A stretch of 57,619 nucleotides of DNA, counting the filler, from Jimgerdemannia flammicorona (Eukaryota): the NCBI GenBank assembly GCA_003990765.1. It is 3 parts of 3 records of this genome, joined end to end, with 100 filler letters (N's around TTAATTAATTAA, not from the genome) between each part and the next. Parts side by side here need not be neighbours in the genome. Positions count along the whole stretch, not along the records: positions 1 to 19,142 come from RBNJ01002014.1; 2 more parts are not named here. One strand, written 5' to 3'. Shown piece by piece: positions 1-57,619 of the stretch. Numbering within the stretch: the stretch's first letter is position 1; every line of letters begins with the position of its first letter. Both the position numbers and the translations under genes were made by a program. The notes beneath the pieces are model-generated. The model was not told where the DNA came from and ran no database searches. It worked only from the letters and a program-made list of their open reading frames with translations.

Positions 1-1199
1 AAAACCCTCCCCCAATACCCATCAAGCACTGCTCCCTCATTAACTTAGGCTAGCTATTATCCAGTAGCTTGACTATGTCAGATGCAGCAGGGCCTATGTT
101 GGCCTATACCTCATTCTGTACACCATGTTCTTCCTACCATTAGGGGGAACTCAGCTATACACCAACAACCAAAAGCACATACCTGAGACCCCAACATATA
201 TATAAGACTATGTCTGAGCTGAATAGAATAGTCTCTGCTACTCTAAAGAGAATAACAGGTAAAGAAAAAACTTTCATCAAAGTATATCATGGTGGATAGA
301 GCCTGGTTCTCCCAGTTGAGGTAAGTAAAGGACTTATATGTGAGGTGGGAGGAGACCCCCAATACTCCACTACTCAAGCCTGCAGGCCTTGATCACATTG
401 CTATATCAGCTCTCAGTTTCAGTTGAGTGTAGCCAAGATATCTAAAATAGGTAGCCTTGGGTCCTTCAACCCCCCCCCCAACAACCAGGGCCCAATCTGC
501 TAAATTGTCAAAAGAAGCCAAGAGTGATACCTACTACCTAACTACTCTACACCAATCAAAAGGCCCCACCAAAGCAGTATCTGCTCTAGCCCCAACAACT
601 GCCCCCAGTCTAGTACTCTACTAGTTTATCATTATTGTCCTTCCTCTTATCTATCATGGCCATCTCCTCTCCCATCCTGATAATATCTGAAAAGTAGTCA
701 CCTACATCAGAACTATGCTTGCTGGAAAGCTCACCAAAGCCAGAGAGCCCCACCATAGATACTAAGAACCTGCAGATAATCTACACTGAGCACTTAATGT
801 CCAAGTTCAGCTGACTTCCTATGCAGCCTGTGATATACTGAGACAGTATCTTATTGGTGATGGCAAAAGGAAGAAGGTGCTGCATACTCCAGATATAGCC
901 GAAGGTATCAGAAACTGCAAAAAAGTAAAGAAGACACCAATCTGACACTAATAAAGGAGCAACTCATCACCATTGCCTCCCTCCCACTACTCTGCAATAG
1001 ATACAGCAAACCAATCTGAGGTAGAGGGGGTAATAATTATGGAAAGTGGAATTGGAAGATTGCCTATCAAACTATTGTAACTGGTAAGGTAGTAGAGAAA
1101 GAGGCAGCCACTTATAGTAGTATACCACTGTCTTTCAATGACTCTTTGAGTAGTACTAGTAATCTTGAGTACTATTGTAATACTTCAGTTATTAGCTAT

Positions 1200-4100
1200 A
1201 GTACTTTTTAAGTCAGTTTTGATAGATAGTAGTGGGGATTATTATGCCTGATATTTTTTATAGTCAAAAGGTATCTTGCACCAGGTAAGGTCCTTTCTAC
1301 TTAGGCTCTAGTTTTTGTAACCATGAAGCTTCTACTATATTCTAATATATTAAAATTTTATCTTCTATCTTGATAATCTCCAGGGGCTTGTGAATCTTTT
1401 TTGCATTATTCTATTATAGTACCTATACCTTGGTTATATAATCCTCAGCCTTCTTTCTAATTTGGTGTAGTCTCTATATCTCTGTGTCTATATATTTCTA
1501 TACAGTATCTCTTGAGGAGTAAAATGGGTACTTTGTGATCAGATATTCTAAAGAGCAGATAATGCTATTGCAGATAGTGATCCTAGTTTTTATAATTATT
1601 ACAGATCTTAGTAATGATATTCTTGAGAGTCTTATTGATTCTTTCTACTTGTCTATTTCTCTAAGGATAATAGACTGTAGTCTGAATATGCTGGATCTTA
1701 TACTTCTTATAGAGAACCTCAAAGAACTGATTCACAAATTCTGTTCCTCTATCTATAATTACTTGTGCTGGGGTCTTGACTAGCAGATGATTTCTTTGTA
1801 GAAGAAATTAGTAATTAACTGTGTATTAACTTCTTTAAGAGGTCCTGCCTCTATCTACTTTGTAAAAAGGTCTACAATGATGATGATGTATTAGTTGTCA
1901 GTCAAAGTCAAGGGTAGAGGGACAATTATATTTATTGCAATATATACAAAGAGTACTAATTCTATGTATACTAATCCTGGGGTCTGATTTTATTGATCTT
2001 ACTTCTATTTCTGGTATCTGTCACAGGTCTTGACAAATTGTCTGATATCTTTCTCTATTCCTGATCACCACATTGTTCTTCTTACTTTATCATATATATT
2101 TTTTCCTCCTAAATAGCCAAGTTCATATACTGATTTTATTGCTTGCTTCTTCTTGTATTTAGATATGACTAGTAGCTTTTCTTTCTTTAGTATTTCTCTG
2201 TCAGTCTTGAATTGTTTCTATATTCTGTTGATAATCATTTGTATTCATTCTTTTAGATGTTGGGACAACTTTTGCTGTCCCAGATAGGTGATAGTTCTAT
2301 AGTAGAGTTTCTTATTCATGGTTGATTTATTGGTTAGAGGTCCTTTGGGGTATCTGTGAGAGGACATCTACATTGATATTGATTCTTCTAGAGTAGTATA
2401 TGATAGTTATGTCATAAGCTTGCAACTTTATAATCTATCTGACATAGATTCCTTTAGATTGCCTGGTGGTCAGTAGCTAGGTGAGGGCTGGGTGGTCTAT
2501 CTAAATAGTGAAGTATCTCTCTATAAGGTAGTAGTAGAACTTTTCTACAGCCCAGATGACTGTAAGACATTTTAGCTAATAGGATTCATATTTCTTTTTA
2601 ACTCTTCAAGTTTCTTAGCTGAGATATGTAATGATATATTCTACTTTATCTTTCTTCTGAGCCAGAACTACTCCTAGTTCTTGTATATTTATATCTATCT
2701 GCAGAATGAATTCTTGAGTCCAATCAGGTCTTCTGAGGATAAGTACTTGGGTCAGCCTGATCTTGAGTTTATTAAATACTTTTTGTTACCTACTGTCTAT
2801 TGAAACTTAACAATCTTCTTATTGAGTTTATAAATTAGTCTTGTGATGTTGGAGAATCTCTTGATGAATCTTTGATAGTATGAGATAAGTCCCATAAAGG
2901 CTTAAGCTTCAGTGATAGTAGTGGGCCTTGGGTATACTACTACTACTCAAATCTTAAGAGAGTCTGTATGTATTCTATCTTAATTGATAATATGGTTAAG
3001 ATAGAAGATCTCAATTTCTGCAAACTTATACTTCTTGGGCTTGATATAAAGAGCATACTTCTTTAGCTTCTCTATTTTCTACTAGATATACTATAGATAT
3101 TCTTTGGCTATCTTACTATAGATAATAATATGTATTATCTATATAAATCATTATCCATCTTTCCATATTATAGTAAAAGATCTTGTTTATCATTTATTGG
3201 AAACTTACTGATGTATTATATATTCTAAATAGTATTTGCAGGTAGACATAGATTTTATCTGGAGTAATGAAGACTGATTTTTCACTTATTACTTCTGTGA
3301 GACTAATTTAGTAGAATCCTGAATATAAGTCTAGAGTACTGTAGTACTATACTTTATCTTCTAAGGTTATAAGGATATCACTGATAAGGGGTAGTAGTTA
3401 GTGATCCTTCTTTATAGTCAGATTAAACTTCCTGTAATTGGTACAGAGTCTTGAGGTAAATTCTCCTAGTTTGCTTCCTTTTTTTAAAGCTAATATAACT
3501 AGTGAAGCCCAAGGACTGCTGGCTTCTTTGATGATACCAGTTTCTTCCATCTGCTGGATTTCTTCTCTGAGCTATTCACAATAATCTGATGGAATTGGCC
3601 TTGCTTTTTGATAGATTGATTCAGTATCTTCTATATCTATATTATAATAGTAGTACAGAGTTTTTCTCTTAATATCCTTGAAGTCTGTGGCTAGGATATT
3701 CTTGAATTTATAGAGTATCTTCTTGAGTTCCTTCTTGAGTAGGAATTCATCTCTAATGGTATAACTATACTTATTTGTAGTTTTCTTCTTTTTATTATTC
3801 AATTTGGTAATCTTGATACTGGTAAATACTCTTCTTTTTGTGGATTCAAATTCTTTCTTTTCTCTTTTCATTTCCTCCAACTTCTTAACCTCCACAATCC
3901 TTGGCTGAAGAGCTAAGAAGATTAACATTTATACTAGTTAGTTTTTTTTCTTAATTGAGAATAGAATTGTAGAATTGTAGTTCCTAGCAATGAGTAGTAT
4001 TTCTCTAATATAGTCTGAATTGATGACTCCTCCTTTGATAGTAATCTCACTCTTGGCCAGACTGTTTCTTGTCTTGAGAATCCTAATATAGTTCTTTGGA

Positions 4101-6409
4101 ATAGTCATTTCTAGACTCATTGTAAGCAGGGTGGTAGTCTGGGGCTCTAGTATAGTTTCTTTAGCTGTGGTAATATCTATTCCAGCTATATTCTCTAACT
4201 TATATTCTGATAGAACTGCATCAGGGTGGATTTTCCAAATCTTGACCTTGATTTCTTCTTCATCATCATTGTTCTCTAAGAGGACTAGTAGTTCATCATC
4301 CTTTTTCTCCTCCTTCTCTTGTCTTATCTGTTTTTTAAGAGTCTTCTGTCTTCTTTTATAGTAGATTTTCTTGATTCTACTAATATACTGATAGTAATTA
4401 TTAATATGTTTTATATAGTATATCTTAATTCTATGAGGGCAGACTCCTTGTGGTATATATCCTTTAATAATCCTTTTGCATCATTCTTCTTTACTGATCT
4501 ATCTGACTTTTTTCTTCTTTTTCTGTATAGTTACCATATAGGTTTCTTTTTGCTCACTTTCTTCTTCTTTTATCTCAGGTAGTACTTTTTTATTGATATT
4601 GATGGGAATTCACATCTTCTGACCTCAGTGGATAATTGACATCTTTTGGGTATTGAGGTTGATTATTGCTTTTATGAAGCCACTGATTACTGATGAGTAT
4701 GTCATAGTTGATAGTATTGATTATGAATACATTTACTGAGATAGTTGTTCCTCCAAACTTAATGGGGATATCTCAGATCTTTCTCAGAGATATAACTCTT
4801 ATATCATCTACTGTAATGAATACCAATTTGATTACTTCTTCAACCTCCCAACCTAGGTAGTCTGCTGCTTTCTTACTGAGAAGACATCCTTCTGCTCTAG
4901 TATCAATGATGACCTCAAAGATTCTATCTTCAATTTGATAGATTGTATAGACAGATATCTTGTAATTATCCTTGCTCTCTTCTCCAGAGTCTTTTTGAAC
5001 ATTGTTGGTCTCAGTTTTCTTTCAATCTTGCTCTTTGATTATCTCAGCAAGTCCATATCTCATTTGCTATCTGAATGTGGATATTTTTGCCAGCTGGCCA
5101 AAGGTTATATTGATCTTTTATTGACTGAGATTCTTGAAAATATCATACTTAAAAGTCTTGATCTTACAAAGCTTCTTTTCTTTTTCCCCTTTACTGGCTG
5201 GGATATTTTCTTGAATAATATCTTGAATAGTCTGTTCTAGTTTTATATTTTGATCTATTTCTTCACCTTGGCTTTCAATAGTAGTTTCTATCTATTTTTC
5301 TACAGAGTTCTTCATAGGTCTCTCTGGCAGTCTCGTAAGATTGCTTGTGAATATACTTCTTAACAGTCTCAGTAGTATAGACTTTCTATTTTTCTTCATC
5401 TGATTCTCCAATCTCCTCAAAGATGATAGTATTGGCCTATTCCTTATTTTAAGTAGTATTGCTTGGCTGAGCTTTATACTTAATCTCACTTATATATTTA
5501 TATAAGTAATGGTCTTTTTCTCTACAAGTATAGCAGGTACCTCTCTTTTTGTCTGAGGTGGCAGTAAACTTCTGAACTGAACAGCAGTCTCTTTTTCTAA
5601 TTTTCTTTATTACATCTCTAAGATAGGTAGTTATTTTAGCAAACTTCTTAACAAGTTTCTCTATAGAGTCATTATTTCTCTACTACTCAGTAGCTCTTAG
5701 CTAAGGTGTATTTCAATTGATTACTGTAGTAAGAATTATACTAGTTGCCTTGAGCACTTCAATTCTGACTCTAGTGACTCTTTTCATTATATGGTCTTAT
5801 AGATGTCTAACTATCTAATATCACTGGATATAGGTGATCTTCTGTGATAAGTTCAGGACTACTAGTAATGAGCAGATAGCCATTGCTATCTCTTTTTATG
5901 AAAATTACTTCAGCTACCTGGTCTTGAATTGTATCAGTATAATTTGCAAAGATTATCTGATATTAGATTCTAGTATAGAATGTATTTGGATCTACACTTA
6001 TTTCTTAATATGTTATATTGAACTAATTCTTCAGTACTTGCTTGATCTTATCTATATAATAGGTGGTTTAGAGCTAGGCCTTCTGTATTGCTAGTATAGT
6101 ATTGTCATCATTTTCTATATAGGTTATAGCTATAAATGTTGCTCTTGCTAGTTCTTAGAGACTGAAGGACAAGAGAGCTACTTGCTATATTACTGTTAGA
6201 GTCCTTACAGCAATATACTGCTCAAAGTTATTAATAAATATAATAATTGATTCATCTGAGATATATTTATAGAATACTGATAGTCTCATATTCATCTTGT
6301 CTGAATGTCTTGGTTTGATTTGTATGATTGTTTAGATAATAATAATTATTCATTATTTAGCTTGAAAGTGAGGAATTGGTCTTGAATCATCAGCCAATAA
6401 GTACCAAGT
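1200..6409 (-). mobile_element. Degenerate Ty3/Gypsy LTR retrotransposon internal region (gag-PR-dUTPase-RT-RNaseH-IN), family A
   Basis: Colinear with the better-preserved element at 22349-28479. Integrase C-terminal KLEPK*KGPY near 1290; RT remnants ~2900-3600 (IYQKARPIP); dUTPase remnant KTRNSLAKSEITIKGGVINSDY at 3938-4120; protease ~4600-4950; gag ~5700-6300. Many stop codons. Confidence 0.9.
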
Positions 6410-6863
6410 TGTAATGTAATAGATATGTAACTATATAAATATGTCAGATTTCTATATCTTGAAAACTTAATCTTTTTTAACTCTACAAAGTCCTCAGTTG
6501 TAGGGGTGGGTGAGTTCAAAGTATATCTGTTTACAGACTTACTAGTTTTTTTTTTGTTTTCTCTTTGCTTTGAACTATTTTGATCTGAGGTTTATTCACT
6601 CTAGATACTGGGGATATTTTTATAAGTTTGCTAGCTATGAGATTGATGGCTAAGTTATAAGTTATTTTAAAAATATCAAAATATTTTGATATTGTTAAAA
6701 TACTATACTATATCAGATCAGATCTTTAATTTTGAATATTTTGAAATCTTTAGAAATTGTCAAAATCAGTGACTGCTAACTATATGGCTATACTAATTTG
6801 GAACTAGTTACAATTAAATATCTATTCCTAATTCTTTTTTCCAAATTTAGCTCTATTATTATA
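6410..6863 (-). repeat. 5' LTR of the family A Gypsy copy (decayed)
   Basis: Aligns along its length with the TG...CA LTR at 19644-20120. Decayed PBS/leader immediately adjacent (6360-6409). Confidence 0.85.
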
Positions 6864-6901
6864 TTATATAAAACTTACAATTATATAGATTATAGATATA
6901 T

Positions 6902-7174
6902 CCCTTTGTCTGTAGATAAGATCATCTTTTAAAATCATTTAGCAGACAAATTAAAGTTTGAAAAAAATGATTTTTTGAAACATTGTTTTTCTGTTAAAAA
7001 TATTTCTCAATTTGTTTAAAAATAAATTTTTTTTTTTTTGTAAAATTTTTACCAAAGGTAGAATTATTATATAAAAAATTATTGATAAATTTTTTTTTAA
7101 AAGCTATTATGATTTTAAAAGTTATAAACTTTTAAAATCTTGTCTCTAAATATAGATGCAAAACAGTCAAAGAG
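6902..7174. mobile_element. Non-autonomous TIR element (CCCTTTG...CAAAGAG)
   Basis: Near-identical inverted copy at 30915-31190. CCC terminus. Flanks ATAT and ATAG. Confidence 0.75.
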
Positions 7175-8040
7175 ATAGATCTCATAATTATAAGAGATAA
7201 CTTATAGAAAAAAAAATCTTAACTTAGCTACTATATAATTAGTAAATTTATATAAATATCTCTAGTATCTAAAGTAAATAAATCTTAGATTGAAATAGTT
7301 TAAAGTAAAGAGATAAGAGAACTAATAAGTCTGTAGATAGATATACTTTAAACTTACTTTTATATATCTATATTTTAAAAACTCTAAGAAGTTAAAGAAA
7401 ATCAAATATTTAAGATAAAAAATCTACTATATTTTCAAGATTATATATCTGTTATATTATAATAATAAGTTATATATAACTAGAATACTTTTATATTCCT
7501 TAATATTAAATATTTTATATATTTTAATTAGTTATAAAAATTTATAAAATATATAAAATTTCTTATCTCACTATTTTTTCTTAATTTTTATTTTATTTTT
7601 ATTTTTTAGATTTTAAATATATATATTATTTTTTTAAAAAAAAATCTTTAAAAACTATTTAAATTTAAAATATTTCTTTAAAATATTTAAAATTCACTAA
7701 AATATTTTAAAAACTAGAATTATTATACTATCAATAATTATATATTAGTAATTCTTTATTAACTATTTCTATTAATAAATTACTATTAATAAAAATAATA
7801 ATAATAAATTTAATAATAATAATTATGATTTTTATTTATTTTTTATAAAATTACTTTGTTTATTATATTTTATATTTATTTAATAGTTATATTTAAAATA
7901 AATTAGTTTCTTTGAAAATAAATTCAAATTAATATGTTTATATTACTATTAATATATTATAAGCATATTTACTTTATACTCTTTTCTTTTAATTATTTTT
8001 TTAAAATTAAATTTTTATTATTTTATTAAAGCACTGAAGC
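7175..8040. other. Extremely AT-rich decayed repeat DNA
   Basis: Almost only A/T, no CpG, no ORF. Ends abruptly at the island edge. Confidence 0.6.
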
Positions 8041-8519
8041 TTTAAATTCTTAACTTCAACTGCAACATCGGAATCGGTATATCTCGAGTTACCCAGGCTG
8101 TTTTCCAACAAACTAAGCCCTCTTTGATACATGCCACGCGTCGGCTCACGGTAAAATCTCACCACCGACGTCACTACCTAGTTTTTGGTGGCTTGACGCA
8201 AAAAAAAAAAAGAAATTGCATAAATATCGTCTAACGGAATTTCTCGCTCTTTGCACGAAGTCGTGGCTAATGAGTTGTGCGTGGCTCATTGGGTTCATGG
8301 TTAGCTTTGCTTTCTGGCTTAAGGGAGGCCCGATCCTTACGGTGCTGGCCGGATTAACCCACCGGTTCAAACCATCCAAGGACCGGAAACTACTCTTGCT
8401 GGGGCCTAAGGCAATTGAGTCGGGGGCTGGCATTATGGCTACGACTTGGAAAGCCACCTCTTCGTGTCGCTTTCTCCCGCCTGTATTCTCTTACATGTAT
8501 CCTTTACACACCCATTTTC

Positions 8520-8980
8520 ATACACACGCATTATGTGCTTATTTTCTAACTCACGTTATTTTTTACCCAACGCGTTTTCTCATCCAACGCGTTGTTTTCT
8601 CACCCAACGCGTTATTTTCTCACCCAACGCGTTGTTTTCTCACTCATCGCGTTGTTTTCTCACCTACGCATTGTTTTACGCACGTAGTGTTTTTTTACGC
8701 ACGTAGTGTTTCGGACATTCGCATTGTTTTCTTACACGCATTGTTTTCTTATGCGTAGTGTTTTTTTACCCACGAGTTATTTTCTTTCCCACACATTGTT
8801 TTCTTATCCATGCAATGTTTTCTTACGCCCACATTGTTTTCTTATGCATGAATTGTTTCTCACCAACATATTGTTTCTTACGCATGTAGTGTTTTCTTAC
8901 CTTGGCATTGTATTACGCATGTAGTGTTTTCTTACTCGAGCATTCGCATTGTTTTCTTACCCGTGCATTGTTTTCTTACT
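8520..8980. repeat. ~20-bp minisatellite (CGTTGTTTTCTCACCCAACG and variants)
   Basis: Near-perfect 20-bp units at ~8570-8660 decaying into TTGTTTTCTTAC variants. Confidence 0.85.
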
Positions 8981-9549
8981 AATCTGTAAATCTAACGCTT
9001 CCATTTGCCAACGACTTCAACTAACTTTTGGCACCGGTCGAACTCATTCCTCCCCTTCCAACCTACCCTAGATCACAACCGCGATCGCCATTAGTCATAA
9101 TATATATTTCGGTGTTTTGCGAAAACATGGCCAACGGAAATCCATGGTGAGTTTATTCTTCTTTCACGTTACTGCGCAACTTGGCGAGCATATCGTTCGT
9201 TTCCTTCACGATCTCGAAATCCTTCGTGTTCCGTTGAAATATTTAATCATCTTATTTACGCACTATTCTACCTTCATTTCAACTCCGCATAGGGAAAACA
9301 AACCAATGCAAGGACAAAACTGAACATTCTTGCAGCCAAAGTAAGGCACCACTCGGTGACGAAATTCGTCGTTCCTGCTCAACATATGGCAACGCCTGTA
9401 TTGTGTATTTACGTTTGGGATTGGGTATGTTGATAAGGCGGGACGAGTGAGGGTGAGTGAGGGTGGGGTAGGGTGTTGCAGTGGACTCGAGGCTGTGTGC
9501 GAGAAAAGGCGCGCTAATATTTTCATGCGCTAACAGCGTCACTTTATCT

Positions 9550-10302
9550 CAGTAACCTTTGCCGACGTCAGTACCTACCTCAAGGAGCACGACCCGTTGA
9601 TCCGATCCGTTGTACCACTACATAGCAGTATGTAGCCAAAATCTTTGCCTGTTATTTTTGTTGGTCAAGATTCCATATCGAAGGCTATCATTAATGGAGG
9701 GCTATTTTTTTTTTTTCTTCTTCTTTTTCAGGACGGCGAGCTCAAGCCTTGCGACGACGAACGAGGGAATTGGCTCCGACTACCTGACTGTCAACTTCAA
9801 ACTCTCCAAGGTCGAAAGGTCGAAGATGCCCTCGTTGTCGAAGATGTATGTACCTGTTCGCTTTGCATTTTCATTTCTGATATGCAACCTGTTCGCTTTC
9901 CTATTTTCATTTTCATTCCTGGTATCCAACCTTCGTCCCTCATATATCCCACACTCCAAATTTATCAACCCCACAGAGATCATACAAATGTCCCATCACC
10001 TCCTCCAAACCGAGGGTCTCTTCGTCATCTCTTCAGCGGCGCGGAACTTGGCGGGTCCCGTCTGTGCGCGGCGACTTCAACGCGTTGGACAACATCCAAT
10101 GGCCATTGTGGCGGTGCTGTACGATGGAGGAAACCAGTATATGTGTAAGGGGTACAACGAGACGTGGGAGAGCGGATTCAGCGAAGATATGAGGAAGGGG
10201 GAGGAAAGCGTGGATTAAGGGGAGGTGGTGAATTGGAGTAAAGCGGTGTCGGAGGGATTGGTTCGGATATGGCGATTTCAGTTAGCCAAGGAGGTGCAGT
10301 GA
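9550..10302 (+). pseudogene. Possible fragmentary or spliced gene of unknown product
   Basis: GC-rich coding-like blocks separated by intron-like stretches (TTTTCAG acceptor ~9730, GTATGT donor ~9846). No family recognised and no consistent frame reconstructed. Confidence 0.25.
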
Positions 10303-11318
10303 TTTCCGGAGTTTTGTATCATTTCCCTCATCGTGAATAAATTAAGAAAACGGAGTTGCTCTTGGTATGAGCGCAATTAAGGGATCCGTTCAACAGGTTC
10401 ATTTTCAGGCCCTTTATTGTCTGTCATATTTCACACGCTCTGTAAGGCATGTGTTTGGTGGACCATCCAAATTGAGGTGGTTGTGGAACGTTCGTGCAAG
10501 TAGACTTTTCCACCTTTTCATTCCACCATTCTCTATGCTTACAAGGTGTTACATAGTTAGCAAAAAAAAAAAAAGTATAAATATGAGGGCTCATTGTAAA
10601 TTATCATATCGGAATAAGAGTGGGTGAGTGAAAGGAAGGTTATAATCAACAAAAGAAGCGTAATCTAAAGGAACTACGTAAATTCGGAAGAAGAACGCGT
10701 GCAAAGAATGAACGCAATCAAAGCCAGGATCCATTATCAGCAAAGATGACAGGTTCATTTTCAGGCTTGACAGGTAGCCTTACGACACTTCACTTAAGAT
10801 ATTCACTGTCAAAAGAGTCGATAGATTTGCCTCTTCGGGCAATATACCGCGACCAATTTCATGTAGCTCACTCAACATCAAGTATTCGCAAGCACACCAA
10901 CATCCACTTAATAGAATGTCATGTACCATTACATTCTTCGAAGACGTCAAACCTACACAGTTGATCACCACATCCACACCAATGCCGATACCACAATACT
11001 CTTTCAAGTGTGCGTGTAAAACAGCGCATGCACATCGAACTGGTACCAACCATATCTCCTTGCGGCCAGACATTCACACGAAGCTACAATTTTTATATCA
11101 GCACCAGGTGTGGGGATGAAGATAAACAGACAGTGATCTGCAGCCGTTTTATATGCTAATCGGCATAACTTCTATATATACGTAATTAATTATATGTACA
11201 TATATCACAAATTGCTATAATAGGTTGCCTATTCATAATGAAAGAAGAATACACAAAATGTATACCCATGGTTATCAACTAGAAACTAAACAGACGGATG
11301 CAAAAACTTAACACAATC

Positions 11319-14300
11319 TTAAATCGTGATTGTGAGGGTTGTGTTCACTTTCTGCGCTTCGGCTAGTCCGCTGGTTCCGTGAATACCAATACCATTGTCT
11401 ACAGAGGAACCCCAGAATCATGTCAGCTGGAACGATAGTCAGTTGAATGCAAAAATGTGACGCGCTTCGCTCTTCTACATACATTCAAGATTCAGGTTTT
11501 GCAGGCTCATGTTCGTTTTCAGCGCTTCGGCTAGTGCGCTGGCTCCTTCATCGCCAATACCATTTTCTACAGAGGGGCCCATAGAATGTACGAGCGTGTT
11601 TACCAACCGGAATGCTAAACGGATGAATGCAAAAAAAATGAAGAGATTCGTCTCCCTACATACCACCTAGATTCAGGATTTGTATACTCGTGTTCGTTTT
11701 CAGCGCTTCAGCTAGTGCGCTGGCTCCCTGATCGCTACTACCATTATCTACAGAGGAATTCATAGAATGTATACTCGTGGTTATCAGCTGAAACGCCAGA
11801 CGATGAATGCAAAATAGTGACGCGCTTCGTCCAGTTACATACGTCGTAAATTCAGGTTTTGCAGGCTCGTGTTCATTTTTAGCGCTTCGGCTAATACGCT
11901 GGCACCCTGAACGCCAATAACACTGGCTATAGAGGAACCCAGAGAATGGGTGCGCGTGGTTGTCAGCTGGAACGCTAAAAATGTGGCGTGCTTCGTACCC
12001 TTACATACCGTGTAGATTCAGATTTTGCAGGCTCATGTTCGATTTCAGTGCCTCGGCTAGTGAGCTGGCTCCCTGATTGCCAACAACATTGTCTACAGAG
12101 GAACCCATGTACGCGCGTGGTTGTCAGCTGGAACGCTAAATAGATGTAAAAACCACGCACTTCGTACCCTGTAGATTCAGGTTTTGCAAGCTCGTGTTTG
12201 TTTTCAGCGCTTCGGCTAGTGCGGTGGCTCCCCGACTGACAATACGAGTGGCTACAGAGGAACTCATATAATGTACGCGTGTGGTTGTCAGCTGGAACGC
12301 TAAACAGACGAATGTAAATATGTGACGCGCTTAGTTTCCCTACGTACATTTTAGATTCAGGCTTTGCATGCTCGTATTCGTTTTCAGGGCTTCGGCTAGT
12401 GCGTTGGCTCCCTTATCGCCAATACCATTATCTGCAATGGAATCCACGGAATGTTGTCAGCTGGAATGCTAAATAGAAATGTGACGTGCTTCGTTCTTCA
12501 TAATTACATTCTAGATTCAGGTTTTGCAGGTTCGTGTTCGTTTTCAGGGCTTCGGCTAGTGCGCTGGCTCCCTGACCAAAAATACGATTGGCTACAGAAA
12601 ACCCGGCAGAATGTACACGCGTGGTTGTCAGTTGGAATGCTAAACAGATTAATGCAAAAATGTAACCCCTGTATACATTGTAGATTCATGTTTTGTATGC
12701 TCGTGTTCGTTTTTAGCGCTTCGGCTAGTGCGCTTGCTCCCTGGTCGCCAATAGCATTGTCTACAAAGGAGCCCACATAATGTACGTGCGTAGTTGTCAG
12801 CTGAAACGACAAGCAGATGAATGCAAAAATCTGACATATTTCGTCTCCCTATACCACGTAGATTCAAGTTTTGGATGCTCGTCGTCGTTTTCAGTGCTTC
12901 GGCTAGTGTACTAGTTCCATGACCGCTAATATCATTGCCTACAGAAATCCAAAGAAGGGGCGCATTGTTTTCACCTGGAACACTAACAGATGAATGCAAA
13001 AATGTGACGCACTTCGTCCCCCTACATACGTCGTAGATTCAGGTTCTGTATGCTTGCGTTCATTTTCAGTGCCTCGGCTAGTGCGCTGGCTCCCTGATTG
13101 CCAATACCATTGTCTATAGAGGAGCCCATAGAAGGTATGCGCGTGATTGTCAGCTGGAATGCTAAACGGATGAATGCAAAAATATGATGCACCTTGTTCC
13201 CGTACTTACTTTCTAGATTCAGGTTTTGCATGCTCATATTCGTTTTTAGCGCTTCGGCTAGTGCTCTGGCTCCTTGATCGCCACAACCATTGGCTACAGA
13301 AAAGATCATAGAATGTACGCGCAGGGTTGTCAGCTGGAGTGCTAAAAAGATGAATGCAGAAATGTGAAGCGCTTTGTCCTCATACATACCGCGTAGATTC
13401 AGGTCTTGCAGACTCTTGTTCGTTTTCAGCGCTTTGGCTAGTGCACTGACTCCCTGATCGCCAATACGATTGTCTACAGAGGAACCCACAGAATGTACGC
13501 TCGTGGGTTTCAGCCGAAACGATATACAGATGAGTGACGCATTTCGTCCCCCAACATACATTCTAGATTCAGCTTTTGTAAGTTCGTGTTCGTTTTCATT
13601 GCTTCGGCTAGTGCGCTGACTCCCTGATCGCCGATGCCATTGTCTACAGAGAAACCCACAGAATGAACGCGCGTGGTTACCAGCTGGAGTGCCAAAAAGA
13701 TGAATGCAAAAATGTGAAGCGCTTTTCATACATACCGCGTAGATTTAGGTCTTGCAGGCTCGTGTTTGTTTTCAGCGCTTCGGAGAGTGCGCTGGCTTCC
13801 TGATCGCCAATACCATTAACTACACAGGAACCCACAGAATGTACCCGCGTGGTTGTCAGCTAGAACGCTAAATATGTGAATGCAAAATTGTGACGCGTTT
13901 CGTCCTCCTACATTCCTACAGACATTCTAGATTCAGGGTTTGCAGGCTCGTGTTCGTTTTCAGCGCTTCGGCTAGTGTCATGGCTCCTTGACTGTCAATA
14001 ACATTGTCTGCAGAGGAACCCACAGAATGTACGTCAGCTGGAACATTAAACAGATGAATGTAAAAATATGACGCGCTTCGGCTCCTACATACATTGTAGA
14101 TTCAGGCTCGTAAGCACTGTCGGCACGCTGGCTCTATGACCAGCAATCCCATTGTCTACAGAGAAACTCACAGAATTTAGGCGCGTAATTGTCAGCTGGA
14201 ACGCTAAACAGATGAGTGCGAAAATATGACGCACTTCGTTCCCTACTTACAGCGTAGATTCAAATTTTGCAGGCTCGTGTTCGTTTTCAGCGCTTCGGCT

Positions 14301-14684
14301 AGTTTGCTGGCTCCTTGATCACCAATATTATTGTCTATAGAAGAGCCCACAGAACCTCGTCAGCTGGAATGACAAACGTATGAATGCAAAAATGTGACGC
14401 GCTTCGTCCGCCTACATACATTCTAGATTTAGGGTTTGTAGGCTCGTGTTGGTTTTCAGCGCTTCGGCTAGTGCACTGGCACCCTGACTGCCAATACAAT
14501 TGTCTATAAAGGAACCCACATAATGTATGCGCGTGGTTGTCAAATTGAATGCTAAAGAATGAATGCAATACATAATGCTCTTTGTCCTCATCATACATAC
14601 CGTGTAGATTCAAGCTTTGCAGGCTCGTGTTCGTTTTCAGCGCTTTGGCTAATGCGCATACCTCTGTATCTCCAAGATGATTGT
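11319..14684 (-). repeat. Tandem array of 20 exon+intron units, one LRR per exon
   Basis: Exons: 14601-14684, 14420-14503, 14251-14334, 14093-14155 (63 nt), 13924-14007, 13736-13819, 13560-13643, 13390-13473, 13210-13293, 13030-13113, 12855-12938, 12677-12760, 12508-12591, 12348-12431, 12168-12251, 12009-12092, 11843-11926, 11664-11747, 11483-11566, terminal 11319-11398. Internal exons all AG/GT bounded and phase 1. Consensus xNxIGDQGASALAEALKTNTSLQNLNLx. Confidence 0.95.
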
Positions 14685-17071
14685 CTATAGGGACCAATAA
14701 AAGGCTAACAGTTAAAATATGATATATTTTGATTTCATATGTTCTCAAGCTTGGAAGGCTCGCCTTTATTTGCACTACTTCAGCTACAATGCCAACTTCC
14801 TTGTTACTGCTGCTACAAGCTCAACAAATACGAATCTCAAACGTGAGCTGTGGCTACTAGATGTAGATATTATTGTTGTTATTATGTACCTGGAAGATGG
14901 AATTCCCTAAGTTGAAAACACTTCTGAAGAATATTGTTAAACCTACAAATAGGTAAAGGTTGATTTATCAGCAAGTATTATCTGATCAACAAGTGACTGA
15001 TCTGACATTAGACAAAAATATTAAATAAAAAATTGTCATACTCTATATTCTTTGTACGCTTTAGTCTAGATAAGCATTTTAATAGCAATATATCTTAGTA
15101 TTTATTATGTCAAATTCAACAAATAAAATATTAACAAACTTACATTAGTATTTCAATAGTGTTTACAGAATAAATAAGAGCTTCTACATCTTCTGAATGA
15201 GAATTTGTACAAGCTATAAAGCTATAGTTTGACTATTCATTAGTAATTATTAAAAAGTGAGGAAGGATTGAAGTCAAAATTATTACCTGATTTTACGCAG
15301 AGGGACATCACACAGTATGTGCACCACCAAATTTCGAAATGTATGTAAAAATTCATTTGATAAACCCTGGATTCTGTTTTAAAAATAAAAACTGTCATGA
15401 ATATGCAAACCGCTAGATATGAAAGACACATCATAGATCAGAAAATAATGCGAACTTCAATTCCCAAGTCTCGTCGTCAAACTTAACGCTGCGATCTATG
15501 GAACTGCTTTTGATAGCTGCATGGAGACTCCGAATAGCATTTGTCGTCTCCCATTCCAAGGCATGATTCTTGCACACCCATCGCACTGCTATACCACCGT
15601 TTTCCTCACGACGGAGCACGCGCTGCAGATTCCCAGGTCGGCTGGCGTTAGCCATGCCCGAGAGATAAGCTAAATATCGAAATTCGAAAAGAAAATATGA
15701 GTAATTAGCGCGCGCACACTAGAGAAGAAATAATCAATGTATCGCTGCACCTTGAAGTTCTCGTAGATCAGGTCTTTCCGTCGGTCCTGGAGTTCTTCCT
15801 TGCGCCTGAATCGACGGCGGAGCATCAGTCATATATATCTTGATCTGATTAAAAATTTTCTTAGTCTGTGCGCAGAACTCAAGTTCGTGATCCGTAAAGA
15901 TCGACGATTCTGTTTCCTTGTATACGGTTGAAGCAACTTGATCGCCAGCCCGTCGGACCTCTGCTGCCGCTTCCCGGAATGCAGGAACACATTCCAATAG
16001 CCGTCCTCCCAAGCGTACTGCCAGCAAAAGACAGGGCATGACCTATTTCGCACGAGAAATGTTAGATGGTGTGCAAAGAGTGTTCGGAAGTCCAAGCTCA
16101 AACAAATGACATACCATATGTATGTATGGCCCATATTTAGCAACAAACTGAAATAAATTTAAGTAGAGATATGTTAAGCAGAAAAATAAATACTGGCATC
16201 ATGATTGCTGGAGTGCGTGTGATATCGTATAATAAATAACATACCTCGCGTGGTCGGACAATACGGTAGCCGTCATGATATGCCAAATGAAACTGTTTTT
16301 TCGTGCTGCCATTTCCGATGGTTTCGTGCTCGCAGAGGAAGTATAAACGGAAGGTTTTGGTGAAGAAGCTGTCAATTGATGGGGCCCACCAATAACCATC
16401 CTCGGGAAAGATGAAGAAGAGTCGCGGAACTGTATCCTCATGGAGATCAAGAATAACCTTGGGCAGGCTGTCAACCTTGCCGTAAAGTTCGTCGAGGCTG
16501 CTGAATATGTCTCTCGTGTCTCCCGTGTCATTTATGTCTGCAGTATCACCCTTGTCGTTTATTATCTTCTGTAAGATCCATATACATATGGAGAAAAAAG
16601 AACAAAACGTTGAAGTTGCGTAAACGTCATAAGGATAATACAATAACACAAAATATCGATCTTTACTAACCGACGCCAGATCTGAAAATGGAGCTGAGAT
16701 GATGGAATATTTCGTTTCAGTTGGCAAGAGCATCGAAGATTTTAAGAAACGACGGTAGGGGTCATTCACTGGACGACAAAATTCCATGACAGTTGACTGG
16801 AATAATATATGTGATAATAGCTACCTTTCAATCGGGTAATCTCGTTTATAATTTTCTTCACAGGACCACCTCGTAAATTATACGGAGGTTCCAATAGGTC
16901 ATTTTCAGTGAGTAGAATGAGAGTGCCTCCGTCTGTTTCCTGATCGCGTAGGATCGCTACATGGTCGGGTTTCAATTCGAGAGCAGGGTGTTGAAAGTGC
17001 TCGAAAACTCTGTGTTCATTCCAGATCTTGATTTCGTCAAGCGAAGGAGTTGTAAGTTCTTTGGAGGACAT
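11319..17071 (-). CDS. Multi-exon SAM domain + uncharacterised middle domain + 20x RI-like LRR protein (receptor-like; no NTPase seen)
   Basis: Manual GT-AG splicing: 16825-17071 (SAM), 16671-16681 (micro-exon, tentative), 16245-16568, 16115-16147, 15751-16042, exon from 15669, tentative small exons ~14700-15375, then the LRR exons to TAA at 11319-11321. Spliced motifs PRLFFIFP, RLYFLCEH, HDGY..RPRE-FVAKYG, DLRELQAYL..GNLQRV..VRWVC..H. The link between ~14920 and 14684 is uncertain. Confidence 0.8.
16825..17071 (-). CDS. SAM-domain first exon, proximal copy
   Basis: ATG at 17071. W..(V)..F...L.L...H..IL.DQE.DG..L.LLT..DL.....L..GP..KI pattern typical of SAM domains. Phase-1 GT donor after 16825. 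Confidence 0.75.
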
Positions 17072-17415
17072 GGTATATCGATGAACTTTATGAAGAATTG
17101 CCGGCAGATGAGTATTCGATCCCAGAAGTCAAACAATTAAAACACAAGTTATAATACGATCCCAGATGACAGAGTTGTATGTTGCGCCAAGACAATAATT
17201 ATCAAAACAAAGAATTCGCACCTTCCGTAGATGATTTTTTCATAGATTCATGTTGACTTCCCGTTCCTAGTCAAAACCAAAAATGAAATTTACTTGTTTC
17301 AGTTGGAAGTTATGAAGAAATGACCATGACTGATGGTATGGACATTCACCGGACGGTAAACTCTTGAAGATCCTCCACAATAGTTGATTGGAATAATATA
17401 TGTGATGATAGTTAC

Positions 17416-17662
17416 CATTCAATCGGGCAATCTCGTTCATAATTTTCTTCACAGGCCCACCTCGTAAGTTATACGGAGGTCTCAATAGGTCATTTTCGGT
17501 GAGTAGAATAAGAGTACCTCCGTCTGTTTCCTGATCACGCAGGATCGCTGCGTGATCGGGTTTCAATCCGAGAGCAGGGTGTCGAAAGTGCTCGAAAACT
17601 CTGTGTTCATCCCAGGTCTTTATTTCGTCAAGCGAAGGAGTTGGAAGTTCTTTGGAGGACAT
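17416..17662 (-). CDS. SAM-domain first exon, distal duplicate
   Basis: Same 247-nt length, ATG and phase-1 donor as 16825-17071. Translation differs at only about ten residues. Confidence 0.7.
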
Positions 17663-18829
17663 GATAACGGAGGTAGAGAGGTGTACAACGATGAATTGCC
17701 ACCAGGCGAGTATCGTAATCAAATGAACTCTTTCAGATGTCAGGTTTGTTCTCGTGACACCTTCAGGATTGACGGACCCGAGCCAAATGCTATGAATATA
17801 TAGTATCTATACTATAATTGAGCAATCTACAAGTCATGAAGTCATGGGGTAGTGGCATAAACCTACGACCACCACCTCCATGTAGCATGTAGTACAAACT
17901 CTGTAATGAGCGATTGCCAACATTGTTTCCCAGGCCACCTTTTAAGGCACGTGGGATTTACAACGGTTGTCGATGTAATCACATGACGTTCTAGCGTGGA
18001 TTATATTAGTAAAAGGCTGTATAGATAGGGTTGTTTGTTAAGATAATAAAGTCAGATTTCAGCTTATTGGACTAGGAAGGGGAGAATTCGGTGAATTGAC
18101 AAGAACGCGCGATTAAGGGATCTGTTCAATAGGTTCATTTTCAGGCACTTTGGACAGGGCAAACGATTGTCCTTTATTGACTGCGAATTTCTGGTGATAT
18201 TTCACACGCCTCCCGCATGAATGCGAACAAGCCCCTTGTCGTTCTCTCCGTCGCCCAACCTCTAAAATCTTACCACCTAGGGCAATCAACCAATTCATCG
18301 ATGGTGCCAAACAATCTTCACAACCGCAGAGTCCCTCCATTCCCCCAACCCTCTGCGACCAGCTCCTTACCATCGAGGCTAAGGGTAATGTGTGACAAGC
18401 CCCTCACACACAATGTTCATTAAGCCCAAGCGTCTGCCGAAGCTGCGATGAATCGGTCAACAAACAGCGTGCTAGCTCCAAAGGGTACGTTTATTTATTC
18501 ATTCATTCTTATGGCAGTATAGAGTGTTCGGGATGCTCGACAGCAGTTTTATTTTGTCCAATGTGATGTTTTATTTCACGATTCCAGCGATTTGCTAAAG
18601 ATAGAGGCAGAGGCCGTACAAGCCATGGAATTGGGTATGTTGATAAGTTGGGTTTCGTGGGATGAAGGTGTGGTCGGGAATTTGAATGTGTCGAGAATGG
18701 GAAACATCATAATTTTCAGGAGGATCGGATGTACGAGCCGTTCTAATATTCCCTTACCCACTAAATCATTGCTTCATTGTTTTTCGATACACTCATCTCT
18801 GCTGATGCTGCTCAGGTTCACAAGTGGTA

Positions 18830-18867
<38 letters not shown>

Positions 18868-19142
18868 ACCCTCTCTCTCTATGATCGCGTAGAGGTCGAT
18901 ATCGCCCATATTAACTTCGCGATACTGAAATTCATGGCGCTGTCGGACTCCGATGGCGAGGACGATACAGTAACAGTGATGATGGTGACGATGGCGGCGA
19001 TGGCGGCGATGATTAAGAGGAGTATGACGCAGACGGTGGAGAAGTTTTGGCGCAAGTTGTTGTGATGAAGATATCATCTCGTACGTTATATACGCGTGGG
19101 CAATTCTTAAGTGAGAGGGATTGGAGTTTTTTTTTTTTTTTT

Positions 19143-19242
19143 NNNNNNNNNNNNNNNNNNNNNNNNNNNNNNNNNNNNNNNNNNNNTTAATTAATTAANN
19201 NNNNNNNNNNNNNNNNNNNNNNNNNNNNNNNNNNNNNNNNNN
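19143..19242. other. Assembly gap linker (N44-TTAATTAATTAA-N44)
   Basis: Artificial spacer with stop codons in all six frames. Confidence 0.97.
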
Positions 19243-19529
19243 CATGTTGTGTTGAGCTGATCCTTCAGGGCTTGCTTAATCTCATCTGTGTAATATGTGT
19301 TTCGGAGCCAGGTCTTCTGTGCTGTCAGTATGGCATTGGCATCATTTCCTGCATAGGTTGCGGCTATGAATGCTGCTCTGGCAGGGCCTCGTAGGCTGAA
19401 GGGCATGAGGGCTACTTGCTGTGCTGCTGTCAGGGTCCTTACAGTAGCATACTGCTCGAAATCATCAATGAAGGTGATGATTGATTCATCTGAGATATAT
19501 CCATGGAATACTGGTGGTCTCATATCCAT
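19243..19529 (-). CDS. gag: Retrotransposon Gag N-terminus (family A, young copy, cut by the gap)
   Basis: MDMRPPVFHGYISDESIITFIDDFEQY...LRGPAR, homologous to 27928-28350; just downstream of the PBS. Confidence 0.8.
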
Positions 19530-19591
19530 CTTGTCTGGGTATTGGAGCTCGGTTTGTATGGTTGTTCGGGTAGTGGCGGTTGTTCGTTGTT

Positions 19592-19643
19592 CAGCTTGAA
19601 AGTGAGGGATTCATCTTGAATCACCAGCCAATGGGCACCAAGT
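19592..19643 (-). promoter_or_regulatory. Primer-binding site and conserved leader (TGGTGCCCATTGGCTGGTGATTC...)
   Basis: TGG starts 3 nt after the LTR end. Same sequence at 28428-28479; decayed copies at ~6360 and ~35020. Confidence 0.8.
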
Positions 19644-20120
19644 TGTAATGTAGCAGACGCTTACTCTTGAAAGTACGTCGGATTTCTGTATCTTGAAAAC
19701 TTGACTGTTCTGACTCTCGCAGAGTCTTCTTGAAGTTGCAGGGGAGGGTGGGTGAGTTCGAAGTGTATCTGCCCGCAGGCTTACTAGTTCCTTTGCTATC
19801 TCTTTGCTTTGAACTATTTCGATCTGAGGTTTATTTACTTGAAGATACTAGGTTATTTATACAAGTTTGCTAGCTATGAGAGGGTGGCTAAGTAATAAAT
19901 GAGTCATTTGGACTTTGTTGAAACATTTGGACAATGTCTAAATGCTATACTAAATCGGGGTATCCGATTTGGATAATGTCTAAAATTTAGACAATGTCTA
20001 AGAAATTAGACAATGTCGAAATCGAGGACTGCTAACTATAATGCTATACTACTTTGGGAATGGGTGTGATCAAGTGTCTATTCCCTATTTCCTTCTTCCA
20101 AATCTGGCTGTACTGTCACA
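19644..20120 (-). repeat. 5' LTR, family A (477 bp, retains CpG)
   Basis: TG...CA termini. Minus-strand TATAAAT (19855-19861) followed by AATAAA (19830-19835). Confidence 0.9.
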
Positions 20121-20793
20121 ATAGATAGTAGTACTATTATTTTATAATCACTATCTTCTAGTTCTTTCTTAGATTCTGAATCTATTTCTATTACTATTTC
20201 TATAAGTATATTAAGCCTGGTCAAGCTATGGAAAGTTGAAGGATAGATACTTGGTCTCTGAAATATAAGTACAATTCTTGATATTCTTAAAACTACTAGG
20301 CTTAAAGAATTGGCTAGTCTAGATAAAGGTGAGATGGGTGAGACTTTTAAGAGAAATTAGATAATGTAATCTTTAAGTTCTTATATAGGTTTGTTAAAAT
20401 TTTAAATAAGATTATCTGTATTATCTGATTGGTTGGACTGAGACAATTCTTAGTGGTAAATCTATTAGTATTTCATAAGTATTATGAGCTATAAACTTGA
20501 TAATTAGGCTAGCAATAATAGAGAATTCTATGCAGTACTGGCTTTCTCTTAGAATTTTTCTAATAGTAGATAGTTGGTTAATCTTGAGGTAATTACTTTT
20601 CTTTCTATTTAAATACTACTGATGATTCATTCTTCTATAATAGTAGAGATTAGTATTATATCAAATATATTTAGTTTATCTATTAGGTTCTATAAGCTAA
20701 AAAGTTATATAGATTTCAAAAGTCTTCTTAGTTAGGTCTCTAAATATAATATATCAGCTTAATAAAGATAAATTATAAGATTTGATTAGCTAT
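20121..20793 (-). mobile_element. Decayed family B LTR-element remnant (probable internal region plus start of LTR at ~20745)
   Basis: 20745-20793 joined to 30106 onward reproduces the start of the solo LTR at 33276. Confidence 0.6.
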
Positions 20794-22348
20794 TGTCATA
20801 TAGTGGTCACTGAGTCCTTCAAATATGTCAGATTCTCTTCAAGATATATCTCTTAGACTAACTCAAGTTTGTTATAAGCAAGTTCTTATTGGAGTGCCTT
20901 CCTAAGGTCTTGTAGTCCTCAAACTTCTTATCTTTAAACTGTCTTGTTATCTCTTAGATTGCTTGTAAGAAAGTGTGTGTATTGTACTGAGAAGAACTGA
21001 CTTTATTGCAGAGGAAATAAGAAGAGTATTTATACAAAATATAATTCAATAGTTGCTAAGATATAAAGCTAAATATAAATTCCAATAACTAAAATAAAAT
21101 GCCAGGACAGGAAAAACTGCTAAGTTCCAGAGTCAGCACTAATAGTTGTATAGATTCAGAATGCTGGTATAATTTGGTATTATATCAAAATACTGGTACT
21201 GGCATTATTTAGTATTACATCAAAATGTCAGTACTGGCATTATTCAGTATTATATCAAAATGCTGGTACTGACATTATTTAGTATAACTAAGAGACTTAG
21301 AGCAGAATGTTCAAGACCATAGGAGTTTCATCATTAGAGATCAGGATGTCTTTAAAGGAGATGAGGTCTATGAACATCTCATCTGTCTCATCATTGTCAT
21401 CACATATGTCATGCAAGATGATATCATCACTGATGATATCATCACATTTGGCAGTAGGGAAATCAGGGACTCTCCAATCTATGAGGTTCTCTTCTACAAA
21501 ATAAGGGACAAATGTGGGGTCTTGGGGAGGTCTAACCTGAATGCTTGGGTCTTGGAATACTGAGATCAATCCTTGTAGGAATTGGTCTGGGTTGTCCTGA
21601 AGGATGGGATGTCAGAAGTCTTCTACTTCATCACTATTGAGAGTGATAGTGGACTGGGCTTCTGTAGCCACCCTGGCTTTTAGTGCATTGATATGGTGGA
21701 ATGACAGGTCTCTGAAATCTGAGACTCTAACATACTCTAAGTTGGGGATCAACCATAGTACATGCCTGAAGATCTGATGAATCTTCTTAGCTATTCTCAT
21801 TTCATATATATCCATGGGAGTGGTATCTTGTAGCTCTTAAGTGCTGGCCTGTGGGAACTCCTAGTAGAGGAGGTTTTCTATTTCATATTCCTGCCATATT
21901 TGGAGGCATTCAGTAGCAATGGTGATTCTGGTTTCCATTTCATAATGATAGAGGATATAGTGATAAGGGTCACCAGTATCTAGGTTGACACTCGGAGTCC
22001 TTCTTGAGTGGGTCCTCATGGCTCTTCTGATGTCTTAGAACATCCTTTCTTCAATTGAGGTGCCTTGGTGGTTCCTTGACCTTGAGGTTTGGCAAGCAGC
22101 AGACATTTTATTTGTAGTGAGTCTTTGAGCTATTTTGGGATTGATGGGTCTTGTTGGTTGTTGTTACTGTAGTTTCTTGATACTTCTTTTATATTCCTCA
22201 AGATGCTTGTACTGTGGTCACAATGACTCACAGTTGGTCATCATTGCTCATCTCATATGCTGTATAATCTTCTTATGCTCTGATCTGGTGACTTGTAAGG
22301 AAAGACTATCTCCTATGCTGATGTCATCATTCTGGGGTCACTGTTACA
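20794..22348 (-). repeat. 3' LTR, family C (1555 bp)
   Basis: Direct repeat of 28480-30101. TGT...ACA termini. About four 35-bp tandem units at ~21160-21290. Confidence 0.92.
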
Positions 22349-23324
22349 TCTTTCTCCTAAATAAGGATCTTCTCAAGCATCCTTATTCATTGGTCCAGTC
22401 CTGAAAAATTTGCTGATCTCATAACTTCTGGTAAGGGGTCGAAAAGTAGTGTTTATGGACTGGTATCTTCCCTTTGTATTTTGGTATGATGGTGAAGGGT
22501 TACTCCCTTTATATAGAGCAAGGGCCTGATTCTGATCTTGACCAATCAGTTAACAGTTCAAACTCCTCTGGCTTCAAAAGTCTCATGGATGAGTAGTTGC
22601 TGGTGCTGTATCCCTTAGAGAATGGTCCAGACAGATAGCCTGCTGATCACAGGACATGCTGTTACAATTCATAGACTAGAACCTCACAGGTGGTCATCAC
22701 ATTTTGCTTCTCTTATATAAGTTCATGGTACTTCTTGAGTCTGTTCCTATGTACTATAGTAGGCAGTATGGTCTTTGAGATTTTTCTAAGCCAGAAGGTA
22801 GTTCTCTTGATATCTTGCATATAAAAGAGTCCTTCCCATTTGGGCTCTAGTTTTTGTGACCATGAGGCTTCTACCATATTTCGATACAGTAGAACCTTTT
22901 CTCTGATTCAGATAGATTCTAGGGTCTTGTGATTCTTTTCCGTGTTTTTCCTTATCAGTGCTTGTAACTTGATGATGTAATCTTCAGCCTTCTTCCTGAT
23001 TTGGTGTAGTTTCTGGATTTCTGTATCAACTCATCTCCAAGTTAGGTCTAGATTTGTGGCTGAGGTTCTATCAGAATCTTCTTCTCCAAAGAGTAGTTCC
23101 CTTGGGGTAAAGTGTGTACTCTGTGATCATATGTCTCATAGGATAGAGAGGGTGGTTGGGAGATAATTATCCCAATTCTCATATGTCTCTGAGATCTTCA
23201 CCAGGATGTTCTTAAGGGTCTTATTAGTTCTCTCTATCTGTCCATTTCCTTGAGAGTAGTACACAGTGGTCTTGATGTGCTGGATCTTGTATTTCTGATA
23301 CATTATCTCATGGAATCCATTAAC

Positions 23325-23750
23325 TAGTGCTCCAAATGAGTCAATCCAGATGGGATTTGGATGGATTCGAATCAACCATTGTTTTGATTTCCAAATTAGA
23401 CAATTAAATGTTTACATCAATAACTCAATGAATAATCATCCATATTTGATGATCTTGGTGTCATTTGAAAGCCCTTAATAAGGCCTTTCTAATGATATCA
23501 AGAACATTAAAATCGGATTACGTGTTGCCAATATATTAAGGAAAATATTCCATTTGATAAAATTTCCAAAATCAGCAATTCAGACATTTTTCTTCATAAC
23601 TCAGCAATGCATGATCCGATTTCAATGTTCTTGATATCATTAGATAGGCCTTATTAAGGGATTTCAAATGACACCAAGATTATCAAATTTGGATGATTAT
23701 TCATTGAGTTATTGATGTAAATATTTAATTGTCTAATTTGGAAATCAAAA
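23325..23750. mobile_element. Foldback/MITE insertion within integrase
   Basis: Starts TAGTGCTCC (same as the TIR at 36374). ~150-bp inverted arms at 23380-23528 and 23604-23752. Flanks CATTAAC/CATTGAC duplicate integrase codons. Confidence 0.8.
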
Positions 23751-25849
23751 CATTGACAAATTCTGTGCTGCAGTCTGTTGTGATTTGCTTTGGTATCTTG
23801 TAGCAGCAAATGATTTCTTGGTGTAGGAAGTCAGCTATAGAGAGGGCATTGACTTCTTGTAATGCTCTTGCTTCTATCTATTTGGTAAAGAGGTCTATAA
23901 TAACTATAATATAGCAGTTTCCTGATAGTATTACTAGTAGTGACCCAATGATATCTATTGTGATATAGTGGAAGGGGATAGGCTCAATTCTTGATGACCC
24001 AGGTGCCTGGTCTTGCTCTTGTTTCTGTTTTTGGTACTTGTCACACTCTTTGACAATTGATACAGGTCTTCTTTCATCTTAGGCCACTACATAGTTCTTC
24101 TTGCTTTATTATATGTGTTGGTTCCTCCTAGGTGTCCTTGCTCATATACTTCCTTCATTACTTAATACTTCTTATATTTGGATATTACTAGCTTTCCTTC
24201 TTTTCTGAGTATAGTGTTGTCTAGTTCAAACTGTTTCCAAGTCTAGTTGATGATGGTGATTGTCTAGAGTTTGAGGTGGTTGGATATCTTCCACTACCCA
24301 AGATAGCTGATTAATCCATAGTATAGCTCCTTATTCATGTTGAATAGTCTTGATGGGAGTATTTCAGAGTATCCTTAAGAGTGTATTGGTATTGGTATTG
24401 GTTCTTCCTAAGTGGTGCTTGACAGTACAGTTATACTCTTATAGCCTGTAGATCCATCTGGTATATATTTCTTTGGAGTTCAGAGTGTGAAATAGCCAGA
24501 AAAGAGCAAAATGATCTGTTTGAATAGTGAAGTGTTTCCTAGCTAGATAGTAGTAGAACTTGTCTACTGCCCAAACTACTGCTAAGCATTTGAGCTTACA
24601 TGACTTATAGTTCTGTTTTGCTCCATGGGTACCTTGGCTTATATAGAATATGACATATTTATGTCCATCTTTCTTCTGAGCTAGGACTGCTCTAAGTCCT
24701 ATAGCACTTGCATCTATCTACAGGATGAATTCTAGGTTCCAATCTGGTCTTTTGAGGATAGGTGCTTGGGTCAATCTGGTCTTGAGTTCATTGAAGATTT
24801 CTTGGCACTCCTTGGTCCATTCAAATTTGGTTTCCTTCTTCAGTAGCTTGTAGATAGGTGCTGCAATGTTGGAGTATCCTTTGATGAATCTTCTGTAGTA
24901 GCTGGCCAGTCCAAGGAAGGCATGGACTTCTGTGGTCATTCTGGGTCTCAGGTAGCTGCAACAGCCTCAATCTTCATAAGGTCTGTGTGGATTCTGGTCT
25001 GGTTGATGAGATATCCTAGATAGGCGATTTTTTGAGCTACAAACTTACATTTCTTGGGCTTGATGTAAAGGCCATACTCCTTGAGCTTCTTGAGGGCTAG
25101 CTGTATATAATTGATATGTTCCTGTGCAGTGTTGCTGAAGATGATCACATTATCAACATAGACAAAGAGCCATTTTCCAATCTCATTGCTGAAGACTCTG
25201 TTCATCATTCACTGGAAACTTGCTGGGGCATTGCACATTCCAAATGGCATTTGCAGATAGATATAGGTGGCATCAGATATGATGAAGGCTGATTTCTCAC
25301 TGACATCTTGAGTGAGACCAATCTGATGGAAGCCTGAGAACAGATCCAAGGTGGTGTAGTATTTGGCTTTGCTTCTAAGAGTGGTAAGGATTTCTTGAAT
25401 ATTTGGCAAGGGCTGCCTATCCTTCTTGGTGATGGCATTGAGTTTCCTGTAGTTAATGCAGAGTCTTGGCACAAACTCTCTAGACTTGCTTCCTTTCTTT
25501 GAGGTGAGGACAATGGGTGAAGCCCAGAGACTGATAGCTTGCTTGATGATTCCAGCTTCTTCCATTTCCTTGAGTTCTGCTTGCAGCCATTCTCTGTAGG
25601 CAGGTGGTATGGGTCTGGCTTTCTGGTAGATGGGCTTGGTATCACCAGTGTCAACTTTGTGGTAGTACTTAGATTCTTGATTGTGGATATCCCTGAAGTC
25701 TGTAATAAGTACTTCTTCATTCTGGTACAAGATCTTGAGAAGTTGTTCCTTCAAGGGAAAGTTTTCTCCAATGATATATGTGTGCTTGTTCTGGTCCTTG
25801 TCTTTCTTGTGCTCAAGTTCAGTAATCTTAGTAGTAGCATAGGCTCCTC

Positions 25850-26260
25850 TTCCAGTAGATCCAAAGCCTTGTTCTCCTCTCTTAGTCTTGATGAGTTTGA
25901 TGGCTTCTATGATCTTGGGCTTCTTGATTTCCTGGATCAGCATCTGGCCAATCCTGTCATGCTTCTTGATTTTAAATGGGGTAGTGGGGTTGTGATTTCT
26001 AACTATAAGGAAGATCTCACCAGTATAATCAGAGTCAATTACTCCTCCTTCAACTGAGATTTCACTTTTGGCCAGACTGCTCCTAGTTTTGATAATTCCA
26101 GCATAATCCTCTGGTAGCTTGACTCCAATTCCAGTGCCAAGTAGAGTGGTGGTCTGTGGTTTGAGGGTAGTATCTTGAATGCTGGTAAGGTCTATTTCTA
26201 TAACTCCTTCAGTCTTGTATTCTGGGATCTTGGCTTTGGGGTGAAACTTCTTGATCTTGA
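25850..26260 (-). CDS. dut: Trimeric-type dUTPase domain within pol
   Basis: Motifs IDL, KTRSSLA, GVIDSDYTGEI, DRIGQM, RGEQGFGSTG inside ORF 25209-26441, in frame with RT. Confidence 0.93.
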
Positions 26261-27183
26261 GGGTGATGTCTTGTTCTTGTTTCTCCTCATCATCACTATC
26301 AGCCTGAAGCTCAGGGGGCTGGTCATCTTCTTCAGCTTTCCTTTTTACTTTGGTGGCTTCTTGCTTATGTTTCTGTTGGTGGATTTTCTTGACTTCACTG
26401 ATACAGGACCAGCAGTCATTCAGGTGTTCAGAGCAGTACATTCTAGTACCATGGGGGCATCTTTCTTGAGGGGCATAGCCATCGATGATCTTGTTATACT
26501 ATTGCTCATCTATGAGCTTAGGTGTCTTGTTCTTGTTCTTGTTCTTATTCACCGAGTGTATGAAGACTTCTGTGTCCTCTTTATCTCCTTCCTCTATATC
26601 TGGTAGGACTCCCTTGTGGACATTGATAGAGACTCATCCTTTCTTTCTCTGTAGTTGATCTGCATCTTCTGGGCATTGAGGTCAATGATGGCCTTGGCCT
26701 TATGAAGCTATTAGTTACTAATGAGAATGTTATAGTTGGTGGTGCTTGTAACAATCACATCTACTGGGATGGTAGCTCCTCCTATCTTTATGGGACTTCT
26801 TGGATTTTACCAAGGGGGGTAGCTCATATACCATCTGCTGTAACATAGACCATCTTGGTGGACTCTTCAATATCCCAGCCTAGGCAGTCAATTGTCTTCT
26901 TACTCATAAGGTATCCTCCAGCACCAGTATCAATGATGGTATCAAAGATACAGTCTTTGATCTGACATGGGGTATAGGCTGATATCTTGTACTGGTCTTT
27001 GGATTCTTCATCTGAGTTTTCAGATTCTTCCTGTATATTGTGAGCTTCTACAATCTTGTACTCTTGATTCTTGGCAGTAGTTGCAAGTCCTACTCTCAAC
27101 TGCTATCTGAAGGTAGGGACTTCAGCTAGCTGTCCAAAAGTAGTATTGACCTTCTATTCCTTAAGGTCCTTGTAGATATTATA

Positions 27184-28360
27184 CTAGTGGATCTTGGTCT
27201 TGCACAGCTTCTGTTCCTTCTTGCTTTCACTTTCTCCTGAGACTGGAGTAGTGCCTTCAATGATTTGGCAGGTAGCTTCATCTAACTCCATGTCTTGATC
27301 AATCTCCTCAGATTGAGTCTTACTTTGAATAGTGACAGCTGGGGTCTTCTTTGGTCTTCCAACTGGCTTGCTGTTGCTCTTCTTATCATAGGGCTTGGAC
27401 CAGGTTCTGGTATCTTTAGTAGTAGGGTAAAATTCAAGCTCCTCATAGTATTCTTTATCATCAGTATTACCAATCTTCTTGATGACTACTGTATTGGTTT
27501 GTTCTCTGGTTCTGCTAGCATTACTTGGTTGGGCTTTGTGTCTTGTTTTGGTCATACAATTCTTTACATAGTGGTCTTCTTCTCCACATCTGAAGTATGT
27601 GATATTACATTCTTCTATAGCAGCTACAAATCTCTGTACTGGTCTCCTGTTGGCACTTCAGACTTCTCTAACAATATCACCAAGGTGTGTAGTCATTTTG
27701 GTGAACTGCTTGGCAAGTTCCTCCACTGGGTCAGCTTTGGCTGTCTTGGGGGTAGATGGAGATGGTTGTGTGTTTACAACTATAGCAGGTATGATACTAG
27801 TTGGCTTTGATGGCTCTATCTTGATACCAGTTATTTTCTCCATTGAGTATTTGGCAGGGTGTCTGGCAGTTTAATATCTCTGTACAAAGACTACTTTCTG
27901 ATCAAGAGTCAGTACAGCTGAGGTAGACTAGATTGCTAGGGTAATTTCAGGGTGAACTCCTTTGAGGAAGGTTGAATCTGCTATTTGTTCCTTGAGGGCA
28001 TCATTATAGCCAGTTAAGACAATCTGATGGCAGATTTGGGTATAGAATGAGTTGGAATCTTCACTAAGTCTCTGGCAGATAGTATCGAGTTGATCCTTGA
28101 GAGCTTTCTTAATATCTTCAGTATAGTATGTTGTTCTGAGAAAGGCCTTCATATTGGCAAGTTTGGCTGCACCATTATTAGCAATAGTGGCTATATTGAA
28201 CTTGTCTCTAGCAGGTCCTCTGAGGCTGACTGGTAGAAGGGCCAATTGTGCATCTATATCAAGAGCTCATATGGTGGTAAATTGTTTAAAGTCTTCTATG
28301 AAGGTCAGGATTGACTCTTTAGTAGTATATCTATAGAATGTGGGGGGGCACATTTCTATC
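27184..28360 (-). pseudogene. gag: gag of the family C element (disrupted)
   Basis: LLPVSLRGPARDKF...YYTEDIKKALKDQLDTICQ...FLKGVHPEI; homologous to the gag at 19243-19529. Confidence 0.8.
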
Positions 28361-28479
28361 TTGTCTTGAATTCTTGCAGGGGTGACTCTTGTAGTCAGGG
28401 TAGTTATTGTGGGGGTTGTTCATTTTTCAGCTTGAAAGTGAGGGATTCATCTTGAATCACCAGCCAATGGGCACCAAGT

Positions 28480-30101
28480 TATCATATAGTGGTTGCTGAG
28501 TTCTTTAAATATGCCAGATTTTCTTCAAGATGTCTCTTAGACTAACTCAAGTTTGTTATAAGCAAGTTCTTATTAGAGTGCCTTCCCAAGGTCTTATAGT
28601 TCTCAAACTTCTTATCTTTAAACTGTCTTGTTATCTCTTAGATTGCTTATAAAGAAGTGTGTGTATTGCACTGAGAAGAACTGACTTTATTTTAAAGGAA
28701 ATAAGAGAAGTATTTATACAAAATATAATTCAATAGTTGCTAAGATATAAAGCTAAATATAAATTCCAATAACTAAAATAAAATGCCAGGACAGAAAAAA
28801 CTGCTAAGTTCCAGGGTTGGTACTGATGGTTGTACAGGTTCAGGATGCTGGTATAATTCAGTGTTACATCAAAATACCAGTACTGGCATTATTCAGTATT
28901 ACATCAAAATGCCGGTGCTGACATTATTCAGTATTACATCAAAATGCTGGTACTGGTATTATTCAGTATTATATCAAAATGCTAGTGCTGGTATTATTCA
29001 GTGTTATATCAAAATGCCAGTACTGGTATTATTCAGTATAATTAAGAGACTTAGAGCAGAATGTTTAAGACTATAGGGCTTTATCATCAGAGGTCAGGAT
29101 ATCTTCAAAGGAGATGAGGTCTACGAATGTCTCATCTGTCTCATCATTGTCATCATATATATCATGCGGGATGATGTCATCACTGATGACATCATCACAT
29201 TCAGTGGCAAGGAAATCAGGGGCTCTCCAATCTATGAGATTCTCTTCCATAAAATAAGGAACAAATGTGGGGTCTTGAGGGGGTCTAATCTGGATGCTTG
29301 GGCCTTAGAATACTGAAATCAATCTTTGTAGGAATTGGTCTGGGTTGTCCTGAAGGATGAGATGTCAGAAGTCTTCTACTTCATCACTATTGAGGGTGAT
29401 AGTAGACTGGGCTTCTGTAGCCACCCTGGCTTCTAGTATATTGATATAGCAGGATGACAGATCTCTGAAATCTGAGACTCTAACATACTCCAAGTTGGGA
29501 ATAGACCATGGTATATACCTGAAGATCTGATAGATCTTCTTAGCTGTCCTCATTTTATGTATATTCATGGGAGTGGTATCTTGTAGCTCTTGAGTGTTGG
29601 TCTGTGGGAACTCCTGGCAGAGGAGGTTTCCTATTTTGTATTCCTGCCACATTTTGAGGCATTCAGTAGCAATGGTGATCCTGGTTTCCATTTTACAGTG
29701 GTAGAGGATATAGTGATAAGGGTCACTAGTACCTAGATTGATACTAGGAGTCCTTCTTGAGTGGGTCCTCATGGCTTTTCTGATGTCTTGGAATATCCTT
29801 TCTTCAACTGAGGTACCTTGGTAGTTTCTTGACCTTGAGGTTTGGTGGGCAGCAGGCATTTCATTTATAGTGAGTCTTTGAGCTATTTTGAGATTAGTGG
29901 GTCTTGTTGGTTACTGTTACTGCAGTTCCTTAATCCTTCTTTTATATTCCTCAAGATGCTTATACTGTGGTCACAATAACTCATAGTTAGTCATCATTAC
30001 TCATCTCATATGCTGTATAATCTTCTTGTGCTCTGATCTGGTGGCTTGCAAGGAAAGACTATCTCCTATGCTGATGTCATCATTCTGAGGTCACTGTTAT
30101 A
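28480..30101 (-). repeat. 5' LTR, family C (1622 bp)
   Basis: Direct repeat of 20794-22348. Termini decayed to TAT...ATA. About six 35-bp tandem units at ~28845-29040. Confidence 0.92.
29365..29859 (-). CDS. LTR-encoded accessory ORF of unknown function
   Basis: 164-aa ORF, sense to the element. Homologous disrupted copy in the other LTR (~21612-22107). Confidence 0.55.
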   Translation of the reverse strand: MPAAHQTSRSRNYQGTSVEERIFQDIRKAMRTHSRRTPSINLGTSDPYHYILYHCKMETRITIATECLKMWQEYKIGNLLCQEFPQTNTQELQDTTPMNIHKMRTAKKIYQIFRYIPWSIPNLEYVRVSDFRDLSSCYINILEARVATEAQSTITLNSDEVEDF

Positions 30102-30237
30102 CTATATAGATTGGCTTGAGCCCTTAGTTACTTTATCAAAAAGTAACAAAATGTTCAAGTTCTTCTAATTTATTATAATATAGACAATTTTAATAATTTT
30201 CTTAATAGGTACAGATTCTATATAACTATAATAAAAC

Positions 30238-30585
30238 TAGTACTCAGAATGAATTAAATTGAATCAAATTTGCCTCCAATTTAATTCAATTTGAAATATT
30301 TGAATCAAATTAAGGGTTAATTCAATTCAAAGTTGAATTTTATCAAAATTTAATAAATTTTAGCTTGTTCAGTATATCTTATAATAGAGAATCTAGTATA
30401 ATAAAGAATATGAAATTTGGATATATTTTCATTAAGTTATTATATTTTGAATTTAGAATAAATATTTTAAATCAAATTAGACTCCAATTTGATTTAAATT
30501 TGATTTAATTTAAATTTAATTTGAATTTAAAAATTTCTAATTTGATTTAATTTAAATGATCCTCAATTTAATTTAAATAAAACTA
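30238..30585. mobile_element. Decayed copy of the hAT-type MITE
   Basis: TAGTACTC start and TTGAATCAAAT repeats, as in 36374-36756. End coordinate approximate. Confidence 0.6.
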
Positions 30586-30619
30586 TATATTAATATAATT
30601 AATATATTGCAGATAATCT

Positions 30620-32920
30620 AGAGTAGACTATCAGCTCTAGTTTCTGAGTAAGAAGTACTAAGTTATAAATATCTATTATTGAGATATAGTCTAAGTATCA
30701 CTTTTGGGGTCTTATACTAGATAGAGATACTGTATTTATATTTTAAGTAGATTAGTTTTAGAATTATTAATAAGTTAGATTTAAGGATTTTTTAATAAGA
30801 ATACTTCTTTATTCTTGAGAGGAGAAAGCAGAGCTGAGGTTATAATATACTCAATATAGAGAGTATTATACAGATTAAAGCTATGACTAAATATAATATA
30901 CTAGATATATCTATCCCTTTGACCTGTTTTGTACCTATATTTAGAGACAAGATTTTAAAAGTTTATAACTTTTAAAATCATAATAGCTTTTAAAAAAAAA
31001 AATTACCAATAATTTTTTATATAATAATTCTACCTTTGGTAAAAATTTTACAAAAAAAAAAAAAAAATTGTTTTTAAACAAATTGAGATATATTTTTAAC
31101 AGAAAAACAATGTTTCAAAAAATCATTTTTTCAAACTTTAATTTGTCTGCTAAATGATTTTAAAAGATGATCTTATCTACAGACAAAGGGATATATAGTA
31201 TATAACTACTATATTGAAATTTTCTTTAGAAATTCCATTAGAATTAGTAATAGCTTATTACTATATATATAATGAACTATTATATCCTTTCTTTCTTTAT
31301 TAGAACTTACTTATTTAATTTTATACTAAACTCTAAGTATTTATCAAATTAGAGGGCTATATACTAATCTACTTAAAAGATGATATTACTCTAATATTCA
31401 TCTATCAGATTGGTAATGTTTCTAGGAGATATTTTATAAAAATGATCAAAAACTTAAGATTATATATAAAAAAGAATATATAGTCTTTTTATAATAATAT
31501 AGATATAGTTGTTAATAAAAAGATATAATAACCATTTGGTCTTACTGAGAGTAGTCTATTGGTAGATAATTCATCCTATTTTGAAATATTTCTTCAGTTC
31601 TTATTAGTAGTAGAAGACTTGGAAGTATTGGATCCTTCTGAGATATTTTGGACTTTATTTAAATTTGGGTTCTCAGAAATTTATATATTGACTGAGAGAA
31701 GTTTAGTAAAGATTTATTAATATTCAATAGTCATAAAGATAACTGTAGCAATCTTATTCTTAGTCTATTCTCAGTATTGTTATTAGTTATTCATATTATA
31801 GATAAGTTATCTATATAATATTTAAGAGTATATAAACTTATCTTATTAGAGATATATATAACTATTCTTTGGAAATTTTATTGTAATTTCTATTATATTA
31901 TATATTTATATTGAATTATTACTTCTTCTGTATTTGGTAGGAGATTATCTTCTTCTTTTTTAGATAGTATCATATTTAGAGTAATCTTTCTATTTTATCA
32001 GATAGTATTGAGTAGGCTTGATAGCTTATCTAAATTTTTAGTTCTTATAATCTAAGATATAATTAACTTTATATTCTTATTGTTAATTAATAATAATTGA
32101 GTCTGGAGATAGTATAGTTCTTCTATCAAAAATATTTAAAATATATGGTTAAAGCTAAAATATATAGAATATTAAATATGTAAATTTATTCAATAATTGC
32201 TAAGAGATCTAGCTTATGTATATATAATAGGTCTATACTTTTCTAAGATCTTAAATAGTCTAATATAGTGAGGTCTGAGTTTTTTCTTTGAGCTTATATT
32301 GTCTAGAGATAGATATTATATACTAAGTAATATATATATATTTATCTTTTTTATAAGTATGTAACTTCTCTTTTATTTTTATTAATATATATTACTTATA
32401 CTCTTATACTTCTATATATAATAAAACTATATGCTAATAGAATTAATATATTATAGATAATTAAGACAACCATTAGCTCTAAGTTCTAAGTTCTTATAAA
32501 AAAGTACTATATTTTAATTATCTATTATAGTAGTATAGTTTAGATATCACTTTTAGATTCTTATATTAAAAAAAGTACTGTACTTGTATCTCAAGTTAAT
32601 TAGGCTCAAAATTGTTAATAAGTTAGATCTGAGAATTCTTTGATAAGAATACTACTTTATTTTTATAGTTAGAAAAAACAGAGCTTTAAGCTTTTCTTCA
32701 GCTTTTAGACTGAGATTGATAATATACTTAAGACAGAGAATATTTATACAGATTAGAGCTATAGCTAAATATGATATACTAGATATATCTATAGTTATAT
32801 ATATACTATATATATAAGATATCTATGACTACTTATTGGAAATTTTATTGAAATTTCTCTTAGAATTTTCAGTAGCTTATTGATATATAATAAACTATTA
32901 TATCCTTCTCTTCTTAATAA
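30620..32920. repeat. Decayed direct repeat pair (~30620-31300 and ~32460-32920)
   Basis: Shared blocks such as TAATAAGTTAGAT, ATAAGAATACT and ATACTAGATATATCTAT. The first copy is interrupted by a MITE. Confidence 0.6.
30915..31190. mobile_element. Non-autonomous TIR element (CCCTTTG...CAAAGGG)
   Basis: TIRs present. Inverted copy at 6902-7174. Absent from the sister repeat near 32790. Confidence 0.8.
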
Positions 32921-33275
32921 AAAGTAATAAAATATTCTATAGTCTTTGATTAAGATGTATTTTGATTAATTACTATTATAGAAATTATACTAGTCATTTT
33001 AAATATATACTTCAATTCTGACTTCTATAACTCTCTCTATTATATAGTCTTAAGGATATCTGACTATCCAATATTACTAAGTATAAGTCACTTTCTATGC
33101 TAAGTTTAGGACTATTAGTATTAATTAGATTATTATAGCTATCTCCAGATAAATTCTTTTTATAAAGATTATTTTAACTATTTGATCTTTGATAGTATTA
33201 GCATAATTAGCTAAGATTATCTAATAGTAGATTTGAATATAGAAGATATTTGGGTCTTTATTTATTCCTTAGTAG

Positions 33276-34668
33276 TGTAATGTGCCAGCTCAATAGAGAT
33301 AAATTACAAGGTTGGGGGTTGATGTAGTTTGGCTTGAGCCCCCAGTTACTTTGTCAAAAAGCAATAAAATGTTCTAAGATTCCTGAGGTCCTTGGTGTTT
33401 AGAAGTATAATAGTCAAAGCTGGATATCTGTAAGTGATTTCCTTATTGGGACAGTTCTCTGAGTATAGTAGTGGTTTGTATATCTTTTCCTTCTTGGGTC
33501 AACTGGGAATGGTACAATTTTATATAGTGAGATAATTTCCAAAAGGATGTGATTTCTGGGTGACAGTCTTGGTGCGACAATCTTTATGTAGCATGACAAT
33601 CTCCTTGTGTGTGATGGTCTGGCAATTTAGCAGTTCTCCTTATACAGATTTGGCAGATAACTTGATTTGGCTCACTGGGAATTGTACAGCATGGGTTCTT
33701 ATTACTGAAAACAGTACTGGTGGTGGATTCTTCTCGGGCTCACTAGGAATGATGAATAACTTGGATATCGCGGATTCTTCCTGAATTGGCGGGGTTCTTC
33801 TGGGAATGCGGCGGATAACTCAAAAATGGCAGATGATGTGGATTCTTCCTGAATCAGCAGGCTTCTGAGAAATAACTCGGGTGGCGCGGATTCTTCTAAA
33901 TCAGTGGCTTCAACCAGGAATATGAACTACTGGTAGCATTCTTTGGGAAAGGGTCTCTTGGCAAAGTTACATTAAAGACTGGCTTCGTTTGCATGACAAA
34001 TCACTGTGAAGTTGCATCAGAAACTGGCTTGAGCAAGGTGGCTTTCTTGGAAAGGTGGAGAATAACTTGGAAATGGCAGCTTATTCCTTAAGTGGTGGAC
34101 TACTCAAATGGCAGCAAAGTTCTTCCTTGAACTTGGTGGCAAATCAGCTTTATATTGGAAAGTGGACCAGAGTAGAAAGGGGAAATAAGCTCACAATCTC
34201 CTAACAGTGGCTGTAGAGTTCCTCTCAAAGTGTGGTAGGCAGACTTGTCTTTTGCTTCAATTTCGGACTTTTTGGACTGAGGTTTATTCACTCTTATCTC
34301 TGGGGTAATTTATACAAGTTGGTTGCTATCTGGTTACTATGTGGCTAACTATAGATTTGCTATCTTCAGTAATGTTTGAGTGTGTCCTCTGGGTACAGGT
34401 GTGTCCACAGGACATGAGTGTGTCTGCAGGACATGAGTGTGTCTGCAGGACATGAGTGTGTCTGCAGGACATGAGTGTGTCTGCAGGACATGGGTGTGTC
34501 CTCAGAACACAGGTAAACAATTCTGATCTGGTGTCTTGGCTAATTATAAGTGTGGTGGGCATGAGTAACTATAATACACTGGAAGTCACATTATGCTGAG
34601 TAAGTATACTAATTGTTTGCATCATCTGGCTAAGTTATAATTCAGCTGGTACATTTTGGTCTGTTACA
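33276..34668 (-). mobile_element. Solo LTR, family B (1393 bp)
   Basis: TGTAA...TTACA termini, TSD GTAG (33272-33275, 34669-34672). TATA/AATAAA core like family A. 19-bp tandem repeat at ~34400-34500. Confidence 0.85.
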
Positions 34669-34672
34669 GTAG

Positions 34673-35498
34673 ATACTATTGAGTTGATTCTTCAGAGTCT
34701 ACTTGATTTTATCTATATAGTAGATAGTTTGCAACTAGGCCTTCTATATTACCATTATTGCAGTATTATCATTTTCAGTATGTATTACTACTATAAATAT
34801 AGCTCTTGCTAGTACTCAGAGACTAAATAGTATTAAAGCTACTTATTGTTATACTGATAGAGTCTTTATAATAGTATATTGCTCAAAATTATCAAGAAAG
34901 ATAATAATTAATTTATTAGAGATATATTTATAGAATACTGATAGTCTCATATCTATCTTATCTAAATGTCTTAATTCAATTTGAGTGTATATTTAGATAG
35001 TAATAGTTATTTATTATTTAGCTTAAAAGTAAGAAATTTATCTTGAATTATTAGTTAATAGATATCAAGTTATATATAATATAGCAGATATATACTAGTA
35101 AAAATGTAGCAGATTTTTTTATTTTGAGTACTTGATCTTCCTTAACTTCTTAGAGTCTTCAGATATAAGAATGGGTAAGTTTGAAGTATATCTATCTATA
35201 GACTTACTAGTTCTTTGTCTTTTTGCTTAAACTATTTCAATCTGAGATTTATTTACTCTAGATACTAAGACTATTTATACAAATTTGCTAGCTATATAGT
35301 AGTTAAATTAAGAGTTTTTTTTTCCTATAAGTTATTTCATATAATTGAGAGATTAGTATATCTGTAAAATCTATACAAATAAGAGATCAGTATATCTATA
35401 CTTTTTATATAATTATGTAAATTGTACAACTGAGAGATTTAGTGACTGCTAAACTATAATATTGAAAATCAGATTTAGATATTACAATCAAATATCTA

Positions 35499-35500
<2 letters not shown>
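34673..35500 (-). mobile_element. Decayed family A gag 5' end, PBS and LTR
   Basis: Homologous to 19243-20090. LTR starts at ~35071 and is cut by a poly(T) LINE tail. Confidence 0.75.
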
Positions 35501-35581
<81 letters not shown>

Positions 35582-35910
35582 GTCACTTGGACTTCTCTTT
35601 TATTACTAATTACTATCTACTCTATGTTATATTAATATAAGACACAGGTACACCTTTCATCTAATCTGATATACATAGATCTCTTCTCTCTCACTCTTTC
35701 TACTCCTTTAGAGAGTTACCAACCACTCAGTAACTCCAACTCTCTCTTTACTCTTCTCATAAATACATTCTATAAGCCTTCTATAGATTCCCCCTTCCAG
35801 TTCCCACTCCTACCACCAACCTTTCAAGATATCTAGCCGAAGTCACTCTCATTATGTAACTCTTACCCTAATCACTAATCATTGACCATCCTCAAATATA
35901 TAGAGCCAAT
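35501..35910 (-). mobile_element. 3' fragment of a LINE with a long poly(A) tail
   Basis: Poly(T) 35501-35577 followed by AATAGTCACTTGGAC, the same terminus as at 49895-49920. Confidence 0.75.
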
Positions 35911-35929
35911 CCCCCAAGATTTTGGGCTT

Positions 35930-38125
35930 CTATGTTGAATCTGCTAGAGAGCAGTTAGGTGGTGCTGATGTATAATGGTCACCATGGTCTGGCATTTTCC
36001 TTGAGAAGAGGAGTTCCTCAGAGGGACCCTCTGTCCCCTATTCTCTATACTCTTTTGTTAGAGCCATTGATGGATAGGATTCACCAGAAGGTGGCAGGGC
36101 TCTCTATATATGGTATAGTGTAGAAGGTGGGGGTCTTTGCTGATGACATAGTGGTTGGACTTAGGTCTGTGGCAGATGTTGAGGCACTTAAGGAGACAGT
36201 GGAATTGTATGAGGCTCACTCTGGGGTGAAGCTCAACTGGCATAAGTATGAGACAATGGTGCTAGAGAATGGGCTAGTGGGTGGAGATGTCATTGGAACA
36301 ATTGTTCCTACTGATGAGGTGGTACAGTATCTGGGCATCTTCCTTTCTGTATATAGTTCTGTCTTGCCATGGGTAGTGCTCCCAAACAAGTTGAATCAAT
36401 TCGAATTGAATCGAATTGAGGGTTAAACAAGTCGAATCGAATTGGGAATTTTTCAATTCGAATCAATTTGAATCGAATCAAAAGTTGAATCGAATTGAGA
36501 GTCTGATTCGAACTCTAATTTTCAAAATGCAATAACTCAGCATAAACTCATCCAAATCTAACGTACTTTAGCTTGTTAGAATCGCATTAATATGGTGAAT
36601 CTAACAAGCTAAAATATGTTAAATTTGGATGAGTTTTCGTCGAGTTATTACATTTTGAAAATTAAGGTTCGAATCAAACTTTGAATCAAATTGGACCTTT
36701 GATTCGATTTGAATCAAATCAAATTGGACCCTTGATTCAATTCATTGGGAGCACTAGCCATGGGTGTGGTGAGAGAGCAGGGTGACTATTTGGGAGAAGG
36801 TCCTTCAAGGTTGGAGAGGCTGCCATATCTCTCTGGCAGGGTGGGTGTCAATTCTGAATATATACTGGTTCTCTAAGCTGTAGTATGTGGCCTATCACCT
36901 AGACTTCCCAGCTTGGGTGGTGAAGAGGCTGATGAAGGTGGCTAGAGATTGGATTTGGGCAGGGAGGAGGTCCCAGATCAGTTGGGATACTCTTGCAACA
37001 CCAGTGGTCAGGGGAGGTCTTGGCCTTGTGGATTTCCCTAAGAGGTTGTACTGCTTGTGAGCCTGGTGGTTGAAGAGAGCTGCTAAACTGCAGGGAGGGG
37101 GTTGGGTGCCTCTGCTGCAGAAGGTGTGAGAGATGAGAACCTCCCCTTGAGGGTCCTCAGGAGATCTGCTCTCTTTGGTAGGGCTGAATGGAAATTGGCG
37201 GCTGTGATTTAAGGGCTTTTGGTGGGGAGTGGTAGATGGAGCACACCAAATTAGCCTGCACTGGCAAGGTAATGAGGAGGAGGTGATGTGGGGGCCTGAT
37301 ATGTGGCAATGAGATAGACTGCTCCTGGGGGGTGCTCCACTTACTATGTTTGATATTGGGAATAGAGTGGAGTATCAGCAGGGGCTTGGCCAGGATCTTT
37401 GGCCAAGTGGCTGGCAGGCGGCAGAGATCAGTGAGGAGTGAGACTGAGCAGATATCTGGTCATGGAGTGCTGAGGTGCAGAGGTGGCTTCCTCCAAAGTT
37501 CTGGGTAGTATGGTGTTGAATACTATGGAGGAATGTCATATTGAATTTCCACACTGGGTATCTGGTGGACAGTGGCCATTTCAATTGTGAGGAGTGTTAT
37601 AATGTAGGGCAAGCTGGGGGTCTTATGCAGATGCTGGAACATTGGTTGGGAGAGTGTGAGGTTCTGGGGGACTTTTGGATAGAAATAGAGAATAGACTAG
37701 GTGTGGAGCAAAGGCCAGCAGGTGAGGGGGGCCACTGGGAGGACTTGAGATCTCAGCTAGTAGATGGGGTGAGTGATAGTTGGCTCACTATAGGGTGGGT
37801 GTTAGCAGTGTGGGTGGGACTGGCAGGACATTGGCTCTTTATATTTGAGAAGGGGTGGCAGATGGGGCTGCAGGAGAAGGGATTAAGGTGGGAGGAGCTG
37901 TTGGGGGATTTACTGGCTAGATGGTGGGTGGGTTGGGGTCCTCAGAGGGGGTGATATGGTAAGGATCTGTGAACAGAGTGGTGGGAGGGTAGAGATTGTG
38001 TTAGACAAAGCAGTCTTTCATCGGGAAGGGGTAGGGAGAGGGGGACCCCCTATGGGGATCAGATAGGGGGTGAGATCACTGTATTTATATAGGATAGATA
38101 GGTATAATAAAGAAAGGAAGTCCAC
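35930..38125 (+). mobile_element. 5'-truncated L1/Tx1-like LINE (RT to 3' end), decayed
   Basis: GVPQRDPLSPILY, GVFADDIVV, YLGI. Homologous to 49950-51720. Interrupted by a MITE. Confidence 0.88.
36374..36756. mobile_element. hAT-type MITE
   Basis: 12-bp TIR TAGTGCTCCCAA/TTGGGAGCACTA and a perfect 8-bp TSD GCCATGGG (36366-36373, 36757-36764). Confidence 0.92.
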
Positions 38126-38130
38126 AAACC

Positions 38131-38383
38131 TTTCTCCGGTAACATTCAGGTTACACAAGACTCAGACAACACTTCTACAACGTTTTTGGTGTCCGATGAC
38201 TAACAACATGGACGGCAACGATCGATCTGGTGAGCGTACTGGTCAGGGGGGCAGCGGCGCCTTTGGCTGGCAGCAGGTGGGGAGGAGGGGAGATGGTTTG
38301 GGGATGCCAGGGGCCTCGATGGCTAGCCGGGGCCCCAGCGGCGGAGGGAGGGGAGGTCTGAGGCAGAGAGGAGGGGAGAGGAC
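38131..38383 (+). mobile_element. 5' end and ORF1 start of a young LINE copy (cut by the gap)
   Basis: TTTCTCCGGTAACATTCAGGTTACACAA matches the 5' end at ~55710-55737. GQGG.G.F.WQQVGR shared with 55284-55658. CpGs intact. Confidence 0.8.
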
Positions 38384-38483
38384 NNNNNNNNNNNNNNNNN
38401 NNNNNNNNNNNNNNNNNNNNNNNNNNNTTAATTAATTAANNNNNNNNNNNNNNNNNNNNNNNNNNNNNNNNNNNNNNNNNNNN
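38384..38483. other. Assembly gap linker (N44-TTAATTAATTAA-N44)
   Basis: Same artificial spacer as 19143-19242. Confidence 0.97.
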
Positions 38484-38726
38484 AAAAAAAAAAAAAAAAA
38501 AAAAAAAAAAACTAATTAGTTTATAGATAATATGATCTTTACTGAACTCCAATATAGTAGATAGGCTTCTCTGATCTTGAATTGAATTTTCATTCTCTCT
38601 GAATAATTGTCTTTCCTCTTAAATTGAATTGTCATTTTTACTAAATGATGAACTTTTCTATTCTTGAATTGAAGATAGGCCATTACTACTGATATTATCT
38701 TGAATTATATATATATATATATATAT

Positions 38727-41700
38727 ATTATTATTATTAAATGGGTAAACAATAAAGGAAGAGTTTTTAGTAAGATGTGATGCTGATATAGTAGATATGA
38801 AGGTCGGTGGTAAGAGTTAAATAATAAGAAATGATCAGCTTACATATATGAATTTTTATGATAGAGCAAAAAAGTAGAATAAGGTTTGATTACAAGAGGT
38901 ACATATCTAACTCTAAATTCCAGAATCAGAATGGTATATAAGTTCTCAGACTATATCTGATCTAAATAAAAGTCTGAATCAGTCACCATTGATCTACAGA
39001 CATAATAGACCATTAAAAACCCAATATAGAAATAATCAGGAAAAGGTACTGGTCATATGATCAAACTGTTATATATACATAAACAATACCAAAAATAGAA
39101 CTAGACTAATGATGGTCATATATAAGTATATAATTGTCACTTATAAGTTTAAAAATCTAAAAATCATTAGTACTCAAAGGTACAGGCATCAGGCCTAGAG
39201 CCTCATGACCAGAGTGGAGTAGAGTCTTAGTACTGGAGTGAGCAAAGTAAGCAGAGGTAGACAGGTGTCACAAAGTATAGGTACATAGGCATCAGGCCTA
39301 AAGTCTCATGCCAGAGATTGTCTAGTAATTTTTCGCATTTTTAAATATTGTATAGTACATATAAGCAGTGCAGCCTCAAGAAGGACTTAGAGTAAAGCTG
39401 GTATTTGAGACAGTATTAAGAATGGTAAAACCATTCTTTCAGACAATGATTGGTCATTAGATAGTTATAGAGAAACTAAAATGAAGTAAAGTGATATATA
39501 GAGTCTTGTCAGGCTGTTGATGTAGCCATTGAGTCATGTTATATTGGACAATAAGCAATGGAGGAGAAAGGGTGAAGTGGGGGATAGGGGGGTGGGAAAT
39601 AAGGAGAGGAGTTAAAAGTGAAGTTTGAATCTCAAGCCAATCAACCAAACTCAACTGAGTGATTATAACATCAATAGGGTATCCTTTCCTATGAACTAGG
39701 AATTTGGCCAAAGACCAACACTCATCAAGCCAATCAAGGTGAGATGAGCAGAGTAATGATAGATAGCAGGCCTCATTTACAATATATAGATGAAGTGTTT
39801 TCCTAGGGTGATTATTCAATCAGTTGACAAACTGTATACTATATGAGAATTTGGCAAAATGGTCTGTACAGAATGGTGTGACTCAGATTTCCAAGTCTAG
39901 ATAATGGTATGGTCTGGCAGACAAGACTTCCCATTCAATACAATGGTGTAGAGGGTACATAGTACCAAAAATTGAGGCCAAGTCCATTATCATGGGTATA
40001 AAGACAATTAAATTATCAATAAACCAGTGGAACTTTAGCCTGACAGTAATGGCTTGGCTAAGCAAATGATTGGGTACTTGTAAGACACACAACTCATGAG
40101 CAAAACTAATAAGATTGGCTAGATCTGAAGCACAATTAGTGCCCATAGCAATGTCAGTTACTGAGCAGAAGGAATCAATGGTAGATGTAAATTTTGTATG
40201 AGTTATGACAATGCAGACAAGGCCTAATATGGCTTTGAGTGGCAAAGAGCCAGGGGGGAATACCACAGTCAACAAGAAGATGAGACAGTCTATATACTCA
40301 TCTAGTGTGATCCTAGTGTAGAATGTAGCAAAATCCCCAGTAGCAATAAGAGAACAAGTAGCCATATCAAGGTAATCTGATTGAACTAATTGTAAAAGTT
40401 CTAGAATATCACATAGAGGTGATTAATGTGAATAACCCACATTATGGTATAAATGGGCCAACTACAGATAGAGAAAGTAAGATAGAAAATATGAAATCTC
40501 AGTTGTGGGAGAGTTAAATACTCCAACAATAGAGTGCTATACCACATGAGCCCCTTTGTATACCTTAGGCAATATGAAATATAGATAACTTGTAATTATT
40601 GGGCTTTATGAGATGTTCCCAAATTGGTATACAACTTGAATTACTAATGTAGAACTCTAGTAGACCCAGTAGGTCTAACTTCACCAATTCCTTAATATTA
40701 TCAATTATAGAGAAATCATTCACATATATAGGATTGTGAAGGAGGAACTGAAGACCATCAAGATATAGAGCATGTGGAATTATGACAAACCCCAGATTTT
40801 TGTCAATAAGACAGACTGTAAAGTCATCATGAGTATGAATATCTTTAAGAAGGTGTTGGAACTTCTTTGGTATAAGTGTACTGAACATATTTGTTGTGGG
40901 TTGGATAGTTTGATTTAGTATGGTACTCATATGAAGCATAATTTGCATATTTTCTATATAGTGCAGTAGTTGCTATTTAGATAGCACCCAGATAGAGATC
41001 TCTGAAATATTGTCAGGATTACCTATAGAGGTTCAGAAGATGGTAAGATTGAGATGCCATTGGAACAATGACAATGAAATCAGATCAATAGTACTGTTCA
41101 TTGACACTGACCTGGGGAGAGTAAACTTGAAGCCAAAGTTCAGCATATATGTGAGCTCAGAAGTAAGTCAGGTGGAGGTATATCAGTAATAAAGTCCTTC
41201 TTGGTAAACATCTGAAACTGAGAGATGAAAAACTAACTTAATTGAGAATCAGAAAGAGTAGACATGAAGGCAAAATCCTGAATTAGTATTGAGGCCACTA
41301 CCCCATATAGAATGGAGATATCAGGGCCAAACTATGCTACCAGAAAGTTATACAAGACTTCTGGACTAGGGATCTCTAGTTTTTTGATGCTAGAGGATAG
41401 ATGTCACCAGCATTATATCAGATGACATGATGTTTGGTAGCAGTACACTTGTTGCACTATGGTATAAATGCTCTGGTGGTACTCTTAGATGAGCAGCTCA
41501 AAGTTGATGAGCAGCTTATAATAGTATAAGTAGAAGAAACAGATAGAGAAGGCAAAGCCTTATGCACTCACTTGACCCCTTTTACAGAACTCTCTGACAA
41601 GGCAGGAGATAGGGGATAAGGACCCCAATAGACCTTTGTAGATATATCAAGACATCTAGAACAGTTGCAGCAATTCTGTACAGTGGAAGCTAAAGTTATG

Positions 41701-43060
41701 CTCACCCCCTTAACCTTTTCTGCAGCCCCTACAGGTATAGTAGTAGAGGATCAGAGAGTGGGGACACTCTTTTTTGGCTGGGCAGAACTAGCAGCAGCAG
41801 AAGCAAACATATATTTGACATCTGGAGTAATGATCTCAGGGTGCTTCCCAAGCTTCTCAACTACAACTTTGCAGGCAGTAGCAGTAATTTCTTGAAGAAA
41901 TGAGAATGCAGAGACTATTGGGTGGACTGTAGCAGCAGCAGCTTTAGCAGTAGCAGCAGTGGCAAGATGGTGAGATTGATACACAATAACATCAAAACTA
42001 TGGAGCAGAAACAAGTTTGTCTTGGCCTGGTTGGTGGCAGCAAGAGTGGTAATATTCTTGCCAGCCTCTTGAGTAGTATCAGCGAGAAGTCCAAAAAAGG
42101 CAAGTGCTTCCATAGATACTCCCATGGCTTTATTGATTTTAGCATACTGGTCTTTGGTATGCTGGGCAGTGATATTATTATCATTCACAGCAGCCTTGAT
42201 TGTAACCTCAGCATGGCACTTGGCTTCTGCAGATATAGTAGCAAGGGCAGTACCATACTGTTCCTCTGGAAGGAGGGCAATTACAGCAGCAACCTTCTTG
42301 AAAGGAGTAAACTTCCAATTGGCAAGTTGGGCTTGCAAGAAGTCAGTATACATAGTACTCATGTACAGCAGCTACCTTGAGAGCATAGAGCACTTCAGTA
42401 TAAGCAGCATAGAAGATAACAGAGACCTCAATAGAAGAAGCAGCCAAGTAGACAACCAGATTGTCAAACTTTACCAAGTCAGCAAAGGAAGCAGTAGGGA
42501 TAGTAGCATTGCCATCTATATTTATGTTGTCTGTCATGTTGTATATTATTAAATGAGTAGACAATAGAGAAAGAGTTTTTAGTGAGATGTGATGCTGATA
42601 CAGTGGATATGAAGGTTGATAGTAAGAGTCAAATAGTAAGAAATGATCAGCTTATGTAAATTTTTATAACAGAGTGAAAAAGCAGAATTAATGTATTTTC
42701 TGAAGTAAGGTATAATTAATCTACAACCCACCCATAATACCATGATATGTGATGGTCTTTATTCAAATTTGAAAACAAGGTTTGGTCACAAGAGATACAG
42801 ATCTAACTCCAGAATTCTGGAATCAAAATGGTGTATAAGTTTCCTGACCATTACCCAATTTAAACAAAAGTCTGAATCAGTCATCATCAATCTATACATA
42901 TGATAGGCCATTAAAAACCTGATATAGAAATAATTGGGAAAAGATACCAGTCATGTGATCAAACTGTTATATATGCATAAACAATGTCAAAAATAGAACT
43001 AGACCAATGATGGTCATATGTAAGTATATGATTGTCACTTATAGGTTTAAAAATATAAAA
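38727..43060 (-). mobile_element. Penelope-like retroelement, left copy (decayed)
   Basis: RT motifs DKNLG, TGDFATFYTRI, IAMGTNCASDLANL, FIDNL, YLDLEI, KGYP (39457-40948). Upstream ORF 41751-42564. Direct terminal repeats ~38727-39160 and ~42545-43060. Confidence 0.85.
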
Positions 43061-46000
43061 AATTGCTGGACAACCTCTGGTGTGAGGCTCTAGGCCTGAT
43101 GCCTGCACCTTTGGGTGTCAATGATTTTTAGGTTTTTGAACCTATAAGTGACAATCATATACTTACATATGATCATCATTGGTCTAGTTCCATTTTTGAT
43201 ATTGTTTATATATGTATAATAGTTTGATCATGTGACTGGTACCTTTTTCTGATTGTTTCTATATCAGATTTTTAATGGCCTATTATATATATAGATTGAT
43301 GATGACTGATTCAGACTTTTGTTTGGATCAGCTAATAGTCTGAGAACTTATGCACTATTCTGATTCTGGAATTCTGGGGTTAGATCTATGTCTCTTGTAA
43401 CTAAACCTTGTTTTCAAATTTGAATAAAGACCATCATGTATCATGGTATCATGGGCAGGTTACAGATCAATTACACCTTACTTCAAAAAATACTTTATTC
43501 TGCTTTTTTACTCTATTATGAAAATTTACATAAGTTGATTATTTCTTACTATTTTACTCTTACTACTGACCTTCATATCTACTATATTAGTATCATATCT
43601 TGCTAAAAACTCTTTCTCTATTGTCTACTCATTTAATAATACACAATATGACAGACAATATAAATGTAGATAGTGATGCTACCATCTCAACTACTTTCTT
43701 TGCTGACTTGGTGAAGTTCAATAACCTGGCCATCTACTTGGCTGCTTTTTCCATTGAGGTCTCTGTTACCTTCCATACTGCTTACACTGGAGTACTCCAT
43801 GCCCTTGAGATAGCTACTGCATGTGAGTACTATACTGACTTCTTGTGGGCCCAACTTGCCAATTGAAAGTTTACCCCTTCTAAGAAGGTTGCTGCTATGA
43901 TTGCTCTTCTTCCAGAGGAACAGCATGGTGCTACTCTTGCTACTATATCTGCAGAAGCCAAGCACCATGCCAAGGCTGCAATTGAGGCAGCCGTAAATGA
44001 TAATAACACTGCCACCCAGTATACCAAGGACCAGCATAATAAAATTGACAAAGCCATGAGAGTATCTACAGAAGCACTTGCCTTTTTTGGGCTTCCCACT
44101 GATACTATCCAAGGGGTTGGCAAGAATATTACCACCCTTGCTGCCACCAACTGGGCCAAGACAAACTTGTTTCTACTCCATGGTTTTGACATTATCATAT
44201 ATCAATCTTGCCATCTTACTGCTACCATTACTGCTAAAGCCACTGCCACTGCAGTCCACTCAACAGTTCCCATATCCTCATCTCTTCAAGAAGGAATTGC
44301 CACTACTGCCCATAAAGTTATAGTTGAGGAGCTTGGGAAGCACCCTGAGATCATTACTCTAGATGCCAAATGTATATTTACTTCTGCTACCACTAGTTCT
44401 GCCCAGCTAAAAAAGAGTGTCCCCACTCTCTGATCCTCTACTGCCATGTCTGTGGAGGCTGCAGGAAAGGTTAAGGGAGTGAGCATGACTTTGGCTTCCA
44501 CTGTGCTGAATTGCCACAACTGTTCTGGATGTCTTAATATACCTACAAAGGTCCATTGGGGTTCTTGTCCCCTATGCCCTGCCTCATCAGAGGGTTCTGT
44601 AAAATGGGTCAAGTGAGTACATAAGGCTTCATCTTTCCATCTATTTCTTCTACTTCTATCAGTACAAACTGCTCATTGACTTTGAGTCACTCATCCAAGA
44701 GTACTGCCAGAACATTTATACAGTAGTGCAATAAGTATACTGCTGCAAAATGTTATATCATCTGGTATAATACCAGTGACATCTGTCCTCTTGTATTAAA
44801 AAACTAGAGGTCCTCAGCCCAGAAGTCTTATATGACTTTCCAGCAGTATGGTTTGGCCCCAATGTCCCCATTCCATATTAGATAGCAGTCTCAATACCAA
44901 TTCAGGATTTTGTCTTCATGTCTACTCTTCCTGGTTCCCAATTAAGTCAGTTTTTCATCTCTCAGTTTTGGATGTTTACTGAGGAGGACTTTGTTATCAA
45001 TATATGTACCTCTGCCTTGGCTTACCCCTGAGCTCATATATATGCTAAACTTTGGCCCCAAGTTTGTTCTCCCTGGGTTGACATTAATAAACAGTACTAT
45101 TGATCTAATTTCATTGTCATTGTTTCAATAGTGTCTCAACCTTGCCATCTTCTGAACCTCTATAGATAATCCTGATGATGTCCTAGAGATCTCTGCCTGG
45201 GTGCCATCCAAATGATGACTACTATACTATATGAAAAATATACAAATTATGCTTCATATGAGTGCCATGCTAAATCAAGCCATCTAACCCATGACAAATG
45301 TGTCCAGTATACTTGTACTAAAGAAGTTCTAACATCTTCTTAAAGATGTCCATACTCATGATGACTTCACAGTCTATCTTACTACAAAAATCTGGGGTTT
45401 GCTATAATTCTGCATGCTCTATATCTTGATGGTCTTCGGTCTCTTCTTCACAATTCTGTATATATGAATGATTTCTCTATAATTGATAATATTAAGGAAT
45501 TGGTAAGGTTAGATCTACTGGGTCTACGAGAGTTCTGTATTAGCAATTCAAGTTGTATGCCAATTTGGGAATATCTCATGGAGCCCAACAATTGCAAGTT
45601 ACCCATGTTTCATACACTGCTCAAGATACACAAAGGGGCTTGCATAGTATGGCACCCTATCATTAGAGCATTTAACTCTCCCACAACTGAGATTTCATAT
45701 TTCCTATCTTGCTTTCTCTATCTGTGGTTGACTCATTTGTACCATAATGTGGGTTATTCACATTACTCACCTCTATATGATATACTAGAACTTTTACAAT
45801 TAGTTCAATTGGATTACCTTTATATGGCTGCTTGTTCTCTTATCACGACTGGAGATTTTACTATGTTCTACACCAAGATCACACTAGATGAGTATATAGA
45901 CTACTTCACCTTCTTGTTGACCATAGCATTCCCCTCTGGCTCTTTGCTGCTTAAAGTCATATTAGGCCTTGTCCACATTGTCATAACTTGTATAATATTC

Positions 46001-47778
46001 ACATCTGCTATCAGTTCCTTCTACTCAGTGACTGGCATTGCTATAGACACTAATTGTGCTCTAGATCTAGCTAATCTTGTTGGTTTTGCTCATGAGTTGT
46101 ATATCTTGCAAGTACCTGATTATTTGCTTAGCTGAGTCATTACTGCCAGATTAAAGTTCTGCTAGTTTATTGATGATTTGATTGTCTTTATGCCTATGAT
46201 TATGGACTTGGCCTTGATTTTTGATGCTGTGTACTCTCCACACCATTATATTGAATAGGAAGTCTTGTCTGCCAGATCATGCTATTACCTAGACTTGGAA
46301 ATCTGAGTTACACTATTCCATACAGATCATTTTGCCAAATTTCCACATAGTATATAGTTTGTTGACTAGTTGAGTAATCACTCTAGAAAGATACTTCATC
46401 TATATATTGTGAATAAGACCCACTACCTATCATTACTCTGATTGTCTTGCCATAATTGACTTGATGAGTGTTGGTCTTTAGCCAAATTCCTGGTTTATGG
46501 AAAAGGATATCCTTTTGATATTATAACCACTTAGTTGAGTTTGATTAATTGGCTTGAGGTTAAAACTTCACTTTTAACCCCTCTCTTTATTTCCCACCAC
46601 CCCATCCCCCACTCTGCTTTTTCTCCCCCATTGTTTATTGTTTAATACAACATAGCCTGATGGCTACATCAACAGTCTGACAAGACTCTACATACTACTT
46701 TGCTTTGTTTTGGTTTCTCTATAACAGCCTGATGACCAATCATCACCTGGAAGAATGGTTTTACCATTCTTAATACTGTCTCAAATACTAGCTTTGCTCT
46801 AAGTTCTCCTTGAGGCTGCATCACCTATATCCCTTATTCTGTAATATAATATAGCCAAATTTAGCTACAAAAAAATTTTAAATTTTTAAATTTTTTTTTG
46901 ACTTAATATTTATTATAAAATTATAAAAAAAAAAATTTTGAAAAAAGTTAGGAAATTTTGAAATTTTTTTTTGATAATTTCATTTTTTTGATTTTCTTTT
47001 GATTTTTATAATATTTTTATAGTTTTTTTTTTTTTCAGCCAAATTCGGCTGCATTACAGAGTAAGGGATATACTATGTGATGTTTAAAAATGTGAAAAAT
47101 TGCCAGACAATCTTTAGCATGAGGCTCTAGATCTAACACCTGCATACCTATACTTCATGATACCTATCTACCTCCACTTGCTTTGCTTGCTCTAGTACTG
47201 AGGCTCTACTCTGCTTTAGTCACAAGACTCTAGGCCTAATGCCTGTACCTTTAGGTATTAATGATTTTTAGAGGTTTAAACCTATATATAAGTGACAATT
47301 ACATGCTTACATAAACTATTATTAGTCTAGTTCCATTTTTGACATTGTTTATATATATAAATCAGTTTGATTATATAACTGATACCTTTTCTCAATTGTT
47401 TCTATATTAGGTTTTTAATGATCTGTCATGTGTATAGATCAATAATAACTAATTCAGACTTTTGTTTGGATCAGGTAATGGTCTGGGAACTTATGCACCA
47501 TTCTGATTCTAGAATTCTAAAGTTAGATCCATGCCTTTTATAACCAAACCTTATTTTCAAATTTGAATAAAGACCATCACATATTATGGTGCTATGGGGT
47601 TGCAGATCAATTGCACCTTACTTTGGAAAACACTTTATTCCACTTTTGTGAAAATTCACATAAGCTTATCATTTCTTACTATTTGACTCTTATTGCTAAC
47701 CTTCATATCCACCATATCAGTATTATATCTCACTAAAAACTCTTCCTTTATTGTCTACTCATTTAATAATAATAATAA
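43058..47778 (+). mobile_element. Penelope-like retroelement, right copy (decayed), inverted relative to the left copy
   Basis: LPMFHTLLKIHK..WHPII, TGDFTMFYTKI, GIAIDTNCALDLANL (45464-46135). Upstream ORF 43648-44433. Direct terminal repeats ~43058-43640 and ~47095-47778 ending in (TAA)n/An. Confidence 0.85.
46831..47067. mobile_element. MITE with CCCTTA...TAAGGG TIRs and ATAT TSD
   Basis: TIR CCCTTATTCTGTAAT / ATTACAGAGTAAGGG, ATAT on both sides. Absent from the paralogous site at ~39360. Confidence 0.85.
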
Positions 47779-47944
47779 AAAAAATTTTTTTTTTGATAAA
47801 ACTTGTTGTAAACTGTTGCCAGACTCCTGTCACACCTAGTACATCAGTGTAGATGAAGTAAAAACTTAAAAATATGCTGCTTTTTGCAGAAAGATGCCTA
47901 TGTGACTTAGCTCACTCTAAGTGGTTTGAGCAAAAGAAGTCTAA

Positions 47945-48268
47945 TCCTTATACTCCTTGATGACCTCTACAATCAATCCTCTGGCCATCTTCTTCAACAC
48001 TACAAGTATATCTACTACTATCAACTATATCACTCAGGGGTTCCAGCATAAGCACTGGGCCATAGGGACCACTCCCCCCCCCCACTACTACTCTCTTCTC
48101 TATTGCTTTCAGCAGCATATTCTTCTTCTTGAAATCTATCTCCACCCCTTCCAGTCTCTTCAAAAATTTTACCAAGGCTGCTCCCTTCACCTCCTGGGCC
48201 AGAAACCCCAGAATCATTCTCACTATATTACTAAGCCCCAGAAACACAATGTGATGATGAATTCTGAC

Positions 48269-48303
<35 letters not shown>

Positions 48304-48870
48304 AATTCTGACCTTGATTTCTTGAGTAATAGTATCACCACTAGGTCTGTTATATCATATGCCAGATCTCTGGACCTCATGCCCACTCCCTGTCCAGATC
48401 TATTATCAATTATCACATCTGGATTTTTTTCCCTATTGGTAGTCTCTTTGCTATCAGTAGTCCTGCTCCCCCCAGCCACTACTCCCCCAGCTCCACTGCT
48501 CTTACTGCTATAGACCACTCTACTAGACCCTGCAGCCCTCACTATCTCCTTGCTCTTCTTCAGCCAACCCTCCAATCCTGTCAATAGATGTCTTCTCTTC
48601 ACCTTGTCAGCAAAGCTCATCCTCTCAGTTCTCTGTCTCCCAGTACTGCCTCCTCTTCTTCTATGTCCTCCAGTCAGTAAGTCTTATATACTTCCCTCTA
48701 AGCCATAACTCCTCTCTACATACTGCCAGTCAAACACACTAGAGCTGCATTACTTAGCACATATCTCAGAATGCTTATTGGTCATCATATTTCTAATACT
48801 TATTCTCCAAAACTAATATTGTAAGTATTTCCAAAAGTTTGTATAATTCAAATATTACTAGAGAAAGGTG
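47945..48870 (-). mobile_element. Decayed LINE 5' end/ORF1 fragment
   Basis: VKFLKRLEGVE motif shared with 54487-55245. Decayed 5' motif at ~48840-48868. Confidence 0.7.
48272..48300 (+). other. Poly(A)-only retroposed insertion with a 15-bp TSD
   Basis: ATGAATTCTGACCTT at 48257-48271 and 48301-48315 flanks A29. Confidence 0.8.
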
Positions 48871-48989
48871 TGGCTGGCAACTTCTTCTGCTACTTATATC
48901 CCTAAGCCCTCTCCCACTGCTCATTATTCACCTGAATACACTTCCCATCCACTACCTCCAAGTGTATTGAGTTTACATATGCCTACCAT

Positions 48990-49893
48990 GCTCTGGCCCA
49001 CTGCTCTACTGCTCCACTGAGCTCCTTCAGTACCTCCATCAGATTCTCTTCCTTCTCTACACTCCTCTTCACTCTCATCATCTTATAGATAAATGTACTC
49101 CACATGGCCAGTTCTGTAGCTTCTCTGTAGCCTCCTTTCCAGCCAGCCAGAGCCTAATATCTATATCTCCTATCCTGAATGAAGTTCCCTTTCAGACCTA
49201 GAAACCAATATCAACTATCTTATTATACTCAGCCATAACTTCCTCTATCCTCTTCTTTGTCTCAACTATCATCATCATGGGTACTCTCCTCACTTGTAGC
49301 TAGATCACTCTGGGGTCCTATCTCAAACAGTGAGCCATCAGAACCACCACCTTTCCCACAGTCAGCCTCACCTTCAATATCTCCTCCAAGAAGGTAGCCT
49401 TCTCAAAGTCTACCTCAACCCTCTCAAGTCTCTTCAGAAACTTCACTAAGATAGCTTCAGCTATCTGCTTTGAGATTAGTCTTAGTACCATCTTTACTAT
49501 TACTACTAAGCTCTGGAAGTACAATATAACTATAAACTCTAAGATCAATTTCTTGAGTAATGAGGCCACTGTCAGGTCTATTATACTATCAGCCAGATCT
49601 CCTTACCCCTGTCAGTCCCCCTGCATAGCTCTATTATTAGCTGTCATATTTCTTTTTTTTCTCCAGATTTCCCATCATACTTCTATCAGTAGTTATACCA
49701 CTGCTCTCAGCCATAGCTCCTCCTGTCTCTATGCTCACTCTCCTAGGTATAGGGCTCTCTGCTCTCTCCAGATTAGCCTTGTCTTTCCCCTCAGCTACTC
49801 CAGTCTGAACACTTATCAGTCATCTTCTCTTCTTTACCTTATTAGAAAAACTAGAGGGTCTAGATCTGCCCTTATTTCCATCTGATACCAGCC
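48990..49893 (-). mobile_element. Older LINE ORF1 fragment (continues at 55766-55985), host of the nested full-length LINE
   Basis: ORF1 homology (49318-49569). Interrupted at the 15-bp TSD. Decayed 5' motif at ~55950-55985. Confidence 0.7.
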
Positions 49894-52800
49894 CTTTTTT
49901 TTTTTATAGTCACTTGGACTCTGCCATTTATTACCCATCTATTAATAATTTTACAGTTCACCCTCTCACTACTTGATCCCCATAGGGGTACCACTCTTCC
50001 TACCTATGTGGACAAAGACCACTTTCTCACCCACAACCCCAACCCTCCCCCTACTCTACCTACAGATTTGTTCTACCAAATAATGCCTTCAACCCCCCTT
50101 CAACCCCCAACCAAGCCACCAGCCCATCAAGATGTCTTCTATAAGACTACACCACCTCATCAGCCTGACCTCGGAGCCAAGTTTCCTCCCATCCTCAAAA
50201 ACAAATAACCAGTGACTGGTCAGCCCCACCCAAATGGCCAAAGCCCAACCTAACATCAGCCATTCCTTCCCCACCCCCCCCTCCAGTCTGCCCCTTAAAT
50301 CCTCCCATTGCCTCTATACATCAGCTCCTCTATACACTACTCCCAGATGATCCCCAATGTTCTGCCAAAAGGTACTAAGTACCTCACACTCTCCTAGCCA
50401 ATGTTCAGGCATCTGTACATATCCTCCTTCCTGCTCTACATTATAACACTCTTTACAGTCAAAGCAGCCTTCCTCGATAAGGTGACTGGAGTGGAAGTTG
50501 AGTATGATATTTCGCCTCAGCATATACCACCAGACCACCCAGTACTTTGGCAGCAGCCACCTTCTCACCTTAGCACTCCAGGCCCAAATGTTATGCCAGT
50601 CCCACTCCTTGCTGATTCCTATACCCTGTCAACTGCTAGGCCACAGATCCTGGTCTGGTCCCCATTGGCATTCGATCCCATCACTAATGTCAAACTCAAT
50701 TAAGGGAGCGCCACCTAGTAACACTCAGTCCCATCTCTACATTACTGGGTCCCAAGCCTCCTCCCCTTTATTTCCCTGCTACCTAATTCCAATGTGGTGC
50801 ACCCCCTCTGCCACTCTCCACCAGAAGCCTTTGTATCACAATTGTCCAGAGTTCTGAAGGCCCACAAGTGCTAGGAGATCACCTGTCGAACCCCTCAGAG
50901 AGAACCTCATCTCCCAGACTTTCTGCAGTAGGGGAACCCAACCACCCCCTCTCAACTCCACTGCTCTCTTCAGTCACCAAGCTCTCAAGCAGTGCAGCCT
51001 CTTAGGAAAGTCAACCAGCCCAAGTTCCTCACTTGCCACTGGTAAGGACAAGACCTCCCAGTTGATCTGAATCTGCCTTCTAGCCCAGATCCACCCCTTG
51101 GCCAGCTTCATCAATCACTTCACCACCTAAGCTGGGAAGTCTAGATAATAAGCCAGATACCACACCTTCAGCAGCCAATAGATGTTCAGAATTTAAATAT
51201 GTCCTACCAGAGACAATTGACAGCCCCCCCAACTCCACAGGACCTCCTCCCAAATGCCAACCTACTGCTCCCACCAAAGTCTAGGTAGAACTGACCCATA
51301 TACTGACAGATAGATACCCAAGTACCATACTGTCTCACCAGCAGGGACAATTGAACCAATAATCTCTCTGCCCACTAGACCATTGTCTAACACCATTGTT
51401 TCATACTTATGCCAATTAAGCCTAGTCCCAGAGTTCACCTCATACTACTCTACTGTTTCCTTGAGCTTTTCAACATCTGCAACTGATCCCAGACTGACCA
51501 CCATGTCATCTGCAAATGCCCCTACTTTCCACCCAATGCCAAAGATAGAGAGCCCCACTATCTTCTGTCTGATTCTGTCCATGAAGGACTCCAGAGACAA
51601 AGTGTACAAAATGGGGGACAGTGGGTCCCCCTGGAGCACCCCCCTACCCAGGGGAAATGCTACCCCTCTATGTCCATTACACATGAGTGCCACCCTACTT
51701 CCTTCCAGTAGGCTGACCATGGCAGTTCTGAACTGTTATGGGACCCCAATCCTATCCAAAACTTTCACCAACCAGACCTGTTGCACTCAGTCATAGGCCT
51801 TCTCCTGGTCCAAAAAGACCAGATGCTCATCCAGTCTACTGGCTCATGCCCCTTCAATAACTCCATGCACCCATGCTGTGTCATCCCTGATAAGCTGGCC
51901 TCCAACAAAGCCCTGCTGCTCCTCACCCAAGACTTGCTGGGCCACCTTTTGCAACCTTGCAACCACCACTTTGGTAACCAACTTTCTGTCCATGTCCAGT
52001 AGCATAATTGGCCTCCAGTTCTTCCAGTCCTCTCGGCTTCCTTTGTTCTTATAAAGCAATGTCACCAACCCTAGATCCTGTTCTCCCACCCATCTCTCCA
52101 TCAGTAGAATTCAATTATACAGTGCCATCATCTTTTCCAATATACCAGAGACTCCCACTATCCTTTTCCAGAAGTCCTAGGGCAGACCATCCTCCCTAAG
52201 TACCATACCCAAGATTATTATGGCAAGAACCTGGTAGATCTCCTCCTCTAGCACTGGCAGTACTAAGTTACTCAAACCATCTACTCAGGTAGGGTACTAA
52301 TCCTCCAATGCTCAATCAATGTCCTCAGCATCTGCCCCACCCTCCTTCTCACTCCACAATCCACTCCAATGCTCCTTTAACAATCCAAGAATGTCTTGTA
52401 CCCCATGCACCAATGAACCATCAGCATTAAGCACCCCCTCCCACCTTTGCTGTACCCTTCTCGCCTGAAGAGTCCTTGTAAGAAACTTTGAGGGCTGCTC
52501 TCCTTCCTCCAGCCCCTGCCAACGAAGCCATGCTGCCAGACTCTGGACTCTTACCTCTTCCTCATTCTGCAGCACCTGTTGTAGTTCAGCCACCTCCATT
52601 CTTAACCTTATCAATCACCAGTCCTCCTCTCTCTCCAATGTTGTCAGTTTTGCCCAATCCTCTAAGAGTCTAGATAGTCTACTAGATGCCCACCATACCT
52701 GCCACCTCCTCTGTCTCCCTGCCTCCATACCAGCTGCACTCCAGAAGACCCTGGTCATCTCCTTCATCCTCATCCACCAAATATCAACTGTGACACCTTC

Positions 52801-55750
52801 CTGCCTCCAGCACTCCACCTGTATTTGAATAACTTCAGCCAATTTACCCCACCAGATCTTATCATCTAGTAAGGAGAAATTGAGATACCAATGTCCAGGC
52901 CCATCCCCACTCCCTCCAAAATGTCCCTGCCCCAAAAGCCCCCAATGATCTGACCAAGGACACCATTCCACCTCTAGCAACTTCCAAACATCCAGGCCCC
53001 AGCAGCTGGCTGTCAGAATCCAATCAATCCTCATCTCCAGGCCCCTGGCCCAGTGCATGTATACCCTCCTATTTCCCCAACATTCCCTACCTGCATCCAC
53101 CAGAGCACTCAGCCTTTCCACTTCCTCCCATGCTGCCAGTCCTCCACTCCGACCCACAGCTCCTCATCCTCTATCAGTTCTATCCCTCAATATGTCTTGG
53201 ACCATATTGAAGTCCCCACTGAGTACATCAACCCCAACCTCCACAAGAATTCCACTCTCCTGTAGGCCCATCATCCAATTCACCTGCTCACCCCATACCA
53301 TAGAGCAGTAATAGGAGCCCACCATGACTGGCTCCCAACCTGTGCATATCCACTCTCCCCAGACCAATCTATCCCCCCAGCTCTATACATCCCATATCTC
53401 CCCTCTGCCCTTCCACACCAGAATTCCAACCTTGCCCTTCCAAACTACCTCACCTCCCCACTCTTGCATCCATTCTAGTCTATCCAAGTCATCCTCACAC
53501 CTGACATCCTGCAAGAGGAAGATATTAGCCTCTAATCTCTTCAGCCAAGTAAAAATGTTCTTACATCGATAAGTACCCCATAACCCATTCATATTCAAAG
53601 AAAAAATATTGGTTGTACTATTCATAAGGGAAATTATATAGTTTCAGATGCATCCTCTACTGCTCCATGTCCAGGTTATACTCAGCAATAGCTTCTGCTT
53701 CCTCAGTCCTCTTAGCCTCCAATTCAGCCAGGATTTCAGCCATCTCCCCATCCTCCTTTTTCTCAAACTCCTCACAGTACTCTAAACAAGCCTTTTGCTA
53801 GAGCTGCAGTCCATGCCACTTAGTCCAACAGTGGGCAGCCTGCTCACCTGCCACAACTGCCAGAGCAGCTTCCCTCTCCTTATCTACCTCATACCCCTCT
53901 TCCTCCAAGTATACCACCAGAATTTCTGCCTTCAATGCTGCCACCACTCCATTGCTCTGCAGGATCCTTGCCCAATGCTCATCACTCATCACTCAGAGGT
54001 TGACTTCCCCCAGCTCTTCTGCCACCAAGTTGTTCATCATCCAGCATACCCAGAGCAAGTTTCCCACCTCCTTTCCTTCTAGGGTCGCTGGCCTCCCTCC
54101 ATCCAACATCATAGTATCAGCCCCTACACTTACCAACTCATTCCATCCCTCCTCTGGAACATCCACCAATTCCTCTTCCCCAGTCACCTCTACCAATCCC
54201 CCCTTCTCTACATTTGAGACTCCAAAGTGTACCTGCTGAGTACTGCACATTGGCACATCCTCCATCACCCTATCTCTCGCCACCGGACCCCTTCTGATAA
54301 GAAGGGAGGGTGAAGGTAAATCCTCCCAGGTCTCCTCTCAAACCTCCAGTATGCCATCTTCATATGGATTCTTGCTTGGCACCTTCATAGCCTCCACCTG
54401 CTCCCCCTCCTCATTCCTGCCACCACTAGCAGCCCAGACACTCACCTCAGCACCTCCAGTGGTTGCACTATTGCTTGCCTTCCTCATCACCTCTGCCCCC
54501 ATTTTTGCCAACAATTCCCTCTGCCTTCTGTACTCTTGAGACCTCTCCCACACCTCCTTGTTGATGTAAACTCACTTTCCTCAAGATGTGTTGCCTCCTC
54601 AAATGCCTTCCATGCTTTCACCCTCCTCTCTATTGCTCCACTCAACTTCTCCAGTACTTCCAGCAGATCCTCCTCCTCCTCCTCACTCCCCTTTACTCTC
54701 GTCACCTTGTACAAGATAGCCCCCCACACCATCACTGAGGGCCAGTCCTGAGCCTTCCCAGTAGCCTTCTGCCCAGTCAGCCAAATCCTGACATCAACAT
54801 CTCCTGTCCAGAGAGAAGTTCCTTCCCACACTCTGAACCCAATATCAACTACTTCCCCATACTCTGCCATGATCTCCTTAACTCTTTTCCTCATCTCTAC
54901 AGTAGTAATAGTGGGAACTCCTTTCACCAGAAGCTGCACTACTCTTGGGTCCCACTGCAGGCATCTCACCATTAGTATGCACACCTCACCTACTTTCATC
55001 CCAGCCTTCAAAGCCTCCTCCAGTGGCCCAGCCTCCTCAAATCCCACCTCCACCCCTTCTAGGCCCTTCAGAAACTTAACAGATGCCACACCACTCATCT
55101 GCTTCACAATCAGCCCCAGAACCATTTTTGCCATCACCACCAAGCCCCAGAAACACATCATGACTACAAATTCTGAGATCAACTTCTTGAGTAATGAAGC
55201 CACTACCAGTCCTGTTACACTATCTGCCAGATCCCCAGGCCTCATGCCCTTTCTACTGCTTGGCTTACCATCAGTAGTCCCATCTAGATTTTTTCCAGAT
55301 CGCCTATCACACCCCCATCAGTAGTCCCTGCCGCAGCCACTACCCCCCCAGCTCCACCCCTATGGCCCTCTGGAGAGATACCCCCATGAGGTTGCTGCCT
55401 TGTAGCCCTCACCAGCACCTTCCCCCCCCTCAGCCAGCTCTCCAGTCTAGCTCCCTGCTGACCCCCCTTCATCTTCTCTGTAAAGCTTGCTCTATCAGAC
55501 CCTTGACCTCCAGCTCCACCCCCTCCTCCACTGTGTCCTCCTGCCAGCAGGCCCCTCATACTTTCCCCCAAGCCAGGACCTCTCCCCACTTGCTGCCATT
55601 CAAACACTCCAGGGCCACCCTGCCCAGTATGTACCTCAGGATGCTCATTGGTTGCCATGATACTAGTAGCTTGTCTCTAGAAACTGTGTCAAAAGTGTTG
55701 CCAAAAGATTGTGTAACCTAAATGTTACCGGAGAAAGATGTGTTCATAGA
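49894..55750 (-). mobile_element. Full-length (inactivated) L1/Tx1-like LINE
   Basis: TSD CATCTGATACCAGCC (49879-49893, 55751-55765); poly(A) 49895-49905; ORF1 ~53640-55658; ORF2 from 53625. Confidence 0.92.
50040..53625 (-). pseudogene. LINE ORF2: APE endonuclease, RT and C-terminal Cys/His motif (disrupted)
   Basis: SLNMNGL, FLLQD, GDFN, RIDWIL, WSDH; KNWRPIMLL, GVLQGDPLSPILY, AFADDM; CKEC...EHWLGEC. Confidence 0.92.
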
Positions 55751-56559
55751 CATCTGATACCAGCCTCTCTCCAGACCTTTCTCCACTATTTATACCTCCA
55801 AAAGCACCCATCTCCAGGCCATAACTCCTTCCCACATACTGCCAGCTAAATGCTCCAGGTCTATCTAACCCAGTACACCCATCAGGACTCTTGCTCAATG
55901 ATATATTACTAGTATCTTTTCTCTAAGTTATATTGAAAAATATTACTTGAAGTTTGTATAATATGAATTATATTAGAAAAAGGTATCAAAATCTTTCTCT
56001 CAGCTATATTATGAAGCTTAAGTAAGATAATATCAATAAATTTAACCTTATTTTAGTTAATACTATTAGTAGTTATCTATTAGTAAGACTTTATACTAAT
56101 ATTACTAAAACTATAATCTTTGGATTTTCAGTATCATCTCTCAGAGATATCTATTTTAACTATTTAATACTACTAATAGAAGTCTTTGAGAAAGTATTAC
56201 AATAATATTATCTAAAGCTTCAAGAAATATCTATACTCTAATTTATCTAAATTTTTATCTATTTAAATAAAAATCAAAAACTGAGTAAGAACTAAGCATT
56301 AAGTCTAAATCTTCTACTCTTTCTGAGGTCTTGAGTATCTCTATCTATATCTTTAGTAACTCAGAAATAGAATTTACTTTCATATCTTTATATTTTAGTT
56401 ACTATCAAATATCTATTCGATCTTAGGCTAAATAAGAGCAGAAGTTTCTCAATAAGACAGATATAGTATTTTGAAATTTAATAGTTTATAGTTACTCAAA
56501 AAATACTAATCTTTAACCTCTGACAAATTACCACCCCCAAATCTATAATTATTCTACTA

Positions 56560-56950
56560 AACTGATAAATTATATCTTTACTTATCTTCAAATTAGTACT
56601 ATCAGAGAACTTAGTATAACTAAACTACTTATTTCTCTTTAGTTCTAAGTACTATTAGTATAAATTTTTAAATTAGTCATTATATTTATCAGCTTGCTTT
56701 ACTCTATATATATATAAATTACTAATATACTATATACTACTCTAACTTATATAAATACCCCAGTATCTTAAGTAAATAAAAAATCTCAGATTGAGGTAGT
56801 AAATCTTTAAATAAGACTATATCTCTATCTCTTTGAAATGTTAATAAAAAAATAAGTTAAGAATATAAAATTCTAATCTTCTGAGTTAGATCTCAGAAAC
56901 CAAAGCCATGAGAATAGAATCTTTACTTTGAACAAGATCCTATCTCCACT
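56560..56950 (+). repeat. Decayed LTR-like remnant
   Basis: TATAAATACCCCAGTATC...AATAAA...TCTCAGAT (~56750-56790) is the family A/B LTR core in the opposite orientation. Boundaries approximate. Confidence 0.4.
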
Positions 56951-57169
56951 TCTCTGAGATATTAAAAGAGAATATTAGTTAAGATATAGATGATCTTTTC
57001 TGATATATTAATTTATCTGAGATACTTTAGTTATAGTTTATTTTCATTATTATTTCTATATAAGAGTAGAAGAGTACTACTCTCCAACACACTCACCTCA
57101 GTCTGTCTATCTAGTATAAGAACTCTGCTCATACAAAATATGAATGTTGTTATTCTGTTTCAGTAAAGG

Positions 57170-57619
57170 GAGTGGATGTGCAATCTCTAGTCTCAGGCCT
57201 TCATAATGATATATCCAGTTGTGAGAACAACACAGAATCAGTGGGGAAAATTGGAAATAAGTAACTCATAGTTAAATGAGCTTTAGCTGTATGAGTGGGA
57301 CTGGCTGGGCACTGATTGTTTGTTTTTGAGAAAAGGAAGTGATTGAGTTTGAAGGAGCAGCTGGCAAGGTGGAAAGGGTTTGATAGTAGATATCTTGATG
57401 AGTTGATGGCTGGGATGGAGTTGGCAGAGGGGTCATCAGTACTGCTTAGTGGAGAAGATTTGTGAATGAGAATTGAAGTGGCAGATGGTAAAGTGGCTTT
57501 CAAACATAAGGATGTGGAGGGGGGGACCCCTAGAGGGATTGGGTAGTGGGCTGGGATATTGTATTTATATTTAATAGACTGGTAATAAATGGCGAAGTCC
57601 AAGGGACTATTAAAAAAAA
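57170..57619 (+). mobile_element. LINE 3' fragment ending in poly(A)
   Basis: VGLAGH*LFVFEK is homologous to the LINE ORF2 end. Terminus GAAGTCCAAGGGACTATTAAAAAAAA. Confidence 0.75.

Follow-up and report, generated by a model that had tools for sequence, protein, structure and literature searches.

The region 11319-14684 of the window (the whole stretch of DNA that was analysed, 57.6 kb from Jimgerdemannia flammicorona) carries on its minus strand 20 tandem exon+intron units that encode leucine-rich repeats (LRRs), one per exon. This array forms the 3' half of a gene (17662-11319) that is transcribed and whose exons are included in genomic order in the forms seen. It is probably the product of old tandem duplication and now a constitutively spliced, ligand-binding scaffold in an ordinary germline-encoded, transcribed gene. 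An earlier note on this DNA had proposed that the repeats are varied by splicing or recombination, a claim that finds no support here: the array joints listed link neighbouring exons, exon identity stays at or below 87% for all pairs of units, and the units branch as a star.

Anatomy of the LRR exon array

Each unit is 148-188 nt long; the earlier note had the number of units right and placed their length slightly too narrowly, at 160-190 nt. The array exon measures 84 nt in 19 of the 20 units and 63 nt in exon 4, whose unit is the shortest (148 nt). In particular, exons 1-3 and 5-19 each measure exactly 84 nt, and unit 20 is in register at its start, its coding part ending with the TAA at 11321-11319. 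AG precedes every exon and GT follows every internal exon, and all array introns are of phase 1 (the codon is split behind its first base) and 75-104 nt long. The spliced array frame is free of stops up to this TAA. The phase (1-1), the exon lengths and the open spliced frame had all been described correctly in the note, as had the consequence that, the internal exons being multiples of three in phase 1-1, they can be dropped or swapped in frame. Several donors of the LRR exons are weak (GTATAG, GTATAC, GTACGA, GTAATT).

The individual exons, all on the minus strand, are placed by joints (exact junctions of predicted exon ends in transcript contigs), by similarity to the Pfam family LRR_6 or by the unit pattern. 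Joints lie on both sides of exons 7 (13560-13643; LRR_6 E = 7.8e-4), 8 (13390-13473; LRR_6 E = 7.2e-4), 9 (13210-13293), 10 (13030-13113), 11 (12855-12938), 15 (12168-12251), 16 (12009-12092), 17 (11843-11926) and 18 (11664-11747), and a joint fixes one end of exons 6 (13736-13819; 13643->13736), 12 (12677-12760; 12760->12855), 14 (12348-12431; 12251->12348) and 19 (11483-11566; 11566->11664; LRR_6 E = 0.0034). Exon 1 (14601-14684) is placed by its acceptor in joint 14684->14890 and by the frame, exons 2 (14420-14503) and 3 (14251-14334) by LRR_6 (E = 0.003 and 0.0072), and exons 4 (14093-14155; seven codons shorter, lacking part of the helix) and 5 (13924-14007) by the unit pattern. Exon 13 (12508-12591) has no joint among those listed, and an unspliced contig (12562-12706) spans the intron upstream of it. 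The coding part of exon 20 (11319-11398) is a diverged last repeat that ends in TAA, and two contigs, 11226-11398 and 11204-11398, extend from it into the 3' UTR. An intron-like tail of unit 20 (11243-11314) is now part of this UTR, the unit profile matching 11398-11243 over profile positions 1-176 (E = 1.1e-22); judged by this match, the array terminates in a truncated unit.

The repetition of the unit is far beyond chance, with Tandem Repeats Finder (TRF) scores of 1285 (period 180) and 1791 (period 350). An nhmmer profile of the unit, run over the 57.6-kb window, recovers all 20 units (E from 1e-22 to 4e-56) and matches elsewhere only one decayed copy. This copy (14691-14802, minus strand; E = 4.3e-4, profile positions 18-138) lies in a 205-nt intron, is no longer an exon and is skipped by joint 14684->14890. 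Together with the truncated terminal unit, it indicates past gain and loss of units. No Rfam family reached its gathering score over 10500-18500. Retroelements abound in the window (dUTPase and RT ORF).

Class of the repeats

The repeats are 28 residues long in 19 of the 20 units and 21 in one, which fits the 28-29 residues of the ribonuclease inhibitor (RI) type. The consensus of 18 units is xNGIGDQGASALAEALKTNTSLQNLNLx, with L12, A15, K17, Q23, N26 and L27 invariant, and the array repeats satisfy the RI-type consensus LxxLxLxx(N/C)xL followed by the helix xxLAxALxxN. LRR_6 is found at E<=0.01 in six of the 20 single exons, none of which reaches the 23.4-bit cut-off, as a single exon contains two half-models; a read-through ORF matches LRR_6 at E = 0.0085. 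The spliced model aligns with the LRRs of Mortierella RNI-like proteins at E down to 2.4e-155 (a Mortierella alpina protein), and a profile of the family homologues finds RI and NLRP LRR structures in the PDB at E from 1e-29 to 1e-36 (RI chain 4per_A, E = 2.6e-33). The repeats of the window also match fish and coral NLRC3-like proteins; the exons of NLRC3 are 84 bp long. On these alignments, the array repeats are classed as RI-type LRRs (RNI-like, LRR_6; NLRC3 type).

Age, variation and selection among the units

Exon identity between units ranges from 58 to 87% (mean 0.772, maximum 0.869), and dS between units is 0.41 (pS 0.31). Introns, with a mean identity of 0.752, are about as conserved as exons and more conserved than synonymous sites, which is unexpected for old neutral introns and could mean either homogenisation or an intronic function. 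In the tree of 19 units, none of the 16 inner branches is well supported and the end branches measure 0.07-0.21, so the tree is a star. Exon identity does not fall with distance along the array (0.775 at lag 1, 0.794 at lag 2, 0.795 at lag 7). A weak two-unit period is seen, TRF scoring better at period 350 and identity being higher at lag 2 than at lag 1. Because no pair of units is more than 87% alike and the star tree is unresolved, this copy shows no trace of recent duplication or conversion. The earlier note had held that exon trees matching simple old tandem duplication would speak against a diversifying locus; the unit tree looks like such duplication, in the form of a star.

At 23 scaffold positions dN/dS is 0.34, which points to purifying selection on the scaffold residues. 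Entropy among 18 units is highest at positions 1, 3, 28 and 24, and these four most variable positions lie on the concave face, at x positions of LxxLxLxxN. There dN/dS is 1.33, at positions picked for being variable, and six x positions chosen a priori give a pN/pS of 0.306/0.349; no claim of positive selection is therefore made.

Gene model and upstream exons

The whole coding region (11319-17662, minus strand) comprises 32 exons and 1111 codons, from the ATG at 17662-17660 to the TAA at 11321-11319; each of the 31 introns has GT-AG borders, and no stop interrupts the frame. The predicted architecture is two sterile alpha motif (SAM) domains, a central domain of ~250 aa, and three irregular LRRs followed by the 20 regular LRRs of RI/NLRC3 type.

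Exon A (17416-17662) holds the start codon and the first putative SAM (SAM_1, E = 5.8e-4), and joint 17265->17415 (cut +1) was found in both runs. Exon B (17222-17266) is a 45-nt linker between the SAM exons, joints 17265->17415 and 17085->17222 occurring in one 410-nt contig, and exon C (16825-17085) encodes the second putative SAM, 72 of its 81 residues (89%) being identical to the first. The pair arose from a 591-nt tandem duplication. Pfam SAM_1 scores 20.6 bits (exon A) and 19.3 bits, both short of its 23-bit threshold; a phmmer search of the PDB with the SAM exon found the L3MBTL3 SAM as best match (E = 1.5e-4), as well as polyhomeotic and SARM1 SAMs. The word-indexed protein search with the SAM exon, in the 'longer' length class only, gave nothing at E<=1e-3. 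In SARM1, tandem SAMs are an oligomerisation module. Like SARM1, the fungal gene has two adjacent SAMs beside a repeat domain, and its SAM shows a weak alignment with the SAM region of SARM1 (E = 0.044 to 0.4); unlike SARM1, it lacks a TIR domain, its SAMs are a recent 89%-identical duplicate rather than an old pair, and L3MBTL3 matches better.

Exon D (16671-16693) is a 23-nt micro-exon: in run X2, 22 letters between 16825 and 16569 match it with one synonymous difference. Exon E (16245-16568), supported by homology and by a contig piece that ends at 16245, encodes the central domain's initial 108 residues (VPRLFFIFPE, FRLYFLCEH, HLAYHDGY). The 33-nt exon F (16115-16147; FVAKYGPYIHM) is placed by the frame and GT-AG borders, its YG.Y aligning with homologues, and an X2 joint near 16149 carries a diverged insert. 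Exon G (15751-16042) covers the helical middle of the domain, is colinear with homologues and is represented in both runs by contig pieces 15751-15976 that end at 15751. The end of the domain (GNLQRV...VRWVCKNH) is in exon H (15456-15669), which comes from the model and the homologue alignment and has a weak donor, GTTCGC. The irregular repeats begin with exon I (15287-15373; 87 nt, LRR-like), present in the model only, with a phase of 2-2 that fits exons H and J. A loose X1 contig end at 15457 resembles a diverged exon I. Exon J (15144-15221; 78 nt) is a model exon with a donor at 15144 from which an X2 joint starts, and a 24-nt micro-exon (15042-15065) lies between J and K, 24 letters between 15144 and 14942 matching it with one difference. 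Exon K (14890-14942; 53 nt) encodes the last irregular repeat and sets the frame to phase 1; X2 joint 14684->14890 skips the 205 nt next to it. Junctions H-I and I-J are drawn from frame and splice signals only.

The central domain and its Mucoromycota family

A protein search with exon E returned 333 clusters (50% identity) at E<=1e-3, the best being an Endogone protein at 67% identity. Among 20 matches looked up, all 12 named relatives are from Endogone or Mortierellaceae, the other eight being metagenome- or read-derived fragments; this agrees with the earlier note, which took the host for an early-diverging fungus. Colinearity of the spliced model with the Mucoromycota homologues extends across residues 217-470 and resumes in the LRRs. 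The family shows the motif order ELHEYPIPRLF / FRLYFLCE / HLAKHEGY / YG.Y / LGNLYR / VKWVC, and the window has DLHEDTVPRLFF, FRLYFLCEH, HLAYHDGY, YGPY, GNLQRV and VRWVC in that order. By motif order and colinearity, the gene is assigned to this Mucoromycota central-domain family.

The relatives bear titles such as 'RNI-like' or hypothetical protein, and Pfam LRR_6 is found in 14 of 62 family members. As in Mortierella alpina KAF9565977.1 and KAF9963988.1 and Endogone sp. RUS16121.1, the central-domain motifs are followed by uniform 28-residue RI-type LRRs; unlike the gene described here, with its SAM-SAM, the relatives mostly have a coiled-coil-like N-terminal region. In one Mortierella-like soil sample the family has 171 confirmed stretches, with 67 distinct loci among the best 80 of the 171. 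The central domain is largely continuous at these 67 loci (~1070 nt for 360 residues), whereas it is split over exons D-H here. RI-type LRRs were not found at the 67 loci by the unit HMM, and tblastn with five LRR regions gave no match.

No Pfam family was found for the central domain on the exons or ORFs of the window, and 25 homologues scanned against Pfam gave only LRRs and weak coiled-coil matches. A PDB profile search of the family matched in the LRR part and nowhere in the central domain, and a word-indexed protein search ('longer' length class only) with a 227-aa ORF around exon E gave nothing at E<=1e-3. Against the ESM Atlas, scores peaked at 0.81, short of the 0.9 level. The AlphaFold2 model P0121 (mean pLDDT 66.5) had no Foldseek match at E<=0.001, and in VIA-align the same model gave no Z>=5, single long helices alone being matched. 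As modelled, the fold of the central domain has no match in these libraries, which does not make it a new fold. No published description of the family was found; supplements may list such genes.

Splicing of the transcripts

The transcript data are contigs from two public runs (X1 and X2) of two studies; neither run is on record as RNA, and this type is a guess. In both runs, contigs join the predicted exon ends exactly, with the intron removed, at at least 11 of the 19 array introns; the joint ends read CT..AC on the plus strand, which is GT..AG on the strand of the gene. At least three upstream introns are also removed exactly as predicted. Over the whole model, at least 14 junctions have clean joints and at least four more have joints that carry a short inserted stretch. 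Intron-less joints at 11 array introns thus indicate that the gene is spliced as predicted.

Among the joints listed, the same 11 array junctions occur in X1 and X2, and all 11 link neighbouring exons. No exon skipping was seen in 15 joints, these being the 15 listed of 39, in contigs, which drop rare forms. One depth value runs across six successive joints of exons 6-12 (219.4 in X1, 783.6 in X2), and this constancy is consistent with a single contig that carries the seven exons one after another. Unspliced contigs span four introns (12233-12377, 12562-12706, 12732-12884 and 14675-14905), and splicing is therefore not always complete. Many contigs are 95-99% alike to the locus (61 of 128 in X1 and 128 of 203 in X2), which implies that close alleles or paralogues exist. 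Some also carry diverged inserts at exon junctions, and the two observations together point to close alleles or paralogues built on the same exon plan. The uncovered stretches 10800-11040, 17789-18000 and, in X2, 16584-16824 are not counted as evidence.

Comparison with known systems

The layout of one LRR per exon is already known from vertebrate NOD/NLRC genes (PMC6642158) and brown-algal ROCO genes (PMC11378527), as the earlier note had stated and these sources confirm. NOD/NLRC genes encode one 28-aa LRR per frame-preserving exon, with the exon border at the same place in each repeat, next to the β-strand (PMC6642158). The fungal gene likewise has one 28-residue RI-type LRR per frame-preserving exon and a constant border, but it has no NACHT domain or Walker A motif, its N-terminus is SAM-SAM rather than CARD or PYD, and its host is a fungus. 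NLRP exons, in turn, are described as 171 bp long, encoding a pair of 28+29 residues (PMC6642158). RNH1/NLRP and the fungal gene belong to one LRR class, and in both the array grew through duplication of exons; unlike in NLRP, the fungal repeats are all of the 28-residue type, one per exon.

Brown-algal ROCO genes, as described in PMC11378527, have one LRR per exon, symmetric phase and variable sites on the concave face, and are proposed immune receptors; their exons are 72 bp long and of phase 2, encode LRRs of 23-24 residues and belong to an LRR-Roc-COR protein, and alternative transcripts are annotated along with signs of shuffling. The fungal gene shares the one-LRR-per-exon layout, the symmetric phase and the concave-face variation. 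It differs in that its exons are 84 nt, phase 1 and of the 28-residue RI type, that its LRRs are C-terminal and not N-terminal, and that neither alternative transcripts nor signs of shuffling appear among the joints listed and in the unit tree. No P-loop and no Pfam Roc or COR domain was found in the fungal gene, no Walker A motif (G....GK[ST]) in the 1111-residue model, and no Pfam NTPase among the ORFs and exons that make up the central part or among the scanned homologues. The order of N-terminal module, central module and C-terminal repeats is that of NLRs, a resemblance of layout only; lacking a NACHT, NB-ARC or Roc domain, the gene is neither an NLR nor a ROCO. A literature search for '84 bp' LRR exons gave no relevant match.

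Two further systems were considered and rejected. The lamprey VLR is an incomplete germline gene that is completed by copying flanking cassettes, which are not spliced exons. Assembly of this type is out, the fungal germline gene being complete and open and its units genuine exons whose GT-AG introns are spliced out of the transcripts. In a Dscam-type array, one array exon enters each transcript, and conserved docking and selector sequences pair in the introns. Mutually exclusive exons of this kind are likewise out, with neighbours joined at at least 11 array introns and one depth across six joints. RNAalifold predicts no pairs in the intron consensus, and a candidate 6-bp helix between intron boxes 1 and 2 has 76.9% of its cells paired, shuffled columns reaching 76.6% and a slide of +2 giving 79.1%.

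Origin and role of the array

Under the preferred reading, the array would have grown as a ~175-nt unit, an exon together with its intron, was duplicated in tandem many times over. Uniform exon length and phase would follow from this duplication, with no selection for skipping needed. The duplications would be old, the units now differing by 13-42% in their exons, with scaffold residues constrained and the four concave-face positions free to differ between repeats. The LRR solenoid would form a binding surface and the SAM pair may drive self-association. Within a family that has expanded in this lineage, the protein may act in the cytoplasm as a sensor or adaptor. Of these, a role as sensor is plausible; the wording 'sensor or adaptor' derives from the architecture, because the central domain has no Pfam, PDB or fold match.

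Recombination might instead make the array a substrate for unequal crossing-over or gene conversion that alters unit number or order between nuclei or isolates and creates receptor diversity in the population. Introns as alike as exons could be explained by homogenisation, the decayed and truncated units record past gain and loss, the 95-99% contigs with diverged junction inserts reveal close alleles or paralogues, and the central-domain family is greatly expanded in the Mortierella-like soil sample. The absence of any unit pair above 87% exon identity, the lack of support for all 16 inner branches, the flat identity with array distance (lags 1 and 7) and the recurrence of the same 11 junctions, among joints listed, in both runs make this unlikely all the same. 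Slightly less likely still is regulated or stochastic exon skipping that would yield a repertoire of LRR solenoids differing in length and surface. Precedents are brown-algal ROCO genes, in which such skipping is a proposal, and human NLRP3, in which it has been demonstrated (PMC11378527, PMC6642158); any internal LRR exon could be removed in frame, with a 28-residue geometry common to the repeats, and the weak donors and unspliced contigs over four introns would suit it. Against this, none of the 15 joints listed of 39 skips an exon and one depth runs through six joints, symmetric phase is automatic in unit duplication, and the complementary intron boxes, whose pairing might loop exons out, match no better than shuffled columns, RNAalifold finding no structure. 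That the array is a decaying pseudogene or satellite-like repeat, merely transcribed in a transposon-rich region, is hardly credible: the retroelement-rich window, the decayed unit and the 63-nt exon 4 without part of its repeat might suggest it, but the open frame of 1111 codons over 32 exons with 31 GT-AG introns, the dN/dS of 0.34 at scaffold positions with six invariant residues, the exact splicing and the colinearity with full-length homologues all oppose it.

Implications

It is improbable that the gene represents an undescribed class of NTPase-free fungal LRR intracellular sensors, with a variable N-terminal module, which in this gene would be a SAM pair that oligomerises, a central domain so far met in Mucoromycota only and an NLRC3-like LRR sensor, which in the Endogone-like lineage has one repeat per exon and a surface tuned by skipping or by exchange of units between alleles or paralogues. 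Fungal NLRs are described as carrying mainly WD40 or TPR repeats rather than LRRs (PMC10197012); if true, such a sensor class would add an LRR arm to fungal immunity. Exon-modular LRR domains have been linked to isoform diversity in vertebrate NLRs and brown-algal ROCOs, and the fungal version sits in a protein that lacks an NTPase and whose central domain is recognised by none of the libraries. The presence of the 28-residue, one-repeat-per-exon design in a Mucoromycota fungus suggests that this layout either arose independently or is very old. If the family does not sense non-self, the gene would be a neat textbook example of how repeats multiply when an exon+intron unit is duplicated.

Exon-Intron Structure of the LRR Array

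The LRR exon array lies on the minus strand between 14684 and 11319. Tandem Repeats Finder reports it with a period of 180 (11.4 copies, 68% matches, score 1285) and with a period of 350 (7.7 copies, 70% matches, score 1791), and anchoring on the conserved core yields 20 units, each composed of one LRR exon and its following intron. LRR exons 1-3 and 5-19 are 84 nt each, whereas exon 4 has only 63 nt; exon 20, in register at its start, extends to the TAA at 11321-11319 (minus strand). AG precedes every LRR exon and GT follows every internal one, the array introns are 75-104 nt long, and the units measure 148-188 nt. All array introns are in phase 1; thus, the codon of repeat position 1 takes its first base from the last base of the preceding exon. 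The spliced LRR frame contains no stop until the TAA. The description of the array in the earlier note (20 units, 84- and 63-nt exons, phase 1, open frame to TAA) is correct, and its coordinates are precisely the first base of LRR exon 1 and the stop codon. A unit profile built from 19 units matches all 20 (E 1.1e-22 to 4.3e-56); outside the array, it finds one weak, decayed copy and nothing further in the whole window.

Gene Model and SAM Domains

The gene was extended upstream by frame, splice signals, and contig joints (intron-less junctions in contigs of two public sequencing runs, X1 and X2). The resulting model comprises 32 exons and 1111 codons from ATG 17662 to TAA 11319 on the minus strand; all 31 introns are GT-AG, and the frame is free of stops. 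Two minus-strand micro-exons, of 23 nt (16693-16671) and 24 nt (15065-15042), appear as letters between their flanking exons in X2 contigs, each with one difference, and junctions H-I and I-J are predicted from phase and splice signals only. The encoded protein carries, in order, two SAM domains, a central region (approx. residues 217-470), three irregular LRR-like repeats (exons I-K), and the 20 regular repeats. No Walker A motif is present in the model, and no Pfam match is obtained with the central exons or ORFs.

The SAM domains score 20.6 and 19.3 bits against Pfam SAM_1, slightly below the 23-bit cut-off; phmmer aligns them with the SAM domain of L3MBTL3 (E 1.5e-4) and also with those of polyhomeotic and SARM1. 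They are 89% identical to each other and derive from a 591-nt tandem duplication (16783-17075 and 17374-17666, 90% identity over 293 nt); a 45-nt exon links both SAM exons in one contig. The second copy retains its own ATG, from which a shorter protein could conceivably be translated.

Transcription and Splicing

The public-run search returned two runs of one organism from two studies, in which 39% and 24% of the sampled words were present; their type is unrecorded and was guessed as 'RNA?'. Contigs of X1 and X2 were aligned to 10800-18000, and 15 of the 39 joints were listed. Eleven of these, found in both runs, remove exactly the predicted introns 6/7 (between LRR exons 6 and 7), 7/8, 8/9, 9/10, 10/11, 11/12, 14/15, 15/16, 16/17, 17/18, and 18/19, that is, 11 of the 19 array introns, with CT..AC ends on the plus strand corresponding to GT..AG on the gene strand. 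Joint 11567->11666, which skips 98 letters and inserts one G, represents intron 18/19 placed differently; joint 14684->14890, seen in X2 only, removes the 205-nt intron upstream of LRR exon 1; and the remaining two listed joints are 17085->17222 and 17265->17415. Between exons 6 and 12, one and the same depth value holds across six successive joints in each run, several of which have 84 letters on their shorter side; this fits one contig with seven exons in genomic order. No exon skipping occurs among the 15 of 39 joints listed, in contigs, which drop rare variants.

Since the run type is unrecorded, it is formally possible that the joints come from a processed DNA copy; 14 different precise GT-AG removals are most plainly read as spliced RNA. 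The array, first noticed in the sequence alone, is now backed by transcript evidence in the form of joints at predicted introns. Four unspliced, lower-depth contigs (12233-12377, 12562-12706, 12732-12884, and 14675-14905) run through introns, as would pre-mRNA or DNA carry-over.

About half of the contigs (61 of 128 in X1 and 128 of 203 in X2) are only 95-99% alike, and several joints carry diverged inserts that resemble the exon ends of a close paralogue or allele with splicing at this same position; one diverged form reaches a depth of 25000 in X2. These contigs and inserts point to a gene family whose similar members (close alleles or paralogues) are expressed in the same samples.

Relatives of the Central Domain and the Repeats

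Neither the ORF around exon E nor the SAM exon gave a match in word-indexed protein searches. With HMMER, the 108 residues of exon E match 333 proteins among 1.84 billion representatives at E<=1e-3; of these, 18 reach E<=1e-10 and two E<=1e-30. The top two, at 67% identity, belong to Endogone sp. FLAS-F59071; among the 20 matches for which the organism was looked up, 10 are from Mortierellaceae (Mortierella, Podila, Gryganskiella) and eight are metagenome or read-derived fragments. The 'early-diverging fungus' of the earlier note agrees with these named relatives, which support, as judged by this one domain, a Mucoromycota fungus nearest to Endogone. The spliced model is colinear with homologues over residues 217-470, which supports the model of exons D-H.

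In many homologues, the LRRs also align (e.g., a Mortierella alpina protein, E 2.4e-155), forming uniform 28-residue repeats of the type xNSIGDxGAQALSEALKTNSTLTTLxLx. Pfam LRR_6 is found in 14 of 62 aligned family members and an NTPase in none of the 62. The nearest matches of the repeats are LRR proteins of Mortierellaceae, followed by coral and fish NACHT-LRR proteins that carry the annotation NLRC3-like. The family profile matches structures of ribonuclease inhibitor, NLRP14, NLRP2/3/5, and LRRC34 (E 1e-18 to 1e-36), in every case within its LRR part. One Mortierella alpina protein, P0191, carries Pfam NACHT (PF05729) and LRR_6 together in a precomputed domain list, a layout described as unusual for fungi.

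A single soil metagenome sample contains 171 confirmed family stretches, with 67 distinct loci (L001-L067) among the best 80. The central domain is matched there in largely continuous stretches, and RI-type LRRs are detectable with the window's unit in none of the 67 loci; thus, the central domain would be joined there to other C-terminal regions. Its conserved motifs are ELHEYPIPRLF, FRLYFLCE(CGE)HT, HLAKHEGY, YG.Y, LGNLYR, and VKWVC. In AlphaFold2 models of two homologues (P0120 with its LRRs, mean pLDDT 79.8; P0121, 66.5), the domain combines a long helix and a small sheet with a long helical hairpin and a beta-hairpin. In the PDB, Foldseek found nothing at E<=0.001; VIA-align, run on 48,161 chains, reached no Z>=5, and the best ESM Atlas score was 0.81. 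A new fold is not claimed from this absence of matches.

Evolution of the Array

Between-unit identity averages 0.772 for exons (range 0.583-0.869) and 0.752 for introns (range 0.653-0.847). Neither drops with distance, and there is a slight gain at lag 2 (0.794 vs 0.775). A maximum-likelihood tree built from 19 units gives good support to none of its 16 inner branches (13 have less than 80%), and its end branches measure 0.07-0.21; the tree is star-shaped, with no recent duplicates or converted unit pairs. A decayed LRR unit (14802-14691, minus strand; unit profile E 4.3e-4) lies inside the 205-nt intron that separates exon K from LRR exon 1 and has the look of an earlier exon that splicing now removes; the last unit retains an intron-like tail within the 3' UTR. 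Together, these remnants indicate past gains as well as losses of units in the array.

Pairwise comparison of the 18 full internal units (153 pairs) gives a dN of 0.196 and a dS of 0.413 (ratio 0.47). Residues L12, A15, K17, Q23, N26, and L27 of the repeat are invariant, while entropy peaks at positions 1 (2.86 bits), 3 (2.55), 28 (2.22), and 24 (1.99), all four of which belong to the six x positions that LxxLxLxxNxI has on the concave face. At these four positions, which were picked for their variability, dN/dS is 1.33; it is 0.34 at the 23 positions left without them and position 6. For the six x positions defined a priori, pN/pS is 0.306/0.349, compared with 0.148/0.307 elsewhere. On these values, selection at the x positions is relaxed or diversified, though not demonstrably positive.

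The array introns (11399-14600) equal the exons in conservation and exceed synonymous sites (pS 0.31). Most of them share recurrent blocks, TTTTGCATTCATC and CCACGCGCGTACATTCTGTGGGTTCC for example. Splice signals and a CTGAC branch site explain this conservation in part. RNAalifold predicts no RNA structure for the array introns, and pairing of two complementary GC-rich intron boxes is not supported: it holds in 76.9% of cells vs 76.6% after shuffling, and a shift by +2 performs equally well.

Other Features of the Window

A minus-strand retroelement ORF (25209-26498) encodes a dUTPase domain (E 1.8e-27) directly upstream of a reverse transcriptase (E 3.4e-12), and a shorter look-alike lies at 3938-4480 (minus). 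Related 35-nt tandem repeats at 21164-21285 (3.5 copies) and 28848-29039 (5.5 copies), approx. 7.7 kb apart, flank the element and may belong to its long terminal repeats. Another tandem repeat of 19-20 nt (8554-8979, approx. 21 copies, 68-88% matches) is located approx. 2.3 kb downstream of the gene's stop. Two regions are strongly asymmetric between strands: GC skew is -0.40 to -0.48 at 48001-56000 (42-50% GC) and +0.38 at 36001-38000; long ORFs in both regions have low-complexity Ser/Pro/Thr-rich translations. The whole window holds 176 N; X runs in ORF translations at approx. 19140-19240, adjoining poly-C and poly-G/Pro-coding runs (approx. 18800-19250), indicate assembly gaps approx. 1.5 kb upstream of the gene's start.

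Comparison with Known Systems and the Question of Diversification

According to Hoss et al. (PMC6642158), NLRP exons of 171 bp code for a pair of 28 and 29 residues, whereas most NOD and NLRC genes have one 28-aa LRR per exon, with the exon border at a constant place in the beta-sheet; LRR exons are strictly frame-preserving, and skipping of exon 5 has been shown for human NLRP3. The window's gene resembles the NOD/NLRC module in layout. Brown-algal ROCO genes, as described by Teng et al. (PMC11378527), have 72-bp, phase-2 one-LRR exons; they show shuffling and alternative transcripts, and four of their concave sites are positively selected. In contrast to NLRs and ROCOs, which have an NTPase, the gene has none and belongs to neither group; it likewise falls outside VLR-type assembly and Dscam-type exclusive splicing.

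The layout does allow in-frame skipping, as the earlier note had pointed out. However, the same layout follows from duplication of exon-plus-intron units and is thus no evidence that skipping is in use. Variation of the repeats by splicing, which the note had proposed, is opposed by the listed joints (15 of 39 overall), in which all 11 in the array link neighbouring exons; variation by recent recombination is opposed by the star shape of the tree, by unit identities that stop at 87%, and by the agreement of X1 and X2 on all 11 junctions. The 'diversifying' mechanism is not supported; judged by what the note itself had named as refuting it, the data lean towards old tandem duplication as the origin of the array.

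Fungal and bacterial NLRs mostly carry WD40, TPR, or other repeats rather than LRRs, according to one review (PMC10197012), and a survey of 122 fungal proteomes (PMC12258605) reports few NLRs in Mucoromycota. Searches of the literature yielded no account of the gene's family or of exon-modular fungal LRRs; genes of this kind could be listed in supplements. The novelty lies in the setting: an NLRC3-like LRR array with one repeat per exon, found in a Mucoromycota gene whose family is large, uncharacterised, and NTPase-less.

Follow-up and report, generated by a model that had tools for sequence, protein, structure and literature searches.

The LRR array of Jimgerdemannia flammicorona places its most variable residue at the splice junctions, and the question raised by this locus was whether splicing itself creates the diversity of that residue. 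The first-pass annotation had proposed that it does, with new exon pairings creating residues not encoded in the genomic order, as a form of junctional diversity. All coordinates refer to the window, which is the whole stretch of 57,619 nt analysed (GCA_003990765.1); positions 1 to 19,142 correspond to RBNJ01002014.1.

The array was located on the minus strand and consisted of 20 LRR exons running from 14684 down to 11319. Eighteen of the exons were exactly 84 nt long, exon 4 was 63 nt, and the last exon was 80 nt and ended in TAA. The gene was organized into a SAM-like domain, a conserved domain of unknown function and 20 ribonuclease-inhibitor-type LRRs, and its features were as follows.

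17420..17572, minus strand: second SAM-like copy, upstream (20.6 bits vs cut-off 23)
16826..16969, minus strand: weak SAM-like domain, the copy closer to the LRRs (19.3 bits vs cut-off 23)
16245..16487, minus strand: conserved domain of unknown function, continuing at 16088-16150 after a 97-nt intron (joint 16147/16245); common to Mortierellomycotina LRR proteins
14745..14801, minus strand: degenerate upstream LRR (weak exon-profile match, nhmmer E 0.0022)
14601..14684, minus strand: LRR exon 1, 84-nt unit; upstream boundary probably unused as acceptor (14685-14744)
14420..14503, minus strand: LRR exon 2, 84 nt, phase 1-1; joint 14334/14420
14251..14334, minus strand: LRR exon 3, 84 nt; joint 14334/14420
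14093..14155, minus strand: LRR exon 4, 63 nt
13924..14007, minus strand: LRR exon 5, 84 nt; donor GTCTGT
13736..13819, minus strand: LRR exon 6, 84 nt; first bases TT, giving junction Phe
13560..13643, minus strand: LRR exon 7, 84 nt
13390..13473, minus strand: LRR exon 8, 84 nt
13210..13293, minus strand: LRR exon 9, 84 nt
13030..13113, minus strand: LRR exon 10, 84 nt
12855..12938, minus strand: LRR exon 11, 84 nt; weak donor GTATAG; next intron retained in one contig
12677..12760, minus strand: LRR exon 12, 84 nt
12508..12591, minus strand: LRR exon 13, 84 nt
12348..12431, minus strand: LRR exon 14, 84 nt; joint 12251/12348
12168..12251, minus strand: LRR exon 15, 84 nt; joints 12092/12168 and 12251/12348
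12009..12092, minus strand: LRR exon 16, 84 nt; joints 11926/12009 and 12092/12168
11843..11926, minus strand: LRR exon 17, 84 nt; joints 11747/11843 and 11926/12009
11664..11747, minus strand: LRR exon 18, 84 nt; joints 11566/11664 and 11747/11843
11483..11566, minus strand: LRR exon 19, 84 nt; first bases AA
11319..11398, minus strand: last LRR exon, 80 nt including TAA; contig 11226-11398 without differences

The reading frame was open across all 20 LRR exons. The array introns were 75-104 nt long, and all 19 had GT..AG ends and were in phase 1, splitting the same codon after its first base, which closes exon i, while its other two bases open exon i+1. Exon 4 had an in-frame deletion of 21 nt, with the loss of part of the helix, and the intron upstream of exon 1 had lost its GT donor. 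Six upstream frames, lying between 15431 and 17806, were scanned with Pfam and gave no match to NACHT, only weak SAM_1; among 11 other long frames of the window, Pfam returned only a dUTPase fragment. The middle domain matched no Pfam family, and an Atlas search with it gave one unnamed cluster (score 0.75), which is a lead only. The LRR array would represent the C-terminal binding domain of the protein, with a putative binding or receptor role.

The repeats had a period of 28 residues and the conserved Leu/Asn skeleton LxxLxLxxNxIgdxGA..LA.AL, which assigned them to the RI-type (RNI-like) LRRs. Pfam LRR_6 (PF13516) matched 5 of 18 single exons at E up to 0.01 (tabulated member 17.9 bits vs cut-off 23.4), with queries that were single exons and not the spliced protein, and a model that spans the exon border; the relative P0001 scored 307 bits against the same model. 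By sequence, the top solved relative of the repeat profile was NOD2 (5irm, E 4.6e-12). In the AlphaFold model of another relative, P0012 (pLDDT about 90 across the regular part of its LRRs), all nine repeats had a strand at positions 23-25, a loop at 26-3 and a helix from 4 or 5 to 17, which gives the horseshoe known from ribonuclease inhibitor, and Foldseek matched this model to ribonuclease inhibitor (1dfj, TM 0.71) and also to NLRP proteins and NOD2. The model placed positions 27 and 28, the two residues before the conserved Asn, in the loop directly after the beta-strand, where they are predicted to be exposed, in line with what had been expected of these sites. The variable x of LxxLxLxxN is described as solvent exposed in the available text of PMC3138743. 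The two residues before Asn are hypervariable and probably exposed, and by the model of the relative the same exposure would apply in the J. flammicorona protein itself.

The 19 junction di-residues read by the first-pass annotation (HD, EY, RY, QY, EF, RD, EY, RA, EN, RR, RD, QS, EY, KS, QD, HA, RH, GE and EY) were reproduced exactly from the exon models, and the 1 + 2 nt composition of the second codon held at all 19 phase-1 introns. Shannon entropy, ranked over the 18 full repeats of 28 residues, was highest at position 28, the split codon (2.86 bits, 9 residue types), followed by position 2 (2.55 bits), position 27 (2.22), position 23 (1.99) and position 5 (1.84). The claim that the di-residue is the most variable part of the repeat was correct for the split codon; its other member, position 27, ranked only third, behind position 2, the residue right after Asn, which had been overlooked. 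L11, A14, K16, Q22, N25 and L26 were invariant over the 18 full repeats, and Asn occupied position 1 in 16 of them.

Rates of change were compared among the 18 repeats. These are short paralogous sequences, and gene conversion can distort their trees. Nucleotide diversity was 0.55 at the six junction bases vs 0.25 over 96 intron columns; in the scaffold it was 0.22 at third positions and 0.16 at first and second positions. On a parsimony tree built without the test sites and with 12 left-out intron blocks as the reference, the junction bases required 5.83 steps per site vs a mean of 2.5 for the blocks (maximum 3.33), so that none of the 12 blocks reached the junction value. Comparison of the junction bases with random intron sites gave P 0.008 and 0.0012, and 2 of 91 contiguous intron windows attained the step count of the junction. 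The scaffold had a dN of 0.156 vs a dS of 0.39 (ratio 0.40) and is under purifying selection. Codons 2, 27 and 28 had a dN of 0.95, which is 2.4 times the dS of the array.

The di-residue codons evolved at about 2.3-2.4 times the rate of introns or synonymous sites, and therefore the lack of excess that the first-pass annotation had regarded as decisive against its claim was not what was found. The empirical-Bayes site rates of IQ-TREE, which are strongly shrunken with 18 short sequences, were 1.56 vs 1.05 in introns (about 1.5-fold), with one intron window of 6 sites at 1.62. The last four bases of the exon had a haplotype diversity of 0.915, equalled in 4 of 85 intron windows. The rate excess over introns was moderate and depended on the method, with the site-rate and haplotype tests borderline. 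Synonymous divergence measured locally, at codons 27 and 28 themselves, was high (about 1.07, from very few synonymous sites and multi-step paths), which brings the local ratio near 1 (about 0.9-1.0). The synonymous third base of codon 2 changed once, and therefore the region is no general mutational hot spot. At codon 27, several of the differences between Arg and His or Gln were CpG transitions, which may inflate its rate. The rates suggest that positions 27, 28 and 2 are under diversifying selection.

Among metagenome contigs, 11 arrays of this repeat type without introns were identified, and position 28 ranked 1-4 of 28 in every one of them; some of these contigs are similar (L003/L004; L010/L013/L024), and therefore they represent fewer than 11 independent cases. 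Since position 28 is equally hypervariable without introns, the junction is not needed to explain its variability. Homologues were also searched for with a 240-residue read-through frame as the query. In 7 of 7 annotated relatives, positions 27 and 28 both stood within the top six for variability. One of the Mortierellomycotina RNI-like proteins, P0001 from Linnemannia elongata ('hypothetical protein' in the source), shared the middle domain (41% identity over 86 residues, E 1e-15); after this domain came a long array of RI-type LRRs, where positions 27 and 28 were also most variable. Unlike the J. flammicorona gene, P0001 had no SAM match in Pfam. Five other metagenome arrays had the 84-nt exon and the split codon of the J. 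flammicorona array, and AG..GT was in common register for 31 of 33 exons in the metagenome arrays.

Splicing was examined in contigs of two runs (X1 and X2), which were guessed to be RNA and whose spliced joints suggest transcripts. The contigs come from a multi-copy family at 90% likeness with paralogues mixed, and neither locus-specific isoforms nor an expression level can be read from them. Six of the 19 array introns were joined exactly where predicted (11566/11664, 11747/11843, 11926/12009, 12092/12168, 12251/12348 and 14334/14420), all with CT..AC on the plus strand. Among the joints listed (15 of 90), all those with gene-strand GT..AG ends and no replaced letters linked neighbouring exons, at these 6 introns. 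One contig retained intron 11. Odd joints such as 11559 to 11848 ('skips 288', 12 replaced letters), 11926 to 11488 ('goes back 439') and 13987 to 12509 ('goes back 1479'), which had replaced letters or were unlabelled, were considered as skipping or re-ordering and rejected as probable paralogue or assembly products. No exon skipping at the LRR array was demonstrated among the joints listed, from mixed-paralogue contigs that leave room for rare isoforms. Splicing was precise, with nothing like imprecise joining. The contigs, standing in for the junction-spanning reads by which the first-pass annotation would have its idea judged, confirmed six of the exon joints and demonstrated no new pairing among the joints listed; with the splices exact and position 28 hypervariable in the intron-free arrays, its view of the junction as the source of diversity was not supported, and splicing is probably not what makes the junction residues diverse.

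Alternative splicing of non-adjacent LRR exons, which would make new junction residues and add receptor variants, would be a cheap multiplication of receptor surfaces if true. Skipping would keep the frame, since the 63-nt exon and all 18 full exons are 1-1 symmetric; some donors are weak (GTATAG, GTATAC, GTAATT and GTCTGT), and the available parts of two sources document that LRR exons are skipped in human NLRP3 (PMC6642158) and in the ROCO genes of brown algae (PMC11378527). The gain in residues would be small: out of 171 possible forward skips, 64 give a residue found at neither parental junction, and 18 of the 171 yield one that is missing from the genomic order. However, each skip alters one residue and deletes at least 28, and eight produce a TAA stop. 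Exon 19 begins with AA, and any T-ending exon spliced onto it would make TAA. Random re-pairing yields 8.9 distinct junction residues vs 9 observed. Given also the intron-free arrays and the lack of a demonstrated skip among the joints listed, this reading is very unlikely. Regulated skipping of LRR exons that generates SAM-LRR receptor isoforms differing in both repeat number and junction residues is even more improbable; if true, it would amount to a splicing-based repertoire in a fungus, as proposed for brown-algal ROCO genes. Re-pairing could also occur at the DNA level, where unequal crossing-over within homologous introns would recombine half-codons and supply part of the junction variety. 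The introns are about 75% identical, duplication of modules has clearly enlarged the array, the module tree does not track array order and has the exon-end types GAAT and CGCG/CGAC dispersed over it, and comparable exon shuffling is described in the accessible text on brown algae (PMC3341825) and Tetrahymena (PMC6564038). However, 19 junctions cannot separate re-pairing from point mutation, random pairing would yield as many junction residues as were observed, positions 27 and 2 are nearly as variable although wholly inside one exon, and intron-free arrays attain equal variability; a contribution of this kind is unlikely.

It is likewise doubtful that relaxed constraint alone accounts for the three positions, as unconstrained surface sites drifting neutrally. 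The ratio of 0.9-1.0 against local dS, the shrunken site rates at just 1.5 times the intron rate and the 4 of 85 equally diverse intron windows agree with neutral drift, but neutral sites should not outpace introns, as the junction did 2.3-fold in the leave-out test (0 of 12 blocks, P 0.001-0.008), and positions 27 and 28 rank high in unrelated arrays too. That the array is a decaying, functionless pseudogene is the least probable reading: the 21 nt lost from exon 4, the GT donor lost upstream of exon 1 and the intron 11 retained in one contig could be signs of decay, but the frame is open through 20 exons with GT..AG at 19 of 19 introns, the scaffold ratio is 0.40, and spliced contigs span the array, with paralogues contributing.

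The introns were homologous to one another, with a mean identity of 0.747 vs 0.785 for the exons. Module identity stayed at about 0.77 however far apart the modules lay in the array, and the module tree was star-like. A two-module (A/B) periodicity, suggested by a 350-nt period and an alternation of Glu-Tyr and Arg-Asp junctions, was rejected, with an identity of 0.759 at lag 1 and 0.771 at lag 2 and no two clades in the trees. The whole is best explained by module duplication, an inherited split codon and ordinary substitution kept diverse by selection, with a probability of about 0.75. A single module, made up of an 84-nt exon and an intron of roughly 90 nt, would have been duplicated in tandem to build the array. 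The ancestral module would have carried a phase-1 intron within the codon for the second x of LxLxxN, and therefore every copy would have inherited the split codon; the evidence points to this codon as a by-product of the ancestral intron position. Positions 28, 27 and 2, predicted to lie in the loop after the beta-strand at the rim of the concave face, would then have diverged by ordinary nucleotide substitution after duplication, and selection on binding specificity most likely maintains their diversity.

The candidate immune receptors of fungi are, in most descriptions, proteins with WD40, TPR, ankyrin or HEAT repeats, and LRR immune receptors are, to our knowledge, barely known in this fungal lineage. 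A literature search, mostly of titles and abstract openings, returned no description of one-LRR-per-exon arrays in fungi. An early-diverging fungus with RI-type LRR arrays, in which the contact residues are hypervariable as in receptors, broadens this picture.

V(D)J junctional diversity and lamprey VLR assembly both come from DNA being rearranged in somatic cells, with joints that are imprecise or templated. The J. flammicorona array shares with them only the idea of a contact residue created where two cassettes meet; its joints are exact GT..AG splices in a fixed germline order. Animal NOD/NLRC genes are closer, with one 28-residue RI-type LRR per frame-preserving exon and an exon border at a fixed place at the beta-strand, as given in the accessible part of Hoss et al. 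2019 (PMC6642158). The J. flammicorona gene differs from these in its fungal host, in introns that are themselves tandem copies, and in the SAM-like and unknown domains upstream, NACHT not having been found in the frames scanned. Tetrahymena has tandem LRR exons of equal length in one intron phase, in which adjacent exons together encode a 'junction' amino acid and the array so becomes an interlocked translational unit, according to the available text of Xiong et al. 2019 (PMC6564038). Its exons are 90 bp in phase 2 (two bases + one) vs 84 bp in phase 1 in J. flammicorona, and the junction residue is not reported as most variable in that text.

The 'type I LRR exons' of brown-algal LRR-ROCO genes also carry one LRR per exon, and, in the portions available of Zambounis et al. 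2012 (PMC3341825) and Teng et al. 2024 (PMC11378527), residues of the concave face are under positive selection, with exon shuffling and alternative splicing put forward as sources of receptor diversity; the splicing idea raised for the J. flammicorona array is the same proposal. In these sources, the algal exons are 72 bp in phase 2, with a plant-type LRR and ROC-COR signalling domains, and spare LRR exons lie within long introns, whereas the J. flammicorona introns of 75-104 nt hold none. A design with symmetric exons of one LRR each, contact residues that are hypervariable and a 'junction amino acid' has already been published for the NOD/NLRC genes of animals, for brown algae and for Tetrahymena. 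The J. flammicorona array is a further case and not a new principle, and it provides a clean, well-measured example.

Reading of the minus strand from 14684 to 11319 gave an array of 20 leucine-rich repeat (LRR) exons, 18 of which were exactly 84 nt, while exon 4 was 63 nt and the last exon (80 nt) terminated in TAA. The 19 introns were 75–104 nt long with GT..AG borders in all 19, and most contained a CTGAC-like branch motif. An 84-nt exon opens on the final two bases of one codon and closes on base one of another, which makes every array intron phase 1 and every exon symmetric. Conceptually translated, the spliced array was a single open frame made up of 28-residue repeats. All 19 di-residues that the first-pass annotation had listed at the splice junctions matched the spliced exons exactly, and their second codon took 1 nt from one exon and 2 nt from the next at 19/19 introns. 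Exon 4 (14093–14155) carried an in-frame 21-nt deletion that takes out most of the conserved helix motif, and owing to it one solenoid rung is probably malformed.

Tandem Repeats Finder reported periods of 180 and 350 nt across 11977–14657. The modules were equidistant, with identity of about 0.77 at every lag (exons 0.785, introns 0.747), the module trees were star-like, and a search for two-module periodicity across the array modules found none. Since the introns in the array are copies of each other, each duplication took in an exon together with its intron. A degenerate extra LRR (nhmmer E 0.0022) was present upstream of exon 1 at 14801–14745 on the minus strand. It is separated from exon 1 by 60 nt (14744–14685) that resembled a former module intron with the GT donor lost; this segment was in frame and stop-free, was continuously covered by a contig running from 14675 to 14905, and may be an exonised intron.

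Upstream of the array, the following features were found:
16088–16487, minus strand: conserved domain without a Pfam family, upstream of the LRRs on the same strand
16766–17128 and 17267–17806, minus strand: two tandem near-identical SAM-like segments, matches below the Pfam cut-off

The middle domain at 16088–16487 had the motifs PRLF...FRLYFLCE...H-GY...KYGPY and was common to the LRR proteins of Linnemannia and Lobosporangium (41% identity, 86 residues, E 1e-15). Each SAM-like segment was preceded by a Met-Ser-Ser-Lys-Glu-Leu start, and the pair represents either duplication of the first exon or a second, truncated copy of the gene. Pfam found no NACHT domain in the upstream frames scanned, where the gene model is incomplete. 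The best protein relatives were from Mortierellomycotina, with NLRC3-like proteins of corals and fish next. Together with the style of the introns, these relatives indicate a fungal gene, probably of Mucoromycota.

In general character the window was eukaryotic: it contained retroelements, and its introns were short. A retroelement polyprotein frame at 25209–26498 had a dUTPase domain ahead of the reverse transcriptase, and a second dUTPase-bearing fragment was located at 3938–4480. The first was flanked by 35-nt tandem repeats (21164–21285 and 28848–29039), which may sit in its terminal repeats. Long homopolymers (C33 at 18832–18864, T77 at 35501–35577) and two pairs of 44-base N runs at the filler joins between records (19143–19242 and 38384–38483) were also present. 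Strand asymmetry of G versus C was strong (skew +0.38 at 36001–38000, −0.40 to −0.48 at 48001–56000); Pfam gave no match on the long frames of these regions, which may be one repeat family in both orientations.

Repeat positions were numbered 1–28, with the conserved Asn at 1 and the split codon at 28. Entropy over the 18 full repeats was highest at the following positions:
Position 28 (split codon): 2.86 bits
Position 2 (after Asn): 2.55 bits
Position 27: 2.22 bits
Position 23: 1.99 bits
Position 5: 1.84 bits

Six scaffold positions did not vary at all in these repeats. The claim that the junction di-residue is the most variable site thus held for the split codon and was nearly right for the pair, of which position 27 ranked below position 2; the latter, missing from the first-pass annotation, is part of the same variable cluster and lies across the junction.

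Nucleotide diversity of the site classes was as follows:
Six junction bases: 0.55
96 alignable intron columns: 0.25
Scaffold third positions: 0.22
Scaffold first and second positions: 0.16

The agreement in rate between scaffold third positions and introns supports the use of introns as the neutral reference. With no sites excluded from the tree, parsimony assigned the six junction bases 25 steps against a mean of 13.9 per six-column intron window; 2 of 91 such windows attained 25, and comparison with six random intron sites gave P 0.008. Against random intron sites, the six bases in codons 2, 27 and 28 at which all changes are nonsynonymous gave P 0.0012. With the test sites left out of the tree, the junction bases showed 5.83 steps per site versus 2.5 for 12 left-out intron blocks (maximum 3.33), and the synonymous third base of codon 2 changed once. 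Nei-Gojobori analysis gave dN/dS of 0.156/0.39 = 0.40 for the scaffold, and dN of 0.95 for codons 2, 27 and 28, 2.4 times the array-wide dS. Against this, weaker tests were borderline: empirical-Bayes shrunken rates were 1.56 (junction) versus 1.05 (intron), with one intron window at 1.62, and the haplotype diversity of the exon's last four bases (0.915) was equalled by 4 of 85 four-column intron windows. Local dS at codons 27 and 28 was itself about 1.07, and CpG transitions account for some Arg-to-His and Arg-to-Gln changes. The rate excess, approximately two-fold on 18 short paralogous units, is probably genuine. Diversifying selection is compatible with it but is not proven by a sample of this size.

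The structure of P0012, a Mortierella alpina relative, was modelled from an 8-row alignment as a stand-in for the spliced protein (mean pLDDT 73.9; about 90 across the regular LRR part). The model matched ribonuclease inhibitor complexes (1dfj, TM 0.71), NLRP proteins and NOD2, and by sequence the best solved relative of the repeat profile was NOD2 (5irm). In 9/9 repeats, residues 23–25 formed the strand, 26–28 and 1–3 the loop, and 4/5 to 17 the helix; positions 27, 28 and 2 thus line up as a stripe along the loop that follows the strand. Ribonuclease inhibitor contacts its ligand largely via these loops. According to PMC3138743, the x positions of LxxLxLxxN are exposed to solvent and form part of the usual binding region. 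From this source and the P0012 model, the hypervariable junction residues are predicted to be exposed near a binding face, as had been proposed, and probably are.

A repeat-profile scan of metagenome contigs yielded 66 loci, among them 11 intron-free arrays with 6–11 contiguous repeats each at 84-nt spacing in one frame; some were near-duplicates, so independent cases number fewer than 11. Position 28 ranked 1–4 of 28 in entropy in all 11 (first in four) and position 27 ranked 1–7. Both were among the six most variable positions in 7/7 annotated relatives. Five split metagenome arrays (L042, L025, L034, L018 and L055) had 84-nt exons with AG/GT flanks in the same register (31/33 exons), RI-type LRRs, the same phase-1 split codon and varied junction residues. 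Their introns between adjacent exons were 58–78 nt with cag acceptors and gtaag/gtgag donors; these splice-site flavours differ from those of the present locus, so the arrays belong to another eukaryote. The intron-in-split-codon design therefore extends beyond the Jimgerdemannia flammicorona genome, and position 28 is hypervariable with or without an intron. The intron-free arrays are the control that decides how junction variability is interpreted.

Contigs of two public runs (X1 and X2, neither recorded as RNA) were placed on the window at a 90% likeness threshold, and 15 of 90 joints were seen. Since the gene family is multi-copy, many contigs at this threshold come from paralogues. Among the joints listed, 6 of the 19 predicted array introns were removed at exactly the predicted bases (11566/11664, 11747/11843, 11926/12009, 12092/12168, 12251/12348 and 14334/14420; CT..AC on the plus strand), as were two introns upstream of the array (15221/15287 and 16147/16245). 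Three odd joints considered as exon skipping or re-ordering had replaced letters or backward runs and were probable paralogue or assembly products. Within 13818–14252, three X2 joints of equal depth (1043) bridged introns 3, 4 and 5, including the 63-nt exon. Their mismatches to the window fell precisely on the junction bases and would turn the junction residues from Tyr into Ser, Tyr into Phe and Phe into Ser; all three may belong to one contig of an allele or very close paralogue. A contig at 12732–12884, identical to the window, kept intron 11 (weak donor GTATAG), whose retention would shift the reading frame; the contig may stem from pre-mRNA, from DNA carry-over or from a transcript that retains the intron.

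It had been proposed that new exon pairings create junction residues not encoded in the genomic order. There are 171 possible forward skips: 64 would yield a residue unlike both parental junctions, 18 a residue that no junction in the genomic order has (V, G, C, T, K, P, Q), and 8 a TAA, where a T-ending exon meets exon 19. Random re-pairing of exon ends gave a mean of 8.9 distinct junction residues versus 9 observed. Any skip would alter one residue and delete at least one whole repeat, and loss of repeats would be the main cause of any functional effect, as in NLRP3 lacking exon 5 (Hoss et al., 2019, PMC6642158). None of the 15 joints listed (of 90) established exon skipping at the array, and the residue is hypervariable without introns too. 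The junctional-diversity mechanism is thus not supported, while hypervariability and probable exposure are.

Published accounts describe comparable arrays. In NOD and NLRC genes, one 28-residue LRR is encoded per frame-preserving exon, the exon border at the beta-strand is constant, and these exons undergo alternative splicing (Hoss et al., 2019, PMC6642158). Brown algae have 72-bp phase-2 LRR exons whose concave-face residues are under positive selection, together with exon shuffling and splice variants (Zambounis et al., 2012, PMC3341825; Teng et al., 2024, PMC11378527), and Tetrahymena has arrays of 90-bp phase-2 LRR exons with an explicit 'junction' amino acid (Xiong et al., 2019, PMC6564038), whereas the exons of the present locus are 84 nt and phase 1. 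No description of one-LRR-per-exon arrays in fungi was found in the literature searched. The locus is a fungal example of the already described exon-modular LRR array design.
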